Source: Heteronotia binoei
Taxonomy: Eukaryota
Assembly: GCF_032191835.1 (NCBI RefSeq)
Contig: NC_083227.1
Span: 39,246,001 to 39,310,000 of the forward strand
Direction: 5' to 3'
Length of the DNA: 64,000 bases
The notes below the pieces were generated by a model. That model had not been told where the DNA came from. It ran no database searches and saw nothing but the letters and a program-made list of their open reading frames with translations. Each line of letters opens with the position of its first letter. Positions within the stretch are counted from its first letter, which is position 1. This document shows positions 1 through 64,000 of the stretch, piece by piece. Position numbers and translations under genes: made by a program.

Positions 1-120
1 GTGGCGGCCACAAGCATGGCCACCTTCAAGAGGGGTTTAGATAAAAATATTGAGCAGAGGTCCATCAGTGGCTATTAGCCACAGTGTGTATGTGTGTGTG
101 TGTGTGTATATATATATGGC
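1..120 (+). mobile_element. CR1 LINE 3' UTR fragment, continuing from before the window
   Basis: Nearly the reverse complement of the fragment at 36190-36485 (ggccacaagcat-gccaccttcaagagg...gaggtccatcagtggctattagcc); family assigned from recalled squamate CR1 3' ends. Confidence 0.65.
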
Positions 121-623
121 CAGAGCCATATCAGAAGGCCACTGAGCTTTGAGTGAGACAGTTCTCTGCTGAGAGGTTCTCCTAGAGCCTTACTGATTAC
201 TACTGCCACTTCTCAGGGCCTGTTGTAAGAAGTCTGGAATACCAGTCCATCTCCCTCCACCTCAAACAACTCTGCTGGAAAGCAAACAGTGAAGCAAACA
301 GTAAACTGTGAGAGACATGTTTTTCTGCCCCAGCTATTGAGGCCCAGGAATGTTAACAATTTTACCTCAGAGAAAGCCAACTCTTCTCTGTGTCCTCTCT
401 GTCAAACACTGTCAGAAAGGGCTGCAGAGCTAGTGTGACCTTATGAAAGGCCTCCCAGCTAATGCAGCCTCCAAAGGCCACACAAATAGCCTGGGAGGCA
501 AAGCCTCGTTTATTTCCCCCTGGGAAGTTCTAGTCAAAGGATGTTGCTAGGTAACCCAGGCTGCTTTTTTCAGTAAAGAAAGAGGTCTCAGGTGAATAGA
601 ATAGCATACAGTCCACCCTCCAA

Positions 624-1770
624 TAGGGTTGCCAGTCCCCAGGTCCCAGCGATGGTTCTTCTGCTTTCCCAGGCTGCTTCCCGCCCCCAGAGGACCATGT
701 GCCTTTCCACCTCTGGAGGCTTCAGTCTCCCATAGGAAAGGCTTCCTCTTGGGATGGTGTATCTGTGTTACCGTGAAGAAGTTGGCAGCAACTCGTGAGT
801 AGAGAGGCCAATCCCTCGCTTCAGTCTCCAGAAATGGGGGGAGGGGGAGAGAGGGAGGGAAACGTCTGCTGAGCACTTCATTATTCCCTATGTGGAGATC
901 GATTCTCATAAGGTATAATAGGGAATTGATCTGGAGGTTTCGGGGGCTCTGGGGGAGCTTTTTTTTGAGGTAGAGGCATCAAATTTTTTCAGTATAGTAT
1001 CTAGTGCCTCTCTCCAAAGTACCCCCCCAAGTTTCAAAACGATTGGACCAGGGGGTCTAATTCTATGAGCCCCAAAGGAAGGTGCTCCTATCCTTCATTA
1101 TTTCCTATGGAAGAAAGGCATTTAAGAAGGTGTGCTATCCCTTTAAATGTGATGGCCAGAACTCTCTTGGAATTCAATTATGCTTGTCACACCCTTGTTC
1201 CTGGCTCCGCCCCCAATGTCTCCTGGCCCCACCCCTAAAGTCTCTTGGCTCCACCCCCAAAGTCCCCAGATATTTCTTGAATTGGACTTGGCAACCCTAG
1301 TTGGGGGCAGAGGATCCTCTGGTTTGGAGGCCCTCCCCCTGCATTCAGGTTCATCAGAAAGCGGGAGTAGGGAGGGAAATGTATGCTGGGCACTCCATTA
1401 TTCCCTATGGAGACCAATACCTATAGGGTATAATGGAGAATTGATCTGCGGGTATCTGGGGCTCTGGGGGCCCTGTTTTTTGAGGTAGAGGCACCAAATT
1501 TGCCTCTCCTCAAAACATCCTCCAAGGTTCAAAAAGATTGGACCAGGGAGTCCAATTATATGACCCCCAAAAGACGGTGCTCCCATCCTTCATTATTTCC
1601 AATAAAGGGAAAGCATTGAAAAAGTGTGCAGTCCCTTTAAATGTGATGGCCAGAACACCCTTTGAAGTTCAGTTATGTTTGTCACACCCTTGTCCTGGTT
1701 CCACTCCAATGTCTCCTGGCTCCATCCCCAAAGTTCCCAGATATTTCTTCTATTGGATCTGGCAACCCTA
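624..1770. mobile_element. Tandem pair of non-autonomous hAT (Blackjack-like) elements
   Basis: TAGGGTTGCCA at 624 and TGGCAACCCTA ending at 1299 and at 1770; internal sequence shared with 30471-31000 and 8676-9033. Confidence 0.7.
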
Positions 1771-2244
1771 TCTGCTTGGTTACATGTGAGTAAGAGCCAG
1801 AGAACCAGCAACTGAGCTAGAGACAAGGCAGGGCATTCTTCTCCCTTTCTGATGGCATAAACAGACGAAGTAGAGGAGCAAGCTGAGAATGTAGAAAGAC
1901 CAGGAGGGGAAATCTGGACTATTCAGGAGTCAAAGCAAAATCAGGAGTGAGTCAAAGCTGCTGCAGGCAGGAAGTATAGAAAGGGCCTTGGTTACCACGG
2001 GGCAGTAGAGTGCTGGAAGTGGTCTGAATGCTGAATGACAGTAAACAAATGCAGAAGATATAAGGAGTGCAGCCAGACAGATGTGAAAGTGAAATACAAT
2101 GTAGAAGGGAAAATTTGGATGTGCTCAGAAACCGGGGCAAATATGGATGTAGAAAAGGCCAATTTCAAGTTTGCAAGCATTTCCTCTCACAGGTGACCAA
2201 CTCTGGCATGTATTGAAAGTTAGGGCTGCCAATCCCTGGGTACG

Positions 2245-3032
2245 GCAGAAGAAGGAACATGTACCTCCGCAAAAGACCAGCCTCAAGATTAATACAAAAT
2301 TTACAAGTATTTTATAAATGAAAAACAATGTGTCAATTTAAGGTGAAATAAATCACAAATCAATAATAGAACAATACCCGTGCCCGCAACCCAAAGTCTC
2401 ACAAAAAGCAAATAAATGCCAGTCTATTCAACAGGTGGGTCCAGGCAGTGGTGAAGGTTGATTCTTCTGCAGAGTCCAAAGCTCCAATATTTCTTCGCAA
2501 GATTTCACCGAAGTAATCCAGTGCAGCAAGGCACATGAAGGACGCGACAGGGATGTACTTGAAGCCTCGGTGGCATTGTAGCTCTTGAAACTCCTTCCCT
2601 GGACTTCCTTTGACAGGGAAGGAGCTTCAAGAGCTACAGCGCCACTGAGAATAGAGATATGTAATGCCATCACTTCTGACTCGGCTTGTAGAAGCTTTTT
2701 GGTGAAATTGGGCTTCAAGTACATCCCTCTCGCGCCCTTCACGTGCCTTGCTGCACTGGATTACTTCGGTGAAATCTTGTGAAGAAATATTGGAGCATTG
2801 GACTCCACTGAAGAATCAACCTTCACCACTGCCTGGACCTACCTGTTGAATAGACTGGCATTTATTTGCTTTTTGTGAGACTTTGGGTTGTGGGTATGGG
2901 TATTGTTCTATTATTGAATTGTGATTTGTTTCACCTTAAATTGACACATTGTTTTTCATTTATAAAATACTTGTAAGTTTTGTATTAATCTTGAGACTGG
3001 TCTTTCACAGAAGTACACTTTCCTTTTTCTGC
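2245..3032. repeat. Long imperfect inverted repeat (322-bp arms) with an internal hairpin
   Basis: Arm 2245-2566 is the reverse complement of 2711-3032 with scattered mismatches; a second hairpin lies at 2567-2650. Confidence 0.9.
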
Positions 3033-3170
3033 TCCATTTTCCCACGTTTCTCTATTTCGATTGTCTTAATCCTTTGGTGGGGGCAGAGGATCCCCCGGTT
3101 TCGAGGCCCTCCCCCTGATTCAGGGTCATAAGAAAGTGTGTGTGTGTGTGGGGGGGAGGAAATGGGCACT

Positions 3171-3758
3171 TGTCATGGGTGCTGGGGACCCTGTAGAGGA
3201 AGTTGAGCCTGCAGCAGAAACTGTGCCCCTGCCACCTGCACCAGTGCCCCTGCCTCCTGCTGGAGAAGATCCCAGCCCCCCTGCCTCGCCCTCTCGGGTG
3301 GTGCGTGTGCGTGACCGCCTCCGTCAGGACCTCAGGGATCGGAGGAGGGCGGCACGCTCACAAGCAAGACGCTCCCTGAGCCCTGAGTTTTGAGAGGATT
3401 CTGGCCCTTCTAAGAGCAAGGATGCTTGAGTTGCAACAGGATCCTGGCTGCCTCTCTGAGCCAGCAATTAGCCCAAATGGGCAACAGCCAGCAGAGGGCT
3501 ATATAGCTGTAGGCTTTGGGAGGAGGCTTTGTGGAAGCAACTAGTCATCTACCTGACGTCCTAGCATCCACTTCGGCTTTTGACTTTGGACCTCCTGACC
3601 TTGGCTTGACTTCTGGACCCCCTGACTACGGCTTCTGAACCTCTGACCTACGATACCTGGACAACGATTTGGCTTTGGCACCTTGGACACTCTTGCTCAC
3701 CGGTTACAGACCTTGGACTGCCCCTGGACTTCGCCTGGCCTGGCCCCAGCTCGTGACA
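3171..3758 (+). repeat. 5' LTR
   Basis: tgtcatgggt...gctcgtgaca; no difference from the 3' LTR found by eye; TATATA at 3500-3505. Confidence 0.96.
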
Positions 3759-3760
3759 GA

Positions 3761-3770
3761 TTGCTTCCAC
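3761..3770 (+). promoter_or_regulatory. Self-priming primer-binding site
   Basis: TTGCTTCCAC is complementary to GTGGAAGCAA at 3531-3540, 31 nt after the start of the LTR TATA box; no tRNA-type TGG PBS present. Confidence 0.75.
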
Positions 3771-3794
3771 CCACACAAACACCCATTCCACAGG

Positions 3795-4685
3795 ATGGAT
3801 GCTGAAGCAAGTGGAACCGCAGGACTACTGGCTGCCCTCCAAGCCCAGGTACAGCAGCTGACACAGGCAGTAGTGCACTTGCAGCAACAACCTGTGGCCA
3901 GTGCTCCAGCCAAGTGCCCAGTTCCCCCACCTGACAGATTTGGGGGTGCTGTGGAAGAATTTCCTGCGTTCCTGGCACAGTGTCAGCTGTACTTTGAACT
4001 AAGAGCACGGGACTTCCCCAATGACAAGACGAAGGTGTGTTTTATCATTAGTCTGTTAAAGGGGCAGGCGGCCAAGTGGGCCACACCCCTACTGGTTGGG
4101 TCCTCTCCCCTACTGACTGATTACCAGGGGTTTGAGGCCCACCTGTCTGCTGCCTTCTCCAACCCAGTCCAAGCAGCCACAGCCAACCGGAAAATCAGGG
4201 CCCTGAAACAAGGCCAGTCCTCGGTGGCTCAGTATGCCACCGAATTCAAGCTCCTGGCCCAAGACTTGGCGTGGAATGAGGCTGCTCAGATGGACCAGTT
4301 TACCGAGGGGTTGGCAGAGGAAGTCCTGGACGAACTGGCCAGGGTGGAGCGGCCCCCCACGCTCCAGGAACTTATCACCCTCTGCCTCCGCATCGATGGC
4401 CGCCTGGAAAGTCGCCGCCAAGCCAAGACCCGAGGGCGCCAGCTCCCTGCGCCATGCCACTTGGCTCCTCTCCCATCCCCAGCTAGTACCAGAGACGAGG
4501 GTGAGCCTATGCAGCTTGGAGCTGCTCGACCCCGCCTGACTCCAGAAGAAAAGGCCAGACGCCGCACGCAGAACCTGTGCCTCTACTGCGGCACGGCAGG
4601 CCACTATGCCTCTGGCTGCCCTGCTAAACATCGAATACCCAGACCTACATTGCCACCGCCGCCAAAAGGCCAGCCCCAGGCGTAA
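3795..4685 (+). CDS. gag: Gag (retrotransposon gag domain plus CCHC zinc knuckle)
   Basis: ATG at 3795 (MDAEASG); capsid motifs PDRFGG and FLAQCQLYF; [14 protein letters not shown] knuckle; PEG10/RTL1-like. Confidence 0.92.
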
Positions 4686-4720
4686 GTGGACCCTCCAGCC
4701 TGGGGCGACTAGCTGGGTCC
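4661..4720 (+). promoter_or_regulatory. Putative -1 ribosomal frameshift signal (G CCA AAA heptamer plus H-type pseudoknot)
   Basis: Stem 1 GCCCCAGGC (4673-4681) / GCCTGGGGC (4698-4706); loop GGACCC pairs with GGGTCC (4715-4720); pol is in the -1 frame relative to gag. Confidence 0.7.
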
Positions 4721-7700
4721 TCCGAACAACAGGCTGATACCCCGGGCCCGTTCCTGCTACCAGTCAAACTCCATCTGCCCGATGGACGCTGGCTGTTCGT
4801 GTATGCCATGCTGGACTCGGGAGCGGCCCACTGTTTCGTAGATGCCGCCTTTGTAAAGCAGCACCAGATCCCAGTGCAGCCAAAAGAGATTCCGACACTG
4901 GTGGAGGCTATTGACGGGCGCCTCCTCCGTTCTGGCCCCGTCACCCAGGAGACCTGTCCCATCACCTTCCACGTCCAGCAGCACCAAGAACAGCTGCAGT
5001 TTGATGTCGCCCGCATGCCTCGCTTCCCGCTGATTCTAGGCCTTTCCTGGCTGAAGCTGCACAACCCCATCGTGGACTGGGCTCAGCAAGAACTACGCTT
5101 CCGAGACCCATGCCCCCATCTGACTCCTCCCACCACTCTAGCAGCCGGCATCCCGAGTGGTGGTCCTCAGCTCCCTCAGAAGTATGCAGATTTCGCCGAT
5201 GTCTTTGAAGAGACAGGAGCAGATCAGCTTCCCCCTCACCGACCCTATGACTGTGCCATTGATTTGGTACCTGGGGCACCACTCCCGGTGGGGCGTCTGT
5301 ACCCAATGTCGGAGCCTGAGTTGGCAGCTTTGCGAGACTACCTGGACAAGAACCTGAAGCGCGGATTCATCCGACCCTCAACTTCTCCCCTGTCTGCTCC
5401 AGTCCTCTTCGTGAAGAAGAAAAGCGGGGAGCTCCGGCTGTGCAATGACTACCGGGCCCTGAACAAGATCACCATCCGCGACCGGTACCCTCTACCACTG
5501 ATCCCTGAACTCTTGGATCGTTTAAAGGGGGCCCAAATCTACACCAAGCTGGACCTCCGCGGAGCGTACAATTTGGTGCGCATACGGCCCGGAGACGAAT
5601 GGAAGACCGCGTTTGGGACCCGATACGGGCAGTACGAGCACCTGGTGATGCCCTTCGGATTGACCAACGCCCCCGCTGTCTTCCAGAGGTTCATGAATGA
5701 TGTATTCCGGGACCTGCTCGACCGCTTCGCAATCATATACCTGGATGACATTCTAATTTACTCCCGCAATCCTGCCCAGCATGCCGAGCACGTCCGCCAG
5801 GTCCTACAGCGCCTACGCGCCCATGGCCTCTACGCCAAGCTGGAGAAGTGCGACTTTGACCTGCGCTCCGTCGAGTTCCTTGGTCACATTGTGTCACCAC
5901 AGGGAATCCTCATGGACCCGAAAAAGGTGGAAGCGGTCCTGACCTGGCAGGCCCCTCAGAATCGCAAAGACCTGCAGCGGTTCCTTGGTTTTGCCAACTA
6001 CTATCGGCAATTCATCCCAGCCTATGCATCTCTGACAACACCCCTGACTCAACTACTCCGCCCCAAAGAACCTTTCCACTGGTCCCCAGAGGCCGATAAC
6101 GCTTTCTCCACCCTGAAGACCCGCTTCGCCACCGGGCCACTCCTGAGATACCCCGACCCCCAGCTTCCCTTTACGGTGGAAGCTGATGCCTCCAACGTGG
6201 CCCTGGGAGCAGTGCTGTCCCAGCGCGAGGAGCCGTCCCAGCCACTCCAGCCCTGCGCCTATTACTCACGCCAGCTCACTGCGGCAGAGAGGAACTACAC
6301 CATCTGGGAGAGGGAGTTGCTCGCGATCAAGGTGGCTTTTGAGGTTTGGAGACATTACCTTGAAGGGGCTCGCCACCCTGTCCAAGTGCTCACCGACCAC
6401 CGGAACTTGGAGCATCTCCAGACCACCCGCCGTCTCAACCAGCGCCAGATCCGGTGGTCCCTATTCTTCTCCCGCTTTGACTTCAAGATCACCTACATCC
6501 CCCATACCCAGAACCGGAAAGCCGATGCGCTCTCGCGGAAACCGGAATACGCTCCTGCTTCGACTGAGACCGTGCCTGCTGCTCCCATCCTGCCACCCTC
6601 AGTGTTTGCAGCCACCTCCACTTCACCAGCACTCGTGGAGGACATTCGTGCTAGCCAGGCCAATGATCCCTGGGTCCAGCAACACCTCCAGGCACTCCAA
6701 GATGGCTCAACAGGCGAGTTCACGACTCGAGGCGGCCTCTTGCTACACCACGAACGCCTCTATGTGCCGCCCGGGCCCTTGCGGGCAGAAGTACTACGCA
6801 TGACCCACGACGCTGGGCACTTTGGACAACATAAGACCACCCACTTGCTGACACGGGAATTCTGGTGGCCACGAGTTCGCTCCGATGTTGCCCGTTATGT
6901 CAGCTCCTGTGACGTCTGCCGACGGGCCAAAGACGTCCCAGCCAAACCCTCGGGGTTGTTACAGCCCTTGCCCACACCCTCAGGACCCTGGGATACCATC
7001 TCGATGGACTTCATCACGGAACTTCCACGATCCAAGGGTCAGACGTGCATCTTGGTGGTCGTCGACCTATTTACCAAGATGGCCCACTTCATTCCGTGCC
7101 CGAAACTTCCCACAGCTCAGGAGACAGCCCAGCTCTACCTGCAACACATCTTTCGTCTGCACGGACTCCCAGCCCACCTGATCTCAGACCGGGGCCCCCA
7201 GTTCTCCTCTCGGTTCTGGCAAGCCCTCCATTCCAGCCTGGGGACTCGAGTGCACCTGTCCTCAGCTTACCACCCACAGACAGATGGTCAGACAGAGCGC
7301 ACCAATGCCACGCTAGAGCAATATCTCCGCTGTTACACCTGCTACCAGCAGGACGACTGGATCACTCTGTTGCCTCTAGCGGAATTTGCATACAACAACG
7401 CGGTCCATTCCTCCACCCAAATGACCCCGTTTGCTGCAACCTACGGGTACCACCCTCGGTTCTTCCCGGCGATCCTGCCACCCACGAATGTCCCCGCCGT
7501 TGAGGCCTACCTGCAAGAACTCCGCGCCAGCCAAGACTTGCTCCGAGAGCAGCTACAGCGGGCCAAGGAAGCCTATAAACTAGCTGCGGACCGGAAGAGG
7601 CAGGAAGGCCCCCCAATCCAGCCGGGGGATCAGGTGTGGCTCTCAACTCGCTACCTGCGCCGGCCTGGTCGGTCTCACAAGCTGGATGCGCGGTTCATTG

Positions 7701-8305
7701 GACCCTACCCTGTCTTAGAACAAATAAACCCCGTCGCCTTCAGGCTCCAGTTGCCACCCCACCTCCGCATTCACCCCGTGTTCCATCGCTCCCTCCTTGT
7801 TCCAGCTGCACGCCCTGACCCAGCTCGGCCTCCTTCTCCACCGCCACCACCACCAGTGTTGGTGGATGATGAAGAAGAATACGAGGTGCGCCAGATCCTG
7901 GACTCCCGGTACCATCGTGGAGGCCTCCAGTACCTTGTGGACTGGGAGGGATACGGCCCAGAAGACCGGTCTTGGGAGCCCGTGGACAATCTTCATGCCC
8001 CAGACTTGGTGCAACGGTTCCACAACGACCACCCCGACCTCCCAGGCCCCTCGACGGAGGGGGGCCCTGGGGGGGGGGATAGTGTCATGGGTGCTGGGGA
8101 CCCTGTAGAGGAAGTTGAGCCTGCAGCAGAAACTGTGCCCCTGCCACCTGCACCAGTGCCCCTGCCTCCTGCTGGAGAAGATCCCAGCCCCCCTGCCTCG
8201 CCCTCTCGGGTGGTGCGTGTGCGTGACCGCCTCCGTCAGGACCTCAGGGATCGGAGGAGGGCGGCACGCTCACAAGCAAGACGCTCCCTGAGCCCTGAGT
8301 TTTGA
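4661..8305 (+). CDS. pol: Pol: aspartic protease, RT, RNase H, integrase, chromodomain and an LTR-encoded C-terminal tail
   Basis: LDSGA protease, YLDDILI RT, EADAS RNase H, H-X-H...C-X2-C zinc finger, DFITELP/SDRGPQF/TERTN integrase, EYEVRQILD...YLVDWEGY...SWEP chromodomain; frame is open from the slip site to a stop inside the 3' LTR. Confidence 0.95.
8069..8082 (+). promoter_or_regulatory. Polypurine tract
   Basis: G-run followed by atag immediately before the TG of the 3' LTR. Confidence 0.8.
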
Positions 8306-8670
8306 GAGGATTCTGGCCCTTCTAAGAGCAAGGATGCTTGAGTTGCAACAGGATCCTGGCTGCCTCTCTGAGCCAGCAATTAGCCCAAATGGGCAACAGC
8401 CAGCAGAGGGCTATATAGCTGTAGGCTTTGGGAGGAGGCTTTGTGGAAGCAACTAGTCATCTACCTGACGTCCTAGCATCCACTTCGGCTTTTGACTTTG
8501 GACCTCCTGACCTTGGCTTGACTTCTGGACCCCCTGACTACGGCTTCTGAACCTCTGACCTACGATACCTGGACAACGATTTGGCTTTGGCACCTTGGAC
8601 ACTCTTGCTCACCGGTTACAGACCTTGGACTGCCCCTGGACTTCGCCTGGCCTGGCCCCAGCTCGTGACA
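8083..8670 (+). repeat. 3' LTR
   Basis: 588-bp direct repeat of 3171-3758, followed by the TSD GCACT. Confidence 0.96.
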
Positions 8671-9139
8671 GCACTCAATTATTCCGTATGCAGACCGATT
8701 CCCATAGGGTATAATGGAAAATTGATATGTGGGTATCTGGGACTCTAGGGGAGCTGTTTTTTCAGGTAGAGGCACAAACTTGCAGCATAACATCCAGTAC
8801 TGCTCCACAAAACATCCTCCAAGTTTCAGAAAAAGTGGACCAAGGGGGCCCGAAAGAAGACGCCCTTATCCTTCATTATTCCAAATGGTGGGAAGGCATT
8901 TAAAAGGAGCATAGTTCCTTTAAATGTGATGGCCAGAATGCATTTCGGAGTTCAATTGTGCTTGTCACACCCTTGCTCCTGGCTCTGCCCCCAAAGTCCC
9001 CAGATATTTCTTGAGTCAGACTTGGCAACTCTCTTGAAAGCTGATGCAAGTTCCTAACATGTTCTGTGATAAAAACTTAGGGAAGTGCTACCTTCTGAGC
9101 CAGGAATGCTGAACATCCTTAAATAAGCAGTTCTCTTAC

Positions 9140-10632
9140 CCGGTTCTGGCAAACTCCGCCCAGTATCGCATCACTTGGGGGATTAGCTCTAATTCTGCCT
9201 CTGTGTGAGTTACATTGGTTCCCGGTAACAATGTCAGAGTTCCAAAAATGTAAGGGACCTCAGATCCATGGGTAGACCCCATCCATTCAGGCCAAACGGA
9301 GCCACTGCTACGATGGGTGAAAGTGTAAGCATACACAGGGATTCCACTCTTTGCAGTCTCTGTGGCAATTCTGTTTGCTGGACATACAAAGGAATGATCA
9401 CCCAAGGCCTGGGACAAGGCAGAACGATAACGTGCTGGGCCTTCTGGTTCTGCTTCGCTGTACCTCTGAGCAATGGATTGGATGAAGTCTTCAGTTGCAT
9501 TGTGTACATTCAATTTTAGCCCCTCCAAGAGCTGCTCCCAGGTCAAAAGGCTTTCATTGAATGTATGTAAGTAAGGAGCAGCAAAGAAGATATATACAGA
9601 ACCTTCATCAGAGGTGGTACCAATCATAATAGGCTTAGACTGAAAGTGCCCAGACTCCACAAGTTTCTGTGGGTCATCAGGAAGGAAATCTCCATCTGTT
9701 GTTGGCATGAAGGGAAACTCCAGAACAACCTTGGGATCCACAACCACGAATGTATATTTTGGAAATTCTTCCATTTTCTTTTCCTGCAAGCACTTCACTA
9801 TGGCACTGTCTTCACCTTCTGTACAGCCCATCAGCTTGGCCAAGACCAAAGCTCTCCTCTTTGCCTCCTCAGGACTCTCCCAAGTCCAGGGTGCAATGGC
9901 CGTCCCACTCTGCAGCACAGCACGATCAAATAGAGACTGACTCCCTGGTGAGAGGAGGTGATAATTGACAGCCGTTCCTCCAGAACTTTCACCAAAAATG
10001 GTTATCTGAATCGGGTCTCCTCCAAAAGCAGCTGCATTCTCCCTCACCCATCTTAGGGCCAACTGCTGGTCGAACAAGCCCACATTTCCTGGGGCAGCTG
10101 GTGGTAATGAAAGGAAGCCTAGAGCTCCCAGACGGTAATTCATGGAGATCACAATAACATTCTCGGTAGCAGCTAGGAATGCCCCATTATATATGACCAG
10201 GGAAGTTGAGCCAATAAAAAATCCGCCACCATGGATCCAGACAAGGACTGCAGCGGGTGTGGAAGGCTGGGGATGGGGCACCCAGACATTGAGGAAGAGA
10301 CAGTCCTCCGAATGGGGTGTGGTGACATTAAATATGGAGGCACCAGGAGTGCCTGAAATAGCTATTTGAGGGCATGAATTTCCAAAGCTGGTGGTTTCCA
10401 GGATGTGTCTCCATGGCTTATGGGGAACAGGCTTCTGGAAACGCAATTTCCCCACGGGGGGTTCTGCATAGGGGATGCCCAGATAAGCTGTGACGTTTCT
10501 TGAGCCAGCTGGGACATGTTTCCCCTGGATAGGGCCACTGCTGGTGACTACTATAATTTCACCTTTAGCAGAAGACTTGAGTTCCAGAAGGGAGAGGAGC
10601 AGGAATCTCATCCAAAAGAAGCGTCTAGTCAT
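9140..10632 (-). CDS. Cholinesterase-like carboxylesterase copy A, large coding exon (BCHE exon 2 equivalent, 497 codons + 2 nt)
   Basis: Acceptor tttcag then 8 nt to ATG (MTRRFFW, signal peptide); SEDCLFLNVW, WIHGGGF, GESSG, DEG, HGSE; ends FART-gg|GTAAG. Exon 3 not found in the window. Confidence 0.93.
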
Positions 10633-10781
10633 TGCAGCACCTGAAAGGGAAGGATCCCAGAAGAAGTTACCACCCATCTCAAAAAAAGAGAAAAAAAAGA
10701 AACAGGCCATTTCACCATTCTATTTTCCCCTTGGTTCTGAGGGCCAGATATCTCATGAGTCTGATGAACAAAGGCCAATAT

Positions 10782-11160
10782 TTATTTATTTATTTAATTC
10801 CATTTATATCCTGCCCTCCTTGCCGAAGCTGGCTCAGGACGGCTTACAAAGTCGTGCATATGCATGAGTATAAATATATAATAGGACATAAAACCATAAA
10901 ACAGTTAAAAACATACAAAAATTTACATTTCGGTGCTATGATCTTAAGTTTCAGATTAATGTTCTCTGTAAAGCAGATCTTAGATAGTTCTCTCCGCTGC
11001 TGCTATGAAACAGATTGCAAGAGGTGGTCCATATGTTGCCTGAAAACTGTAGTGGCCGGCAATCTAGTTTGCAAATGACTGGTGGAAGAGTGCTGTCTTA
11101 CAGGCCCTGCGGAACTGTCCCTTACAGGCCCTGCGGAAATATTATATGTATAGCTGAATT
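10782..11160 (-). mobile_element. L2-like LINE 3' end, specific to intron 1 of copy A
   Basis: (TTTA)n tail then tttatatcctgccctcc...gctggctcagg-cggcttac, like other L2 3' ends in the window; absent at the equivalent position of copy C. Confidence 0.5.
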
Positions 11161-12375
11161 GGCATACATCCTATGTGTTAACGGTAGAATTTATTTATTT
11201 AGGAGATTTCTATGTTCCCTCAGCAGAGTCCTGCTCAAGGTGGTTTACAATTAGTACCTATGTGTATGAGGTATCCAGACCCGCTCAGTCACAGGAAAGA
11301 AAACCTGAGAGGTGCACGGAAGCACCAAAGTGTTGTGCAGAAGCAAAAAACCTCTTCCCACAAACATGCAAGAGAGGACAAACAACCCAGTGATGTCTCT
11401 GTTGTGGTCACAAACTCCCATTTGAGTCAGTTTTCACTTCAGGCAGCATCACATTTAAATGAGGACTTAGGTCTGGTGTACAGGTATTAAATCTTTCAAG
11501 TCACTTCTGACTTATGGTCATCTTATGAACTGATCTCCAAAACACCCTATTGTTATTAACTTTACTTGGGACTTGAAAACTGAGGGTTGCAGATTCCTTG
11601 ATAAGAGTCATCTTGGGACTCCTTACGTTGGGTCTTCCTCTTTTCCTACTGCTTTCAACTTTTCCTAGCACTATTGTCTTTTCTAGTGACTCTTGTATTC
11701 TTATGCTGTGACCAAACTACAATAGCCTGGTCTTGTCTGCACGTTCCATAGAATGGAGAGCTAGAACGCAGAGGGGCTATGAGTGACTGTACCACTTCAG
11801 AATCTAAGTGGGGTGTTCCAGTTTGATATATTTACAGTATTTAGATGTGAAACATGTAGTGATCTTAGCATGAATGAAAATTCTCGCTGCACTAATTGTC
11901 CCTAGTTGGTAGTTGCTAACCAGGAGGTTACAGGAATCAATGTCCATGAGTAAATGAACAAAGTTTGAGTCCAGTGGCACCTTTAGCAATATGTCAAAAG
12001 ATCTTCAATAAGTTGTATGCTAATTTGCAATTCACCTACGTAGAGGCATCTGCCTGTATATATATGAAACATTAGCTTCCATTTCTATGTATCTCAGGAA
12101 ATATGCACGCACGTGAAAGCTCGTACCTTGAATAAACTTCTGTTGGTCTTAAAGGTGTCACTGCACACAAAGTTTATTCAATTGCTTCAGACCAACACAG
12201 TTGCCCACCTGGATCTATCTTCATGAACAAAACAGTTAGCAACTCGGCAGAGAGAACAAGTCTACTTGTTTGGAGCAGAATATGCTGAGATTTAGTCTCC
12301 CAGACAACAAGAATCCCTCCCCTCTTCTCTTTCCTATCATCTGTTGCAAAGGGTTCTTTAAAACAGCAGACTCAC

Positions 12376-12512
12376 CCCTCTCTTGCCTCCTTCTCCTTCA
12401 ACAGTGGTTTCTGTTCAGCTCTGTATGCATCAATTCACTTATCTGTAACATGAGGAGGAAGCAAGAAACCAGCATTATTTATTGTCAAAGAAATTACTCA
12501 ACAGCCTTTGCC
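12376..12512 (-). promoter_or_regulatory. Putative non-coding exon 1 and proximal promoter of copy A
   Basis: GTGAGT donor (12370-12375), ATAAATAA box (12475-12482), TTGAGTAAT and GGCAAAGG motifs, all conserved upstream of C and D. Confidence 0.6.
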
Positions 12513-13265
12513 ATACCCAGTGGGAGGAGTGTGCTGCATAAAGTGTGCTAGCTGTGATATTCCTGTGAAGAGACAACTGAAACACATTTTCATCGATAAC
12601 AGGTCAGATGGGGTAGGGTGGAGGTGGAGATTTCCTGGAAGGCCCAGGAACAATATTGCCAAACATGAGAGAATGTGCATGGGCGGGAATAAAAGGTCTC
12701 TGGACAAGATAAAAGACCTTTGACACTCTTTTCCGCAAAGAGAAGAATTTGGTGAGCGGCCACCTGTAGCTTAATGTCAGAACACCTGCTTTGCATGCAG
12801 AAGGATCCAGGTTGAATCTCTGCCATTTCCAATGGAAAGCCTGTTTAGCCAGCCAGAGAACAAATCTTGAGTCTCAAAATCCACTTGGAGGTTTGTAATC
12901 CACTTTGAACTGCTGCTGCTGCTACTACTTTAATTTATCACCCAACTTTCTCTCTGAAACTCAAAGTGGATTACAAAATTATAAAATCACTTCAGTTAAA
13001 CAGCAAAGATCTCAAACAAGCAAAACAATGTCCTGGAGCCAGGACAGAAGAACTGGAAAACAATGCAAGCATTTTTGTTTTAAAAAAAGAAAAACTGTCT
13101 TAAGACAACAAATAGCTGTCTGAAGTTACACATACCACAATAAAGAGAGGGTTACAAAGTAAAAAAGATATTGAATTGCAGGAAAAAGGTAGGTGGTGAT
13201 GATGCATACCATAAACACAGCAAACGATAATAGTATTTGATATAGATGCAACTTCACATACTATA

Positions 13266-14080
13266 AACCTATTGGTTGTTGTACATTTTCTGGGCTATGT
13301 GGCCGTGGTCTTGGCATTGTGAGACCTAATGTTTCGCCAGCAACTGTGACTGGCATCCTCAGAGGTTTAACCCAGAAAACTGGAGTTCTCTCTGGGTCAA
13401 ATTGAGAAGATGTTGGTAGAGAGGTAATTTATATCTACTCAGGCAGGTGGGGTAGGAATGAGCCATTATCCTGTAGGAGTTTCCTGGGCTGTGACATGCT
13501 AATGGAGGAGCTTACTTGAAGGGTTTCTTTTGTATATGGATTGGCTAGTGAAATTCTACTGTTATCTATAGTGCTGTTGTAAGCTGTAGGGCATTTTGTG
13601 TTTTTCAGGATTGGAAACCATGCCCTACTCATTTTTAAACTTTCTTTCTTCCTGTTGAAATTGTGTTTATGGATTTCAATGGCTTCTCTGCGTAATCTAA
13701 CATGGTAATTGGATGTGTTGTCTAGCATTACAGTGTCTAGGAATAAGATACTGTGTTCTGTTTGAGTTAGGCTATGTTCAGCCACTGCTGATTCTTCAGG
13801 TTGGCCAAACCTGCAGTGTCTTTCATGTTCTTTTATTCTTTTCTGGATGCTACATTGTGTGGTCCCGATGTAAACCTGTCCACAACTGCAGGGTATGTGG
13901 TATACTCCTGCAGAAGCGAAGGGGTCTCTTCTATCTTTTGCTGATCGTAGCATCTGATGTATTTTTCTGGTGGGTCTGAACACTGTTTGTAGGTTATGTT
14001 TCTTTATAAGTTTTCCCATCTGATCCGTGATTCCTTTGATATATGGCAAAAACATCTTTTGTGTGGGAGACTGTTTTTCT
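13266..14080 (-). mobile_element. Penelope-like element 3' part (GIY-YIG endonuclease and pLTR)
   Basis: ORF 13435-14055 has LPYIKG, GVYHIPCSCGQVYIG and EAIEI motifs; hammerhead-like motif at 13325-13365. Confidence 0.88.
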
Positions 14081-14084
14081 TCAG

Positions 14085-17000
14085 TTGTTCATTTTTTGTG
14101 TTTAAAGAATTTTATTAATAACATATGGTAAAAATATCCATTAATAACTTTTTTTAAATCTTTCCCATATGCTATTTTCTAAATCCCCCTCCCCCCGTTA
14201 CTTGACTCCCGCCGATGTTATAAACTTAAAATGCTAACACTTAAAGGTACCCTTAAACCATATAAACCATATAAACCTAGATTCATATTTCTTCTTTTTT
14301 CTAATACTGAATCATTATTAAAAAATTGTCCAATGTCCTTTTATTTTCCATTGTTTTTCTACATAACCTCTAAACTTTTTCCACTCCTTTCTATAAACTT
14401 CCAAATCATAGTCTCTTAAGATTCTTGTTAGTTTATCCATCTCACTCCATGCTATAACTTTTGTAATCCAATCCTATTTTTCTGGTATTTTTTCTTGCTT
14501 CCATAACTGCGCATACAGGCATTATGCTATGTATTTGGTCATGGACCGTAATAAAGCAAACTGAAACTGCGCATACAGTGTCCTAGCCACTGAAAGCAAG
14601 TACCAAATCAAAGTTCTATCTTCTTTCGGAAATGTTTCCATTTGTAATCCCAACAGAAATGTCTCTGCAACTTTCTTAAATTCATATCCCAAGATCCTAG
14701 AAATTTCTTGTTGAATCATCTGCCAATACTTTTTTGCTCTTTCACAAGTCCACCACATATGGTAGAAAGAACCTTCATGTTTTTTACATTTCCAACATCT
14801 ATCTGGCATCTTATTGTTCATCTTTGCCAACTTTTTAGGAGTCATATACCATCTGTACATCATTTTAAAACAGTTCTCTTTAATACTCTGACATGTTGAA
14901 AGTTTCATAGAGTTCTTCCAAAGATATTCCCATGTTTCCATCTGTATTTCTTTATTTACATTGATTGCCCATTTAATCATTTGAGATTTTACTACTTCAT
15001 CTTCCGTAGACCATATATATTTTTGAAATTAATTTTTCATTATCTCCAAGCAGAGCTTTCTCCATTTCTGCTTTCTCTCATCTTATTCCTTCAGCTTTGA
15101 TATCATTTTCCACCAAGCTATTTGTTGCATTTGAAACCAGTCATATTTGTTATTCAACTTCTCCATGGATTTCAATTCTATTTTACCACTTTGTATTTTT
15201 AATAATTGATTGTATGACAACCCTCTTTCTTCGCCGGTCTTAGCTGTTATTTTTATCACGTCTTCTGGCACTATCCATAATGGCTTTCTCTCATCACCAT
15301 ACTTCTTATACTTCATCCATATATTTAACAGATTATTTCTTATATAATGGTGAGAGAAAAAACCATCCATTTTTTCTTCCCATAGTACATGTAAGCGTGC
15401 CAGCCGAATTTATTTCCATGACCTTCCAACATTAAAAGCTTTTTATTTGACAGCGTCACCCAATCTTTTATCCATACTAAGCAAACTGCATCATGATATA
15501 TTCTTAAGTCTGGTAGCTGGAATCCTCCTCTCTCTTTAGCATCTGTTAAAATTTTCATTTTAATCCTTGGTTTCTTCCCAGCCCAAACAAATTCTGAAAT
15601 CTTCCTTGGCCATTTATTGAATTGTTTACTATCTTTCACAATCGGAATAGTTTGAAACAAATACATTATTCTCGGCAAAATGTTCATCTTAATTGCAGCT
15701 ATTCTGCCCAGCAATGTCAAATTAAGTTTATTCCATTTCAGCAAATCTTCATCCATCTTATGCCATAGCTTTTCATAGTTATTTTTAAACAAATCAATAT
15801 TCTTCATTGTTATCTCCAAGCCCAAATATTTTACTTTGGAAGCAACTTCACATCCCTTCAATTTCTGCAATTCCTTTTGTTTGTTTGCTTGTATATTTTT
15901 ACATAAAAGTTTTGACTTTTCTTTATTAACATAAAATCCCGCCAATTCTCCATATTCTTGTATCTTAGCTAACAACAAAGGTGTTACTTGTACAGGATTT
16001 TCAGTTATGAACATTATGTCATCAGCAAATGCTCTATATTTATAAATAGATCCTCTGATTTTTAGCCCTTCTATTTCTTTATCATCTTGTACTTGTATCA
16101 GTAAAATTTCAAGAGTCATAATAAACAACAATGGTGAAAGCGGGCAACCTTGTCTTGTACCTTTACTAATCATCATATTATCTGTAAGATCTGCATTTAT
16201 ACACAACTTTGCACTTTGTTCCATATAAATTGCTTTTATCATTCTTATAAAGTGCTCTCCAAGTTCTATCTTTTCCATAACTGCAAACATAAAGTCCCAA
16301 TTCAAATTATCAAAAGCTTTCTCTGCATCCACAAAGAATAATGCAACCTCTTTTTCTGGATGTTTTTCATAATATTCTACAATATTAACAACTGTTCTTA
16401 TATTATCTCTTATTTGTCTTTTAGGGAGAAATCCTGCTTGATCTTCCTTTATAAAGTTCCTCAAATATTGTTTAAGTTGTTCTGCCAAGATTCTTGTGTA
16501 TATCTTATAATCAATATTTAATAATGAAATTGGTCTATAGTTCTGTACCTTCGTGACATCTCTATCTTCTTTAGGTATCAACGAAATTACAGCTTCCTTC
16601 CAGGTATTTGGTATTTTCCCTTTTATTCTTATCATATTCATCAATTTTTGTAATTTTGGTACTAATTCTTCTTTAAATTTTTTTTAAAAATTTAGCCGTA
16701 TATCCATCTGGCCCAGGCGCCTTACCAATTTTCATTGCATTAATTGCTGCTTCAATTTAAATTTTTTCAATTGGATCATTCAAAATTTTCATATTTTCTG
16801 TTAGGGGTGCTATTTTGACATTTTGCATGTACTCTTCAATCTTTTCTTTTCTTATTTTCACACCCTTAAATAAGTCGGCATAATACTTTAAAAATTCTCT
16901 TTTTATTCCTTCTTGATCTACTATCTCTCTTCCACCAGTCACAATTTTGCTAATAGTTTTACTTTCTCTCTTTTTCTTCAATTGCCAAGCTAAATACTTT

Positions 17001-18010
17001 CCAGGTGTATTTGCACCCTCAAAAGATTTCTTTTGCAATTTTTTCAAATTCCATTCAATTTCTTTGTTCAGCAAATGTCTCATTTGAGTTTGTAATATAG
17101 TAATCTCCCTTATAATTTTCTTTTTCCCTGGCCTTTTTCTCAGTTCCCCTTCTTTTTTCTTTATCTATTTTGAATGTCTAGTCTCTGTTTTTTGTTCACT
17201 CTTTTATCCTTATTATTTAATGTAATCAGTATTATTACAGCTTTATAAGCGTCCCATACCATCTTAAATTCTATATCATCTTTATCATTTATTTGGAAGA
17301 AAGCTCTTGTTTCATTTTCTAGAAATGTCACTGTTTGTTTATTTTGTAACAAATCTTCATTTATTCTCCATCTTCTTGATTTTTTTTTGCAATTTTGTAA
17401 TCCATAATATTGGGTTATGATCAGCACTTATCTTTGTTAAAATCTCTACTTTTTTAGTTATGAGGCCCAAATCTTTAGTACCCCATAACATGTCAATTCT
17501 GGAAGAAGTATTATGTCTCGCTGAAAAAAAAAAGTATAGTCTCTTACTTCCGGGTTGAATTTTCTCCAGATATCTTCCAAATTTTCTTGTTTAACCAGTT
17601 CTAAAAAAGATTTTGGCAGTTTTCCTTCCTTGTTGTTACTTTTTTTACCAGACCTATCCATTTTGTTCTGTATTGTTCCTTTAAAATCCCCCATCATCAA
17701 TATCTGGTCATAAGTCACTTCATCAAGCTGTCGGGTAATGTCTTTGAAAAAAGCATCTTTTGCACCATTTGGTGCATACAGTCCTCATAACAACGTTTTC
17801 TTTGCATTTATTATCTCTACTGCCACATATCTTCCATCCTTGTCTTTAAATATCAATTTTGGCTCTAATTGTTGATTAATATAAAAAATCATGCCCCTTT
17901 TCTTTTGTTCCGCCAATGAAAAAAATTCCAATCCTGATTGTTTATTCCATAAATATTTGTAATCCTTTTGTTGTATATGGATTTCTTGTAAACAAATTAT
18001 ATTACAATTT
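14085..18010 (-). mobile_element. 5'-truncated, degenerate L1-clade LINE (ORF2: EN, RT, Cys-rich C-terminus; 3' UTR)
   Basis: Frameshifted pieces: MMGDF (EN), YRPISLLNIDYK, DAEKAFD, GTRQGCPLSP, FADD (RT), CWKC...HMWWTC; A-rich tail near 14090. Confidence 0.92.
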
Positions 18011-18129
18011 TGAGGATGCCAGTCACAGTTGCTGGTGAAATGTCAGGTCTCGTAATGCCAGGACCATGGCCACATAGCCTGGAAAATCTACAACAACCAA
18101 TGGACTCTGGTTGTGAAGCCTTCGACAAG
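18011..18129 (+). mobile_element. Inverted Penelope pLTR fragment
   Basis: Reverse complement of ~13270-13362; composite 13266-18129 is flanked by atactataa / atattataa, and the paralogous site at ~49100 is empty. Confidence 0.8.
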
Positions 18130-18674
18130 ATATTATAATACTATCCTTTGTAGAAGCAATCTCTTGAGCTGTGATCCATTATATTGTCATTCTGATCCCT
18201 TTATGAGAATTTCATTCTGAACACTTTTGTTTTGCACAGTGTGGGAATCAAAGTAGTGTAGAAGCAGGAATCAGGATAGAGGGACTGTTGTCTGCTGGAG
18301 GTTCAAGAGAACTGGAGAGTCCATGAGGGACTTGTGATCCACGAGAGGACTTGTCCTTTTACTCTGTGACTATTGAGCTTACTTAGGAGCCTTTGATGAG
18401 GAACATGTAAATAACATCTACTGGGTCCCCTTTGTCCACATGTTTGTTCATTAAAGTTTCCTCTCCTCCCCAAAACGCATCATTCCCAAACTCCACTCCT
18501 ACATTTTCAGGGATTTCCAAATCTGTAGCTGGCAAATTTAGTTCTAAGTTGCTTATTTTGTGAACTGCTTATTTTGTGAGCAATATCCTTATCGGCTAAG
18601 TAGTATCACAGACTTCAAAAGGGTCTATAGAGATAAATCTTGGTAAAATAGCTACCTGTCTACAATAGTATAAT

Positions 18675-18790
18675 CAGGGCTTTTTTTTAGCAGGAACACA
18701 CAGGAACGCAGTTTCGGCTGGCTTGGTGGCAGGGGGTGTGGCCTAACATGCAAATGAGTTCCTGCTGGGCTTTTTCTACAAAAAAGCCTG
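18675..18790. mobile_element. 116-bp hAT-type MITE
   Basis: cagggcttttt / aaaaaagcctg ends, perfect 8-bp TSD AGTATAAT; empty site at ~38648. Confidence 0.85.
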
Positions 18791-19454
18791 AGTATAATAG
18801 TTTTAAGTGACTTCTGTGTTTAACTTTGCACAAGAAACTAGGCAGGAACTTTTAGCTAGTTAATGATCTTTATTTGGCAGGATAATAAAAAAGTAGAAGT
18901 AAGAATAAGCTAAGTCTAAAATCACAGAAAGACTGTATGTAAGGAAATTCAACTCACTGAACATTTCTCTAGCAAGACAGAATAAATAAGTTTTAAAGCC
19001 AATCAGATTTCAAATAACTATCTTAGAATGTTTAAAAAGCTTAAGAAACCCAATACAGACACAAACTGAAATCTCATCTATGTTCTTTGACACGATTCTC
19101 AGAAACCTGAGTAACTCTTCGATATGACACTTTGTATTGGGAAAGTGACATCTTATCTTCATTATAATTTTATCATGTGATGACTCTATGGATAAGTGAT
19201 TGGTTCTCAATAGGATTCAATACAAAATCAATCATACACATATGGGCTAAGATTATATCTGATAGTGCTTATTGAGTGCTCTAATAAGATTACAAAGATT
19301 ATAGTTGGCACTTGACTAGTGATTAAAAGACAAGAATTATTCTTTCTTCATTAATTGGCTGTCAAGATAAAAGGTACTGGTGAACTCTCTACAAAAGGCG
19401 TGAAAAGCACACAGCAACATTTATGTAGCATGTATATCATGACATCCTAACCTA

Positions 19455-19572
19455 GATGGCCCAGGCTAGCCTGATCTCAGATCTCAAAAGCTAAGCAGGG
19501 TCATCCCTGATTAATATTTGGAGGGGAGACTACCAAGGAAGTCCAAGGTTTGCTACACAGAGGACGGCAGTG
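19455..19572 (+). mobile_element. 5S rRNA-derived SINE (5S-Sauria-like), truncated by Copia
   Basis: gatctc...gctaagcagggtc...tggaggggagac resembles the 5S internal control region; paralogues at ~39320-39800 and ~53630-54125. Confidence 0.7.
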
Positions 19573-22500
19573 GCTGTCAGCATATAAAAATGCTCAATAA
19601 GGCATTAGACTAGTGACCACTGAGATCATGCTGATCTAAATGACAGTCAGTGTCAAAAAGATGACATCAGTGTTTAGCAAGTCTCAACAAAGGATGAGCT
19701 CCATAAGGCTTTGAACAGCAATGCAGAGAAGACGTCAGCATGGCTGATATTTCAGCAACCCAGCTTTTCAAGAAGCTCACCTCCACTAACTATAGTGTGT
19801 GGGCTCTTTGTATGGAGCATTTCCTCAAGTAAGAGGGTCTGTGGTTGATGGTCGAAGCACCTCCAGCCCAGCTTGATGATGAGGACGCGGTAAAGAATGA
19901 GAAAGCACTGGCTAACATCGTCCTTAGTGTGGGAGACGACCAGCTCGTTCATGTGTCCAGTAAGATCACAGCGAAAACTGCCTGGGACAGTCTAAAAGCA
20001 GTCTATTACAAAGTACTGCTGGCTCCCTGATTGCTATTACTCGTTGGCTATACAGGACAGTAATGAAGCCAGGAGAGTCTGTAAGGGCACATTTAAATGC
20101 TTTGGTGGAATGATGCCAACAGTTAGAGCAGAGGGGGAAGATGGTGCCAGAAGAAGATAAAGTATACATGATTCTCAGCTCGCTGTCTGCTGAATTCAAC
20201 ATGCTTATTACTTTGCTTGAGACAGCTGAAGCAAACAAACTGACTTTGGCATACATGACCGGTCGACTTCTCAAGGAGGAGAAGAGGATACAGGAGTTGA
20301 GTTACACTCAGGCTTGGCAGCGATCCAGACTGGGGGAGAAAACGAAAGCAAGCACCAGCAGTTCTCTTGATGACGCCAGGAATCGGCATGGAGAGGCGTC
20401 GGAGGTGGCTCTAAAGGTGCAGAAATGTTTTTGTTGTGGCTCAGCGATGCTCTTAAGCATGCTTGTCCTGAGGGGAAGAACAGGTGGAGGCAAGGAGGAA
20501 AGTCTAAGAGTTCAATGGATTGCTCCAAGGCTTCGCTGGTGGTGACAGATACTACTGCTGCTCCAGGAGTGTGGATTTTAGACTTGGGGGCATCACAAAA
20601 TTTCTGCAAAGATGAACATTTGCTCCATGACAAAAAGCCTTCTGATCTTCAGCATGTTAGTTTGGCTGATGGACGTAGTTCTGAGGTATTATGTCAGGGG
20701 CATGTAAATTTTCCAGCTTTGCAGCACACTTTCTCTGAGGTGCTGTGCGTTCCCTCATTAGAGATCAATTTACTAAGTGTGCCTGTCTTAGATAAGGCTG
20801 GGTTTACTGTCACTTTTGCTGACAAGACTTGTACAGTCATAAAAGGAGGGAAAGTGCTGGGAGTTGGGAGATTACAGAACAATGTTTACGTTCTTGAGAA
20901 CTCATCAGGAACAGCTAAAGCTGTAACCAATTCTAACCCTCATGACAATTATGTACATTTAATGCACAGGAGATTGGGGCATGCTAGTTTCCATGTTCTA
21001 TTGTGGGGAAGGGGTGTGTGAAAGATTGCAGTCAGTTCCTTGACTGTGAGGTATACAAGTGCACTAAATCACAAGCTTTCCCTGTAGCTCGCAAGAGCGA
21101 TAGCGTCGGCAAGGCCACTAGCTTTAATACATGCAGATCTGATTGGTCCGTACCCCAAAAGCCACTCCAATAGCAAATTTGCTTTAATCCTGATGACTGC
21201 TCCAGGTTTTCTTGGATGTATGTGTTAAAGCAGAAATCAGATTTATTCACCACTGTGACATACTGGTACAAAAAAGTACAAAAGCAGTTGGGTAATCTGT
21301 GTGCTATTCAAACAGATATGGGAGGAGAGTTTATGTCCTCTGCATTTAAAAGGTGGATGCACATACATGGGATATCTCATAGAGTGGCTAATGTAGCAAC
21401 ACCTCAGGAAAATGGGGTTGCTGAATGAAAAGGTGGAGCGTTGCAAACAATGATGCATTCTAAGTTAAAAGATGCTGGGTTACCTATCAGTTTTTGGGCA
21501 GAAGCTTTAAAAGCTGCTTGCGATGTGAACAATAGACTCTGGTCTAAACCCATTGATAGCATTCCATATAAGATGCTATATAACAAAAATCCCAACCTAG
21601 ATCATGTAAGAGTGTTCCGTACCAAAGTTCCAGTTACCCAAAGGAGAAAGGGAAGTGCAAGATCTAAAACCCCTTCTTTTTATGGGTTACCAAACCGGCA
21701 TGAAAGCCTATCGGTTTGCTAACTATCACCAAAATATTAGCTTCAACTGATCAGCTAACTTTTGTGAACACCAAGGGTGGCAAAGAATCCATGCTAATGA
21801 TTTGCCTGATCAGGTTGCACTGCCTATAACTACTGAGGAACAAACCACTACTGTAAAACAGGAAATAAGTTCTTCTTCGACTAGTGTCTCTGTGGGTGAA
21901 CAAAGTGCAGCAGTACCTAGAAGGTCAACAAGGAGTACTAAGGGTGTACCTCCTGAGAGATATGGGTTTGAAAATACCTCAGTGAATCATGTTTATGTGA
22001 GAGAGCCACAAAGCTTTCAAGAGGTATTAAATATGCCAGGACTGGAAAGGGTTGCTTGGCAGGAGGCCATGCAGAGGGAGTACAGCTCATTAACCGAAAA
22101 TTATGTGTTTTCTTTTACTTGTCTGCCAGTTGATAAAAAGGCTATTGGATATTGGTGGGAGTACAAAGTGAAAACACTGCCAGATGGTCAAATGCAGAGA
22201 AAAGCAAGATTGGTTGCTAGAGGTTTTTCTCAAATAGAAGGAGAAGACTATGATCAAGTATTTGCTTCAACTGTAAAAGCAGATACTTTAAAAGCAGCAT
22301 TGTGTAAAGCAGGGCAAGACAAGATGCAGGTGCATCACTTTGATTTTACCACTGCTTACTTAAATGCACATCTAGAGAAAGAATTGTATATGGAACAGAT
22401 ACCAGGTTTTGAAAACTCAAACAAAACTTTGGTTTTGAAACTCAACAAAGCATTATGTGGCTTAAAACAAAGTGCCAGGGAATGGAACCAGTGCTTGAGT

Positions 22501-23425
22501 AAGGCATTGATTGATTTTGGGTTTGAACAAGGTATAGCTGAACCCTGTATGTTCTGCAAAACAATTGAGCGAACAAAATGTTACTTATTAGTTTTTGTGA
22601 ATGATATCTATTTTTTGTTCCACACTGACACACAATTGAAATGGTTTATGGAGTCAACTCAAAATTTGTTCAAGATGAAACACTTAGATAACATACAACA
22701 CTATTTGGGAGTTGACATAAGCAGAGACTCACAAGGATGGTTTAGTCTAAATCAGAAAGAAAAAATATTTAAACTCCTTGAAAAATATAACATGCTGGAT
22801 ACACATTGTGTAGACTCACCAATGACTACAGGTTATAAAAACGAGCCTGATGAAAGAGTATTTGAGAACAGGTCTATGAATCAATCTCTAATCAGTTCAT
22901 TGCTGTATATTGCATGTTAATCCAGACCTGATATATGTTTTGCTGTACACATGTTGTGTCAGAAAAGCTCAAATTCTTATGTTAAGGACTGGGTTGCAGC
23001 AAAAAGGATACTCAGATATCTTAAGGGTACTGCCAACTATACAATGGTGTTAAAAGCAAATGAGGCACAACAAATCACTGCCTACAGTGACTCAGGCTGG
23101 GGTGATAGGTAGGATGGTAGATCCACATCAGGGTATGTTGTGTACATAAATGTTGCATTGGTATTGTGGAAATCATTAAAACAGACCTATGTGGTCACTA
23201 GTACTTGTGAAGCGGAATAAGCTGCACTTAATGATTATGTAATACAACTAGAGTGGCTATATCAATTACTGCTTGATCTAGAAATACAATGCGAACTGCC
23301 AATACGTGTGTTCTGTGACAACACTGCAGCTCTGCAATTAGCAGATGCACAAGGAATAAAACCATGAAACAGACACATTAACATCAGGTATCAAAATGCA
23401 CAGAAATATTTGGGTCAGTAACAGA
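19573..23425 (+). mobile_element. Degenerate Ty1/Copia retrotransposon (gag-PR-IN-RT-RH); no 3' LTR seen
   Basis: Gag LTSTNYSVW at ~19740, zinc knuckle remnant, WILDLGAS protease, HRRLGH, IQTDMGGEF integrase, KARLVARGFSQ RT, VFCDN RNase H; many stops and frameshifts. Confidence 0.9.
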
Positions 23426-23439
23426 ATTGATGTTTAGAT

Positions 23440-23665
23440 TAGGCTTTAATTTTTGTTGGGTCTTTGGAGTGACAGGCCTCTTTAAATTGTGCTCTCAGCT
23501 CTTGTTTCCAAGCTAAACAATCTGTATCGAACCAGCTAGAGAAACTAGACCTAGACAAGATCACAGGTTTAGCTTTAGCACTACAGTAATCAATTAATAA
23601 TGAGAATCCAGAAGGATTGTACCATCTGAATTGGAATTTATGATTGAATCCCTTAATCTGCACAG
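23440..23665 (-). mobile_element. Possible LINE ORF2 fragment
   Basis: Translation contains SWFDTDCLAWKQELR, resembling the W-F-D-x-E-C linker between EN and RT. Confidence 0.35.
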
Positions 23666-25295
23666 TGCTTCAGAGCCAAAGAGGTAAGAGACCATGTTAA
23701 TTTAGTCGAATGAATATCAGTTTGACTGCCTGAGAAGAAGGTGAGAGGAAGCTGGGTATTGGATTTTATATTTCAAAATCAGTCCACAGAAACTAATATA
23801 ATCTACATGGAGTTTACATGAAAGAATGCACTTATAAGCTAAAATATCCTCTGTTGTCCATTCTCCCTTAGCCTTCTTTCTTCCAGTTCATATGATCCTC
23901 TTTTATCCATCCATCCATACTTTTCCAAATTCACAGTTTTTGCTTCTTATCTTCTGAACTGGTCAGAACAGAATCTTTTGGAGGCTGATCTGTGGCAAGA
24001 AAGAAAGCCATGAAAATGAACCTTCCACTGAATTAGACCATATAACCCAGAAACAAATGTGTTATCATGTTACCACTCAAACTAGAGTTTCCCGGTACCC
24101 TCTGGTCACTGGTGAGGGCTGAGGGGTAGGAGTGCCAAATCCAGGTGTAAAAACTCAAGGAGATCTGGGGATGAAGCTTGCGAGATGGGAGAAGGACCTC
24201 AATGGGGTATGATGTCATAGACTCCACCCTCCAATACATCAGTGTTCTACATGGGAAATGTAGTCTGGAGATGAGCTATAATTCCAGGGGATCCCCATGT
24301 CCCACCTGGAGGCTGGCATCCCTTAACCAAACTGAGATTTGCTACTTTCTGGACAGCATGACTGACCAACTTTAGTCAAGATGAGGCACTAGATTTTTAT
24401 TTAAGATATTTTTATACTTTTCTGATGAGCATCTGAGGTCTCAAATTGGTAACAGTAGTATAACAACAATTTGATAGAACAAACATTAAGACAACATTTA
24501 TAAAAACTGATCTCAAAGCACCTTACACCTCCCTATTGACAGGGTTTTCTCCCGTTGCCTAGGTGCTGGCTGCCGCAAAACCTCTCTGAAACAGCTCTCT
24601 GTGAAGAAAGCAAGGAAGATGGGAGCTGAAAGGCTGTGTGTTCCAGAGGCAGCTACTGAAAAGGTCTGAGCCTGGACTGTAGCCGAACATGCTTTGTGAG
24701 GGAACAAAACACTGCTATTGTGCAAGAATTCTGACATTCTCATACCTAGCATGTGAATGAGATTTGAAAGCTGTCTACATTCCCAAAATGACTAGAGTCA
24801 TTGGGAGATTTTTGAAGCTAATCTTATGGCACTGAAAACCCAAAGTCAGCCACTCTAGTGTGTACTACTGATGGACATCAGAGTGTAGCTAATTAGTCTT
24901 CTGTGCTGTCTTATCACAGGAAAATATGTTTTTTTCTAAATAGACCTAACCCCAAGGACCTAGGAGTCTGAGGTTCTAATACCCACTCTGCCATGGAAGC
25001 TTGCAGGATGGCCTTGGGTTAATCTCACATCCTGAGCCTAACCCACCCCATAGGTTTGTTGTGAGGATAAAATGGAGGAGAAAACTGCCTAAGTCACTTT
25101 GGGTCTCCACTGGGGAGAAAGGCAGTCTAGAATAATAAATGTTTTTAAAAATCATGTAGGACCACTGTGGGAGGCTATCACAAGTGGAAACCCATGAGCC
25201 CTACCTGTAAGAGCTGTAGCCTCACTGGGGGAATGGTGCCTGTGTGGAGATGTATGGCAAAGAGAATGGAGACTAGTCCTGCACCTTCCTCTGAC

Positions 25296-26201
25296 TGTTG
25301 GACGAAATTTTATTGCTCTGGTATGTGCTTTCCAACCAGGAAAGGGGATGGTGCAGTATATAAGGGGTTCATACTGTTTTAGCCCTACTCACCAAAGGCT
25401 GTTTCAAAGGATGGTGCTGGCTGAACTTAAAGAAAAGACTCAAAGCTATCTTAACAAAGTAACAGTTTATTCCTAAATATAACCTTCTATAATATCAGCT
25501 AGTACACTTTGGACCAGCAGCCAGGGCTGGCGCTGGTCCTAAGTAAAACAATAACTTCACTTAATACTTATCTAAGTTCCCCAATAACACAGAAAAGAAA
25601 CAAACCCTGAAATAAAGCAAAGACATGCAAACATAAGATCAAGAATTCTTGAGGTGCCACTCGTTACTGTCAGCGAGCACAAACTCTCTGCTGTCCTGTT
25701 CAGAGTGGGACCTCTAACAGAAATTTTGTACAGTCTTTATAGGCAAAGAACAAACAAGTCACACCATTCGATTACGACTTAATTACATTTAGCACCTCTC
25801 ACAATACATTCTTTGCGAAGGAGATGTTCCCATCGTCAGATGTTTTGAGATGTCATTGATGTACGAATGCAGATAACAGGATACATACAGATAACAGGAT
25901 AACATACATTCTTACATTTTAGGAAGGAAAGGAGGGCTATTCACATTTTATTGCCGGGGATCTAAGCAGCAAAATGTTATCTTTAGGGTCTGGGGTCTTG
26001 ATTTCAAAGAGATATATCTAGATACACATCCACTGATTGTTTATATGCTTACTCCCTGCTGGGAGGTATGGTGCTTGTGGTCACATAGGCACAAAAGTAA
26101 TAAAAAGGTCAAGAAACAGGCACAAGGAATTATGGAATCTTAATACTGACTACAGCATATCTTTTATTTCCCAAAGGACCATTCTAATTAATTTTTCCAC
26201 A
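25296..26201. mobile_element. Solo LTR (906 bp)
   Basis: TGTTGG...TTCCACA with 5-bp TSD CTGAC (25291-25295 / 26202-26206); absent at the paralogous sites ~29925 and ~42475. Confidence 0.8.
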
Positions 26202-26407
26202 CTGACATGCTGCTGGTGCTGCCAAATTTTGGTGCAGGAATCCAAACAGAGAGGCTCAGTTGCTATCCTAACTAGTCCCAGAATAGCCTTAGCAATGTGT
26301 TGCCATCTAGGGTGACCAAAATTCCAACCAAACACAAGTTATGGAGGAATGTCTAGCTCAGAGAGTGGATTTGGGCTGCTCCTCCTTCTTTCTGAGCCAC
26401 AACTCAC

Positions 26408-26571
26408 TTGGCCTTGATGCCTCTGGTAGGAGCTCCTTCCAAAACCTGCAGAGCCGAGCAGGTGAGGGCTTCATGACTTGAGGTGGCTCTGTGCTGATGT
26501 GAAAGAAGTTCTGCTCTGCAGGGTTGTAGAGTGGCCATTTTGTCTCACTGACATCTGAAGGGGTGGGATTG
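26408..26571 (-). pseudogene. Copy B exon 3 (164 nt, open through a phase-1 donor)
   Basis: ag|C then NPTPSDVSETKWPLYNPAEQNFFHISTEPPQVMKPSPARLCRFWKELLPEASRP, then A|GTGAGT; matches BCHE exon 3 (NP...WP...CxFW). Confidence 0.85.
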
Positions 26572-27194
26572 CTGTACAGGAGGCAAAAACATCATGATTC
26601 ACAAATTCAGAGAAGCAGCTAGTTTTGTGTTGTATGTTGTGTTTATGCATTTATTCATTTACGAACTTCATATGTCTCACTGATACTCAAGATGGATTAC
26701 AGGATTAAAAAAACAACAATTAGTTAAATACATGCTTTGGTAAGGTCTCTGAAACATTAATTGGATCTGGAAAACCTTACATCCCTGTCAACATTTATCT
26801 AAGAATGTGGGCATTGCTGATGGCACCACAAACTAACATGTCTGCTATTTAAGATCCTCCATAGAGGTGGTGACTCAGGTGACTATGACTTCTGAAATTA
26901 CACAGGCAATAACCAAAACACAGGGCCTTTTCTATGGGGAAGCCCCAGTTATGGAAAATCTTCCCTGGAGTTATGTGACAGATGCTTGCTCCAATATTGT
27001 CTGAGTGCCAAGTCCAGCCAATTTTATTTCCTCAAGTTTTTAATGAGAAACCTGCTGTCTGCTGCATCTGTAAAGCAATTTTAAAAACTTTTTGATTTCT
27101 TGTTATTTCTTCCCTCTTAGTAAGTAATTGCTTTTAGGCTTTCACTAGGTACCTTGGGAGTTTAATATTGAAAGGCAGGATAAACATATGTAGT

Positions 27195-27415
27195 AGAGGT
27201 CCATCAGTGGCTATTAGCCACAGCGTATTGTTGGAACTCTCTGTCTGGGGCACTGATGCTCTGTATTCTTGGTGCTTGGTGCTGGGGGGGACACTGTGGG
27301 AGGGTTTCTAGTGCCCAGACCCCACTGATGGACCTCCTGATGGCACCTGTTTTTTTTGGTCACTGTGTGACACAGAGTGTTGGACTGGATGGGCCGTTGG
27401 CCTGATCCAAGATGA
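27195..27415 (+). mobile_element. CR1 3' UTR fragment
   Basis: gaggtccatcagtggctattagcc...ggactggatgggcc-ttggcctgatccaa, as in the other CR1 ends here. Confidence 0.65.
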
Positions 27416-27675
27416 ACATGAACATATGAAGCTGCCTTATACTGAATCAGACCCCCCAGGATCCATCAAATTCAGTATTGTCTACTCAGACTGGCAGTGG
27501 CTCTCCAGGGAGGTTTTTCCAGGGAGGTTTTTCAGGGAGGCGTGAAAAACCTCTCCAGCGGAAGTTTTTCATGCCTACTTGCCTGGACCCCCTTTTTTAG
27601 TGGAGATGCCGGGGATTGAACTTGGGACCATCTGCTTACCAAGTAGATGCTCTACCACTGAGCCACCATCCCTCC
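27414..27675 (-). mobile_element. tRNA-derived SINE with a CR1-like tail
   Basis: Minus strand ggtggctcagtggtagagcatct...ggtcccaagttcaatccccggc (A/B boxes) and a catatgttcatgtt tail. Confidence 0.65.
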
Positions 27676-28221
27676 CCTATGGCTTCTCTAATGTTCATAT
27701 GTTACAAGTGAAATGTTATTACCCACAAGAAGGGCATAAAAGTCAGCACAGTGTACTGGTTAGAGTATTGGATCCAGGAAATCCATGTTCAAATTATTCT
27801 TGCATGAAATTTGCTTGGGTGACCTTTGGGCCGTCTGTCTGTCTGTCTATCTCACTCTATCTCTAGGTGCCTACCTATCTCACAGGGTTGTTAGAGGATT
27901 TAAATCAGCAAGGGGAGAACATGGTACATTGGCTTTAGTCCCTGGGGGGGAATAAAAATGTACTACTAATAAATATGTCTCTAATAAAGAAATGCATTTA
28001 ACTAATATATATAGTTGAGGCTATGTCTAGTTAACAGACTGGCATTTCTCTCACAGGTAACCGACACTGGCATGTATTGAAAGCAAATGTCAGTTCCTAA
28101 CATGTTCTGGGATAGAAGAACCTGAGGGAAATGCTACCTTTGTATCTTTGGAGCCAGCAATGGTGAATGTCCATATATAAATTGTATATGGTGAATGTCC
28201 ATATATAAACCGTTCTCTTAC

Positions 28222-29109
28222 CCGCTTCTGGCAAACTCTGCCCAGTATCGCATCACTCGGGGGATTAGCTCTAACTCTGCCTCTGTGTGAGTTACATTGG
28301 ATCCCAGTAATAAGGTCAGAGTTCCCAAAAGGTATGGGACCTCAGACCCATGGGTTGACCCTATCCATTCAGGCCAGATGGAGTCATTGCTGCGATGGGT
28401 GAAAGTGTAAGCATACACAGGGATTCCACTCTTTGCAGTCTCTGTGGCAATTTCATTTGCTGAACATACAAAGAAGTAATCACCCCAGGCGTGGGCCAAG
28501 GCAGAACGATAGTGTGCTGGGCCTTCTGGTTCTGCTTCTCTGTACCTCAGAGAAATGGATTGGATGAAGTCTTCAGTTGCATTGTGTATGCTTATGTTAA
28601 GCCCTTCCAAGAGCTGCTTCCAGGTCAAAAGGCTTTCATTGAATGCAAAGAAGACAAACAAGGACCCTTCGTCAGAGGTGGTACCAATCATAATAGGTTT
28701 AGACTGAAAGTGCCCAGACTCCACAAGTTTCTGTGGGTCATCAGGAAGGAAATCTCCATCTGTTGTTGGTATGAAGGGAAAGTTCAGAACAACCTTTGGA
28801 TCCACCACAAGCAATGCACATATTGGAAATTCTTCCATTTTCTTTCCCTGCAAGCAACTTACTATGACACTGTCCTCACCATCTGTACAGCCCATCAGCT
28901 TGGCCAATACCAAAGCTCTCCTTTTTGCCTCCTCAGGACTCACCCAAGCCCATGGTGCAATGGCTGTCCCACTCTGTAGCACAGCACGGTCAAATAGAGG
29001 TTGACTCCCAGGTGAGAGGAGGTGATAGTTCACAGATGCTCCTCCAGAACTTACACCAAAAATGATTATCTGAGTCGGGTCTCCTCCAAAAGCAACTGCA
29101 TTCTCCCTC
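28222..29109 (-). pseudogene. Copy B, 3' ~60% of the large exon (5' end missing)
   Basis: Open frame RENAVAFGGDPTQIIIFGVSSGG...HGSE...FARS-gg|GTAAG; homology to A/C/D stops abruptly at 29109. Confidence 0.88.
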
Positions 29110-29758
29110 CCGCTTGGAGTGGGCCTGGAGGAAGGCTAATAGAGCCTTACGTATTGCCATGGAGTCGGGATTGGGTGTTTATGTGCCCTACCCATCCATC
29201 ACAGCCAGTTGTGCTGATTTGTATAGGCCTGATGGGGTGCATCTTTTGATAAAGGGCAACGAGGCATTTTTGGCTGAGTTATGGCAGGGGCTGGAACATG
29301 TTCTCGTTTAGTGGGGGACAGTGGCCTAAGCTGAGGCTTGGCTCTGTCTGTAGCGGTTTTACTGTTGGAAACATGTTATTTTGGGGTATTGGTGAGCTCC
29401 CATGGCAACGCACCATTGGGGTGTAGGGCGTCCCTGGGGTGACCTAAGCTGTACTGCTCAAGGTTGACTCCAGGGAGCCTCGGGATCCCGTCACTATTGA
29501 GTTGTCCACATCCCAGGCTGTACGGCTCAGGTGAGGGTGGAGCTTTGTGAATGGGATCTCGTGCCTGGCCGGTCGGGTTTGAGCCGTTGTGTCGGCTCAC
29601 ACCCGAGTCCCGGGGCTCGCCCAGTTTTTGGGTCAAGGAGGTGGTCTGGTTATGACCCCTGGCTTGACCTGGCCCCATTTTCCCCCATTGCCATTAAGTT
29701 TTTAAAAAGTGGCCCTTTATTCCACATTGTTGTCTCGTTATTCTGAATGGGGGGGCAA
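29110..29758 (+). mobile_element. 3' fragment of a tyrosine-recombinase retroelement (Ngaro/DIRS-like) with an SGNH-hydrolase C-terminus
   Basis: Translation ADLYRPDGVHLLIKGNEAFL (SGNH block V, DxxH) to a stop at 29311, followed by a GC-rich terminal repeat-like segment. Confidence 0.6.
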
Positions 29759-30128
29759 TAAAATCATCTAGGACCATTGTGGGAGGCTGTCACAAGTGGA
29801 AACCCATGAGCTGTACCAGATAAGAGCTGTAGCCTCACTGGGGGAATGGTGCCTGCGTGGAGATGGAGTGTTTTGCATGGCAAAGGGAATCAAGATTAGT
29901 CCTGCACCTTCCTCTGACAGGCCTCTACTACTGACTGATTTTGGTGCAGGAATTAAAACAGAGAGGCTCAGTTGCTATCCTAACCAGTCCCGGAATAGCC
30001 TTAGCAATGTGTTGCCATCTAAGGTGACCAAAATTCCAACCAAACACAAGTTATGGAGGAATGTCTAGCTCAGAGAGTGGATTTGGGCTTCTCCTCCTTC
30101 TTTCAGGGCCTCAACTCACTTGGCCTCT

Positions 30129-30285
30129 CTATGCCTCTGATAAGCTCTCCTTCCAAAACCTGCAGAGCCGAGCGGGTGAGGGCTTCATGACTTGAGGTGG
30201 CTCTGTGCTGATGCGAAAGAAGTTCTGCTTTGCAGGGTTGTAGAACGGCCATTTTGTCTCACCAACATCTGAAGGGGTGGGATTG
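30129..30285 (-). CDS. Copy C exon 3 (terminal coding exon)
   Basis: NPTPSDVGETKWPFYNPAKQNFFRISTEPPQVMKPSPARLCRFWKESLSEA then TAG; GTGAGT donor 9 nt after the stop. Confidence 0.88.
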
Positions 30286-30470
30286 CTGTACAGGAGGCAA
30301 AAACATCATGATTCACAAATTCAGAGAAGCAGCTAGTTCTGTGTAAAGTATATTTTGTCTATATGTTGTCTGTTTATGCATTTATTTACTAATGTATGTT
30401 TCATGGAGACTCAACTTGGATTACAGGATTAAAAAAACCCCTAAAACCAGTAAAATACATACTTTGGTAA

Positions 30471-31000
30471 TAGGATTGCCAAGTCCAATTCAAGAAATAG
30501 CTGGGGATTTTGGGGGTGGAGCCAGGAGACTTTGGGGGTGGAGCCAGGAGACTTTGGAGGTGGGGTCAAGATTAAGGCTCTGACAAGCATAATTGAACTC
30601 CAAAGGGAGTTCGGGCCATCACATTTAAAGGGACAGCACACCTTTTCAATTCCTTCCTTCCATAGGAAATAATGAAGGATAGGGGCACCTTCTTTTGGGG
30701 CTCACAGAATTGGACCCCCTGGTCCAATCTTCTTGAAACTTGGGGGGTATTTTGGGGAGAGGCACTAGATGCTATAGTGAAAGTTTGGTGCTTCTGCCCC
30801 AAAAAACAGCCCCCCAGAGCCCCAGATACCCACCGATCAATTCTCCATTATTTTCCATGGGAATAAATCCCCATAGGGAATAACAGAGTTCCCAGCAGAC
30901 ATTTCCCTCCCCTCCCCCCCGCTTTCTGATGACCCTGAAGCGGGGGGAGGGCCTCCAAAATGGGTGATCCCCTGCCCCCACCTGGGGATTGGCAACCCTA
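30471..31000. mobile_element. Non-autonomous hAT (Blackjack-like) element
   Basis: taggattgcca / tggcaacccta ends, perfect 8-bp TSD TTTGGTAA; empty site in copy D at ~42950. Confidence 0.88.
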
Positions 31001-31704
31001 TTTGGTAAGGTCCTTACAACATTAATTAAATTTGGAAAACCCTACATCCCTGTCAACATTTATCTAAGAATGTGCGTGATATTAGTGGCACCACAAACTA
31101 TTATGTCTGCTATTTAATATCCTTCACAGAGGTGGTGACTCAGGTGACCATGACTTTGAAATTACGCAGGCGATAACCAAATCAAGGGGCCTTTTCTATG
31201 GGAAAGCCCCAGTTTTGGAATATGTGCCAGATACTTGCTCCAATATCCTCTGGGTACCAATTCCAGCCAGTTCTATTTCCCCAAGTTTTTTATGAGAAAC
31301 TTGCTGTTTGCCATAATGTGATTTTAAAAACTTTCTGATTTCTTGTTCTTTTATGCCTCTTAGTAAGTAATTGCTTTTATATTTTCACTAGTTACCTTGG
31401 AGGCAGAATTTATTGCCCACAAGAAGGGCATAAAAGTCAGCACAGTGTACTGGTTAGAATATTGGATCCAGGAAATCCATGTTCAAACCCTCATTCTTGC
31501 ATGAGATTTGCTTGGGTGACCTTTGGGCCATATTCCTCCCCCTCTGCCTACCTACCTCACAGGGTTGTTAGAAGATTAAAATTGTCAAGGAGGGAACACT
31601 GGCTTTAGCCCCTTGGAGGAAGGGTGGAATGCAAATGTACTAAGTAATAATAAGAAATATCTCAAATAAACAAATGCATTATTGCATTATATATTATATG
31701 CAAC

Positions 31705-31712
<8 letters not shown>

Positions 31713-31788
<76 letters not shown>
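31713..31788. repeat. (TA)n microsatellite, ~38 units
   Basis: Direct reading. Confidence 0.95.
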
Positions 31789-31791
<3 letters not shown>

Positions 31792-31970
31792 GAGGCTGTG
31801 TCTACTTAACATATTGGCATTTCCTCCCACAGGAGACCAACACTGGCAGGTATTTAAAGTGGATGCCAGTTCCTAACATGTCTTGTGATAGAGAAACCTT
31901 AGGGAAGCACTACTTTCTGTATTTTTGGAGCGAGCGATGGTGACTGTCGATATATAAACAGTTCTCTTAC

Positions 31971-33454
31971 CCGCTTCTGGCAAATTCCGCCCAGTATCGC
32001 ATCACTCGGGGGATTAGCTCTAACTCTGCCTCTGTGTGAGTTGCATTGGTTCCTGGTAATAAGGTCAGCGTCCCAAAAACGTATGGGAGCTCAGATCCAT
32101 GGTTTGACCCCATCCACTCGGGCCAGACAGAGCCAATGCTACGATGGGTGAAAGTGTAAGCATACACAGGGCTTCCAGTCTTTGCAGTTTCTGTGGCAAT
32201 TTCGTTTGCTGGACATACAAAGAAGTAATCACCCCAGGCATGGACCAAGGCAGAACGATAGTGTGCTGGACCTTTTGGTTCTGATTCATTGTACCTCCAA
32301 GCAATGGATTGGATGAAATCTTCTGTTGCATTGCATATGCTTATGTTCAGCCCTTCCAAGAACTGCTCCCAGGTCAAAAGGGTTCCATTGAAGTAAGGAG
32401 CAGCAGCGTAGACAAGCACAGACCCTTCATCAGAGGCGGTACCAATCATAATAGGCTTAGGCTGAAAGTGCCCAGACTCCACACATTTCTGTGGATCATC
32501 AGGAAGGAAATCTCCATCTGTTGTTGGTACAAAGGGATGGTGCAGACCGGTCTTGGTTTCCAACATAAACAATGTATATATTGGAAATTCTTCCATTTTC
32601 TTTTCCTGCAAGCAACTCACTATGGCACTCACCTCACCTTCTGTACAGCCCATGAGCTTAGCCAGGGCCAAGGATCTCCTCTTTGCCTCCTCAGGACTCT
32701 CCCAAGTCCAGGGTGCAATGGCCGACCCACTCTGCAGCACAGCACGGTCAAATAGATGCTGACTCCCTGGTGAGAGGAGGTGATAGCTGACAGACACTCC
32801 TCCGGCACTATGACCAAAAATGGTTATCTGAAATGGGGCTCCTCCAAAAACAGCTGCATTCTCCCTCACCCATCTTAGGGCCAACTGCTGGTCGAACAGG
32901 CCTATGTTCCCTGGGGCAGCTGGTGGCAATGAAAGGAAGCCTAGAGCTCCCAGACGGTAATTCATAGAAACCACAATGACATTCTCGGTAGCAGCTAAGA
33001 ATGCCCCATCATATATGGCCAGGGAAGCTGTGCCAACAACAAATCCCCCACCATGGATCCAGACAAGGACTGCAGCAGGTGTGGAGGGCCGGGGATGGGG
33101 CACCCAGACATTGAGGAAGAGACAGTCCTCTGAAAGGGGTGTGTTGGCATTGAATATGGCAGCATCAGGAGTGCCATTAACAACTACTTGTGGGCACGAA
33201 TTTCCAAAGTTGCTGGCTTCCAGGATATGGCTCCATGGCTTATGGGGAAGAGGCTTCTGGAAACGCAATTTCCCCACAGGGGGTTCTGCATAGGGGATGC
33301 CCAGATAGGCTGTAACATTTCTTGAGCCAGCTGAGAGATGCTTTCCCTGGATAGGGCCACTGCTGGTGACTACTGTAGTCTCATTTTCAGCAGAAGTCTT
33401 GGGTTCCAGAAGGGAGAGGAGCAGGAAGGTCAACCAAAGGAAGAGTCTAGTCAT
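31971..33454 (-). CDS. Cholinesterase-like carboxylesterase copy C, large coding exon (546-aa protein with exon 3)
   Basis: Acceptor +8 nt ATG (MTRLFLW); GGGF, GHSAG, DEG, HGSE; donor gg|GTAAG; 494 codons + 2 nt. Confidence 0.93.
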
Positions 33455-34040
33455 TGCAGCACCTGAAAGGGAAGAATCCCAGAAGAAGTTACCATCCAAT
33501 TCAAAAAAAGAAAAGAAATAGGCCATTTCCCTTTTCTATCCTCCTCTTGGTACTGAGGTTCTTGGTCATGAGTTCTTGGTCTTGGTTCTTGGTCATGAGT
33601 TTGAGTAACAATGTTTGAGCCAATATGATAACTACACTTTAACTTAGTGAACATCCTAGGTGTTCAGGATAGAATTATTTTTTTAGGATATTTCTATGTT
33701 CCCTCTGCAGAGTGCTCCACATGGTGATTTACATTTAGTACCTATGCATATGAAGTATCCAGACTTCCTCAGTCACAGGAAAGGAAACCCAGGAGTTGCA
33801 CAGAAGCACCAAAGTGTTGTGCAGAAGCAAAAAACTTCTTTCAACAAACATGCAAGAGGGGGACAAACAACTCAGTATTGTCTCTGTTGTGAGTACAAAG
33901 TCCCATGGAAGTCAGTTTTCACTTCAGTCAGCATCACATTTAAATGAGGACTTAGGTCTGGTGTGCATGTATTAAATGCTTTCAAGTCGCTTCTTATATA
34001 TGGCCACCCTATGAACTGATTTCCAAAACACCCTTCTGTG

Positions 34041-34296
34041 GGAGAGCCAGTTTGGTGTAGTGGTTAAGTGCGTGGACTCTTATCTGGGAGAACTGGGTTT
34101 GATTCCCCACTCCTCCACTTGCACCTGCTGGAATGGCCTTGGGTCAGCCATAGCTCTGGCAGAAGTTGTCCTTGAAAGGGCAGCTGCTGTGAGAGCCCTC
34201 TCCAGCCCCACCCACCTCACAGGGTGTCTGTTGTGGGGGAGGAAGGTAAAGGAGATTGTGAGCCGCTCTGAGACTCTTCGGAGTGGAGGGCGGGAT
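34041..34296 (+). mobile_element. tRNA-derived squamate SINE (Squam3-like), running into a gap
   Basis: gagagccagtttggtgtagtggttaag...gggtttgattcccc A/B boxes and cctcacagggtgtctgttgtgggg core; further copies at 36523, 53775 and 63169. Confidence 0.8.
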
Positions 34297-34441
34297 NNNN
34301 NNNNNNNNNNNNNNNNNNNNNNNNNNNNNNNNNNNNNNNNNNNNNNNNNNNNNNNNNNNNNNNNNNNNNNNNNNNNNNNNNNNNNNNNNNNNNNNNNNNN
34401 NNNNNNNNNNNNNNNNNNNNNNNNNNNNNNNNNNNNNNNNN
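34297..34441. other. Assembly gap (145 N)
   Basis: N run. Confidence 1.
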
Positions 34442-35281
34442 CTTGCAAACTGAGGATTGCGGATTCCTTGATAAAGTCATGTTGGGTCTTTCTCTTTTCC
34501 TACTGCTTTGAGTTTTTCCTAGCATTATTGCCTTTTCCAGTGACTCTTGTATTCTTATACTGTGACCAAACTACAATAGCCTGGTATCGCCTGCATATTC
34601 CGTAGAGCGGAGAACAAGAATCCAAAGAGGCTAAGAGTTACTGTACTACTTCAGACTCTATGTGGGGGATTCCAGTTTGATTTATTTTCAGTATTTCAGA
34701 CGTGAAGCATGTAGAGTTCTTAGTGTGAATGAAAATTAACCCTCCCACTGCACTAATTGTCCCTAGGTGGTTGTTGCTAACCAGGAGGCTGTAGGAATCC
34801 ATGCCCGTGACTGAAAGAACAAAGTTTGAATGCAGTGGCACCATGAAGACCAACCAGCTTATTCAAGGTATGAGCTTTTCTGTGCAGGCACATTTCCTCA
34901 GTTACATAACAGTGGAAGTTAATATTTCATTTGCATATGTCCAAACATCTTCAGTAAGCTGTATGCTGCTTTGCTATTCACCTATGTAGAGGCATCTGCC
35001 TAGATATATGAAACGTTAACCTACGTTTCTATGTATCTCAGGAAGTGTGGGTGCACATACCTTGAATAAACTGGACTCAAAATTTGTTCAACGGCTTCTG
35101 ATCAACATAGTTGCCCGCCTGGATCTATCTTCACAAACAAAAGAGTTAGCAACTCTGCAGGGAGAGTACTCTACATGCTTGGTGCAGAGTCTGCTAAGAT
35201 TTAATCACCCTGACAAGAATCCCTTCCGTATTCTGTTTCCTGTCATTTCATACAAACAGTACTTTGAGACAGCGGACTCAC

Positions 35282-35411
35282 GTTTTCTTGCCAACTCCAG
35301 CAATCATTTCTGTTCAGCTCTCTGTGTATTAGTTCACTTATCTCTAACATGTGAAGGAAGCAAGAAACCAACATTATTTATCTTGAAAGAAATTACTCAA
35401 CAGGCTTTGCC
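35282..35411 (-). promoter_or_regulatory. Putative non-coding exon 1 and promoter of copy C
   Basis: GTGAGT donor at 35276-35281; ATAAATAA, TTGAGTAAT and GGCAAAG motifs as in A and D. Confidence 0.6.
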
Positions 35412-36189
35412 ATACCCAGTGGGAGGAGCCTGCATGATGTTCCTGTGAAGAGACAACTGGAGCACATTTTCATGGGTAACGGGCCAGAGGGGGAAAGGTG
35501 CGGGCGAAGGTTTCCTGGCAGGCCCAGGAACAGAATAGCCAATCATGAGAGAGAAATTGTGTACACTGGCAGGAATAAAAGGTCTCTGGACAAGATAAGA
35601 GACTTTTGGCATTCTTTTCTACAAACAGAAAAGTATTTGGTGAGGGACAACATGCAGCTCAATGTCAGAACAACAGCTGAGCATGCAAAAAGGTACAGGT
35701 TAATCCCTGCCATTTCCAACTAAAAGCCTGTTTAGCTAGCCAGAGTCTTGAATCTCAAAATCCACTCGGAGGTTTGAACTGCTGCTGCTGCTACTACTTT
35801 AATTGATCACCCAACTTTCTCTCTGAAACTCAAAGTGGATTACAAAATATTCTAAAAACACTTCAGTCAAACTGCAAAGATCTGGAGCAAGCAAAACAAT
35901 GTCCTGGAGCCAGGACAGAAGAACTGGAAAATAATGCAAGCAATTTTTTGAAAAAGAAAAACTGTCTTAAGGCAGCAAAGCAATCAACACTGACAAATAT
36001 CTGTCTGAAGATACACATACCTTAATAAAGAAAGAGCAAAGAAAAAAAGATAATGCAGGAAAAAGATATTGCAGGAAAAGGGTGTTCGTGGCGATACATA
36101 CTGTAAACACAGCAACACTCTACAATAGTATCTGATATAGATGAAACTTCACATACTGTAAAACTATCCTTTGTAGAAGCAATCTCTTG

Positions 36190-36278
36190 AACATAACAAC
36201 ATAAGAACATAAGAGAAGCCATGTTAGATCAGGCCAATGGCCCATCCAGTCCAACATTCTGTGTCACACAGTGGCCAA

Positions 36279-36310
<32 letters not shown>

Positions 36311-36485
36311 TGAGGCTAATAGCCACTGATGGACCTCTGCTCCATATTTTTATCTAACCTCCTCTTGAAGGTGGCTATGCTTGTGGCCGCCACCACCTCC
36401 TGTGGCAGTGAATTCCACATGTTAATCACCCTTTGGGTGAAGAAGTACTTCCTTTTATCCGTTTTAACCTTTCTGCTCAGCAAAT
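36190..36485 (-). mobile_element. CR1 LINE 3' end
   Basis: aacataagaacataag tail repeat; reverse complement of 1-120; absent from paralogous spacers (~18165, ~49140). Confidence 0.75.
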
Positions 36486-36522
36486 TGAGCTGCGATCCAT
36501 TATACTGTCATTCTGATACTTT

Positions 36523-36798
36523 GGGGAGCCGGTTTGGTGTAGTGGTTAAGTGTGCAGACTCCTATCTGGGAGAACCGGATTCCCCGCTCCTCCACTTGCA
36601 CCTGCTAGCATGGCCTTGGGTCAGCCATAGCTCTGGCAGAGGTTGTCCTTGAAAGGGCAGCTGCTGTGAGAGCCTTCTCCATCCCCACCCACCTCACAAG
36701 GTGTCTGTTGTGGGGGAGGAAGGTAAAGGAGATTGTGAGCCGCTCTGAGACTCTTTGGAGTGGAGGGCGGGATATAAATCCAATATCTTCTTCTTCTT
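36523..36798 (+). mobile_element. Squam3-like SINE, full length
   Basis: Same head and body as 34041; ends aaatccaatatcttcttcttc. Confidence 0.8.
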
Positions 36799-39344
36799 TA
36801 TAAGAATTTCCTTCTGAACACTTCATTTTTACACAGTGTGGGAACCAAAGTAGTGTAGAAGCAGGAATCAGGGTGGAGGTAACGTTCTCTGCTAGAGGTT
36901 CAAGAAAATCAGAGAGTCAAGTAGATAGTATTAGTCTAAGTGGAGCAATTGAATAATAGAATTACAGAGTTGGAAGGGACCATACAGGCCACCTTGTCCA
37001 ACCCCATGCTCAATGCAGGATCATCCTGCAAAGTCCCAGACAAGACTTGGTATAAGGCAACCTCATGTGCTGGTTTATGCATGTAATTTAGGGGTGGACA
37101 GGGCTGTTACATGACATGGGAAATTTGTGATGATTCTCACACAGTGGGGAGGACATAAGATTCACAGTTCAAAGGCTGCTACCCACCAGGTGAGGTCTGA
37201 AGGTCTCTCAGAATTACAGCTGATTTCCAGACAAAAGAAATCAGTTCCCATTGAGAAAACAGCTGCTTTGGAGGTCGGACATTATACTCTGCTGAGATCC
37301 CTCCCCTCCAGTAAGAGCAACATTTGGCTTTTGGAGATGTTTATGTGTCCACTGATGATAAGAAAGTCCTGACACTAGAGGCAGGAAAAACCCAACCCAA
37401 ACCCCTTCCACTGGCTGTCAGGTTGACCAAACTCAGCTTCCCCAAAGTGATTGACCTTTTTGAGACCATAGTGGTCTACAGGAGGCTCTCCCAGTAATCA
37501 AAGTAACCAGATGTAGGCCCTTGTGGAAAACAGTTATGTTCCCACCCACCTCATCAGCTCCAGTTGTTGGTTTCATCTTCTTCTGGTACAGTCTGAGTCA
37601 TTCCAAGTCTCACAAGTTTTGGAGGCCACAAACAACATTTTTTCTAGCAGCTGAAGAATAAACTCTTATATGGACCATCACTTAGAATCCCTTCCACAGA
37701 TCCAGGCAAAGAGAGGTGTGACATGCTGAGGGATCTGAAGAAAACACATCCCTTCCAAGTGAAAGAGTGAAGTGAGTGGAATTAGAAAAGTTAAAAGATA
37801 TCATCTGCAAATAAGAGTTGGGAGCAGGGCTTCAAAATACACTTTCATTGCTGATCTGGATGGGTCTCTGGAAACATCTGTTCCTGAAAAGGCAGTTCTG
37901 TGAAACAAATTCCCAGATCAGCTGGCATTGGAGCAGAGTCTGTCAGTTGCCCACTATATGACCTTGGTGGCACTTGTAATGGTGAGCATTGTGGGGTCAT
38001 GTTCTGAAATAGGGTTTCAACTCCATGTGGTATGATATGTTGGATAAAACATGGGTGTGAAGTCACACGTTACTGGGTTTGGGGAACCCAGGATTCAAGT
38101 TTATTACGATGCTAGTGTCTGTAGATGCCATTTCAGAAGTCTAGGACAAAAAGAGCTCCTATAAAGGCCAACAAACGGCTAACCTTTCATATGCTGTAGC
38201 CTGCTGGTCTTTAAAGGGCTTGAAGATTTCCACCCCCCTCTCCTCTCAATATGACTTCTACATAAATGTTAGATAAAGAAAATATTCCTGTTAGTTGTCC
38301 AGTAGTTTTGTAATGAGATGATTGTCTCATATCCCATTTCAAGGACTGACACTCTCCCAGACTTACAATAGATCTTCAGCGGACAAAGACGAGTTATCCA
38401 GCAAAAAATGCTGCTTTGGAGGGTAGACTCAATGGCATTATATCCTGCTGGGGTTCCTCCCCTCCCTAAACCCCACCATCTCCATTCCCCACTCCTAAAT
38501 TTCCAGGGATTTCCAAATCTGGAGCTGGCAACCTTAGCTCTGAACTGCTTATTCTGTGAGTGTTATCCTCACTGGCCAAGCAGCATCAGAGACTTCAAAA
38601 GGGTCTGTAAGAGACAAATTCCGGCTAGGTAGCAACCCGTCTACAATAGTATAATAGGTATAAGTGACTTCTGTGTTTAACTTTGCGCAAGAAACTAGAC
38701 AGGAACTTTCAGCTACTTAAAGATCTTTATTTGGCAAGATAATAAAATATTGAAGCAAGAACAATTTTAAAATCACTGAAAGACTGCGTGCAAGGAAAAT
38801 CAACTCGCTGAACATCTCTCTAGCAAGACTGAATAAATGAGCTTTAAAGCTTATAAAATTTCAAATTATCTTAGAATGTTTTAAAAAGCTCAAGAAACCC
38901 AGTACAGAAACAAACTGAAATCTCATCTAAGTTCTTTGACACAATTCACAGAAACCTGAGTAACTCTTCCACGTGACACTTTGTATTGGGAAAGTGACAT
39001 CCATTATCTTCATCATGTGATGACGCTATGGATAAGTGATTGGTTCTCAATAGGATTCAATAACAAGTCAATCATATGCATATGGGCTAAGATTATATCT
39101 GATAATGCTTATTGACTGCTCCAATAAGATTACAAAGGCTATAGCTGGCACTTGACTACTGATTAAAAGACGAGAATTCTTCTTTCTTCAACTTCATCAA
39201 TTGGCTGGCAAAGATAAAAGGTCCTGATCTTTTCCCAACTTGTTGTTGAACTCTCTACAAAGGGTGTGAAAAGTACAGAAGAACATTAATGTAGCATGTG
39301 TATCATGACATCCTAACCCAGACGACCCAGGCTACACTTATCTT

Positions 39345-39614
39345 GAGCGATTTCTCACTAGGCTTGTTCCAGCATTGGAGCTCTTTCCTCCCCCCCCCCG
39401 ACACTTCCCTTAAATTTCACACAAGCTGCCCCAGGATTGTGACTTGCCTTGCCTCTTTCCCATTGCAAGGAAGATTCTCTAAAAACTGGTTTCTGCTTGC
39501 CACAGGAAAGAGGCCATGCAAGTCACAGCTCCACTGCAGCTTGTGCGATATCGGAGGGAAGCGTTGGGGGAAAAAGAACTTTGATGCCGGAACTAGCCTA
39601 GTGGTGAATCGGTC
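39345..39614. mobile_element. PIF/Harbinger-like MITE inside a 5S-derived SINE
   Basis: TIRs gagcgatttctcactaggcttgttccagcat / atgccggaactagcctagtggtgaatcggtc; 3-bp TSD CTT; absent at 19470 and 53645. Confidence 0.65.
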
Positions 39615-40009
39615 CTTGTCAGATCTCAGAATCTAAGCAGAGTCATCCCTGATCAGTATGTGGATGGGAGACCACCAAGGAAGTCCAGGATTTGCTACAC
39701 AGAGAAAGGCAGTGGCAAACTAGCTCTCAGAATCTTCAGCCACCAAAATGCCTTGGGATAGCCATAAATTGTCTGCAAGTTGATGGTATTTCCCACCAGT
39801 TATCCAGTTGCTAAAGGCAAATCCTCTTTATGTACAAATGTTTAAGGCCCATCTTTCTCTAATAAGGAACATGCGGCTTTAGTTCTTCTCATGTTCAAGG
39901 CACACCTCAGGCTGGTTTTAAGTTTGCCTTGTAGGATAACTTCCCAGGGGGAATGACTGTGGCTCAATGGCAGAAGATCTTCTTGGAATACAGAAGGTCC
40001 CAGGGGGAC

Positions 40010-40460
40010 AGGAGGTCACCTAGGTACTCCCTGGTACGTGGGGTTACTCAGGCGCAATCCTCTTTCCAATATTATTCATCATATATATGTGTGCCCCCTT
40101 GCCCAACTGTTGTGGAGACTTGGGCTGAGATGCCACCAATATATTGATGGCACCCAGCTCTATCTTTTAATGGGTGGTTGGTTGGATACCACTCCAGTAA
40201 ATATAGTGGAGTGTCGGAGGCTGTGGTGGGATGGCTGAAACAGAGCTTGCTGAAACTAAATCCTTTTAAGACTGAGGACCTGGGTGTGATTCTGGATGCC
40301 TCCCTAACAATGGAGGCTCAGGTCACTAATGTAACCAGACTGGCATTCTTCCAACTGTGCCAGGTCAGGTAAATGGCCCCCTAATTGTCTCGCCCTGATC
40401 TAGGAACAGTAATCCATGCAAATTGTCTTCTCAACGCTGGGCTACTGTAACTCGTTCTAC
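40010..40460 (+). mobile_element. Old L2 LINE RT fragment
   Basis: Degenerate GVxQG/SP, DDTQLY and LGVILDASLTMEAQV motifs; paralogous to 54330-54760. Confidence 0.7.
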
Positions 40461-42687
40461 ATGGATGGTCTAAAATAAAATTTAACAAAATAAAAAAAAT
40501 AATAAGGTGGGGTCTCGAGCTCTCCTGGAAATACAACTGGTCTTCAGACTACAGAGATCAGTTCCCCTGGAGAAAATGGCAGCTTCAAAGACTGGACTCT
40601 ATGATTTTGCATTCCTGCTGAACTGTCTCCCCTGCCCCCCCCCTTATTTTTAAAAGCAATATCACAAGTTGGAGATGGCAATCGTAGCTGTGCTAAATTG
40701 CCCTCTGATATGATTTAAAATAATAGACAAACTGGGATTCCAATCCAGGATTAAACTGTGGTTAACCCCAGTTTGTTGAAACACTCTGATTTAGATGTCA
40801 CAACAGAGAGTGGTTAAAACTAGGGATTTCCTCAGACAGGAAGTCCTCATTTTTAGTTCCTCAGGCTTGTTCTCAGCAATACCCAAGGTGTGTTGACAGT
40901 CTCCAAACCAAATCAAAGGCTAAATGTGCACAAATGAAAGGAACATTGAAGCAGGAGAGCTCAGGAGACTACCTTAATTTAGTCAAATGAACCTAGATTT
41001 GATTGTGCCTGAGAAGAAGGTGAGAGGAAGCTGGGTATTGGATTTTATGTTTTAAAATCAGTCAACAGAAACTAGTATAATCTACTCAGAGTTTACATGA
41101 AAGAATGAAGGTATAAACTAATATATCCTCTGCTGTCTACCCTCCCTTTAGCTTTCTTTCTTCCAGTTAATATGATCCCCTTTCATACATTCATACGTAC
41201 TTTTTTAAATTCACAGTTCTGAATTAGACCAGATAACCCAGAAACAAATGTGTTATCATGTTACCACTCAAACTAGGGTTGCCTGGTACCGTCTGGTCAC
41301 TGGTGAGGGCTGCGGGGAGGGGGGAAGGGGGGGTAGGAGTGCCAAATCCAGGAGTGGAAACTCAAGAAGATTTGTGGATGGAGCTTGAGAGGTGGGACAG
41401 GGACCTCAATGGGGTGCAATGTCATAGACTCCACCATCCAAAACATCCATTTCCTACTTGGGAACTGTTGTCTGGAGATGAGCTATAATTCCAGGGGATC
41501 CCCATGTCCCACCTGGAGGCTGGAATCCCTTAACCATACTGATATTATTACTTTCTAGACAACATGACTGACCAACCTTAGTAAAGATGAGGCAGTAGAT
41601 TTTTATTTAAGATATTTATAGTCTTTTCTTGTGGGCATCTGAAATCTCAAATTAGTAAATGCAGTGCAACAACAATTTGATAAACATTAAGACAACATTT
41701 TAAAAAACCAATAACAGGGTTTTCTCCCATTGCCTAGGTTCTGACTGCCCCAAAACCTTTCTGAAATAGCTCTTTGTGGAGAAAGCCAACAAGAAAGGAC
41801 GTGAACGGCTGTCTGTCCCAGAGGCAGCTTCTGAAAATATCTGAGCCTGGACTATAGCCAAACATGCTTTGTGAGGGAACAAAGCATTGCTATAGTGCAA
41901 GAACTGTTAAATTCTCATACCTAGCCTGTGAATGAGATTTGTTTTCATCCTCATTTTTGAAAGCTGTTTACATTCCCAAGATGACTAGAGTCACTGGGAG
42001 ATTTTTGAAGCTAATCTAAAGTCAGCCACTCCAGTGTACTATTGACAGATACCAGAGTGTAGCTAATGAATCTTCTGTGCTGTCTTCAGAGGAAAATATG
42101 TTTTTTTAAATGGATCTAACCCCAAGTACCTAGGAGTCTGAGATGCTAATTCCTTGCTCTGTCATGGAAGCATGAAGGATGACCTTGGTCTAGTCTCACT
42201 TTCTGAGCCTAACCTATCTTATAGGTTTGTTGTGAGGGGTAAAATGGAGGAGAAAACAATCTAAGCCACTTTGGGTCTCCTTTGGAGAGAATGGTAGTGT
42301 AGAAATAATAAATGTTTTAAAATCATCTAGGACCACTGTGGGAGGCTGTCACAAGTGGAAACCCATGAGCTGTACCAGATAAGAGCTGTAGCCTCACTGG
42401 GGGAATGGTGCCTATGTGGAGATGGAATGTTTTGCATGGCAAAGGGAATCAAGATTAGTCCTGCACTTTCCTCTGACAGGCCTCTAGTACTGACTGATTT
42501 TGGTGCAGGAATTAAAACAGAGAGGCTCAGTTGCTATCCTGACCAGTCCCAGACTAGCCTTAGCACTGTGCTACCATCTAGGGTGACCAAAATTCCAACT
42601 AAACACAAGTTATGGAGGAATGTCTAGCTCAGAGAGTGGATTTGGGCTTCTCCTCCTTCTTTCAGGGCCTCAACTCACTTGGCCTCT

Positions 42688-42844
42688 CTATGCCTCTGAT
42701 AAGCGCTCCTTCCAAAACCTGCAGAGTTGAGCTGGTGAGGGCTTCATGACTTGAGGTGGCTCTGTGCTGATGCGAAAGAAGTTTTGCTTTGCAGGGTTGT
42801 AGAGCGGCCATTTTGTCTCACCAACATCTGAAGGGGTGGGATTG
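42688..42844 (-). CDS. Copy D exon 3 (terminal coding exon)
   Basis: NPTPSDVGETKWPLYNPAKQNFFRISTEPPQVMKPSPAQLCRFWKERLSEA then TAG; donor 9 nt later. Confidence 0.88.
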
Positions 42845-43867
42845 CTGAACAGGAGGCAAAAACATCATGATTCACAAATCCAGAGAAGCAGCTAGTTCTC
42901 TGTGGATTACAGGATTAAAAAAACCCTAAAACCAGTAAAATGCATACTTTGGTAAGGTCCCTACTACATTAATTGAATCTGGAAAACCCTACATCCCTGT
43001 CAACATTTATCTAAGAATTTGCGTGTTATTAGTGGCACTACAAACGAATATATCTGCTATTTAATATCCTTCACCAAGGTGGTGACTCAGGTGACCATGT
43101 CTTCTGAAATTGCATAGGCAATAACCAAAGCAAGGGGTCTTTTCTATGGGGAAGCCCCAGTTTTGGAATATGTGCCAGATACTTGCTTCAATATCCTCTG
43201 GGTGCCAATTCCAGCCAATTCTATTTCCCCAAGTTTTTAATGAGAAACTTGCTGTTTGCCGTAATGTGATTTTAAAAACTTTCTGATTTCTTGTTATTTC
43301 ATCCCTCTTAGTAAGAACTGCTTTTATATTTTCACTAGTTACCTTGGAGGCAGAATTTATTGCCCACAAGAAGGGCATAAAAGTCAGCACAGTGTACTGG
43401 TTAGAATATTGGATCCAGGAAATCCATGTTCAAACCCTCATTCTTGCATGAGATTTGCTTGGGTGACCTTTGGGCCATATTCCTCCCCCTCTGCCTACCT
43501 ACCTCACAGGGTTGTTAAAAGATTAAAATTGTCAAAGAGGGAACACTGTACTTTGACTTTAGCCCCTTGGAGGAAGGGTGGAATGCAAATGTACTAAGTA
43601 ATAATAAGAAATATCCCAAATAAACAAATTCATTGAACTTTATATCATCTATCTATTTATCTGTTCATTGCATTATATATTATATGCAACTATATATATA
43701 TAGTTGAAGCTGTGTCTAATTAACATATACGTTTTGCCTCCCACAGGTATTTAAAGTGGATGCCAGTTCCTAACATGTCTTGTGATAGAGAAACCTTAGG
43801 GAAGTGCTACTTTCTGTATTTTTGGAGCCAGCGATTGAGAATGTCCATATATAAACAGTTCTCTTAC

Positions 43868-45351
43868 CTGCTTCTGGCAAACTCCGCCCAGTATCGCATC
43901 ACTCGGGGGATTAGCTCTAACTCTGCCTCTGTGTGAGTGGCACTGGTTCCTGGTAATAACGTCAGTGTCCCAAAAACGTATGGGAGCTCAGATCCATGGT
44001 CTGACCCCATCCACTCGGGCCAGACGGAGCCAATGCTACGATGAGTGAAAGTGTAAGCATACACAGGGCTTCCAGTCTTTGCAGTTTCTGTGGCAATTTC
44101 GTTTGCTGGACATACAAAGAAGTAATCACCCCAGGCGTGGGCCAAGGCAGAACGATAATGTGCTGGACCTTTTGGTTCTGATTCATTGTACCTCCAAGCA
44201 ATGGATTGGATGAAGTCTTCTGTTGCATTGCGTATGCTTATGTTCAGCCCTTCCAAGAACTGCTCCCAGGTCAAAAGGGTTCCATTGAAGTAAGGAGCAA
44301 CATGGTAGATGAACACAGACCCTTCATCAGAGGTGGTACCGATCATAATAGGCTTAGACTGAAAGTGTCCGGAGTCCACAAGTTTCTGGGGGTCATCAGG
44401 AAGGAAATCTCTATCTGTAGTTGGTACGAAGGGAATGTTCAAAACAGTATTGGGGTCCACCACAAAAAATGCATATATTGGAAATTCTTCCATTTTCTTT
44501 TCCTGCAAGCAACTCACTATGGCACTCACCTCACCTTCTGTACAGCCCATGAGCTTAGCCAGGGCCAAGGCTCTCCTATTTGCCTCCTCAGGACTCACCC
44601 AAGCCCAGGGTGCAATGGCTGTCCCACTCTCCACCACAGTACGGTCAAATAGATGCTGACTCCCTGGTGAGAGGAGGTGATAGCTGACAGACGCTCCTCC
44701 AGAACTCTGGCCAAAAATGGTTATCTGAAATGGGGCTCCTCCAAAAACAGCTGCGTTCTCCCTCACCCATCTTAGGGCCAACTGCTGGTCGAACAGGCCT
44801 ATGTTCCCTGGGGCAGCTGGTGGTAATGAAAGGAAGCCTAGAGCTCCCAGACGATAATTCATAGAAACCACAATGACATTCTCGGTAGCAGCTAAGAATG
44901 CCCCATCATATATGGCCAGGGAAGCTGTGCCAGTAAAAAATCCCCCACCATGGATCCAGACAAGGACTGCAGCAGGTGTGGAGGGCCGCGGATAGGGCAC
45001 CCAGACATTGAGGAAGAGACAGTCCTCTGAAAGGGGTGTGTTGGCATTGAATATGGCAGCATCAGGAGTGCCATTAACAACTACTTGTGGGCACGAATTT
45101 CCAAAGTTGGTGGCTTCCAGGATATGGCTCCATGGCTTATGGGGAAGAGGCTTCTGGAAACGCAATTTCCCCACAGGGGGTTCTGCATAGGGGATGCCCA
45201 GATAGGCTGTAACATTTCTTGAGCCAGCTGAGAGATGCTTTCCCTGGATAGGGCCACTGCTGGTGACTACTGTAGTCTCATTTTCAGCAGAAGTCTTGGG
45301 TTCCAGAAGGGAGAGGAGCAGGAAGGTCAACCAAAGGAAGAGTCTAGTCAT
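43868..45351 (-). CDS. Cholinesterase-like carboxylesterase copy D, large coding exon (546-aa protein with exon 3)
   Basis: Acceptor +8 nt ATG; GGGF, GQSSG, DEG, HGSE; donor ag|GTAAG. Confidence 0.93.
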
Positions 45352-47058
45352 TGCAGCACCTGAAAGGGAAGGATCCCAAAGTAGTTACCCCCGCTCAAAA
45401 TGAAAAAAGAAAAGAAAGAAAAAATGAAACAGGTCATTTCCCCTTCTTAACTCTCTCCTTGTTTCTGAGGGCCTGATATCATGACTCTGAGGAACAAGAA
45501 GACCAATATGATAAGTACAGTCAACTTGGTGAACATTCAAGGTGCTGGTAGAATTTATTTAATAATAATAACAATAATAATAATTTTTAATTTATATCCC
45601 GCCTTCCCCGCCAAAGCAGGCTCAGGGCGGCTGAGGAGATTTCAATGTTTCCTCTGCAGAGTCCTGGTCAAGATGGTTTCCATTTAGAACTGATAGGTAT
45701 TGGCATCCAGATCCCCTTGGTCTCGGAAAAGAAAACCCAGGAGGCACACAGAAATACTGTGAAATACAGTGTTCTGCAGGAGCAAAAATCCTCTTCTCAC
45801 AAACAAGGACAAAAAACTCCCCATGATGTCAATGTTGTGAGTACAAAGTCCCATAGAATTGAGTTTTCACTTCAGCCAGCAACACATTTAAATCAGGACC
45901 TAGGTCTGGTGTATGCCTATTAAGCGCTTTCAAGTCACTTCTGATTTATGGCATCTCTATGAACTGATCTCCAAAACACTCTCTTATTATTAGCCTTGCT
46001 TGGGACCTGCAAACTGAGGGCTGTGGATTCCCTGATCAAGTCATTTTCCCCCTGCTTTGCATTTTTCCTAGCATTATTGCTTTTTCCAGTGACTCTTCTC
46101 TTCTCATACTGTGACCCAAGTACAATAGTCTGGTCTGGTCTGGTCTATACTCTCCACAGAATGGAGAGGTAGAAAACAAAGGGGCTAAGACTGACTGTAC
46201 CACTTCAGAATCTAAGGTTGGGGTCCCCCCCAGTTTTATTTTTTTCAGTATTTCAGATATGAAACATGTAGAGGTCTTAGCAGGGGTCATTTTGTAGAAA
46301 AGGAGGTGCCAAATCTCATTAGCAAAACTCACGTGCATACACCACACACCTCTGACATCACCATATGGTGTGCTAAATTATATTGGCTCAGCATCTACCT
46401 TAAAATGCTTTTTGAATTATAATTGTCATAATAAAACCTTAACTCCCATCATTACTTTCTCCTATGTGGCCACAGTGGCATGATGAAGATTTCCATCTGC
46501 TTGCTATCTATGTTTTGGTTATTTCCCCATTTTTTGTGGGGAAAATATTAGAAAGTTTGTCAAATCTTAGAGTTTAGTAAAATTCTCACAGGTGGTTTGA
46601 GCAATGGAGCCCAGAAGCAACTGAAAGAACAAGGTTTGACACCAGTGGCCAACAAAAGTTTATTCAAGGTATGAGCTTTTGTGTGCAGTTCCAGTTCCTT
46701 AGATCCATAGAAATGGAAGTTAATGTTTTATATGTATAGACAGATGTCTCTACGTAGGTGAAGAGCAAATTAGCATACAATTTATTGAAGCTGTTTTGCC
46801 ATATGTAAAAACTAAATAGCAGTCTTTGCATGCCATAGCTTCCAAAGGGAGATGAGATGCAACAGCTTTTCTCTCTTCCTCCCCTTTTTCTGGGCAAAAG
46901 CTCTGCTTGGTGCAAAGTAAGCATTCATGTTACCAATCCTCCTTTTCGTCTGCCGCCTGGGGGAAGTGTGAGGGGGCATCTGATGGGGTATACAGTCTTG
47001 CAATCATTGTAACATACAAGTGAAGGTGGGGAGGTATATTTCCCTTCTAGGGTATAAT

Positions 47059-47594
47059 TGTCACATTCTCAGGGTGCAGGCAGGCAGAAGTCCAAAGCCA
47101 GCCCAAGGTCAAAGTCCAGGAAGTCAAGCGGGAGCCAAGTCACCAATGCAGAATCACAAACCGGAATCAGAAGTCAATGTCCAAAAGCCAAAAGGTGCCA
47201 AGGAAATCAAGCAGGTCAGGATCAGGAAAGAGCGTGGATGCAAGCCAGAGAATAGACTTGTTGCTTCCACAAGGTCACCAGGTCCTGGGTGGGAGCTATA
47301 AGGGAGTCTCAGTCAGCCTGCACCCTGGGTGGCAGTGACTGTTAGAACTCAGGGCTGAGAGATCTGAAGCATCGGCGTGCCTCATGTCTTCACTCTGAAA
47401 GTTCTTTACGGAGCCTGCTTCGAACTCTTGAGATGGGAGGAGGAGAGCTTGGAGGAGATTGATCATCAACAGCTGACACTGGTGCCTGGAGAGTGATTGA
47501 TGGGCCAGCTGCTGTTTGTTCAGCTGAGGAACTGGCTGGCAACTCTTCCAGGTCTGTTAACCCTTCCAGCTCCTCCTCGTCAGGGCTCATGACG
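47059..47594 (-). mobile_element. Solo LTR of a Gypsy family related to the 3171-8670 element
   Basis: Minus strand cGTCATG...GTGACA; TATA followed by GTGGAAGCAAC as in the intact element; empty site gtataatggcagc at ~56800; flanks ataat / ccaat. Confidence 0.82.
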
Positions 47595-48095
47595 CCAATG
47601 GCAGCAAGAGACTGTATTACTGACATTTATGATGTGAGTTTGCTGTTATAAATGACAGAAGACAGTTTCAACATGACACCTGCTGTCCTATATGAAGCAC
47701 TGTGCCTGGTGGCTTCCAGAATCAGAGCACTGACAAGAGAAGTGGGACGGAACATTGGAGAGGAGTTTGAAATCCCGAATGGAAAATTCTACAATTAAGA
47801 CTTTGATTTGGATCTGGATAAAGGTCCAGGCCAAAACTAGTTTTGAGAACAGTGGGGCAACAGCAGGGTGAAAGCAGTGGTGGTATAGAATCACATGCAA
47901 CAAATGTAGATGTTAGTAGAAACTGTGAGACAAGACAGAACTGAAGTCGATGAGTAATGTAGAAGGTCGCATTGGGATGCACACAGAGAATCAAATGGCT
48001 TGTGTAGAAAGGGCCTATGTCTCCCTGACAAGAATCCCTCCCTCTTCTTTTCCCTATCACCCCATACAAACAGCCATTTGAGACAGCACACTCAC

Positions 48096-48230
48096 CTTTT
48101 TCTTGCCCCCTCCAGCAATAGTTTCAGTTCAGCTCTCTATGTATCAGTTCACTTCTCTGGAACATGTGGAGGAAGCAAGAAATTGGCATTATTTATCTTA
48201 AATGAAATTACTCAACAGCCTTTGCCATAC
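48096..48230 (-). promoter_or_regulatory. Putative non-coding exon 1 and promoter of copy D
   Basis: GTGAGT donor at 48090-48095 and the same motif block as A and C. Confidence 0.6.
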
Positions 48231-50654
48231 ACAGTGGGAGGAGCTTGCATAAGGTACGCTAGCTGTAATATTCCTGAGAAGAGACAATTGAAACACATAT
48301 TCATGGGTAACGGGTTAGAAGGAAAGGGTGGGGGTGAAGATTTCCTGGTAGGCCCAGAAACAGTATTGCCAAACATGAGAGAAATCTTGTACATGGGCGG
48401 AAATAACAAGGTCCCTGGCTCTTTTCCACACAGAGAAGAATTTGGTGATGGGCACACTTAGCTCAGTGTCAGAACATCTGCTCTGCATGCAGAAAGGTAC
48501 AGGTTAAATCCCTGACATTTTGACTTGAAAGCCTGTTTAACCAGCCAGGGACCAAAGTCGAGTCTCAAAATCCACTTGCAGGTTTGAACTATAGTTCAGT
48601 TTGACTTGTATCCTGCCCTTCCCACAAATGGGCTCAAGGTAGGCTTCAATATTAATTATAAGTAGAGTTGCCAGGTCTGACTAAGGAAATATCTGGGGAT
48701 TTTGGGGGTGGAGCCAGGAGGCTTTGGGAGTGGATCCAGAAGCCATGTATAACTGTTGTGATTAACCATTTATCACCCACCTTTCTCACTGAAAATCAAA
48801 CTGGATTACAAAATATTAAAAATGCTTCAGCCAAACTGCAAAGATCTCAAACAAACAAAACAATGCACTGAAGCCAGGAAAGAAGAACTAGAAAACAATG
48901 CAAGCAATTAAAACAAAAAAAAAATCTTAAGGATACAAAAGAGTTCAAACAGGGAACGATCTGTCTGAAGTTAAACATACCATCCTAAGGACAGGGTTAC
49001 AAAGAAAAAAGACATTGAATTCCAGGAAAAATGGTGGTGGTGGTGATACGTACAATAAACACAGCAATATGTTGTAATACTATCCTATATAGATGCAACT
49101 TCACATGCTATAATACTATCCTTTGTAGAAGCAACCTCTTGAGCTGTGATCCATTATACTGTCCTTCTGATCCCTTTATAAGAATGTCCTTCTGAACACT
49201 TCTGTTTTGCGCAGTGTGGGAAACAAAGTAGTGTAGAAGCAGGAGTCAGAGTAGAGGGACCATTCTGTGCTGGAGAATCAAGTAGATAGTATTGAACTAA
49301 ATGGCCATCTAATCCAAACCCCTGCTCAATGCAAGAGCAGCCTAGAGCATCCCTGACAAGCCTTGGTATAAGGCAACTTCATATGTTTTTCATTTATATA
49401 TGCAAGTTAGGGATGGGCAGGGCTTTTACATGATGACATAGGGGATTTGTGATTATTCTCACACAGTGGGGAGGACTTAAGATTCACAGTTCAAGACTTG
49501 CCACTCTCCAGGTGGAGATAGGAGGTATCCCAGAATTACAACTGATTTCCAGATGAAAATGATTAGTTCCCTGAGAAAATGACTGCATTGGAAGTCAGAC
49601 TATGGCATTATACTCTGCTAAGATCCTTCCCCTCCAATAGGAGTGACGTTTGGCTTTTGGAGATGTTTGTGCGTCCATCCACTGATGATAAGAAAGTCCT
49701 GACTCTATTGGGGGGTGGGGGGGGGAGGAACCCAACCCAACCCAACCCAACCCAACCCACCCCACCCCAACCCACTCTTCCACTGGCTGTCAAATTGACC
49801 ACTCTACCTGCTGAGCTAGGCTTCCCATCAGCTTCCCCAAACTGATTGATCTTTCTGAGACTATAGTTTGCAATAGATTTTTAAATCAGTAAATTTTGGA
49901 GGCCACAAATGACATTCTGTTTAGCAGCTAAGAATGCACTCTTATATGGGACCCAGGCCCATAGTTATGGTGGGGCCCCAAGGTCCTGGCCCCACCAATT
50001 TCTCTCCAATCCCAGGTTCCCAGCCCCACCAGGCACAGTCCCCCATTGCCTCTGAGTCTTGTGCACTGCTCACAACCACCATCAAGCCTCGCGCTGCTGC
50101 CTTCTCTGTTCTCTTGCTTTTTAAAAGCACCTGGCCTGCAGGCAGACCTCCAGTCCCAATACTGCCCTCTCCAGAAGCCAAGCCCTGTGCACAAGGATCC
50201 TTCAATGCAATGCTGCTTCTTCCTCTGCTCCGCCTCACCTGCCTCCTCTAGTTGGCCAGCAAAAGCCACCCTAAAAGTTTGGAGTCCAAACACGTGCAGC
50301 TGCAGCTGCTGTTGCTGTAAACTGGCTAGTCAAGCACCTCCAATTTCTGGTCGCCTCCTCCATCCCTCAGATTTCCAACATAAGAGTTTTGGAGGGGAGC
50401 TCTAAAATATTCCTTAATTGCTTATGTTTCTGGAAACATCATTTCCTGAAAAGGTGCTTCTATGAAACAAATTCCCTGATAAGTTGCTATGGGAGCAGAG
50501 GCCATCAGTTGCCCACTATACGGCCTTGGTAGCACTTGTAATGGTGAACACTGTGAGGTCATGTGCTGAGGTAGAGTTTGAACAGTGTGTGGTGTGATAT
50601 GTTGGATCAAGCATGGGTGGGAAGCCATACGTTACTGGGCTTGGGGAACCCAAG

Positions 50655-51130
50655 ATTCAAATTCATTACTATGTTAGGTTTTGTAGATGCCACTTTAGAA
50701 GTCCAGGACAAAACGAGCTCCTTAAAGGCCAACAAAAGGCTAACAGTTCATGGACTCTAGCCTGCTGGTCTTTAAAGGGCTTGGAGACTTCCACCCCTCC
50801 TTGCAATATGATTTCTACATAAATGTTAGATAGAGACGATATTCCAGTTATCACAAAATAAGTAGTTCAGTTATCGCAAAATAAGTAGTTATCACAATTC
50901 AAATTCATTACTATGTTAGGTTTTGTAGATGCCACTTTAGAAGTCCAGGACAAACGAGCTCCTTAAAGGCCAACAAAAGGCTAACAGTTCATGGACTCTA
51001 CCCTGCTGGTCTTTAAAGGGCTTGGAGACTTCCACCCCTCCTTGCAATATGATTTCTACATAAATGTTAGATAGAGACGATATTCCAGTTATCACAAAAT
51101 AAGTAGTTCAGTTATCACAAAATAAGTAGT
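50655..51130. repeat. Near-perfect 242-bp tandem duplication
   Basis: attcaaattcattactatg starts at 50655 and 50897; single copy in the paralogous spacer at ~38095. Confidence 0.9.
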
Positions 51131-51571
51131 TGTAATGAGATGATTATACCATACCCATTTGAAGGACTGGAGATTTCCCAGACTCGCAAGTAATCTTCAG
51201 TGGACAAAGACGAGTTATCCTGCAGGAAATGGCTGCTTTGGAGGGTAGACTCAATGGCATTATACCCTGTTTCTGCCCCTTCCCAAGCCCTGCTCTCAGG
51301 CTCCAATTTTAAATTTCCAGGGATTTCCAGATCTGGAGCTGGCCACCATAGCTCTGAACTACTTATTTTGTGAGTGTTAGCCTCACTGGCTAAGCAGCAT
51401 CACAGGCTTCAAAAGGGTCTGTTAGAGACAAATCCCGGCAAAGTAGCAAACTGTCTACAATAGCATAATAGTTACAAGTGAGTTCTGTGTTTAACTTTGC
51501 ATAAGAAACTAGGCAGGAACTTTCAGCAACTTAATTATCTTTATTTGGCAAAATAATAAATAATAGAAGCA

Positions 51572-52290
51572 GCTAGTGCAGAATGTGGTAGCACGGCTGT
51601 TAACTGCATTGCCTTTATGGGCAAGCATTCAGCCAGTACTGTGCCAGCTGCACCGGCTACCTATCCGCTTCAAGGTTTTGGTACTGACATTTAAAGCCTT
51701 ACGTGGTCTGGGACCAACATACCTGAGGGACTGCCTTACCCCATATACGCCCCAGAGCTCATTGTGATCGTCTACGCAACACCTCCTGACCACCCCTGGC
51801 CCTAAGGATGTCCGTCTTGCCTCAACCAGGGCCAGGGCCTTTTCGACCCTGGCCCCTGCCTGGTGGAATCAGTTCCCTGTGGAGATCCGGGCCCTACCCA
51901 AATTACTGCCATTTCGTAGGTCCTGTAAAATGGAGCTGGGCCTATGGTTGAGGAAGCGGGTGTCCCATTAGTCCATCATTTGGCCTCCTTTGTGGTGATA
52001 TTGTGCTATCCATCATTTAATCTGGGCCTAAAACTGATTATTATTATTAATAATAATACTAATAATAATTTATATCCTGCCCTCCCCGCCGAAGCAGGCT
52101 CTGATTACTTGATATGCTGTGTCCTGTCCGCCGGTGGTGCGTTTTATTTATTCCTTTTATTGTTTAATTTTAATGTGGTGTTTTAATTTCGATCTGTAGG
52201 CTTTTTATGGTTATTTTATATGTTGTGATCCGCCTTGAGCCCATCTATGGGATAGGGCGGAATATAAGCCCACAAAATAAATAAATAAAC
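51572..52290 (+). mobile_element. L2 LINE 3' fragment
   Basis: VQNVVARLL...LHRLP...FKVLVLTFKAL ORF2 C-terminus and (TAAA)n tail; absent in paralogous spacers. Confidence 0.8.
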
Positions 52291-52388
52291 AAACTCAGAA
52301 ACCACTGAAAGACTGCATGCAAGGAAATTCAACTCCCTGAACATTTATCTAGCAAGACTGAATAAATGAATTTCAAATAACTATCTTA

Positions 52389-53163
52389 GGGTGCAGTCAG
52401 ACGTACCATTAGGGGCGACACAGCTCCGTCTCGCTGATGGATTAAATATGTTTGTCCAGACATCCACATCTGGCAATCGAGCGTCATCCAGGGTCATCCC
52501 GGCTTGCTGAGGATCAATGCTGCATTAATTTGATAGCGCAGAAAGAAGCTTTTTCAAAGAAGCGGCACAAGATCGTTTTTTTTTCTGTTTGGACAGCTCA
52601 TGCGCGATACTGCCCCTTGGAATATTTACCACCCCTCCCACTTTTTTTTTAAAAAAAAGCCCCAGCAGACATGCGCATTGCCAGATCATCCGGGAATCTG
52701 AGGTGACGCTTCTACTTCTCCAATCAACACAGGATCGGGGGGGGGGGGGCGTTATCCCACTATTCAGAACAGGAAAAAAATCTTTTTTTTTCAATGTGGA
52801 GGATTTCCAGATATCATTGTCACTGCCAATTTCTAGGAAAGTAATTCTTGGCAGTTCCCTGGTTTGAATCGGCAACGTTCATTCCGGAAACTTTCCCTCC
52901 TCCCCCCCCCCTGCCTCTGAAACAATGTTTGATTTCCCACCTCCAAACAGTTGGGCGCATGTTCAGTGGACCTCCCCATCCCAGAAATCACCATCTGATC
53001 ATGCATGTGCCAAGAAAAGAGCGTATTGAATGTCTGATTGCTCAACAAAAGAATGAGTCACATTCTTGGATGCTCATCTGATCGGCCCTGCATCAAATCA
53101 ATATTCATCGGTTCAAATTTGAGCGCTACACACCTGCTTTTAATGTGACGGGTGACTGCACCC
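52389..53163. mobile_element. PIF/Harbinger non-autonomous element (775 bp)
   Basis: TIR GGGTGCAGTCA, TSD TTA; empty sites atcttagaatg at ~19020 and ~38870. Confidence 0.85.
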
Positions 53164-53774
53164 TTAGAATATTTTAAAAGCTTAGGAAACTCAATACATA
53201 CACATAGCAAAATCCCATCTAAGTAATTTCTTTGACACAATTCACAGAAACCTGAGTAATTCCTCCATGTGGCACTTTGTATAGGGAAAGTGACACCTAT
53301 CGTCTTAATTTTTAAAACAATTTTTATCATGTGATGACTCTATGGATAAGTGATTGGTGCTCAATAGGATTTAATACTGAATCAATCAAATGCATATGGG
53401 CTAAGATTATATCTGATAATCCTCAGTAATTGTTCCAACAAGATTGCAAAGGCTACAGTTAGACTTTTTGATTAAAAGACAAGAATTCTTCTTTCTTCAG
53501 CATCATTAATTTGCTATCAAAGATAAAAGGTCCTGTTCTTTTCCTGACGGGCTGGTGAACTCTCTACAAAGGCTGTGAAAAGTACACAAGAACATTTATG
53601 TAGCTTGTGTATCATGACATCCTAACTCCAATGGCCCAGGCTAGCCTGATCTCAGAAGCTAAGCAGGATCAGTCCTGATTAGTATTTGGATGGGAGACTA
53701 CCAAGGAAGTTCAAGGATTGCTACATAGAGATAGGCAGTGGCAAACTATCTCTCCCATCCAAAGACAGCTCTAC

Positions 53775-54050
53775 AAGAGTCAGTCTGGTGTAGTGGTTAA
53801 GTATGCAGACTCTTATCTGGGAGAACCAGGTTTGATTCCCCATGCCTCCACTTGCAGCTGCTGGAATGGCCTTGGGACAGCCATAGCTGTCATAAAGCTG
53901 TCCATGAAAGGGCAGCTTCTGTTAGATTTCTCTCAGCCTCACCTACCTCACAGGGTGTATGTCATGGAGCAAGAAGGTAATGAGATTGTAGGCTGCTCTG
54001 AGACTCAGAGTAAAGGACGGGGTATAAATCCAATATAATCATATTGTCCT
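53775..54050 (+). mobile_element. Squam3-like SINE inserted in a 5S-derived SINE
   Basis: Same head and body as 34041; the 5S-SINE tail resumes at ~54060. Confidence 0.75.
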
Positions 54051-54329
54051 CCTCTCAGCATCTTCTGCTATCAAAATGCCATAGGGTAGCCATAACTTGG
54101 GTGCAAGTTGATGGTACTTTCCACCAGTTATCCAGTTGTTAAAGGCAAATCCTGTTTATGTTTAAAGTCCATCTTTCTCTACTAAGGAACATGTAGATTT
54201 AGTTCTTCTCATGTTCAAGGCACCCCTCAGGCTGGCTTTAACTGTGTCTTGTGGGATAACTTCCCAGGGGGAATGACTGTGGCTCACTGGCAGAGGATCT
54301 GCTTGGAATGCAGAAGGTCCCGGGGGACA

Positions 54330-55170
54330 GGGGGTCAAATAGGTACCCTCTGGTATGTGGAGTTACTCAGGGGGCAATCCCCTTTCCAATGTTATTCAAC
54401 ATGTGTATGTGCCCCCTTGCCCAACTGGTGTGGAGACTCAGGCTGGGATGCCACCAATATCTTTTGATGGGTGGTTGGTTGGATACCACCCCAGTAAATC
54501 TGGTGGAGGGTTGGAGGCTGTGGTGGGATGGCTGAAACAGAGCTGGCTGAAACAGAATCCTTTTAACACTGAGGTTCTGGGTGTGATTCTAGATGCTTCC
54601 CTAACAATGGAGGCTCAGGTCACTAATGTTACCAGACTAGTATTCTTCCAACTGTGCCAGGTCAGGAAACTGGCTCATGAACTGTCTTACCCTAAGCTAG
54701 CCGCAGTAATCCATGCAATGGTAATCTCCAGAATGGACTAATGTAGCTCATTCTACATGGGCCTACTCTTGAAGCTGACCTGGAAACACCAACTAGAACA
54801 TAATGTGGCTGGGCAGATCCTCAGCACACATCCATCCTGTGCTGTGTGAGCTGCACTAGCTTCGAGTGGAGTACCAGATTAGGTGCAGGGTCTTGGTGTT
54901 GACCTTTAAGGGCCTTAATAATCTGGAACGTATCTATCTTTGTGACCACCTCTCCTGGTATAACCCCCCGCAGGAGAGCATAACACTCAGTAGGCCAAAA
55001 TCTGGCCTGAGAAATGTCTGTTTGTCCTCGACTGGAGCCAGGGCATTTTTCATCCTGGCTCCAATGTGGTGGAACTCTGGGCTGGAAAACATCTGTGCCC
55101 TGTGGAGATGATGCAGTTCTGCAGGGCCTCTAAGGCAGAGATGTTTCACCAGGTGTTTGGTTGAGGACAG
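54330..55170 (+). mobile_element. Old L2 LINE 3' fragment
   Basis: GVTQG...LGVILDASL...RVLVLTFKGL...FFILAP motifs running to a stop near 55163. Confidence 0.75.
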
Positions 55171-55196
55171 CAATGGTTTCATCTTTCAAGCATTCC

Positions 55197-56955
55197 CTGA
55201 AAGGGAAACATCCTGAAGTAGTTACCCCTCCTTCAAAAAAGGAAAAAAGAGGCCATTTCCCCCTTCTAACTCATCCCTTGTTTCTGAGGGTCAGATATCT
55301 CATGAGTCTGAGGAACAGGAAGGCAAATAGAATAAGTACAGTGGACTTGGTGAACATTCTAGGTGCTAATGAGAGAATTTATTTATTTAGATGTCTATGT
55401 TACTCCTGCTTTGCATTTTTCCTAGCATTATTGCTTTTTCCATTGACTCTTGTCTTCTCAAACTGTGACCCAAGTACAATAATCTGGTCTGGTCTATACA
55501 TTCCACAGAATGGAGAGGCAGAATCCAGAGGGGCTAAAACTGATTATGCCACTTCAGAATCTAAATGTGGGTTCCCCCCCAGTTTTATTTATTTTCAATA
55601 TTTAGGATATGAAACATGTAGAGGTCTTAGCAGGGGTCATTTTGTAGAAAAAGAGATGTCAAAGCTCATTAGCGCAACTCATGTGCATATACCACACACC
55701 TTTGACATCACCAGATGGTGTACTAAATTATATCAGCTCAGCATCTACCTTAAAATGCTTTTTGAATTATGATTGTCATAATAAAACCTTAAGTCCCATC
55801 ATACTTTCACAATTACTTTCTCCTATGTGGCCACAGTGGCATGATGAACATTTCCATCTTTTTGATTTCTGTGTTTTGTTTATTTCTCCATATTTTGTTG
55901 GGAAAATATTAGAAAGTTTGTAGAATCTTTTGTTGTTGTTCAGTTGCACAGTCGAGTCCGACTCTTTGCGACCCCATGGACAAAGTCACACCAGGCCCTC
56001 CTGTCTTCCACCATCCTCTGAAGTCTACTCAAATTCGTGTTTGTTACATCAGTAACACTGTCCAGCCATCTCATTGTTTGCCGTCCTCTTCCTTTTGCCT
56101 TCTGTCTTTCTGTTGAATCTTAGAGTTCAGCAAAATTCTCACAGGTTGTTTGAGCAATGGAGCCCAGAAGCAAGTATATGAAGGGTGGTGGTGGTTAAGA
56201 AAGAAAGAGCACAATAAAATTTAGAGGCTCTGGAGCTCCGCTCCTGTGAGATCTTGCCCAAAATGAGGCCTGGGCCATAGTGTGAACAAAAATAATTCTT
56301 CCACTGCATCACTTGTCTCTAGATGGTAGCTACTAACCAGGAGGCAACAGGGATCAGTGTCGATGAGTGAAAGAACATAGTATGACACCAGTGACCAACA
56401 AAAGTTTATTCAAGGTATGAGCTTTTGTGTGCAGGCCCACTTCCTTAGATCCAAAGAAATGGAAGTTAATGTTTTATATGTATAGACAGATGTCTCTACG
56501 TAGGTGAAGAGCAAATTAGCATACAATTTATTGAAGATGTTTTGTCATATGTAAAAACTAAATAGCAGTCTTTGCATGCCATAGCTTCCAGAGAGAGGTG
56601 AGATGCGACATCTTTTCTCCCTTCCTCCCGTTTTTTAGGCAAAAGCTCTGCTTGGCGCAAAATAAGCATTCATGTTACCAAGCCTCCTTTTCCTCTGCTG
56701 CCTGGGGGAAGTGTGAGGGGGCATCTGATGAGGTACACAGCCTCGCAGTCATTGTAGTATACAAGCAGAGGTGGGGAGGTGTACTTCTCTTCTGGGGTAT
56801 AATGGCAGCAAGAGACGGTATTACTGACATTTATTATGTGACTTTGCTGTTATAAATGACAGAAGACAGTTTCAAAATGACACCTGCTGCCCTATATGAA
56901 GCATTGTGCTGGTTGGCTTCCAGAATCAGAGCACTGACAAGAGAAGTGGGACGGC
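55197..56955 (-). pseudogene. Copy E remnant: intron-1 sequence with the exon-2 acceptor but no exons
   Basis: Colinear with copy D 45360-47750; homology ends at the acceptor AG (55197-55198) on one side and before the promoter block on the other. Confidence 0.78.
55930..56111 (-). mobile_element. BovB/RTE LINE 3' end
   Basis: cagtcgagtccgactctttgcgaccccatggac...ccagccatctc, typical of BovB; flanked by a gaatctt duplication and absent in copy D. Confidence 0.8.
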
Positions 56956-57730
56956 TTTGTCAGACAGACAAGAAAGTTTACAAGTGTTGCCCTGAAAACA
57001 TCTGGTAACTGTCAGCTCTGGATCCCCACCGCATGTTGCATGTAACATAATTGCACATGAGTTATGGGTTGTCCTCAATTCCAAAGCATGTGGAGCTTGA
57101 TAAGGATTAAGAGTCAGACTATGACAACACATGTAGAATGGCCTCATCCTTCCCACAGGCACCATTTCCCTAGCCTGAAACAATCACAGGACTGTTGAAG
57201 AACCCCATGTGTATGACTAAGAGAAAATGACTGGCCCAAGGTCACCCAGCAGCAGAATTCCATGAGGATTTGAATCCAGGATTCCTAGATCCAGGTCCAG
57301 CACTCTAACCACTGCATTTTCTGGTTCTGTGAGACCATCTTTAATCCAAAAGCTGACTAGACCCTTCACTTCCTGGGAAAATATCCAGAGGGAATCTGCC
57401 TCACAGAGCTGTTCAGCTCTGACCCAGCCAGCAGTGGTAACAACGGCTCACACATCACCAAGACTTATGCCTGTTATAGCTGCTGCTTGACTTGGCTTCC
57501 CCCCAGGGCCATTTTAAGCTTCCCAGCCCACCACTCATGGGCAAAACAGGGAGACCTTTATCTTAGCAGTGAGAACCCACCACCTTTCTATTCCTTCTTA
57601 CTTTCTCATAGTCAGCTGTCCCCACCACTGTTCCTGTTCCCAACACCAATATCAGGAGGCGTGAGGCAAGATCAGAGAAGAGTGGACAGAGCAACAGACT
57701 GATGGTACAGAAGATGCCAGACAGGAAAAG

Positions 57731-59850
57731 GTTCACAGCTCCTGTCCCTAGGGTTGCCAACAATCTGGATGAAATAAATGTCCTTCCCATTTAATATAGA
57801 TTTTAGTGTGTGTAAATGGGCAGGTAAAGCTTTTCCTGGCATGGAGGTAATTACAGCTTCTATTAAAGAGACAGGGCATTTTTTTTTCTACAGGTGTTTC
57901 TCCGCGGCATCTCTTCTGCGTCCTTTTACTATCCTTTCTGTTACTAAGACACACATGTCCCCCCCCCCCCCCAGGGATGTTCCCTCCCTGGAAAAAGAGG
58001 TGCTGGAACTCTCAAGAAGGAGAAACACACGGGTGCCCTTCATGAACTTTTAAACATTTTTTGAGCATTTTGTGTCCACAAAGAGGTTCTGGAACTCCAT
58101 TTCGTCACATTCCATTAAAAAAACAAAAAGCCCTGTCTACACACATGCTGTTTAGCAGACACCTGAAAAGAAACAGTCTCTTCTGTCTCGCCTAGTCAGA
58201 GGTGCTGTTTTGGACTTAATGGAGTTATGAGGCCTTCCCTTCAGGCTGTGAGGCATGCTTCCCAAATTAGGGGCGGTGGGGTGTGTGTGTGTGTGCTAAG
58301 CTTGCAAACCAGGGCCCTAGAAGCTCCCGCTGCCAAGTCAGCTTCCTATGGCACCACTGTTTCTAGTTGGTCTCTGAGCTATTTTGAATCCCTGATATAG
58401 GGAGGGGCAGATGTAACAAACTCACCATTTGTGTCCATGATGCAGTTGGGGGTGGGGGGGTTGCAGTTCTCAACCCAAGTTGCAGCCCAGTTTGGGAAGG
58501 TATGGACCTGGTAGATTGTCTTCTGTTCTGCAATTACTGGTGTAGGAGCACACTCTGCACTACTAGTTATATGCTGCAGGTAGTTGCCAAGTCCACTGAT
58601 AGCCGTGAACGTTGCCATATCACTTGTGACTGTGGGACTGCAGCATCAGGGCTGAAGGCTCAGAAAAACAAGCACTGGATTAAAGTCCAGGCAATTCCTC
58701 AGATAAAAGGATTTCTCCGCTGCAGATTTCTCTCCATCCTACATTTATACCTCTTGAGATGTCAATTAGAATTGATGAAGGCACTGAGGACAGGCTGGGC
58801 CCTCTCCAGGGCTTAGCCCTATACATTTTTAGGGCAGCGTTCACAGCTCCTGTCCCTAGGGTTGCCACCAATCTGGATGAAATAAATGTCCTTCTCATTT
58901 AATATAGATTTTAATGTGTGTAAATGGGCAGGTAAAGCTTTTCCTGGCATGGAGGTAATTACAGCCTCTATTAAAGAGACAGGGCATTTTTTTTCTACAG
59001 GTGTTTCTCCAGGGCATCTCTTCTGTGTCCTTTTACTGTCTCTTCTGTGCCTCTCTGTTACTAAGACACACATGTTTCTCACACACACAGGGCTTCCCCC
59101 CCCCTCCGGAAAAAGAGGTGCTGAAGCTCTTAAGAGGGCAATGAAGGAGAAACACATGGGTGCCCCTCATGAACTTTTAAACATTTTTTGAGCATTTTGT
59201 TTCCACAAAGAGGTCACGGAACTCTGTTCCACACATTCCACCAAATTAAAAAAGCCCTGCCTGCACACATATTGCTTTATATACCAATGCAGCAGACACC
59301 TGAAAAGGAACAGTGCCTTCCATTTCACCTAGTCAATGGTGCAGTTTTGGACTTAATGGTGTTGTGGGGGCTTCCCTTTAGACATTGAGGCATGCTCTCC
59401 ATGAAGCAGTGGGAGGAGAGGGATGCTAAGCTTGCAAACGTGGGCCCCAGAAGCTCCCACTGCCAAGTCAATCTCCTACGGCACCACTGTTTCTAGTTGG
59501 TCCCTCAGTCACTTTGAAACCCTGAGATGGAGGGTGCAGATGTGACAAACTCATCATTTGTGTCCATGATGCAGTTGGGAGGGGGGGTCGCCCCCAAGAT
59601 GCAGCCCAGTTTGGGAAAGTATGGACCTGGTAGATTGTCCTCTGTTCTGCATTTACTGGTGTAGGAGCAAACTCTGCACTAGTTGCCTGCAGTTAGTTGC
59701 CAAGTCCACTGATAGCTGTGAACGTTGCCATATCACTTGTGACTGTGGGACTGCAGTGTCAAGGCTGAAGGCTCAGAAAAACAAGCACTGGATTAAAGTC
59801 CAGGCAATTCCTCAGATAAAAGGATTTCTCAGCTGCAGACTGTTCTCTCA
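57731..59850. repeat. Diverged ~1.1-kb tandem duplication containing a hAT end
   Basis: tcacagctcctgtccctagggttgcca at ~57735 and ~58841; units colinear to ataaaaggatttctc. Confidence 0.85.
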
Positions 59851-61148
59851 TATTAACAGTTTATTGAATTGAAATCTATGGTGGACAGTAATACAAATTA
59901 TCTGCCACATAATTCTATCAATCTACTATACTGTTCACCCGCAATATACATAGAAAACTTTCTCCAATTAATCCACATACAATTAATACACTATATATTA
60001 GCTAAGAGTCATTTTCTATTCTGAATCTTATTATCTTATGTCACCCATTTCCTCTGGACCATTCAGATTGCAATCCTAAAGAGAGTTACTCCAGTCTAAG
60101 CCTATTCATTTCAATGGGCTTAGAACGGAATAACACTTCTTAGGACCGCACTGTCAGTTTCCTAATTTCATTTTATCCTAATCACCATACTAACAATCAT
60201 CATATCAACCTATTTACTTTCATGTCTTCCAGATTAAACTCCCTCCACTAACTATCTATTATCACTTTTGTTCCAAGAAGTCAGCTTCACCTATATACAA
60301 CCCCCTCCCCAAAACATAAAAAAGCAAACCAAACGGTTGCCTCTCATGCTGGAGCCGAGAGAACTCAGAGAGAGTTCCATTAGAGACTGTTCTCCATCCT
60401 GCATTTAGACGTCTTGAGATGCCAATAAGAAATGATTAAGGCAGGCTTAGCCCTGTACATTTTCAGAACAGAGTTTAGCTCAGCAAAGAGAACCAGTATG
60501 GTGAATTAAGGGTCTTGAGAAATCCTGGTTCAGATTTACCACACTGCTACAAATTCACTGAGTGGCCTTGTTACAAGTGCTTTCCTCTTACCCTAACGTA
60601 CAGAATTTATTCAGCTCCCTGGAGGGGTGCTGTTCGCCATGGGGGCCCATCATACATGCCAGACATTCCCTCTCTGCTGGCTGTCCTACCCACCCTTGCT
60701 CTGGAACCAGAGGGAGAACAGCAGGAGGGAGTCAGAAATGATATTGTGCTGCTTCTTGTTGTCATGTTTGGACAAAAACCTGCATGCAACATCGGCATGT
60801 TCAGGGTTTTTTCCTGGTTGTGACATTGTCATGTAGAGCAACATCATGTGTTATGTTCACCCCTTGCCCTGATCCCAAAGCTCCCAGGAGTGCCCAGCAG
60901 CCTGGCATGACTGGAGGTAATTTATTTAAACATGTATATCCTGCCTTTCCTTGTGATTCAAAGTGGCTTACAATTGTAATTATAAAAGCTTTCGATTCCA
61001 ACCAAAAATAAAACAGGAAACCCCAAATCTCTCTGCCTCCCTCCCCCTTAGAAATGCCTGCTATTCCAACCCCCTCAAAAGCCCTGCCAAACAAACAGTC
61101 CTTGGAGCAGCTCTTGAAGATATCCAAGTAGGGGGGGGCCCTCTCCAG

Positions 61149-61431
61149 TAGGGTTGCCATTCCCCAGTTTTGGGGACTTCTGCCTGTTGTTCGCCAACTG
61201 GCCCATAGGGGAAACCCTGCCCCCAAACAATGACATCACCAGGGGACATCCCAACACGACATCACCTGGAAGTGATGTCCTCATGTCAGGGATGTCATGT
61301 GGTGATGCTCTGGTTTTTGGGCAAAACTCTATGGTTTGATGCCAACTTTACCACTGAGTTTTGTCCACAAACCAGAGCGTCACCCTTGACATCAATGATA
61401 TGATGATGTCACCTGGAGGCTGGCAACCCTT
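61149..61431. mobile_element. Non-autonomous hAT (Blackjack-like) element
   Basis: tagggttgcca / tggcaaccctt ends; TSD poorly preserved. Confidence 0.6.
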
Positions 61432-63168
61432 CTCTGAGCTGCAGTGTAGCTTCACAATGCAGTGCAGCTGCAAAGGGGGATATGGAGGCGGGCAAGATTT
61501 ATGTTGCATCCATGGCACAATGGAGGGAAAGGGCCATGGCCACCCCTGCTATACCATTCATTGTGCCAGCCTTTTCCATACAGATTTGCAGCACATGGGT
61601 TCCTAATTTCACGATGGAAAATGCCCAGAGATTTTGAGAAATGGGATTTGAGGAGGGTGGTGTTTGAGAAGGGGAGGGAGTTTGGCAGTGTATAATGCCA
61701 CAGAGTCCACCTTTCAAAGCTCCCATATTTTCTGAGGAAACTGATCTCTGATGTCTTGGAGATGAGCTGTAATTCTGAGAACTCTCCATGACTGACCTAG
61801 AGGTGGGCAACTCTGTTAGGCACAGAATTCAGCATTCTGAGGATCACAGTCTAAAAACAAAACCAATTTAGCAACAAAACACATGGAAGTGCTCACAAGA
61901 TGCTGGTGAGATCTCAGAAGCCAAGGATAAGTGTTGACTTAGCGCTGCTTTACCAATATAGTCTCCTTGAGATAATCCAAGTAAATGCCACCCCAAAAAA
62001 ACAGGCATTCATTTGCTTAACATCTTCAGGTCAGATAATTTATCTATCCTCTGTCCAGACTTTTGGGATGGTCAAACATTTGAAGCCTTTTGAAGTCAGA
62101 ATGTACACACCCTTACAAAAAAAACCCCTTTATTTGTTGTATTTCATTTTGCTTGTCAACCACATGAAATAACTCTCAGAGCAGCATTGAGTAAATCAAA
62201 CTGGAAAGAAATAGCAGTTAAAAATGTAACAGAAATGAAGTCTTTTATAGAGCCAGACATGCCGAAAGTGTCCTTAGCTGATGTCTCCTAGCCCAACCTT
62301 AGTGATTTCAATTGCTGGCTGCAAGCAAATGTGTTATTTCTGAAGGGTCTATGCACAGAGAAACAATCCTCCCCTCCTCTCATTACCTCCATGCCCCACA
62401 TTCTGAAAGAATCACCATGTGGACATCTTTAATCAACCCAAGTCTTACTGAAGTAGATATGTGGGGAAGAACTGCATGTCCCATAAGCCTTTGGGTTTTC
62501 CCCAAAAGCAGGAAGAAGGGGCGTGTTCCTTCTTTTGCTAGAGAGAGCGCATCTGGTTTGGTCGGGGTTGTGAGTAGGAAGAGTTCCTTGGCAACGAGTC
62601 CAGTGGAAGAGACTGAGGCGGGAAAAACGATTTAGCAAGCACTCCTGTAATGTACTGAAGTCGGAGACGTTCATATGGCAACATGCTTTATTTGTGAGTA
62701 CATCACAAAGAGAACATGGTGGGGCTGGGTCCCCCGTTATATACATTTCCCGGAACAACCTTCTTCCTGGTCAGGTCCAATCCTGGCCAGTTAAACTTCC
62801 CTCCGCTGATCGTCATAGGCGGGCTGCGTTCTTCCCTTCCAGGCACCACCCACAGGTGCGCTGTGCTGTCCTTTCTGGGACAAATGCCAGACACGACACT
62901 CCTCCCCCCCCCTAGTTCAAGATACATAGTCTTTCAAATGCTCTCTGATCGACCACCGAGGTTCGATCTGAGGAGCTGGGGCTGCTGCCTAGGGTTCTGT
63001 AACCGCTGGTTCCCCACTTTGGGCCGCGGTCAGCAAAGTGTGTCTCGAACCTGTGGAGGTATCTCTCCCACCCTGTACTGCTCCTCCACCAGCCAACCCG
63101 GCGAACTTGGCAGGGTTGCTTCTTGCGGCGGCCCCGTGCTCTCCCCGTTCCCCACTCCCCCTGGCCCT

Positions 63169-63417
63169 GCCAGTTTGGTGTAGTGGTTAAGTGCGCGGAC
63201 TCTTATCTGGGAGAACCGGGTTTGATTCCCCACTCCTCCACTTGCACCTGGTGGAATGGCCTTGGGTCAGCCATAGCCCTGGCAGAGGTTGTCCTTGAAA
63301 GGGCAGCTACTGTGAGAGCCCTCTCAGCCCCACCCACCTCACAGGGTGTCTGTTGTGGGGGGAGAAGATATGGGAGATTGTAAGCCGCTCTGAGTCTCTG
63401 ATTCAGAGAGAAGGGCG
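63169..63417 (+). mobile_element. Squam3-like SINE
   Basis: Same head and body as 34041. Confidence 0.8.
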
Positions 63418-63570
63418 NNNNNNNNNNNNNNNNNNNNNNNNNNNNNNNNNNNNNNNNNNNNNNNNNNNNNNNNNNNNNNNNNNNNNNNNNNNNNNNNNNN
63501 NNNNNNNNNNNNNNNNNNNNNNNNNNNNNNNNNNNNNNNNNNNNNNNNNNNNNNNNNNNNNNNNNNNNNN
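63418..63570. other. Assembly gap (153 N)
   Basis: N run. Confidence 1.
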
Positions 63571-64000
63571 GCAGAGTTGGTCTATGTGTCAGTGGAGAAG
63601 CTGCCCCCCTTCTGACGAGACCTCATATGAGCGGGATCCGGTGAGCCGCAGCACCCGAGCTGGTATTTACTCCGGCCTGCTTGCAAAGTTTTTGGCATAG
63701 ACCAGATCCCCTGGAAAGAACCCCCTAGTGGCCTCCCTGGTCTCAGGGGAGCTGCGGAGGTCTGGGACCCGGTCGGGGTGTAACCTATCGAGTCGGGTGG
63801 TTAACTGCCTGCCCATGAGTAACGTGGTAGGGCTTACGCCTGTAGCCAGCTTGGGGTTGATCCTGTTCCCAAACAGAAAGGCAGACAGTCGGTGGTCCCA
63901 ATCCTCTTGGACTATGAGACCCAGGGCCTCCTTGGTTGTATGAACCATGCACCCTGCTTGGCCATTAGTGGCCAGGTGAAAGGTAGAGGACCGTATGTGG

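Follow-up and report, generated by a model that had tools for sequence, protein, structure and literature searches.

Results

The window, by which we mean the whole stretch of 64,000 nucleotides of Heteronotia binoei DNA analysed here, contains, at 3171-8670 (+), a full-length LTR retrotransposon whose two LTRs of 588 nt each are identical and which is flanked by a 5-bp target duplication (GCACT). Its 5' LTR (3171..3758, +; TG...CA) is followed by a primer-binding site (3761..3770, +) that is not tRNA-like: its 10 nt are complementary to LTR positions 361-370, located 30 nt downstream of the TATA box, which we infer to be the start of R. Self-priming of this kind is given as a trait of the Tf1/Sushi group in the accessible part of the source (PMC6317226). 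The gag gene (3795..4685, +) codes for a Ty3 capsid (Retrotrans_gag, DUF4939), while the pol frame (4628..8305, +), shifted by -1 relative to gag, comprises protease, reverse transcriptase, RNase H, integrase, SH3, chromodomain and a tail encoded by the U3 region. The chromodomain (7880..8026, +) matches Pfam Chromo at aa 1085-1133 and takes an HP1/CBX-like fold in the structural model. In a tree built without a named Amn or Sushi reference, the integrase groups with lizard and snake homologues (SH-like support 98), and the closest named homologues of the element are lizard and snake proteins; relatives sought in viral contigs were not found. The element is a young, self-priming chromovirus of the Tf1/sushi group (V-clade). 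Compared to sibling copies, its integrase has three codons fewer in the zinc-finger region at ~6810-6820 (1225 versus 1228 aa).

Apart from the retrotransposon, the window holds four long carboxylesterase/cholinesterase-like exons in a tandem cluster (9136-10719, 28218-29135, 31967-33535 and 43864-45384 (-)), which are 85-95% alike at the DNA level and the first of which matches Pfam COesterase. A foldback at 2245-3032, with 322-nt arms that are 93% complementary and 144 nt apart, is possibly a non-autonomous DNA element, and a tRNA-Thr call at 27600-27673 may be a SINE. Remnants at 13435-14088, 14522-17784 and 20114-22920 presumably represent a GIY-YIG/Penelope element, a LINE and a copia element.

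A sequence-only reading of this DNA had proposed that pol does not end behind the chromodomain, but continues through the polypurine tract (PPT) and 74 codons into the 3' LTR. This is indeed the case: the frame is open from 4628 to the stop codon at 8303-8305 (1225 aa), crosses the PPT (8056..8082, +), which is translated as G-G-P-G-G-G-D-S, and enters the 3' LTR (8083..8670, +) at position 8083. A run of G within the PPT (8069-8078, +) differs in length among copies and determines the frame into U3. The tail ORF lies, as that reading had noted, upstream of the TATA box (LTR position ~330, ~8412 in the 3' LTR) and also upstream of the inferred R start (position 361, 8443 in the 3' LTR); given this R start, it is located wholly within U3. 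The 5' LTR also contains the tail ORF, again upstream of the TATA box, and hence no transcription of this copy from the 5' LTR is expected.

The first part of the tail is an acidic, Pro-rich linker (8083..8206, +), which is predicted to be disordered and tolerates in-frame indels. It is followed by a predicted single Arg-rich helix of 28 residues (8207..8290, +), with 11 K/R among the 23 residues of tail aa 44-66, and by the end R-S-L-S-P-E-F-stop (8282..8305, +), an S-P-x-F/Y-COOH motif that is also found in fish elements. A basic helix had already been inferred from the sequence and is present in the structure prediction; the C-terminus, the best-conserved part of the tail, had been passed over. 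AlphaFold2 models the integrase C-terminus as a low-confidence linker, one helix that does not pack against the chromodomain, and SPEF as an unstructured end left free after the helix (pTM 0.45). Searches of Pfam and PDB sequences with the tail gave no match, Foldseek returned chromodomains and Ty3 integrase only, and a word-based tail search against longer proteins yielded nothing.

The window also holds a solo LTR of a second, older family (family B; 47059..47594, -) with a tail ORF at 47342-47590. This ORF has its ATG at LTR position 5 and encodes the peptide previously read from it, interrupted by one internal stop (TGA, 47390-47392). The suggestion that this TGA is a decayed CpG codon agrees with 29 family-B copies, chosen by upstream DNA and not by protein, of which 18 have a sense codon at this place and 11 a stop. 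Shared residues use different codons, as had been claimed, in 18 of 33 cases when the LTR of the element (family A) is compared with the solo LTR. In the ungapped core of this window pair, which was not selected by protein, differences fall on the three codon positions as 11/8/22 (p=0.019). A first look gave ~10,000 candidates for family B and a similar number for family A.

A profile search with the tail among 1.84 billion representatives yielded two matches, P0231 and P0230. The former, from a short contig, is a true homologue of the tail and the only one that the profile found outside the genome; the latter was rejected as an unrelated repeat protein. Genome searches with P0231, and then with the DNA of one match, led to families D, E, F and G. 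Since it was a protein search that brought up D, E and F, the sample favours protein conservation. A search with the PBS pattern mostly returned family-A subfamilies. Family D has a different but matching pair of PBS and R start. Family-G LTRs were multiplied in a large tandem segmental duplication (G000:C5:19.18-20.43 Mb, L413-L429).

Across a 39-codon core of six families (one real copy each; nucleotide identity 50-69%), the minimum numbers of changes at the three codon positions come to 36/30/77 (p=1e-6), with invariant columns distributed as 12/15/2. The distance from LTR start to stop codon varies (220, 229, 244, 250, 259, 265, 268, 280 and 283 nt), with the frame kept in all unbroken copies. 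In eight copies, the tail frame contains no stops versus 11 and 15 in the shifted frames, and a GY model gave an omega of 0.17 (lnL -821.5 compared to -859.7 at omega=1, 38 units better). The changes that separate families A and B number 55 N : 36 S, a ratio distinct from the 96 : 28 of private decay in B (p=0.010). Within young family-A subfamilies, the corresponding comparison of shared and private changes is not significant for the tail (16:14 versus 27:9, p=0.076), while the integrase gives p=1e-8. A plain NG86 omega of 0.25 (A versus B) was dropped as a measure of selection because a protein-selected B-versus-B control gave the same value. In the terminal motif of the lizard families, Pro is encoded by CCT, CCA or CCG, the last residue is F or Y and any stop codon is used, while the Ser codon AGC and the Glu codon GAG are invariant in all six, so that constraint at the DNA level may overlap. 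One young, active subfamily ends in S-P-E-W (9 of 58 in its class). The U3 tail is under protein-level purifying selection and is best taken as a C-terminal extension of integrase; the sequence-only reading had inferred a selected module made either in this way or from a subgenomic RNA.

How regularly is the tail fused to pol? A pattern across the junction detected 1037 family-A junctions in the genome. Among the first 100 listed, the G-run was as in the window in 56, three shorter in 2, one shorter in 32, two shorter in 6 and one longer in 4; thus, 58 were in frame (p=6e-7 versus one third) and 42 out of frame. The fused frame is the modal one, but fusion is not universal because the PPT G-run varies in length. 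From the first 67 family-A copies listed, 60 were examined individually (four already examined and a tandem trio were skipped), 33 of them in frame. Fused copies show a lower mean LTR-LTR divergence than out-of-frame copies (0.72, n=32, versus 2.88, n=25; p=0.028) and more often retain an open pol (28/33 versus 15/27, p=0.020), although 10 of the 29 LTR-identical family-A copies are already out of frame. The U3 frame itself is intact in 57 of the 60 regardless of the junction, and in one junction class pol stops just before the LTR. Of 30 family-D copies, chosen by likeness to a fused copy, 23 have the fused frame; the old family B, with 9 of 29, shows no enrichment. Heritable out-of-frame lineages, sought among 93 elements, were not found (28 changes versus 31.3 on average after shuffling, with 140 of 1000 shuffles giving a value no higher). 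Our reading is that the fused frame is the parental state and is eroded by homopolymer slippage in the PPT G-run. Out-of-frame G-runs may partly mirror homopolymer errors of the assembly, against which stands that five six-base runs show no indels in 38 elements; in RNA reads, indels of the G-run were sought at low depth and none was seen. A pattern for junctions without ATG scored at background level only (23 versus 29 in controls). At G000:C1:26.945-26.960 Mb, family-A elements form a head-to-tail array with 4924-nt spacing.

The terminal motif extends beyond lizards. We collected 229 homologous proteins (120 of 325 from one listing and 109 from another), 212 of which have a chromodomain anchor. 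S-P-x-[F/Y]-stop ends 43 of these 212, compared to a background of 0.12% (separately, 2 of 1782 frames). All named proteins among the 43 are teleost (catfish, carps and salmonids), and the end of a Hucho protein, RSLSPEF, is identical to that of the window element. Within the 43, position -3 is R in 37, position -2 is S/T/E/D in 40 and Glu occupies position +2 in 26; in 40, the junction reads x-V-x, as an in-frame PPT followed by TGT would give. Tail length in motif homologues ranges from 7 to about 90 codons, and fish elements retain the motif but lack the helix, the extreme being the 7-codon tail. The fish clade comprises 103 proteins, of which 41 end in the motif, 10 are in frame without it (some being near variants or apparently mis-spliced models), 19 lose the frame at the junction and another 33 terminate earlier; 41 of 51 in-frame proteins thus carry the motif, with tails of 13-26 codons. 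Among metagenome loci (80 of 412), DNA context was available in two, whose stop codons lie 88 and 22 nt behind a PPT-TG junction, the LTR start being inferred from this pattern alone; their Ser codons are TCT/TCC versus AGC in the window element. Many V-clade relatives among the metagenome loci stop before the PPT, and the tail is therefore dispensable in the clade.

Closer relatives differ at their ends. In five proteins from Anolis, which form the closest group whose tails are complete, S-P-x-F occurs internally only and the end is R-x-x-x-R-I-A-A-K, and tails from snakes, Rhineura and Podarcis lack the motif. The Arg-rich helix was seen only in squamate elements, whose tails are all acidic-then-basic with or without the terminal motif. 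FastTree groups the window element with Anolis and snakes and separates it from the fish clade as well as from the element with the 7-codon tail, so that ancestry with loss and convergence are both compatible with the tree. In P0001-P0005 (Anolis) and in P0092, the RRSARIAAK-type end follows an internal S-P-x-F-x-R-R and presumably resembles the HMGN nucleosome-binding core. In the V-clade-like loci L284, L285, L286 and L306, the frame takes in seven codons of the inferred LTR before it ends in R-x-x-C or R-Q-K-C, which may be a second terminal motif, and metagenome chromovirus integrases that are possibly fungal (L314, L319, L321-L323, L338 and L347) have a conserved S-R-L-E-V-E-x end just before the PPT.

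Discussion

Why should an integrase carry such an end? The conserved Ser, the aromatic residue at +3 (W in one subfamily) and the stop codon directly thereafter are features of ligands of tandem-BRCT domains, and a Ser that holds its place three residues ahead of the aromatic end irrespective of tail length is, at the level of sequence, the signature of such ligands. In the model, the motif forms a predicted coil with a free C-terminus at +3. The sources, as far as their text is accessible, describe close counterparts: BRCA1 reads pSXXF with a salt bridge to the free +3 carboxylate (PMC4728184), the Abraxas end is pS404-R-pS406-P-T-F, in which phosphate or Asp at -2 makes the BRCT dimer more stable (PMC4747905), gammaH2AX ends in pSQEY, with MDC1 also tolerating F (PMC11143218), and 53BP1 requires an unblocked C-terminus (PMC4688034). 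The -2 feature of Abraxas parallels the S/T/E/D found at -2 of the element motif.

We thus suggest that the S-P-x-F/Y-COOH end is phosphorylated and docks a host tandem-BRCT repair protein on the integration complex, a reading to which we give a probability of roughly one half and in which the choice of partner follows from a four-residue match. In this model, protease would release the tail together with integrase, and the predicted flexible acidic linker and Arg-rich helix would present the free end. A proline-directed kinase would phosphorylate the Ser, the R-x-x-S-P context being what we take to be a DYRK/CLK/CDK-like site. The phospho-motif would then bind the tandem BRCT of a protein of BRCA1, MDC1, MCPH1 or 53BP1 type, and the docked protein may act in chromatin tethering or in the repair of integration gaps. 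The squamate-only helix would add nuclear import or contact to DNA or nucleosomes.

The main competitor is a tail selected for nuclear localisation and for tethering integrase to chromatin or DNA, with the terminal motif serving as a regulatory phosphosite or as ligand of a non-BRCT reader such as a Pin1 WW domain or a degron receptor. We consider this a serious possibility, albeit a rather doubtful one. The acidic-then-basic layout of all squamate tails, the density of K/R and the predicted helix fit to it, as does the RRSARIAAK end of Anolis, which we assume to be akin to nucleosome acidic-patch binders. Integrase nuclear localisation signals are established, e.g. for Ty1 (cited in the accessible part of PMC3605345). 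Fish tails, however, hold the motif without any helix, and neither a localisation signal nor a simple pS-P reader would need a fixed aromatic residue at +3 with an immediate stop.

The sequence-only reading had also considered a separate protein made from a subgenomic RNA. An accessory protein starting at the ATG at LTR position 5, translated from such an RNA or by re-initiation after pol in the manner of nef or sag, appears improbable to us. The ATG is present in all lizard families of the genome and in P0231, and the idea would suit both the intact U3 frame at any junction and the junction class that ends pol just before the LTR. But this ATG belongs to the terminal inverted repeat, relatives from fish, Vipera, Crotalus and Podarcis have no Met at the junction, and the fused frame prevails. 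Moreover, a search of RNA reads for splice joints into U3, which covered about 6% of each of three runs and the element only thinly, found none; LTR reads mostly continue into unrelated flanks. Even less probable is a conserved DNA or RNA element of U3 with the peptide as passive read-through, for which the invariant AGC and GAG codons, the proximity of the family-D stop to the TATA box and the frequent loss of the junction frame could be quoted, but which is largely refuted by the third-position excess with its low omega, by frame-keeping indels in every family and by the motif ending most in-frame fish-clade proteins in spite of their short tails.

Returning to the docking model, a wider scenario is plausible, though tentative: the LTRs of vertebrate chromoviruses may conceal an imitation of the phospho-tail of gammaH2AX/Abraxas, either retained since fish and tetrapods split or having arisen repeatedly, by which integrase would capture BRCA1/MDC1-type proteins for target choice or gap repair, while PPT slippage would keep yielding tail-less integrase. 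For vertebrate gypsy elements, the motif names candidate host partners in the choice of integration sites and in the completion of integration. If true, a transposon would mimic a core tag of DNA-damage signalling, providing a vertebrate counterpart of Ty5-Sir4. Even with the wrong partner, thousands of solo LTRs in the genome carry a protein-coding remnant, and coding constrains LTR evolution in the clade, which bears on LTR annotation and dating.

Coding overlap with U3 is familiar from the retroviral genes nef and sag, which yield separate proteins from spliced RNAs; the overlap is shared by the window element, for which the evidence favours an extension of pol. Judged by the accessible parts of the published accounts, V-clade (Amn/Sushi) elements of the Tf1/sushi group are alike in gag, -1 pol, PR-RT-RH-IN-chromodomain order, self-priming PBS and vertebrate host (PMC2774666, PMC6317226); the U3-encoded tail ending in S-P-x-F/Y sets the window element apart and was not found described in the literature searched. 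The earlier statement that such a tail had not been described stands for the terminal motif: in the literature accessible to us, which does not extend to the original sushi/Amn descriptions or Repbase, we found no report of it or of its resemblance to BRCT ligands. It does not stand for the read-through as such, since the available text on plant CRM group A reports an integrase extending into the 3' LTR with a CR motif as putative targeting domain (PMC3059260, PMC3605345). There, the CR motif replaces the chromodomain and priming uses tRNA-Met, whereas the window element has its tail after an intact chromodomain, is self-priming and resides in an animal, and the tail has no Pfam match. A parallel of the proposed role is offered by yeast Ty5, in which, according to the accessible text, a short phosphorylated integrase motif was shown by experiment to bind the host protein Sir4 at its H-BRCT domain (PMC6394760; bioRxiv 10.64898/2025.12.09.692953). 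Ty5 is a copia element read by an atypical H-BRCT, whereas the window element is a gypsy element with a canonical tandem-BRCT consensus and putative binding. Abraxas and gammaH2AX share with the tail Ser at 0, the aromatic residue at +3 and the free C-terminus (accessible parts of PMC4747905, PMC4728184, PMC11143218 and PMC4688034); Pro at +1 and the phosphorylatable or acidic -2 also occur in Abraxas, whose counterpart H2AX has the Glu at +2. Both are host proteins with demonstrated phosphorylation and structures, and the S-P of the tail is not an ATM/ATR S-Q site. As we read it, an integrase reading into the 3' LTR was already known, and what appears new here is the S-P-x-F/Y end, together with its resemblance to ligands of BRCT domains.
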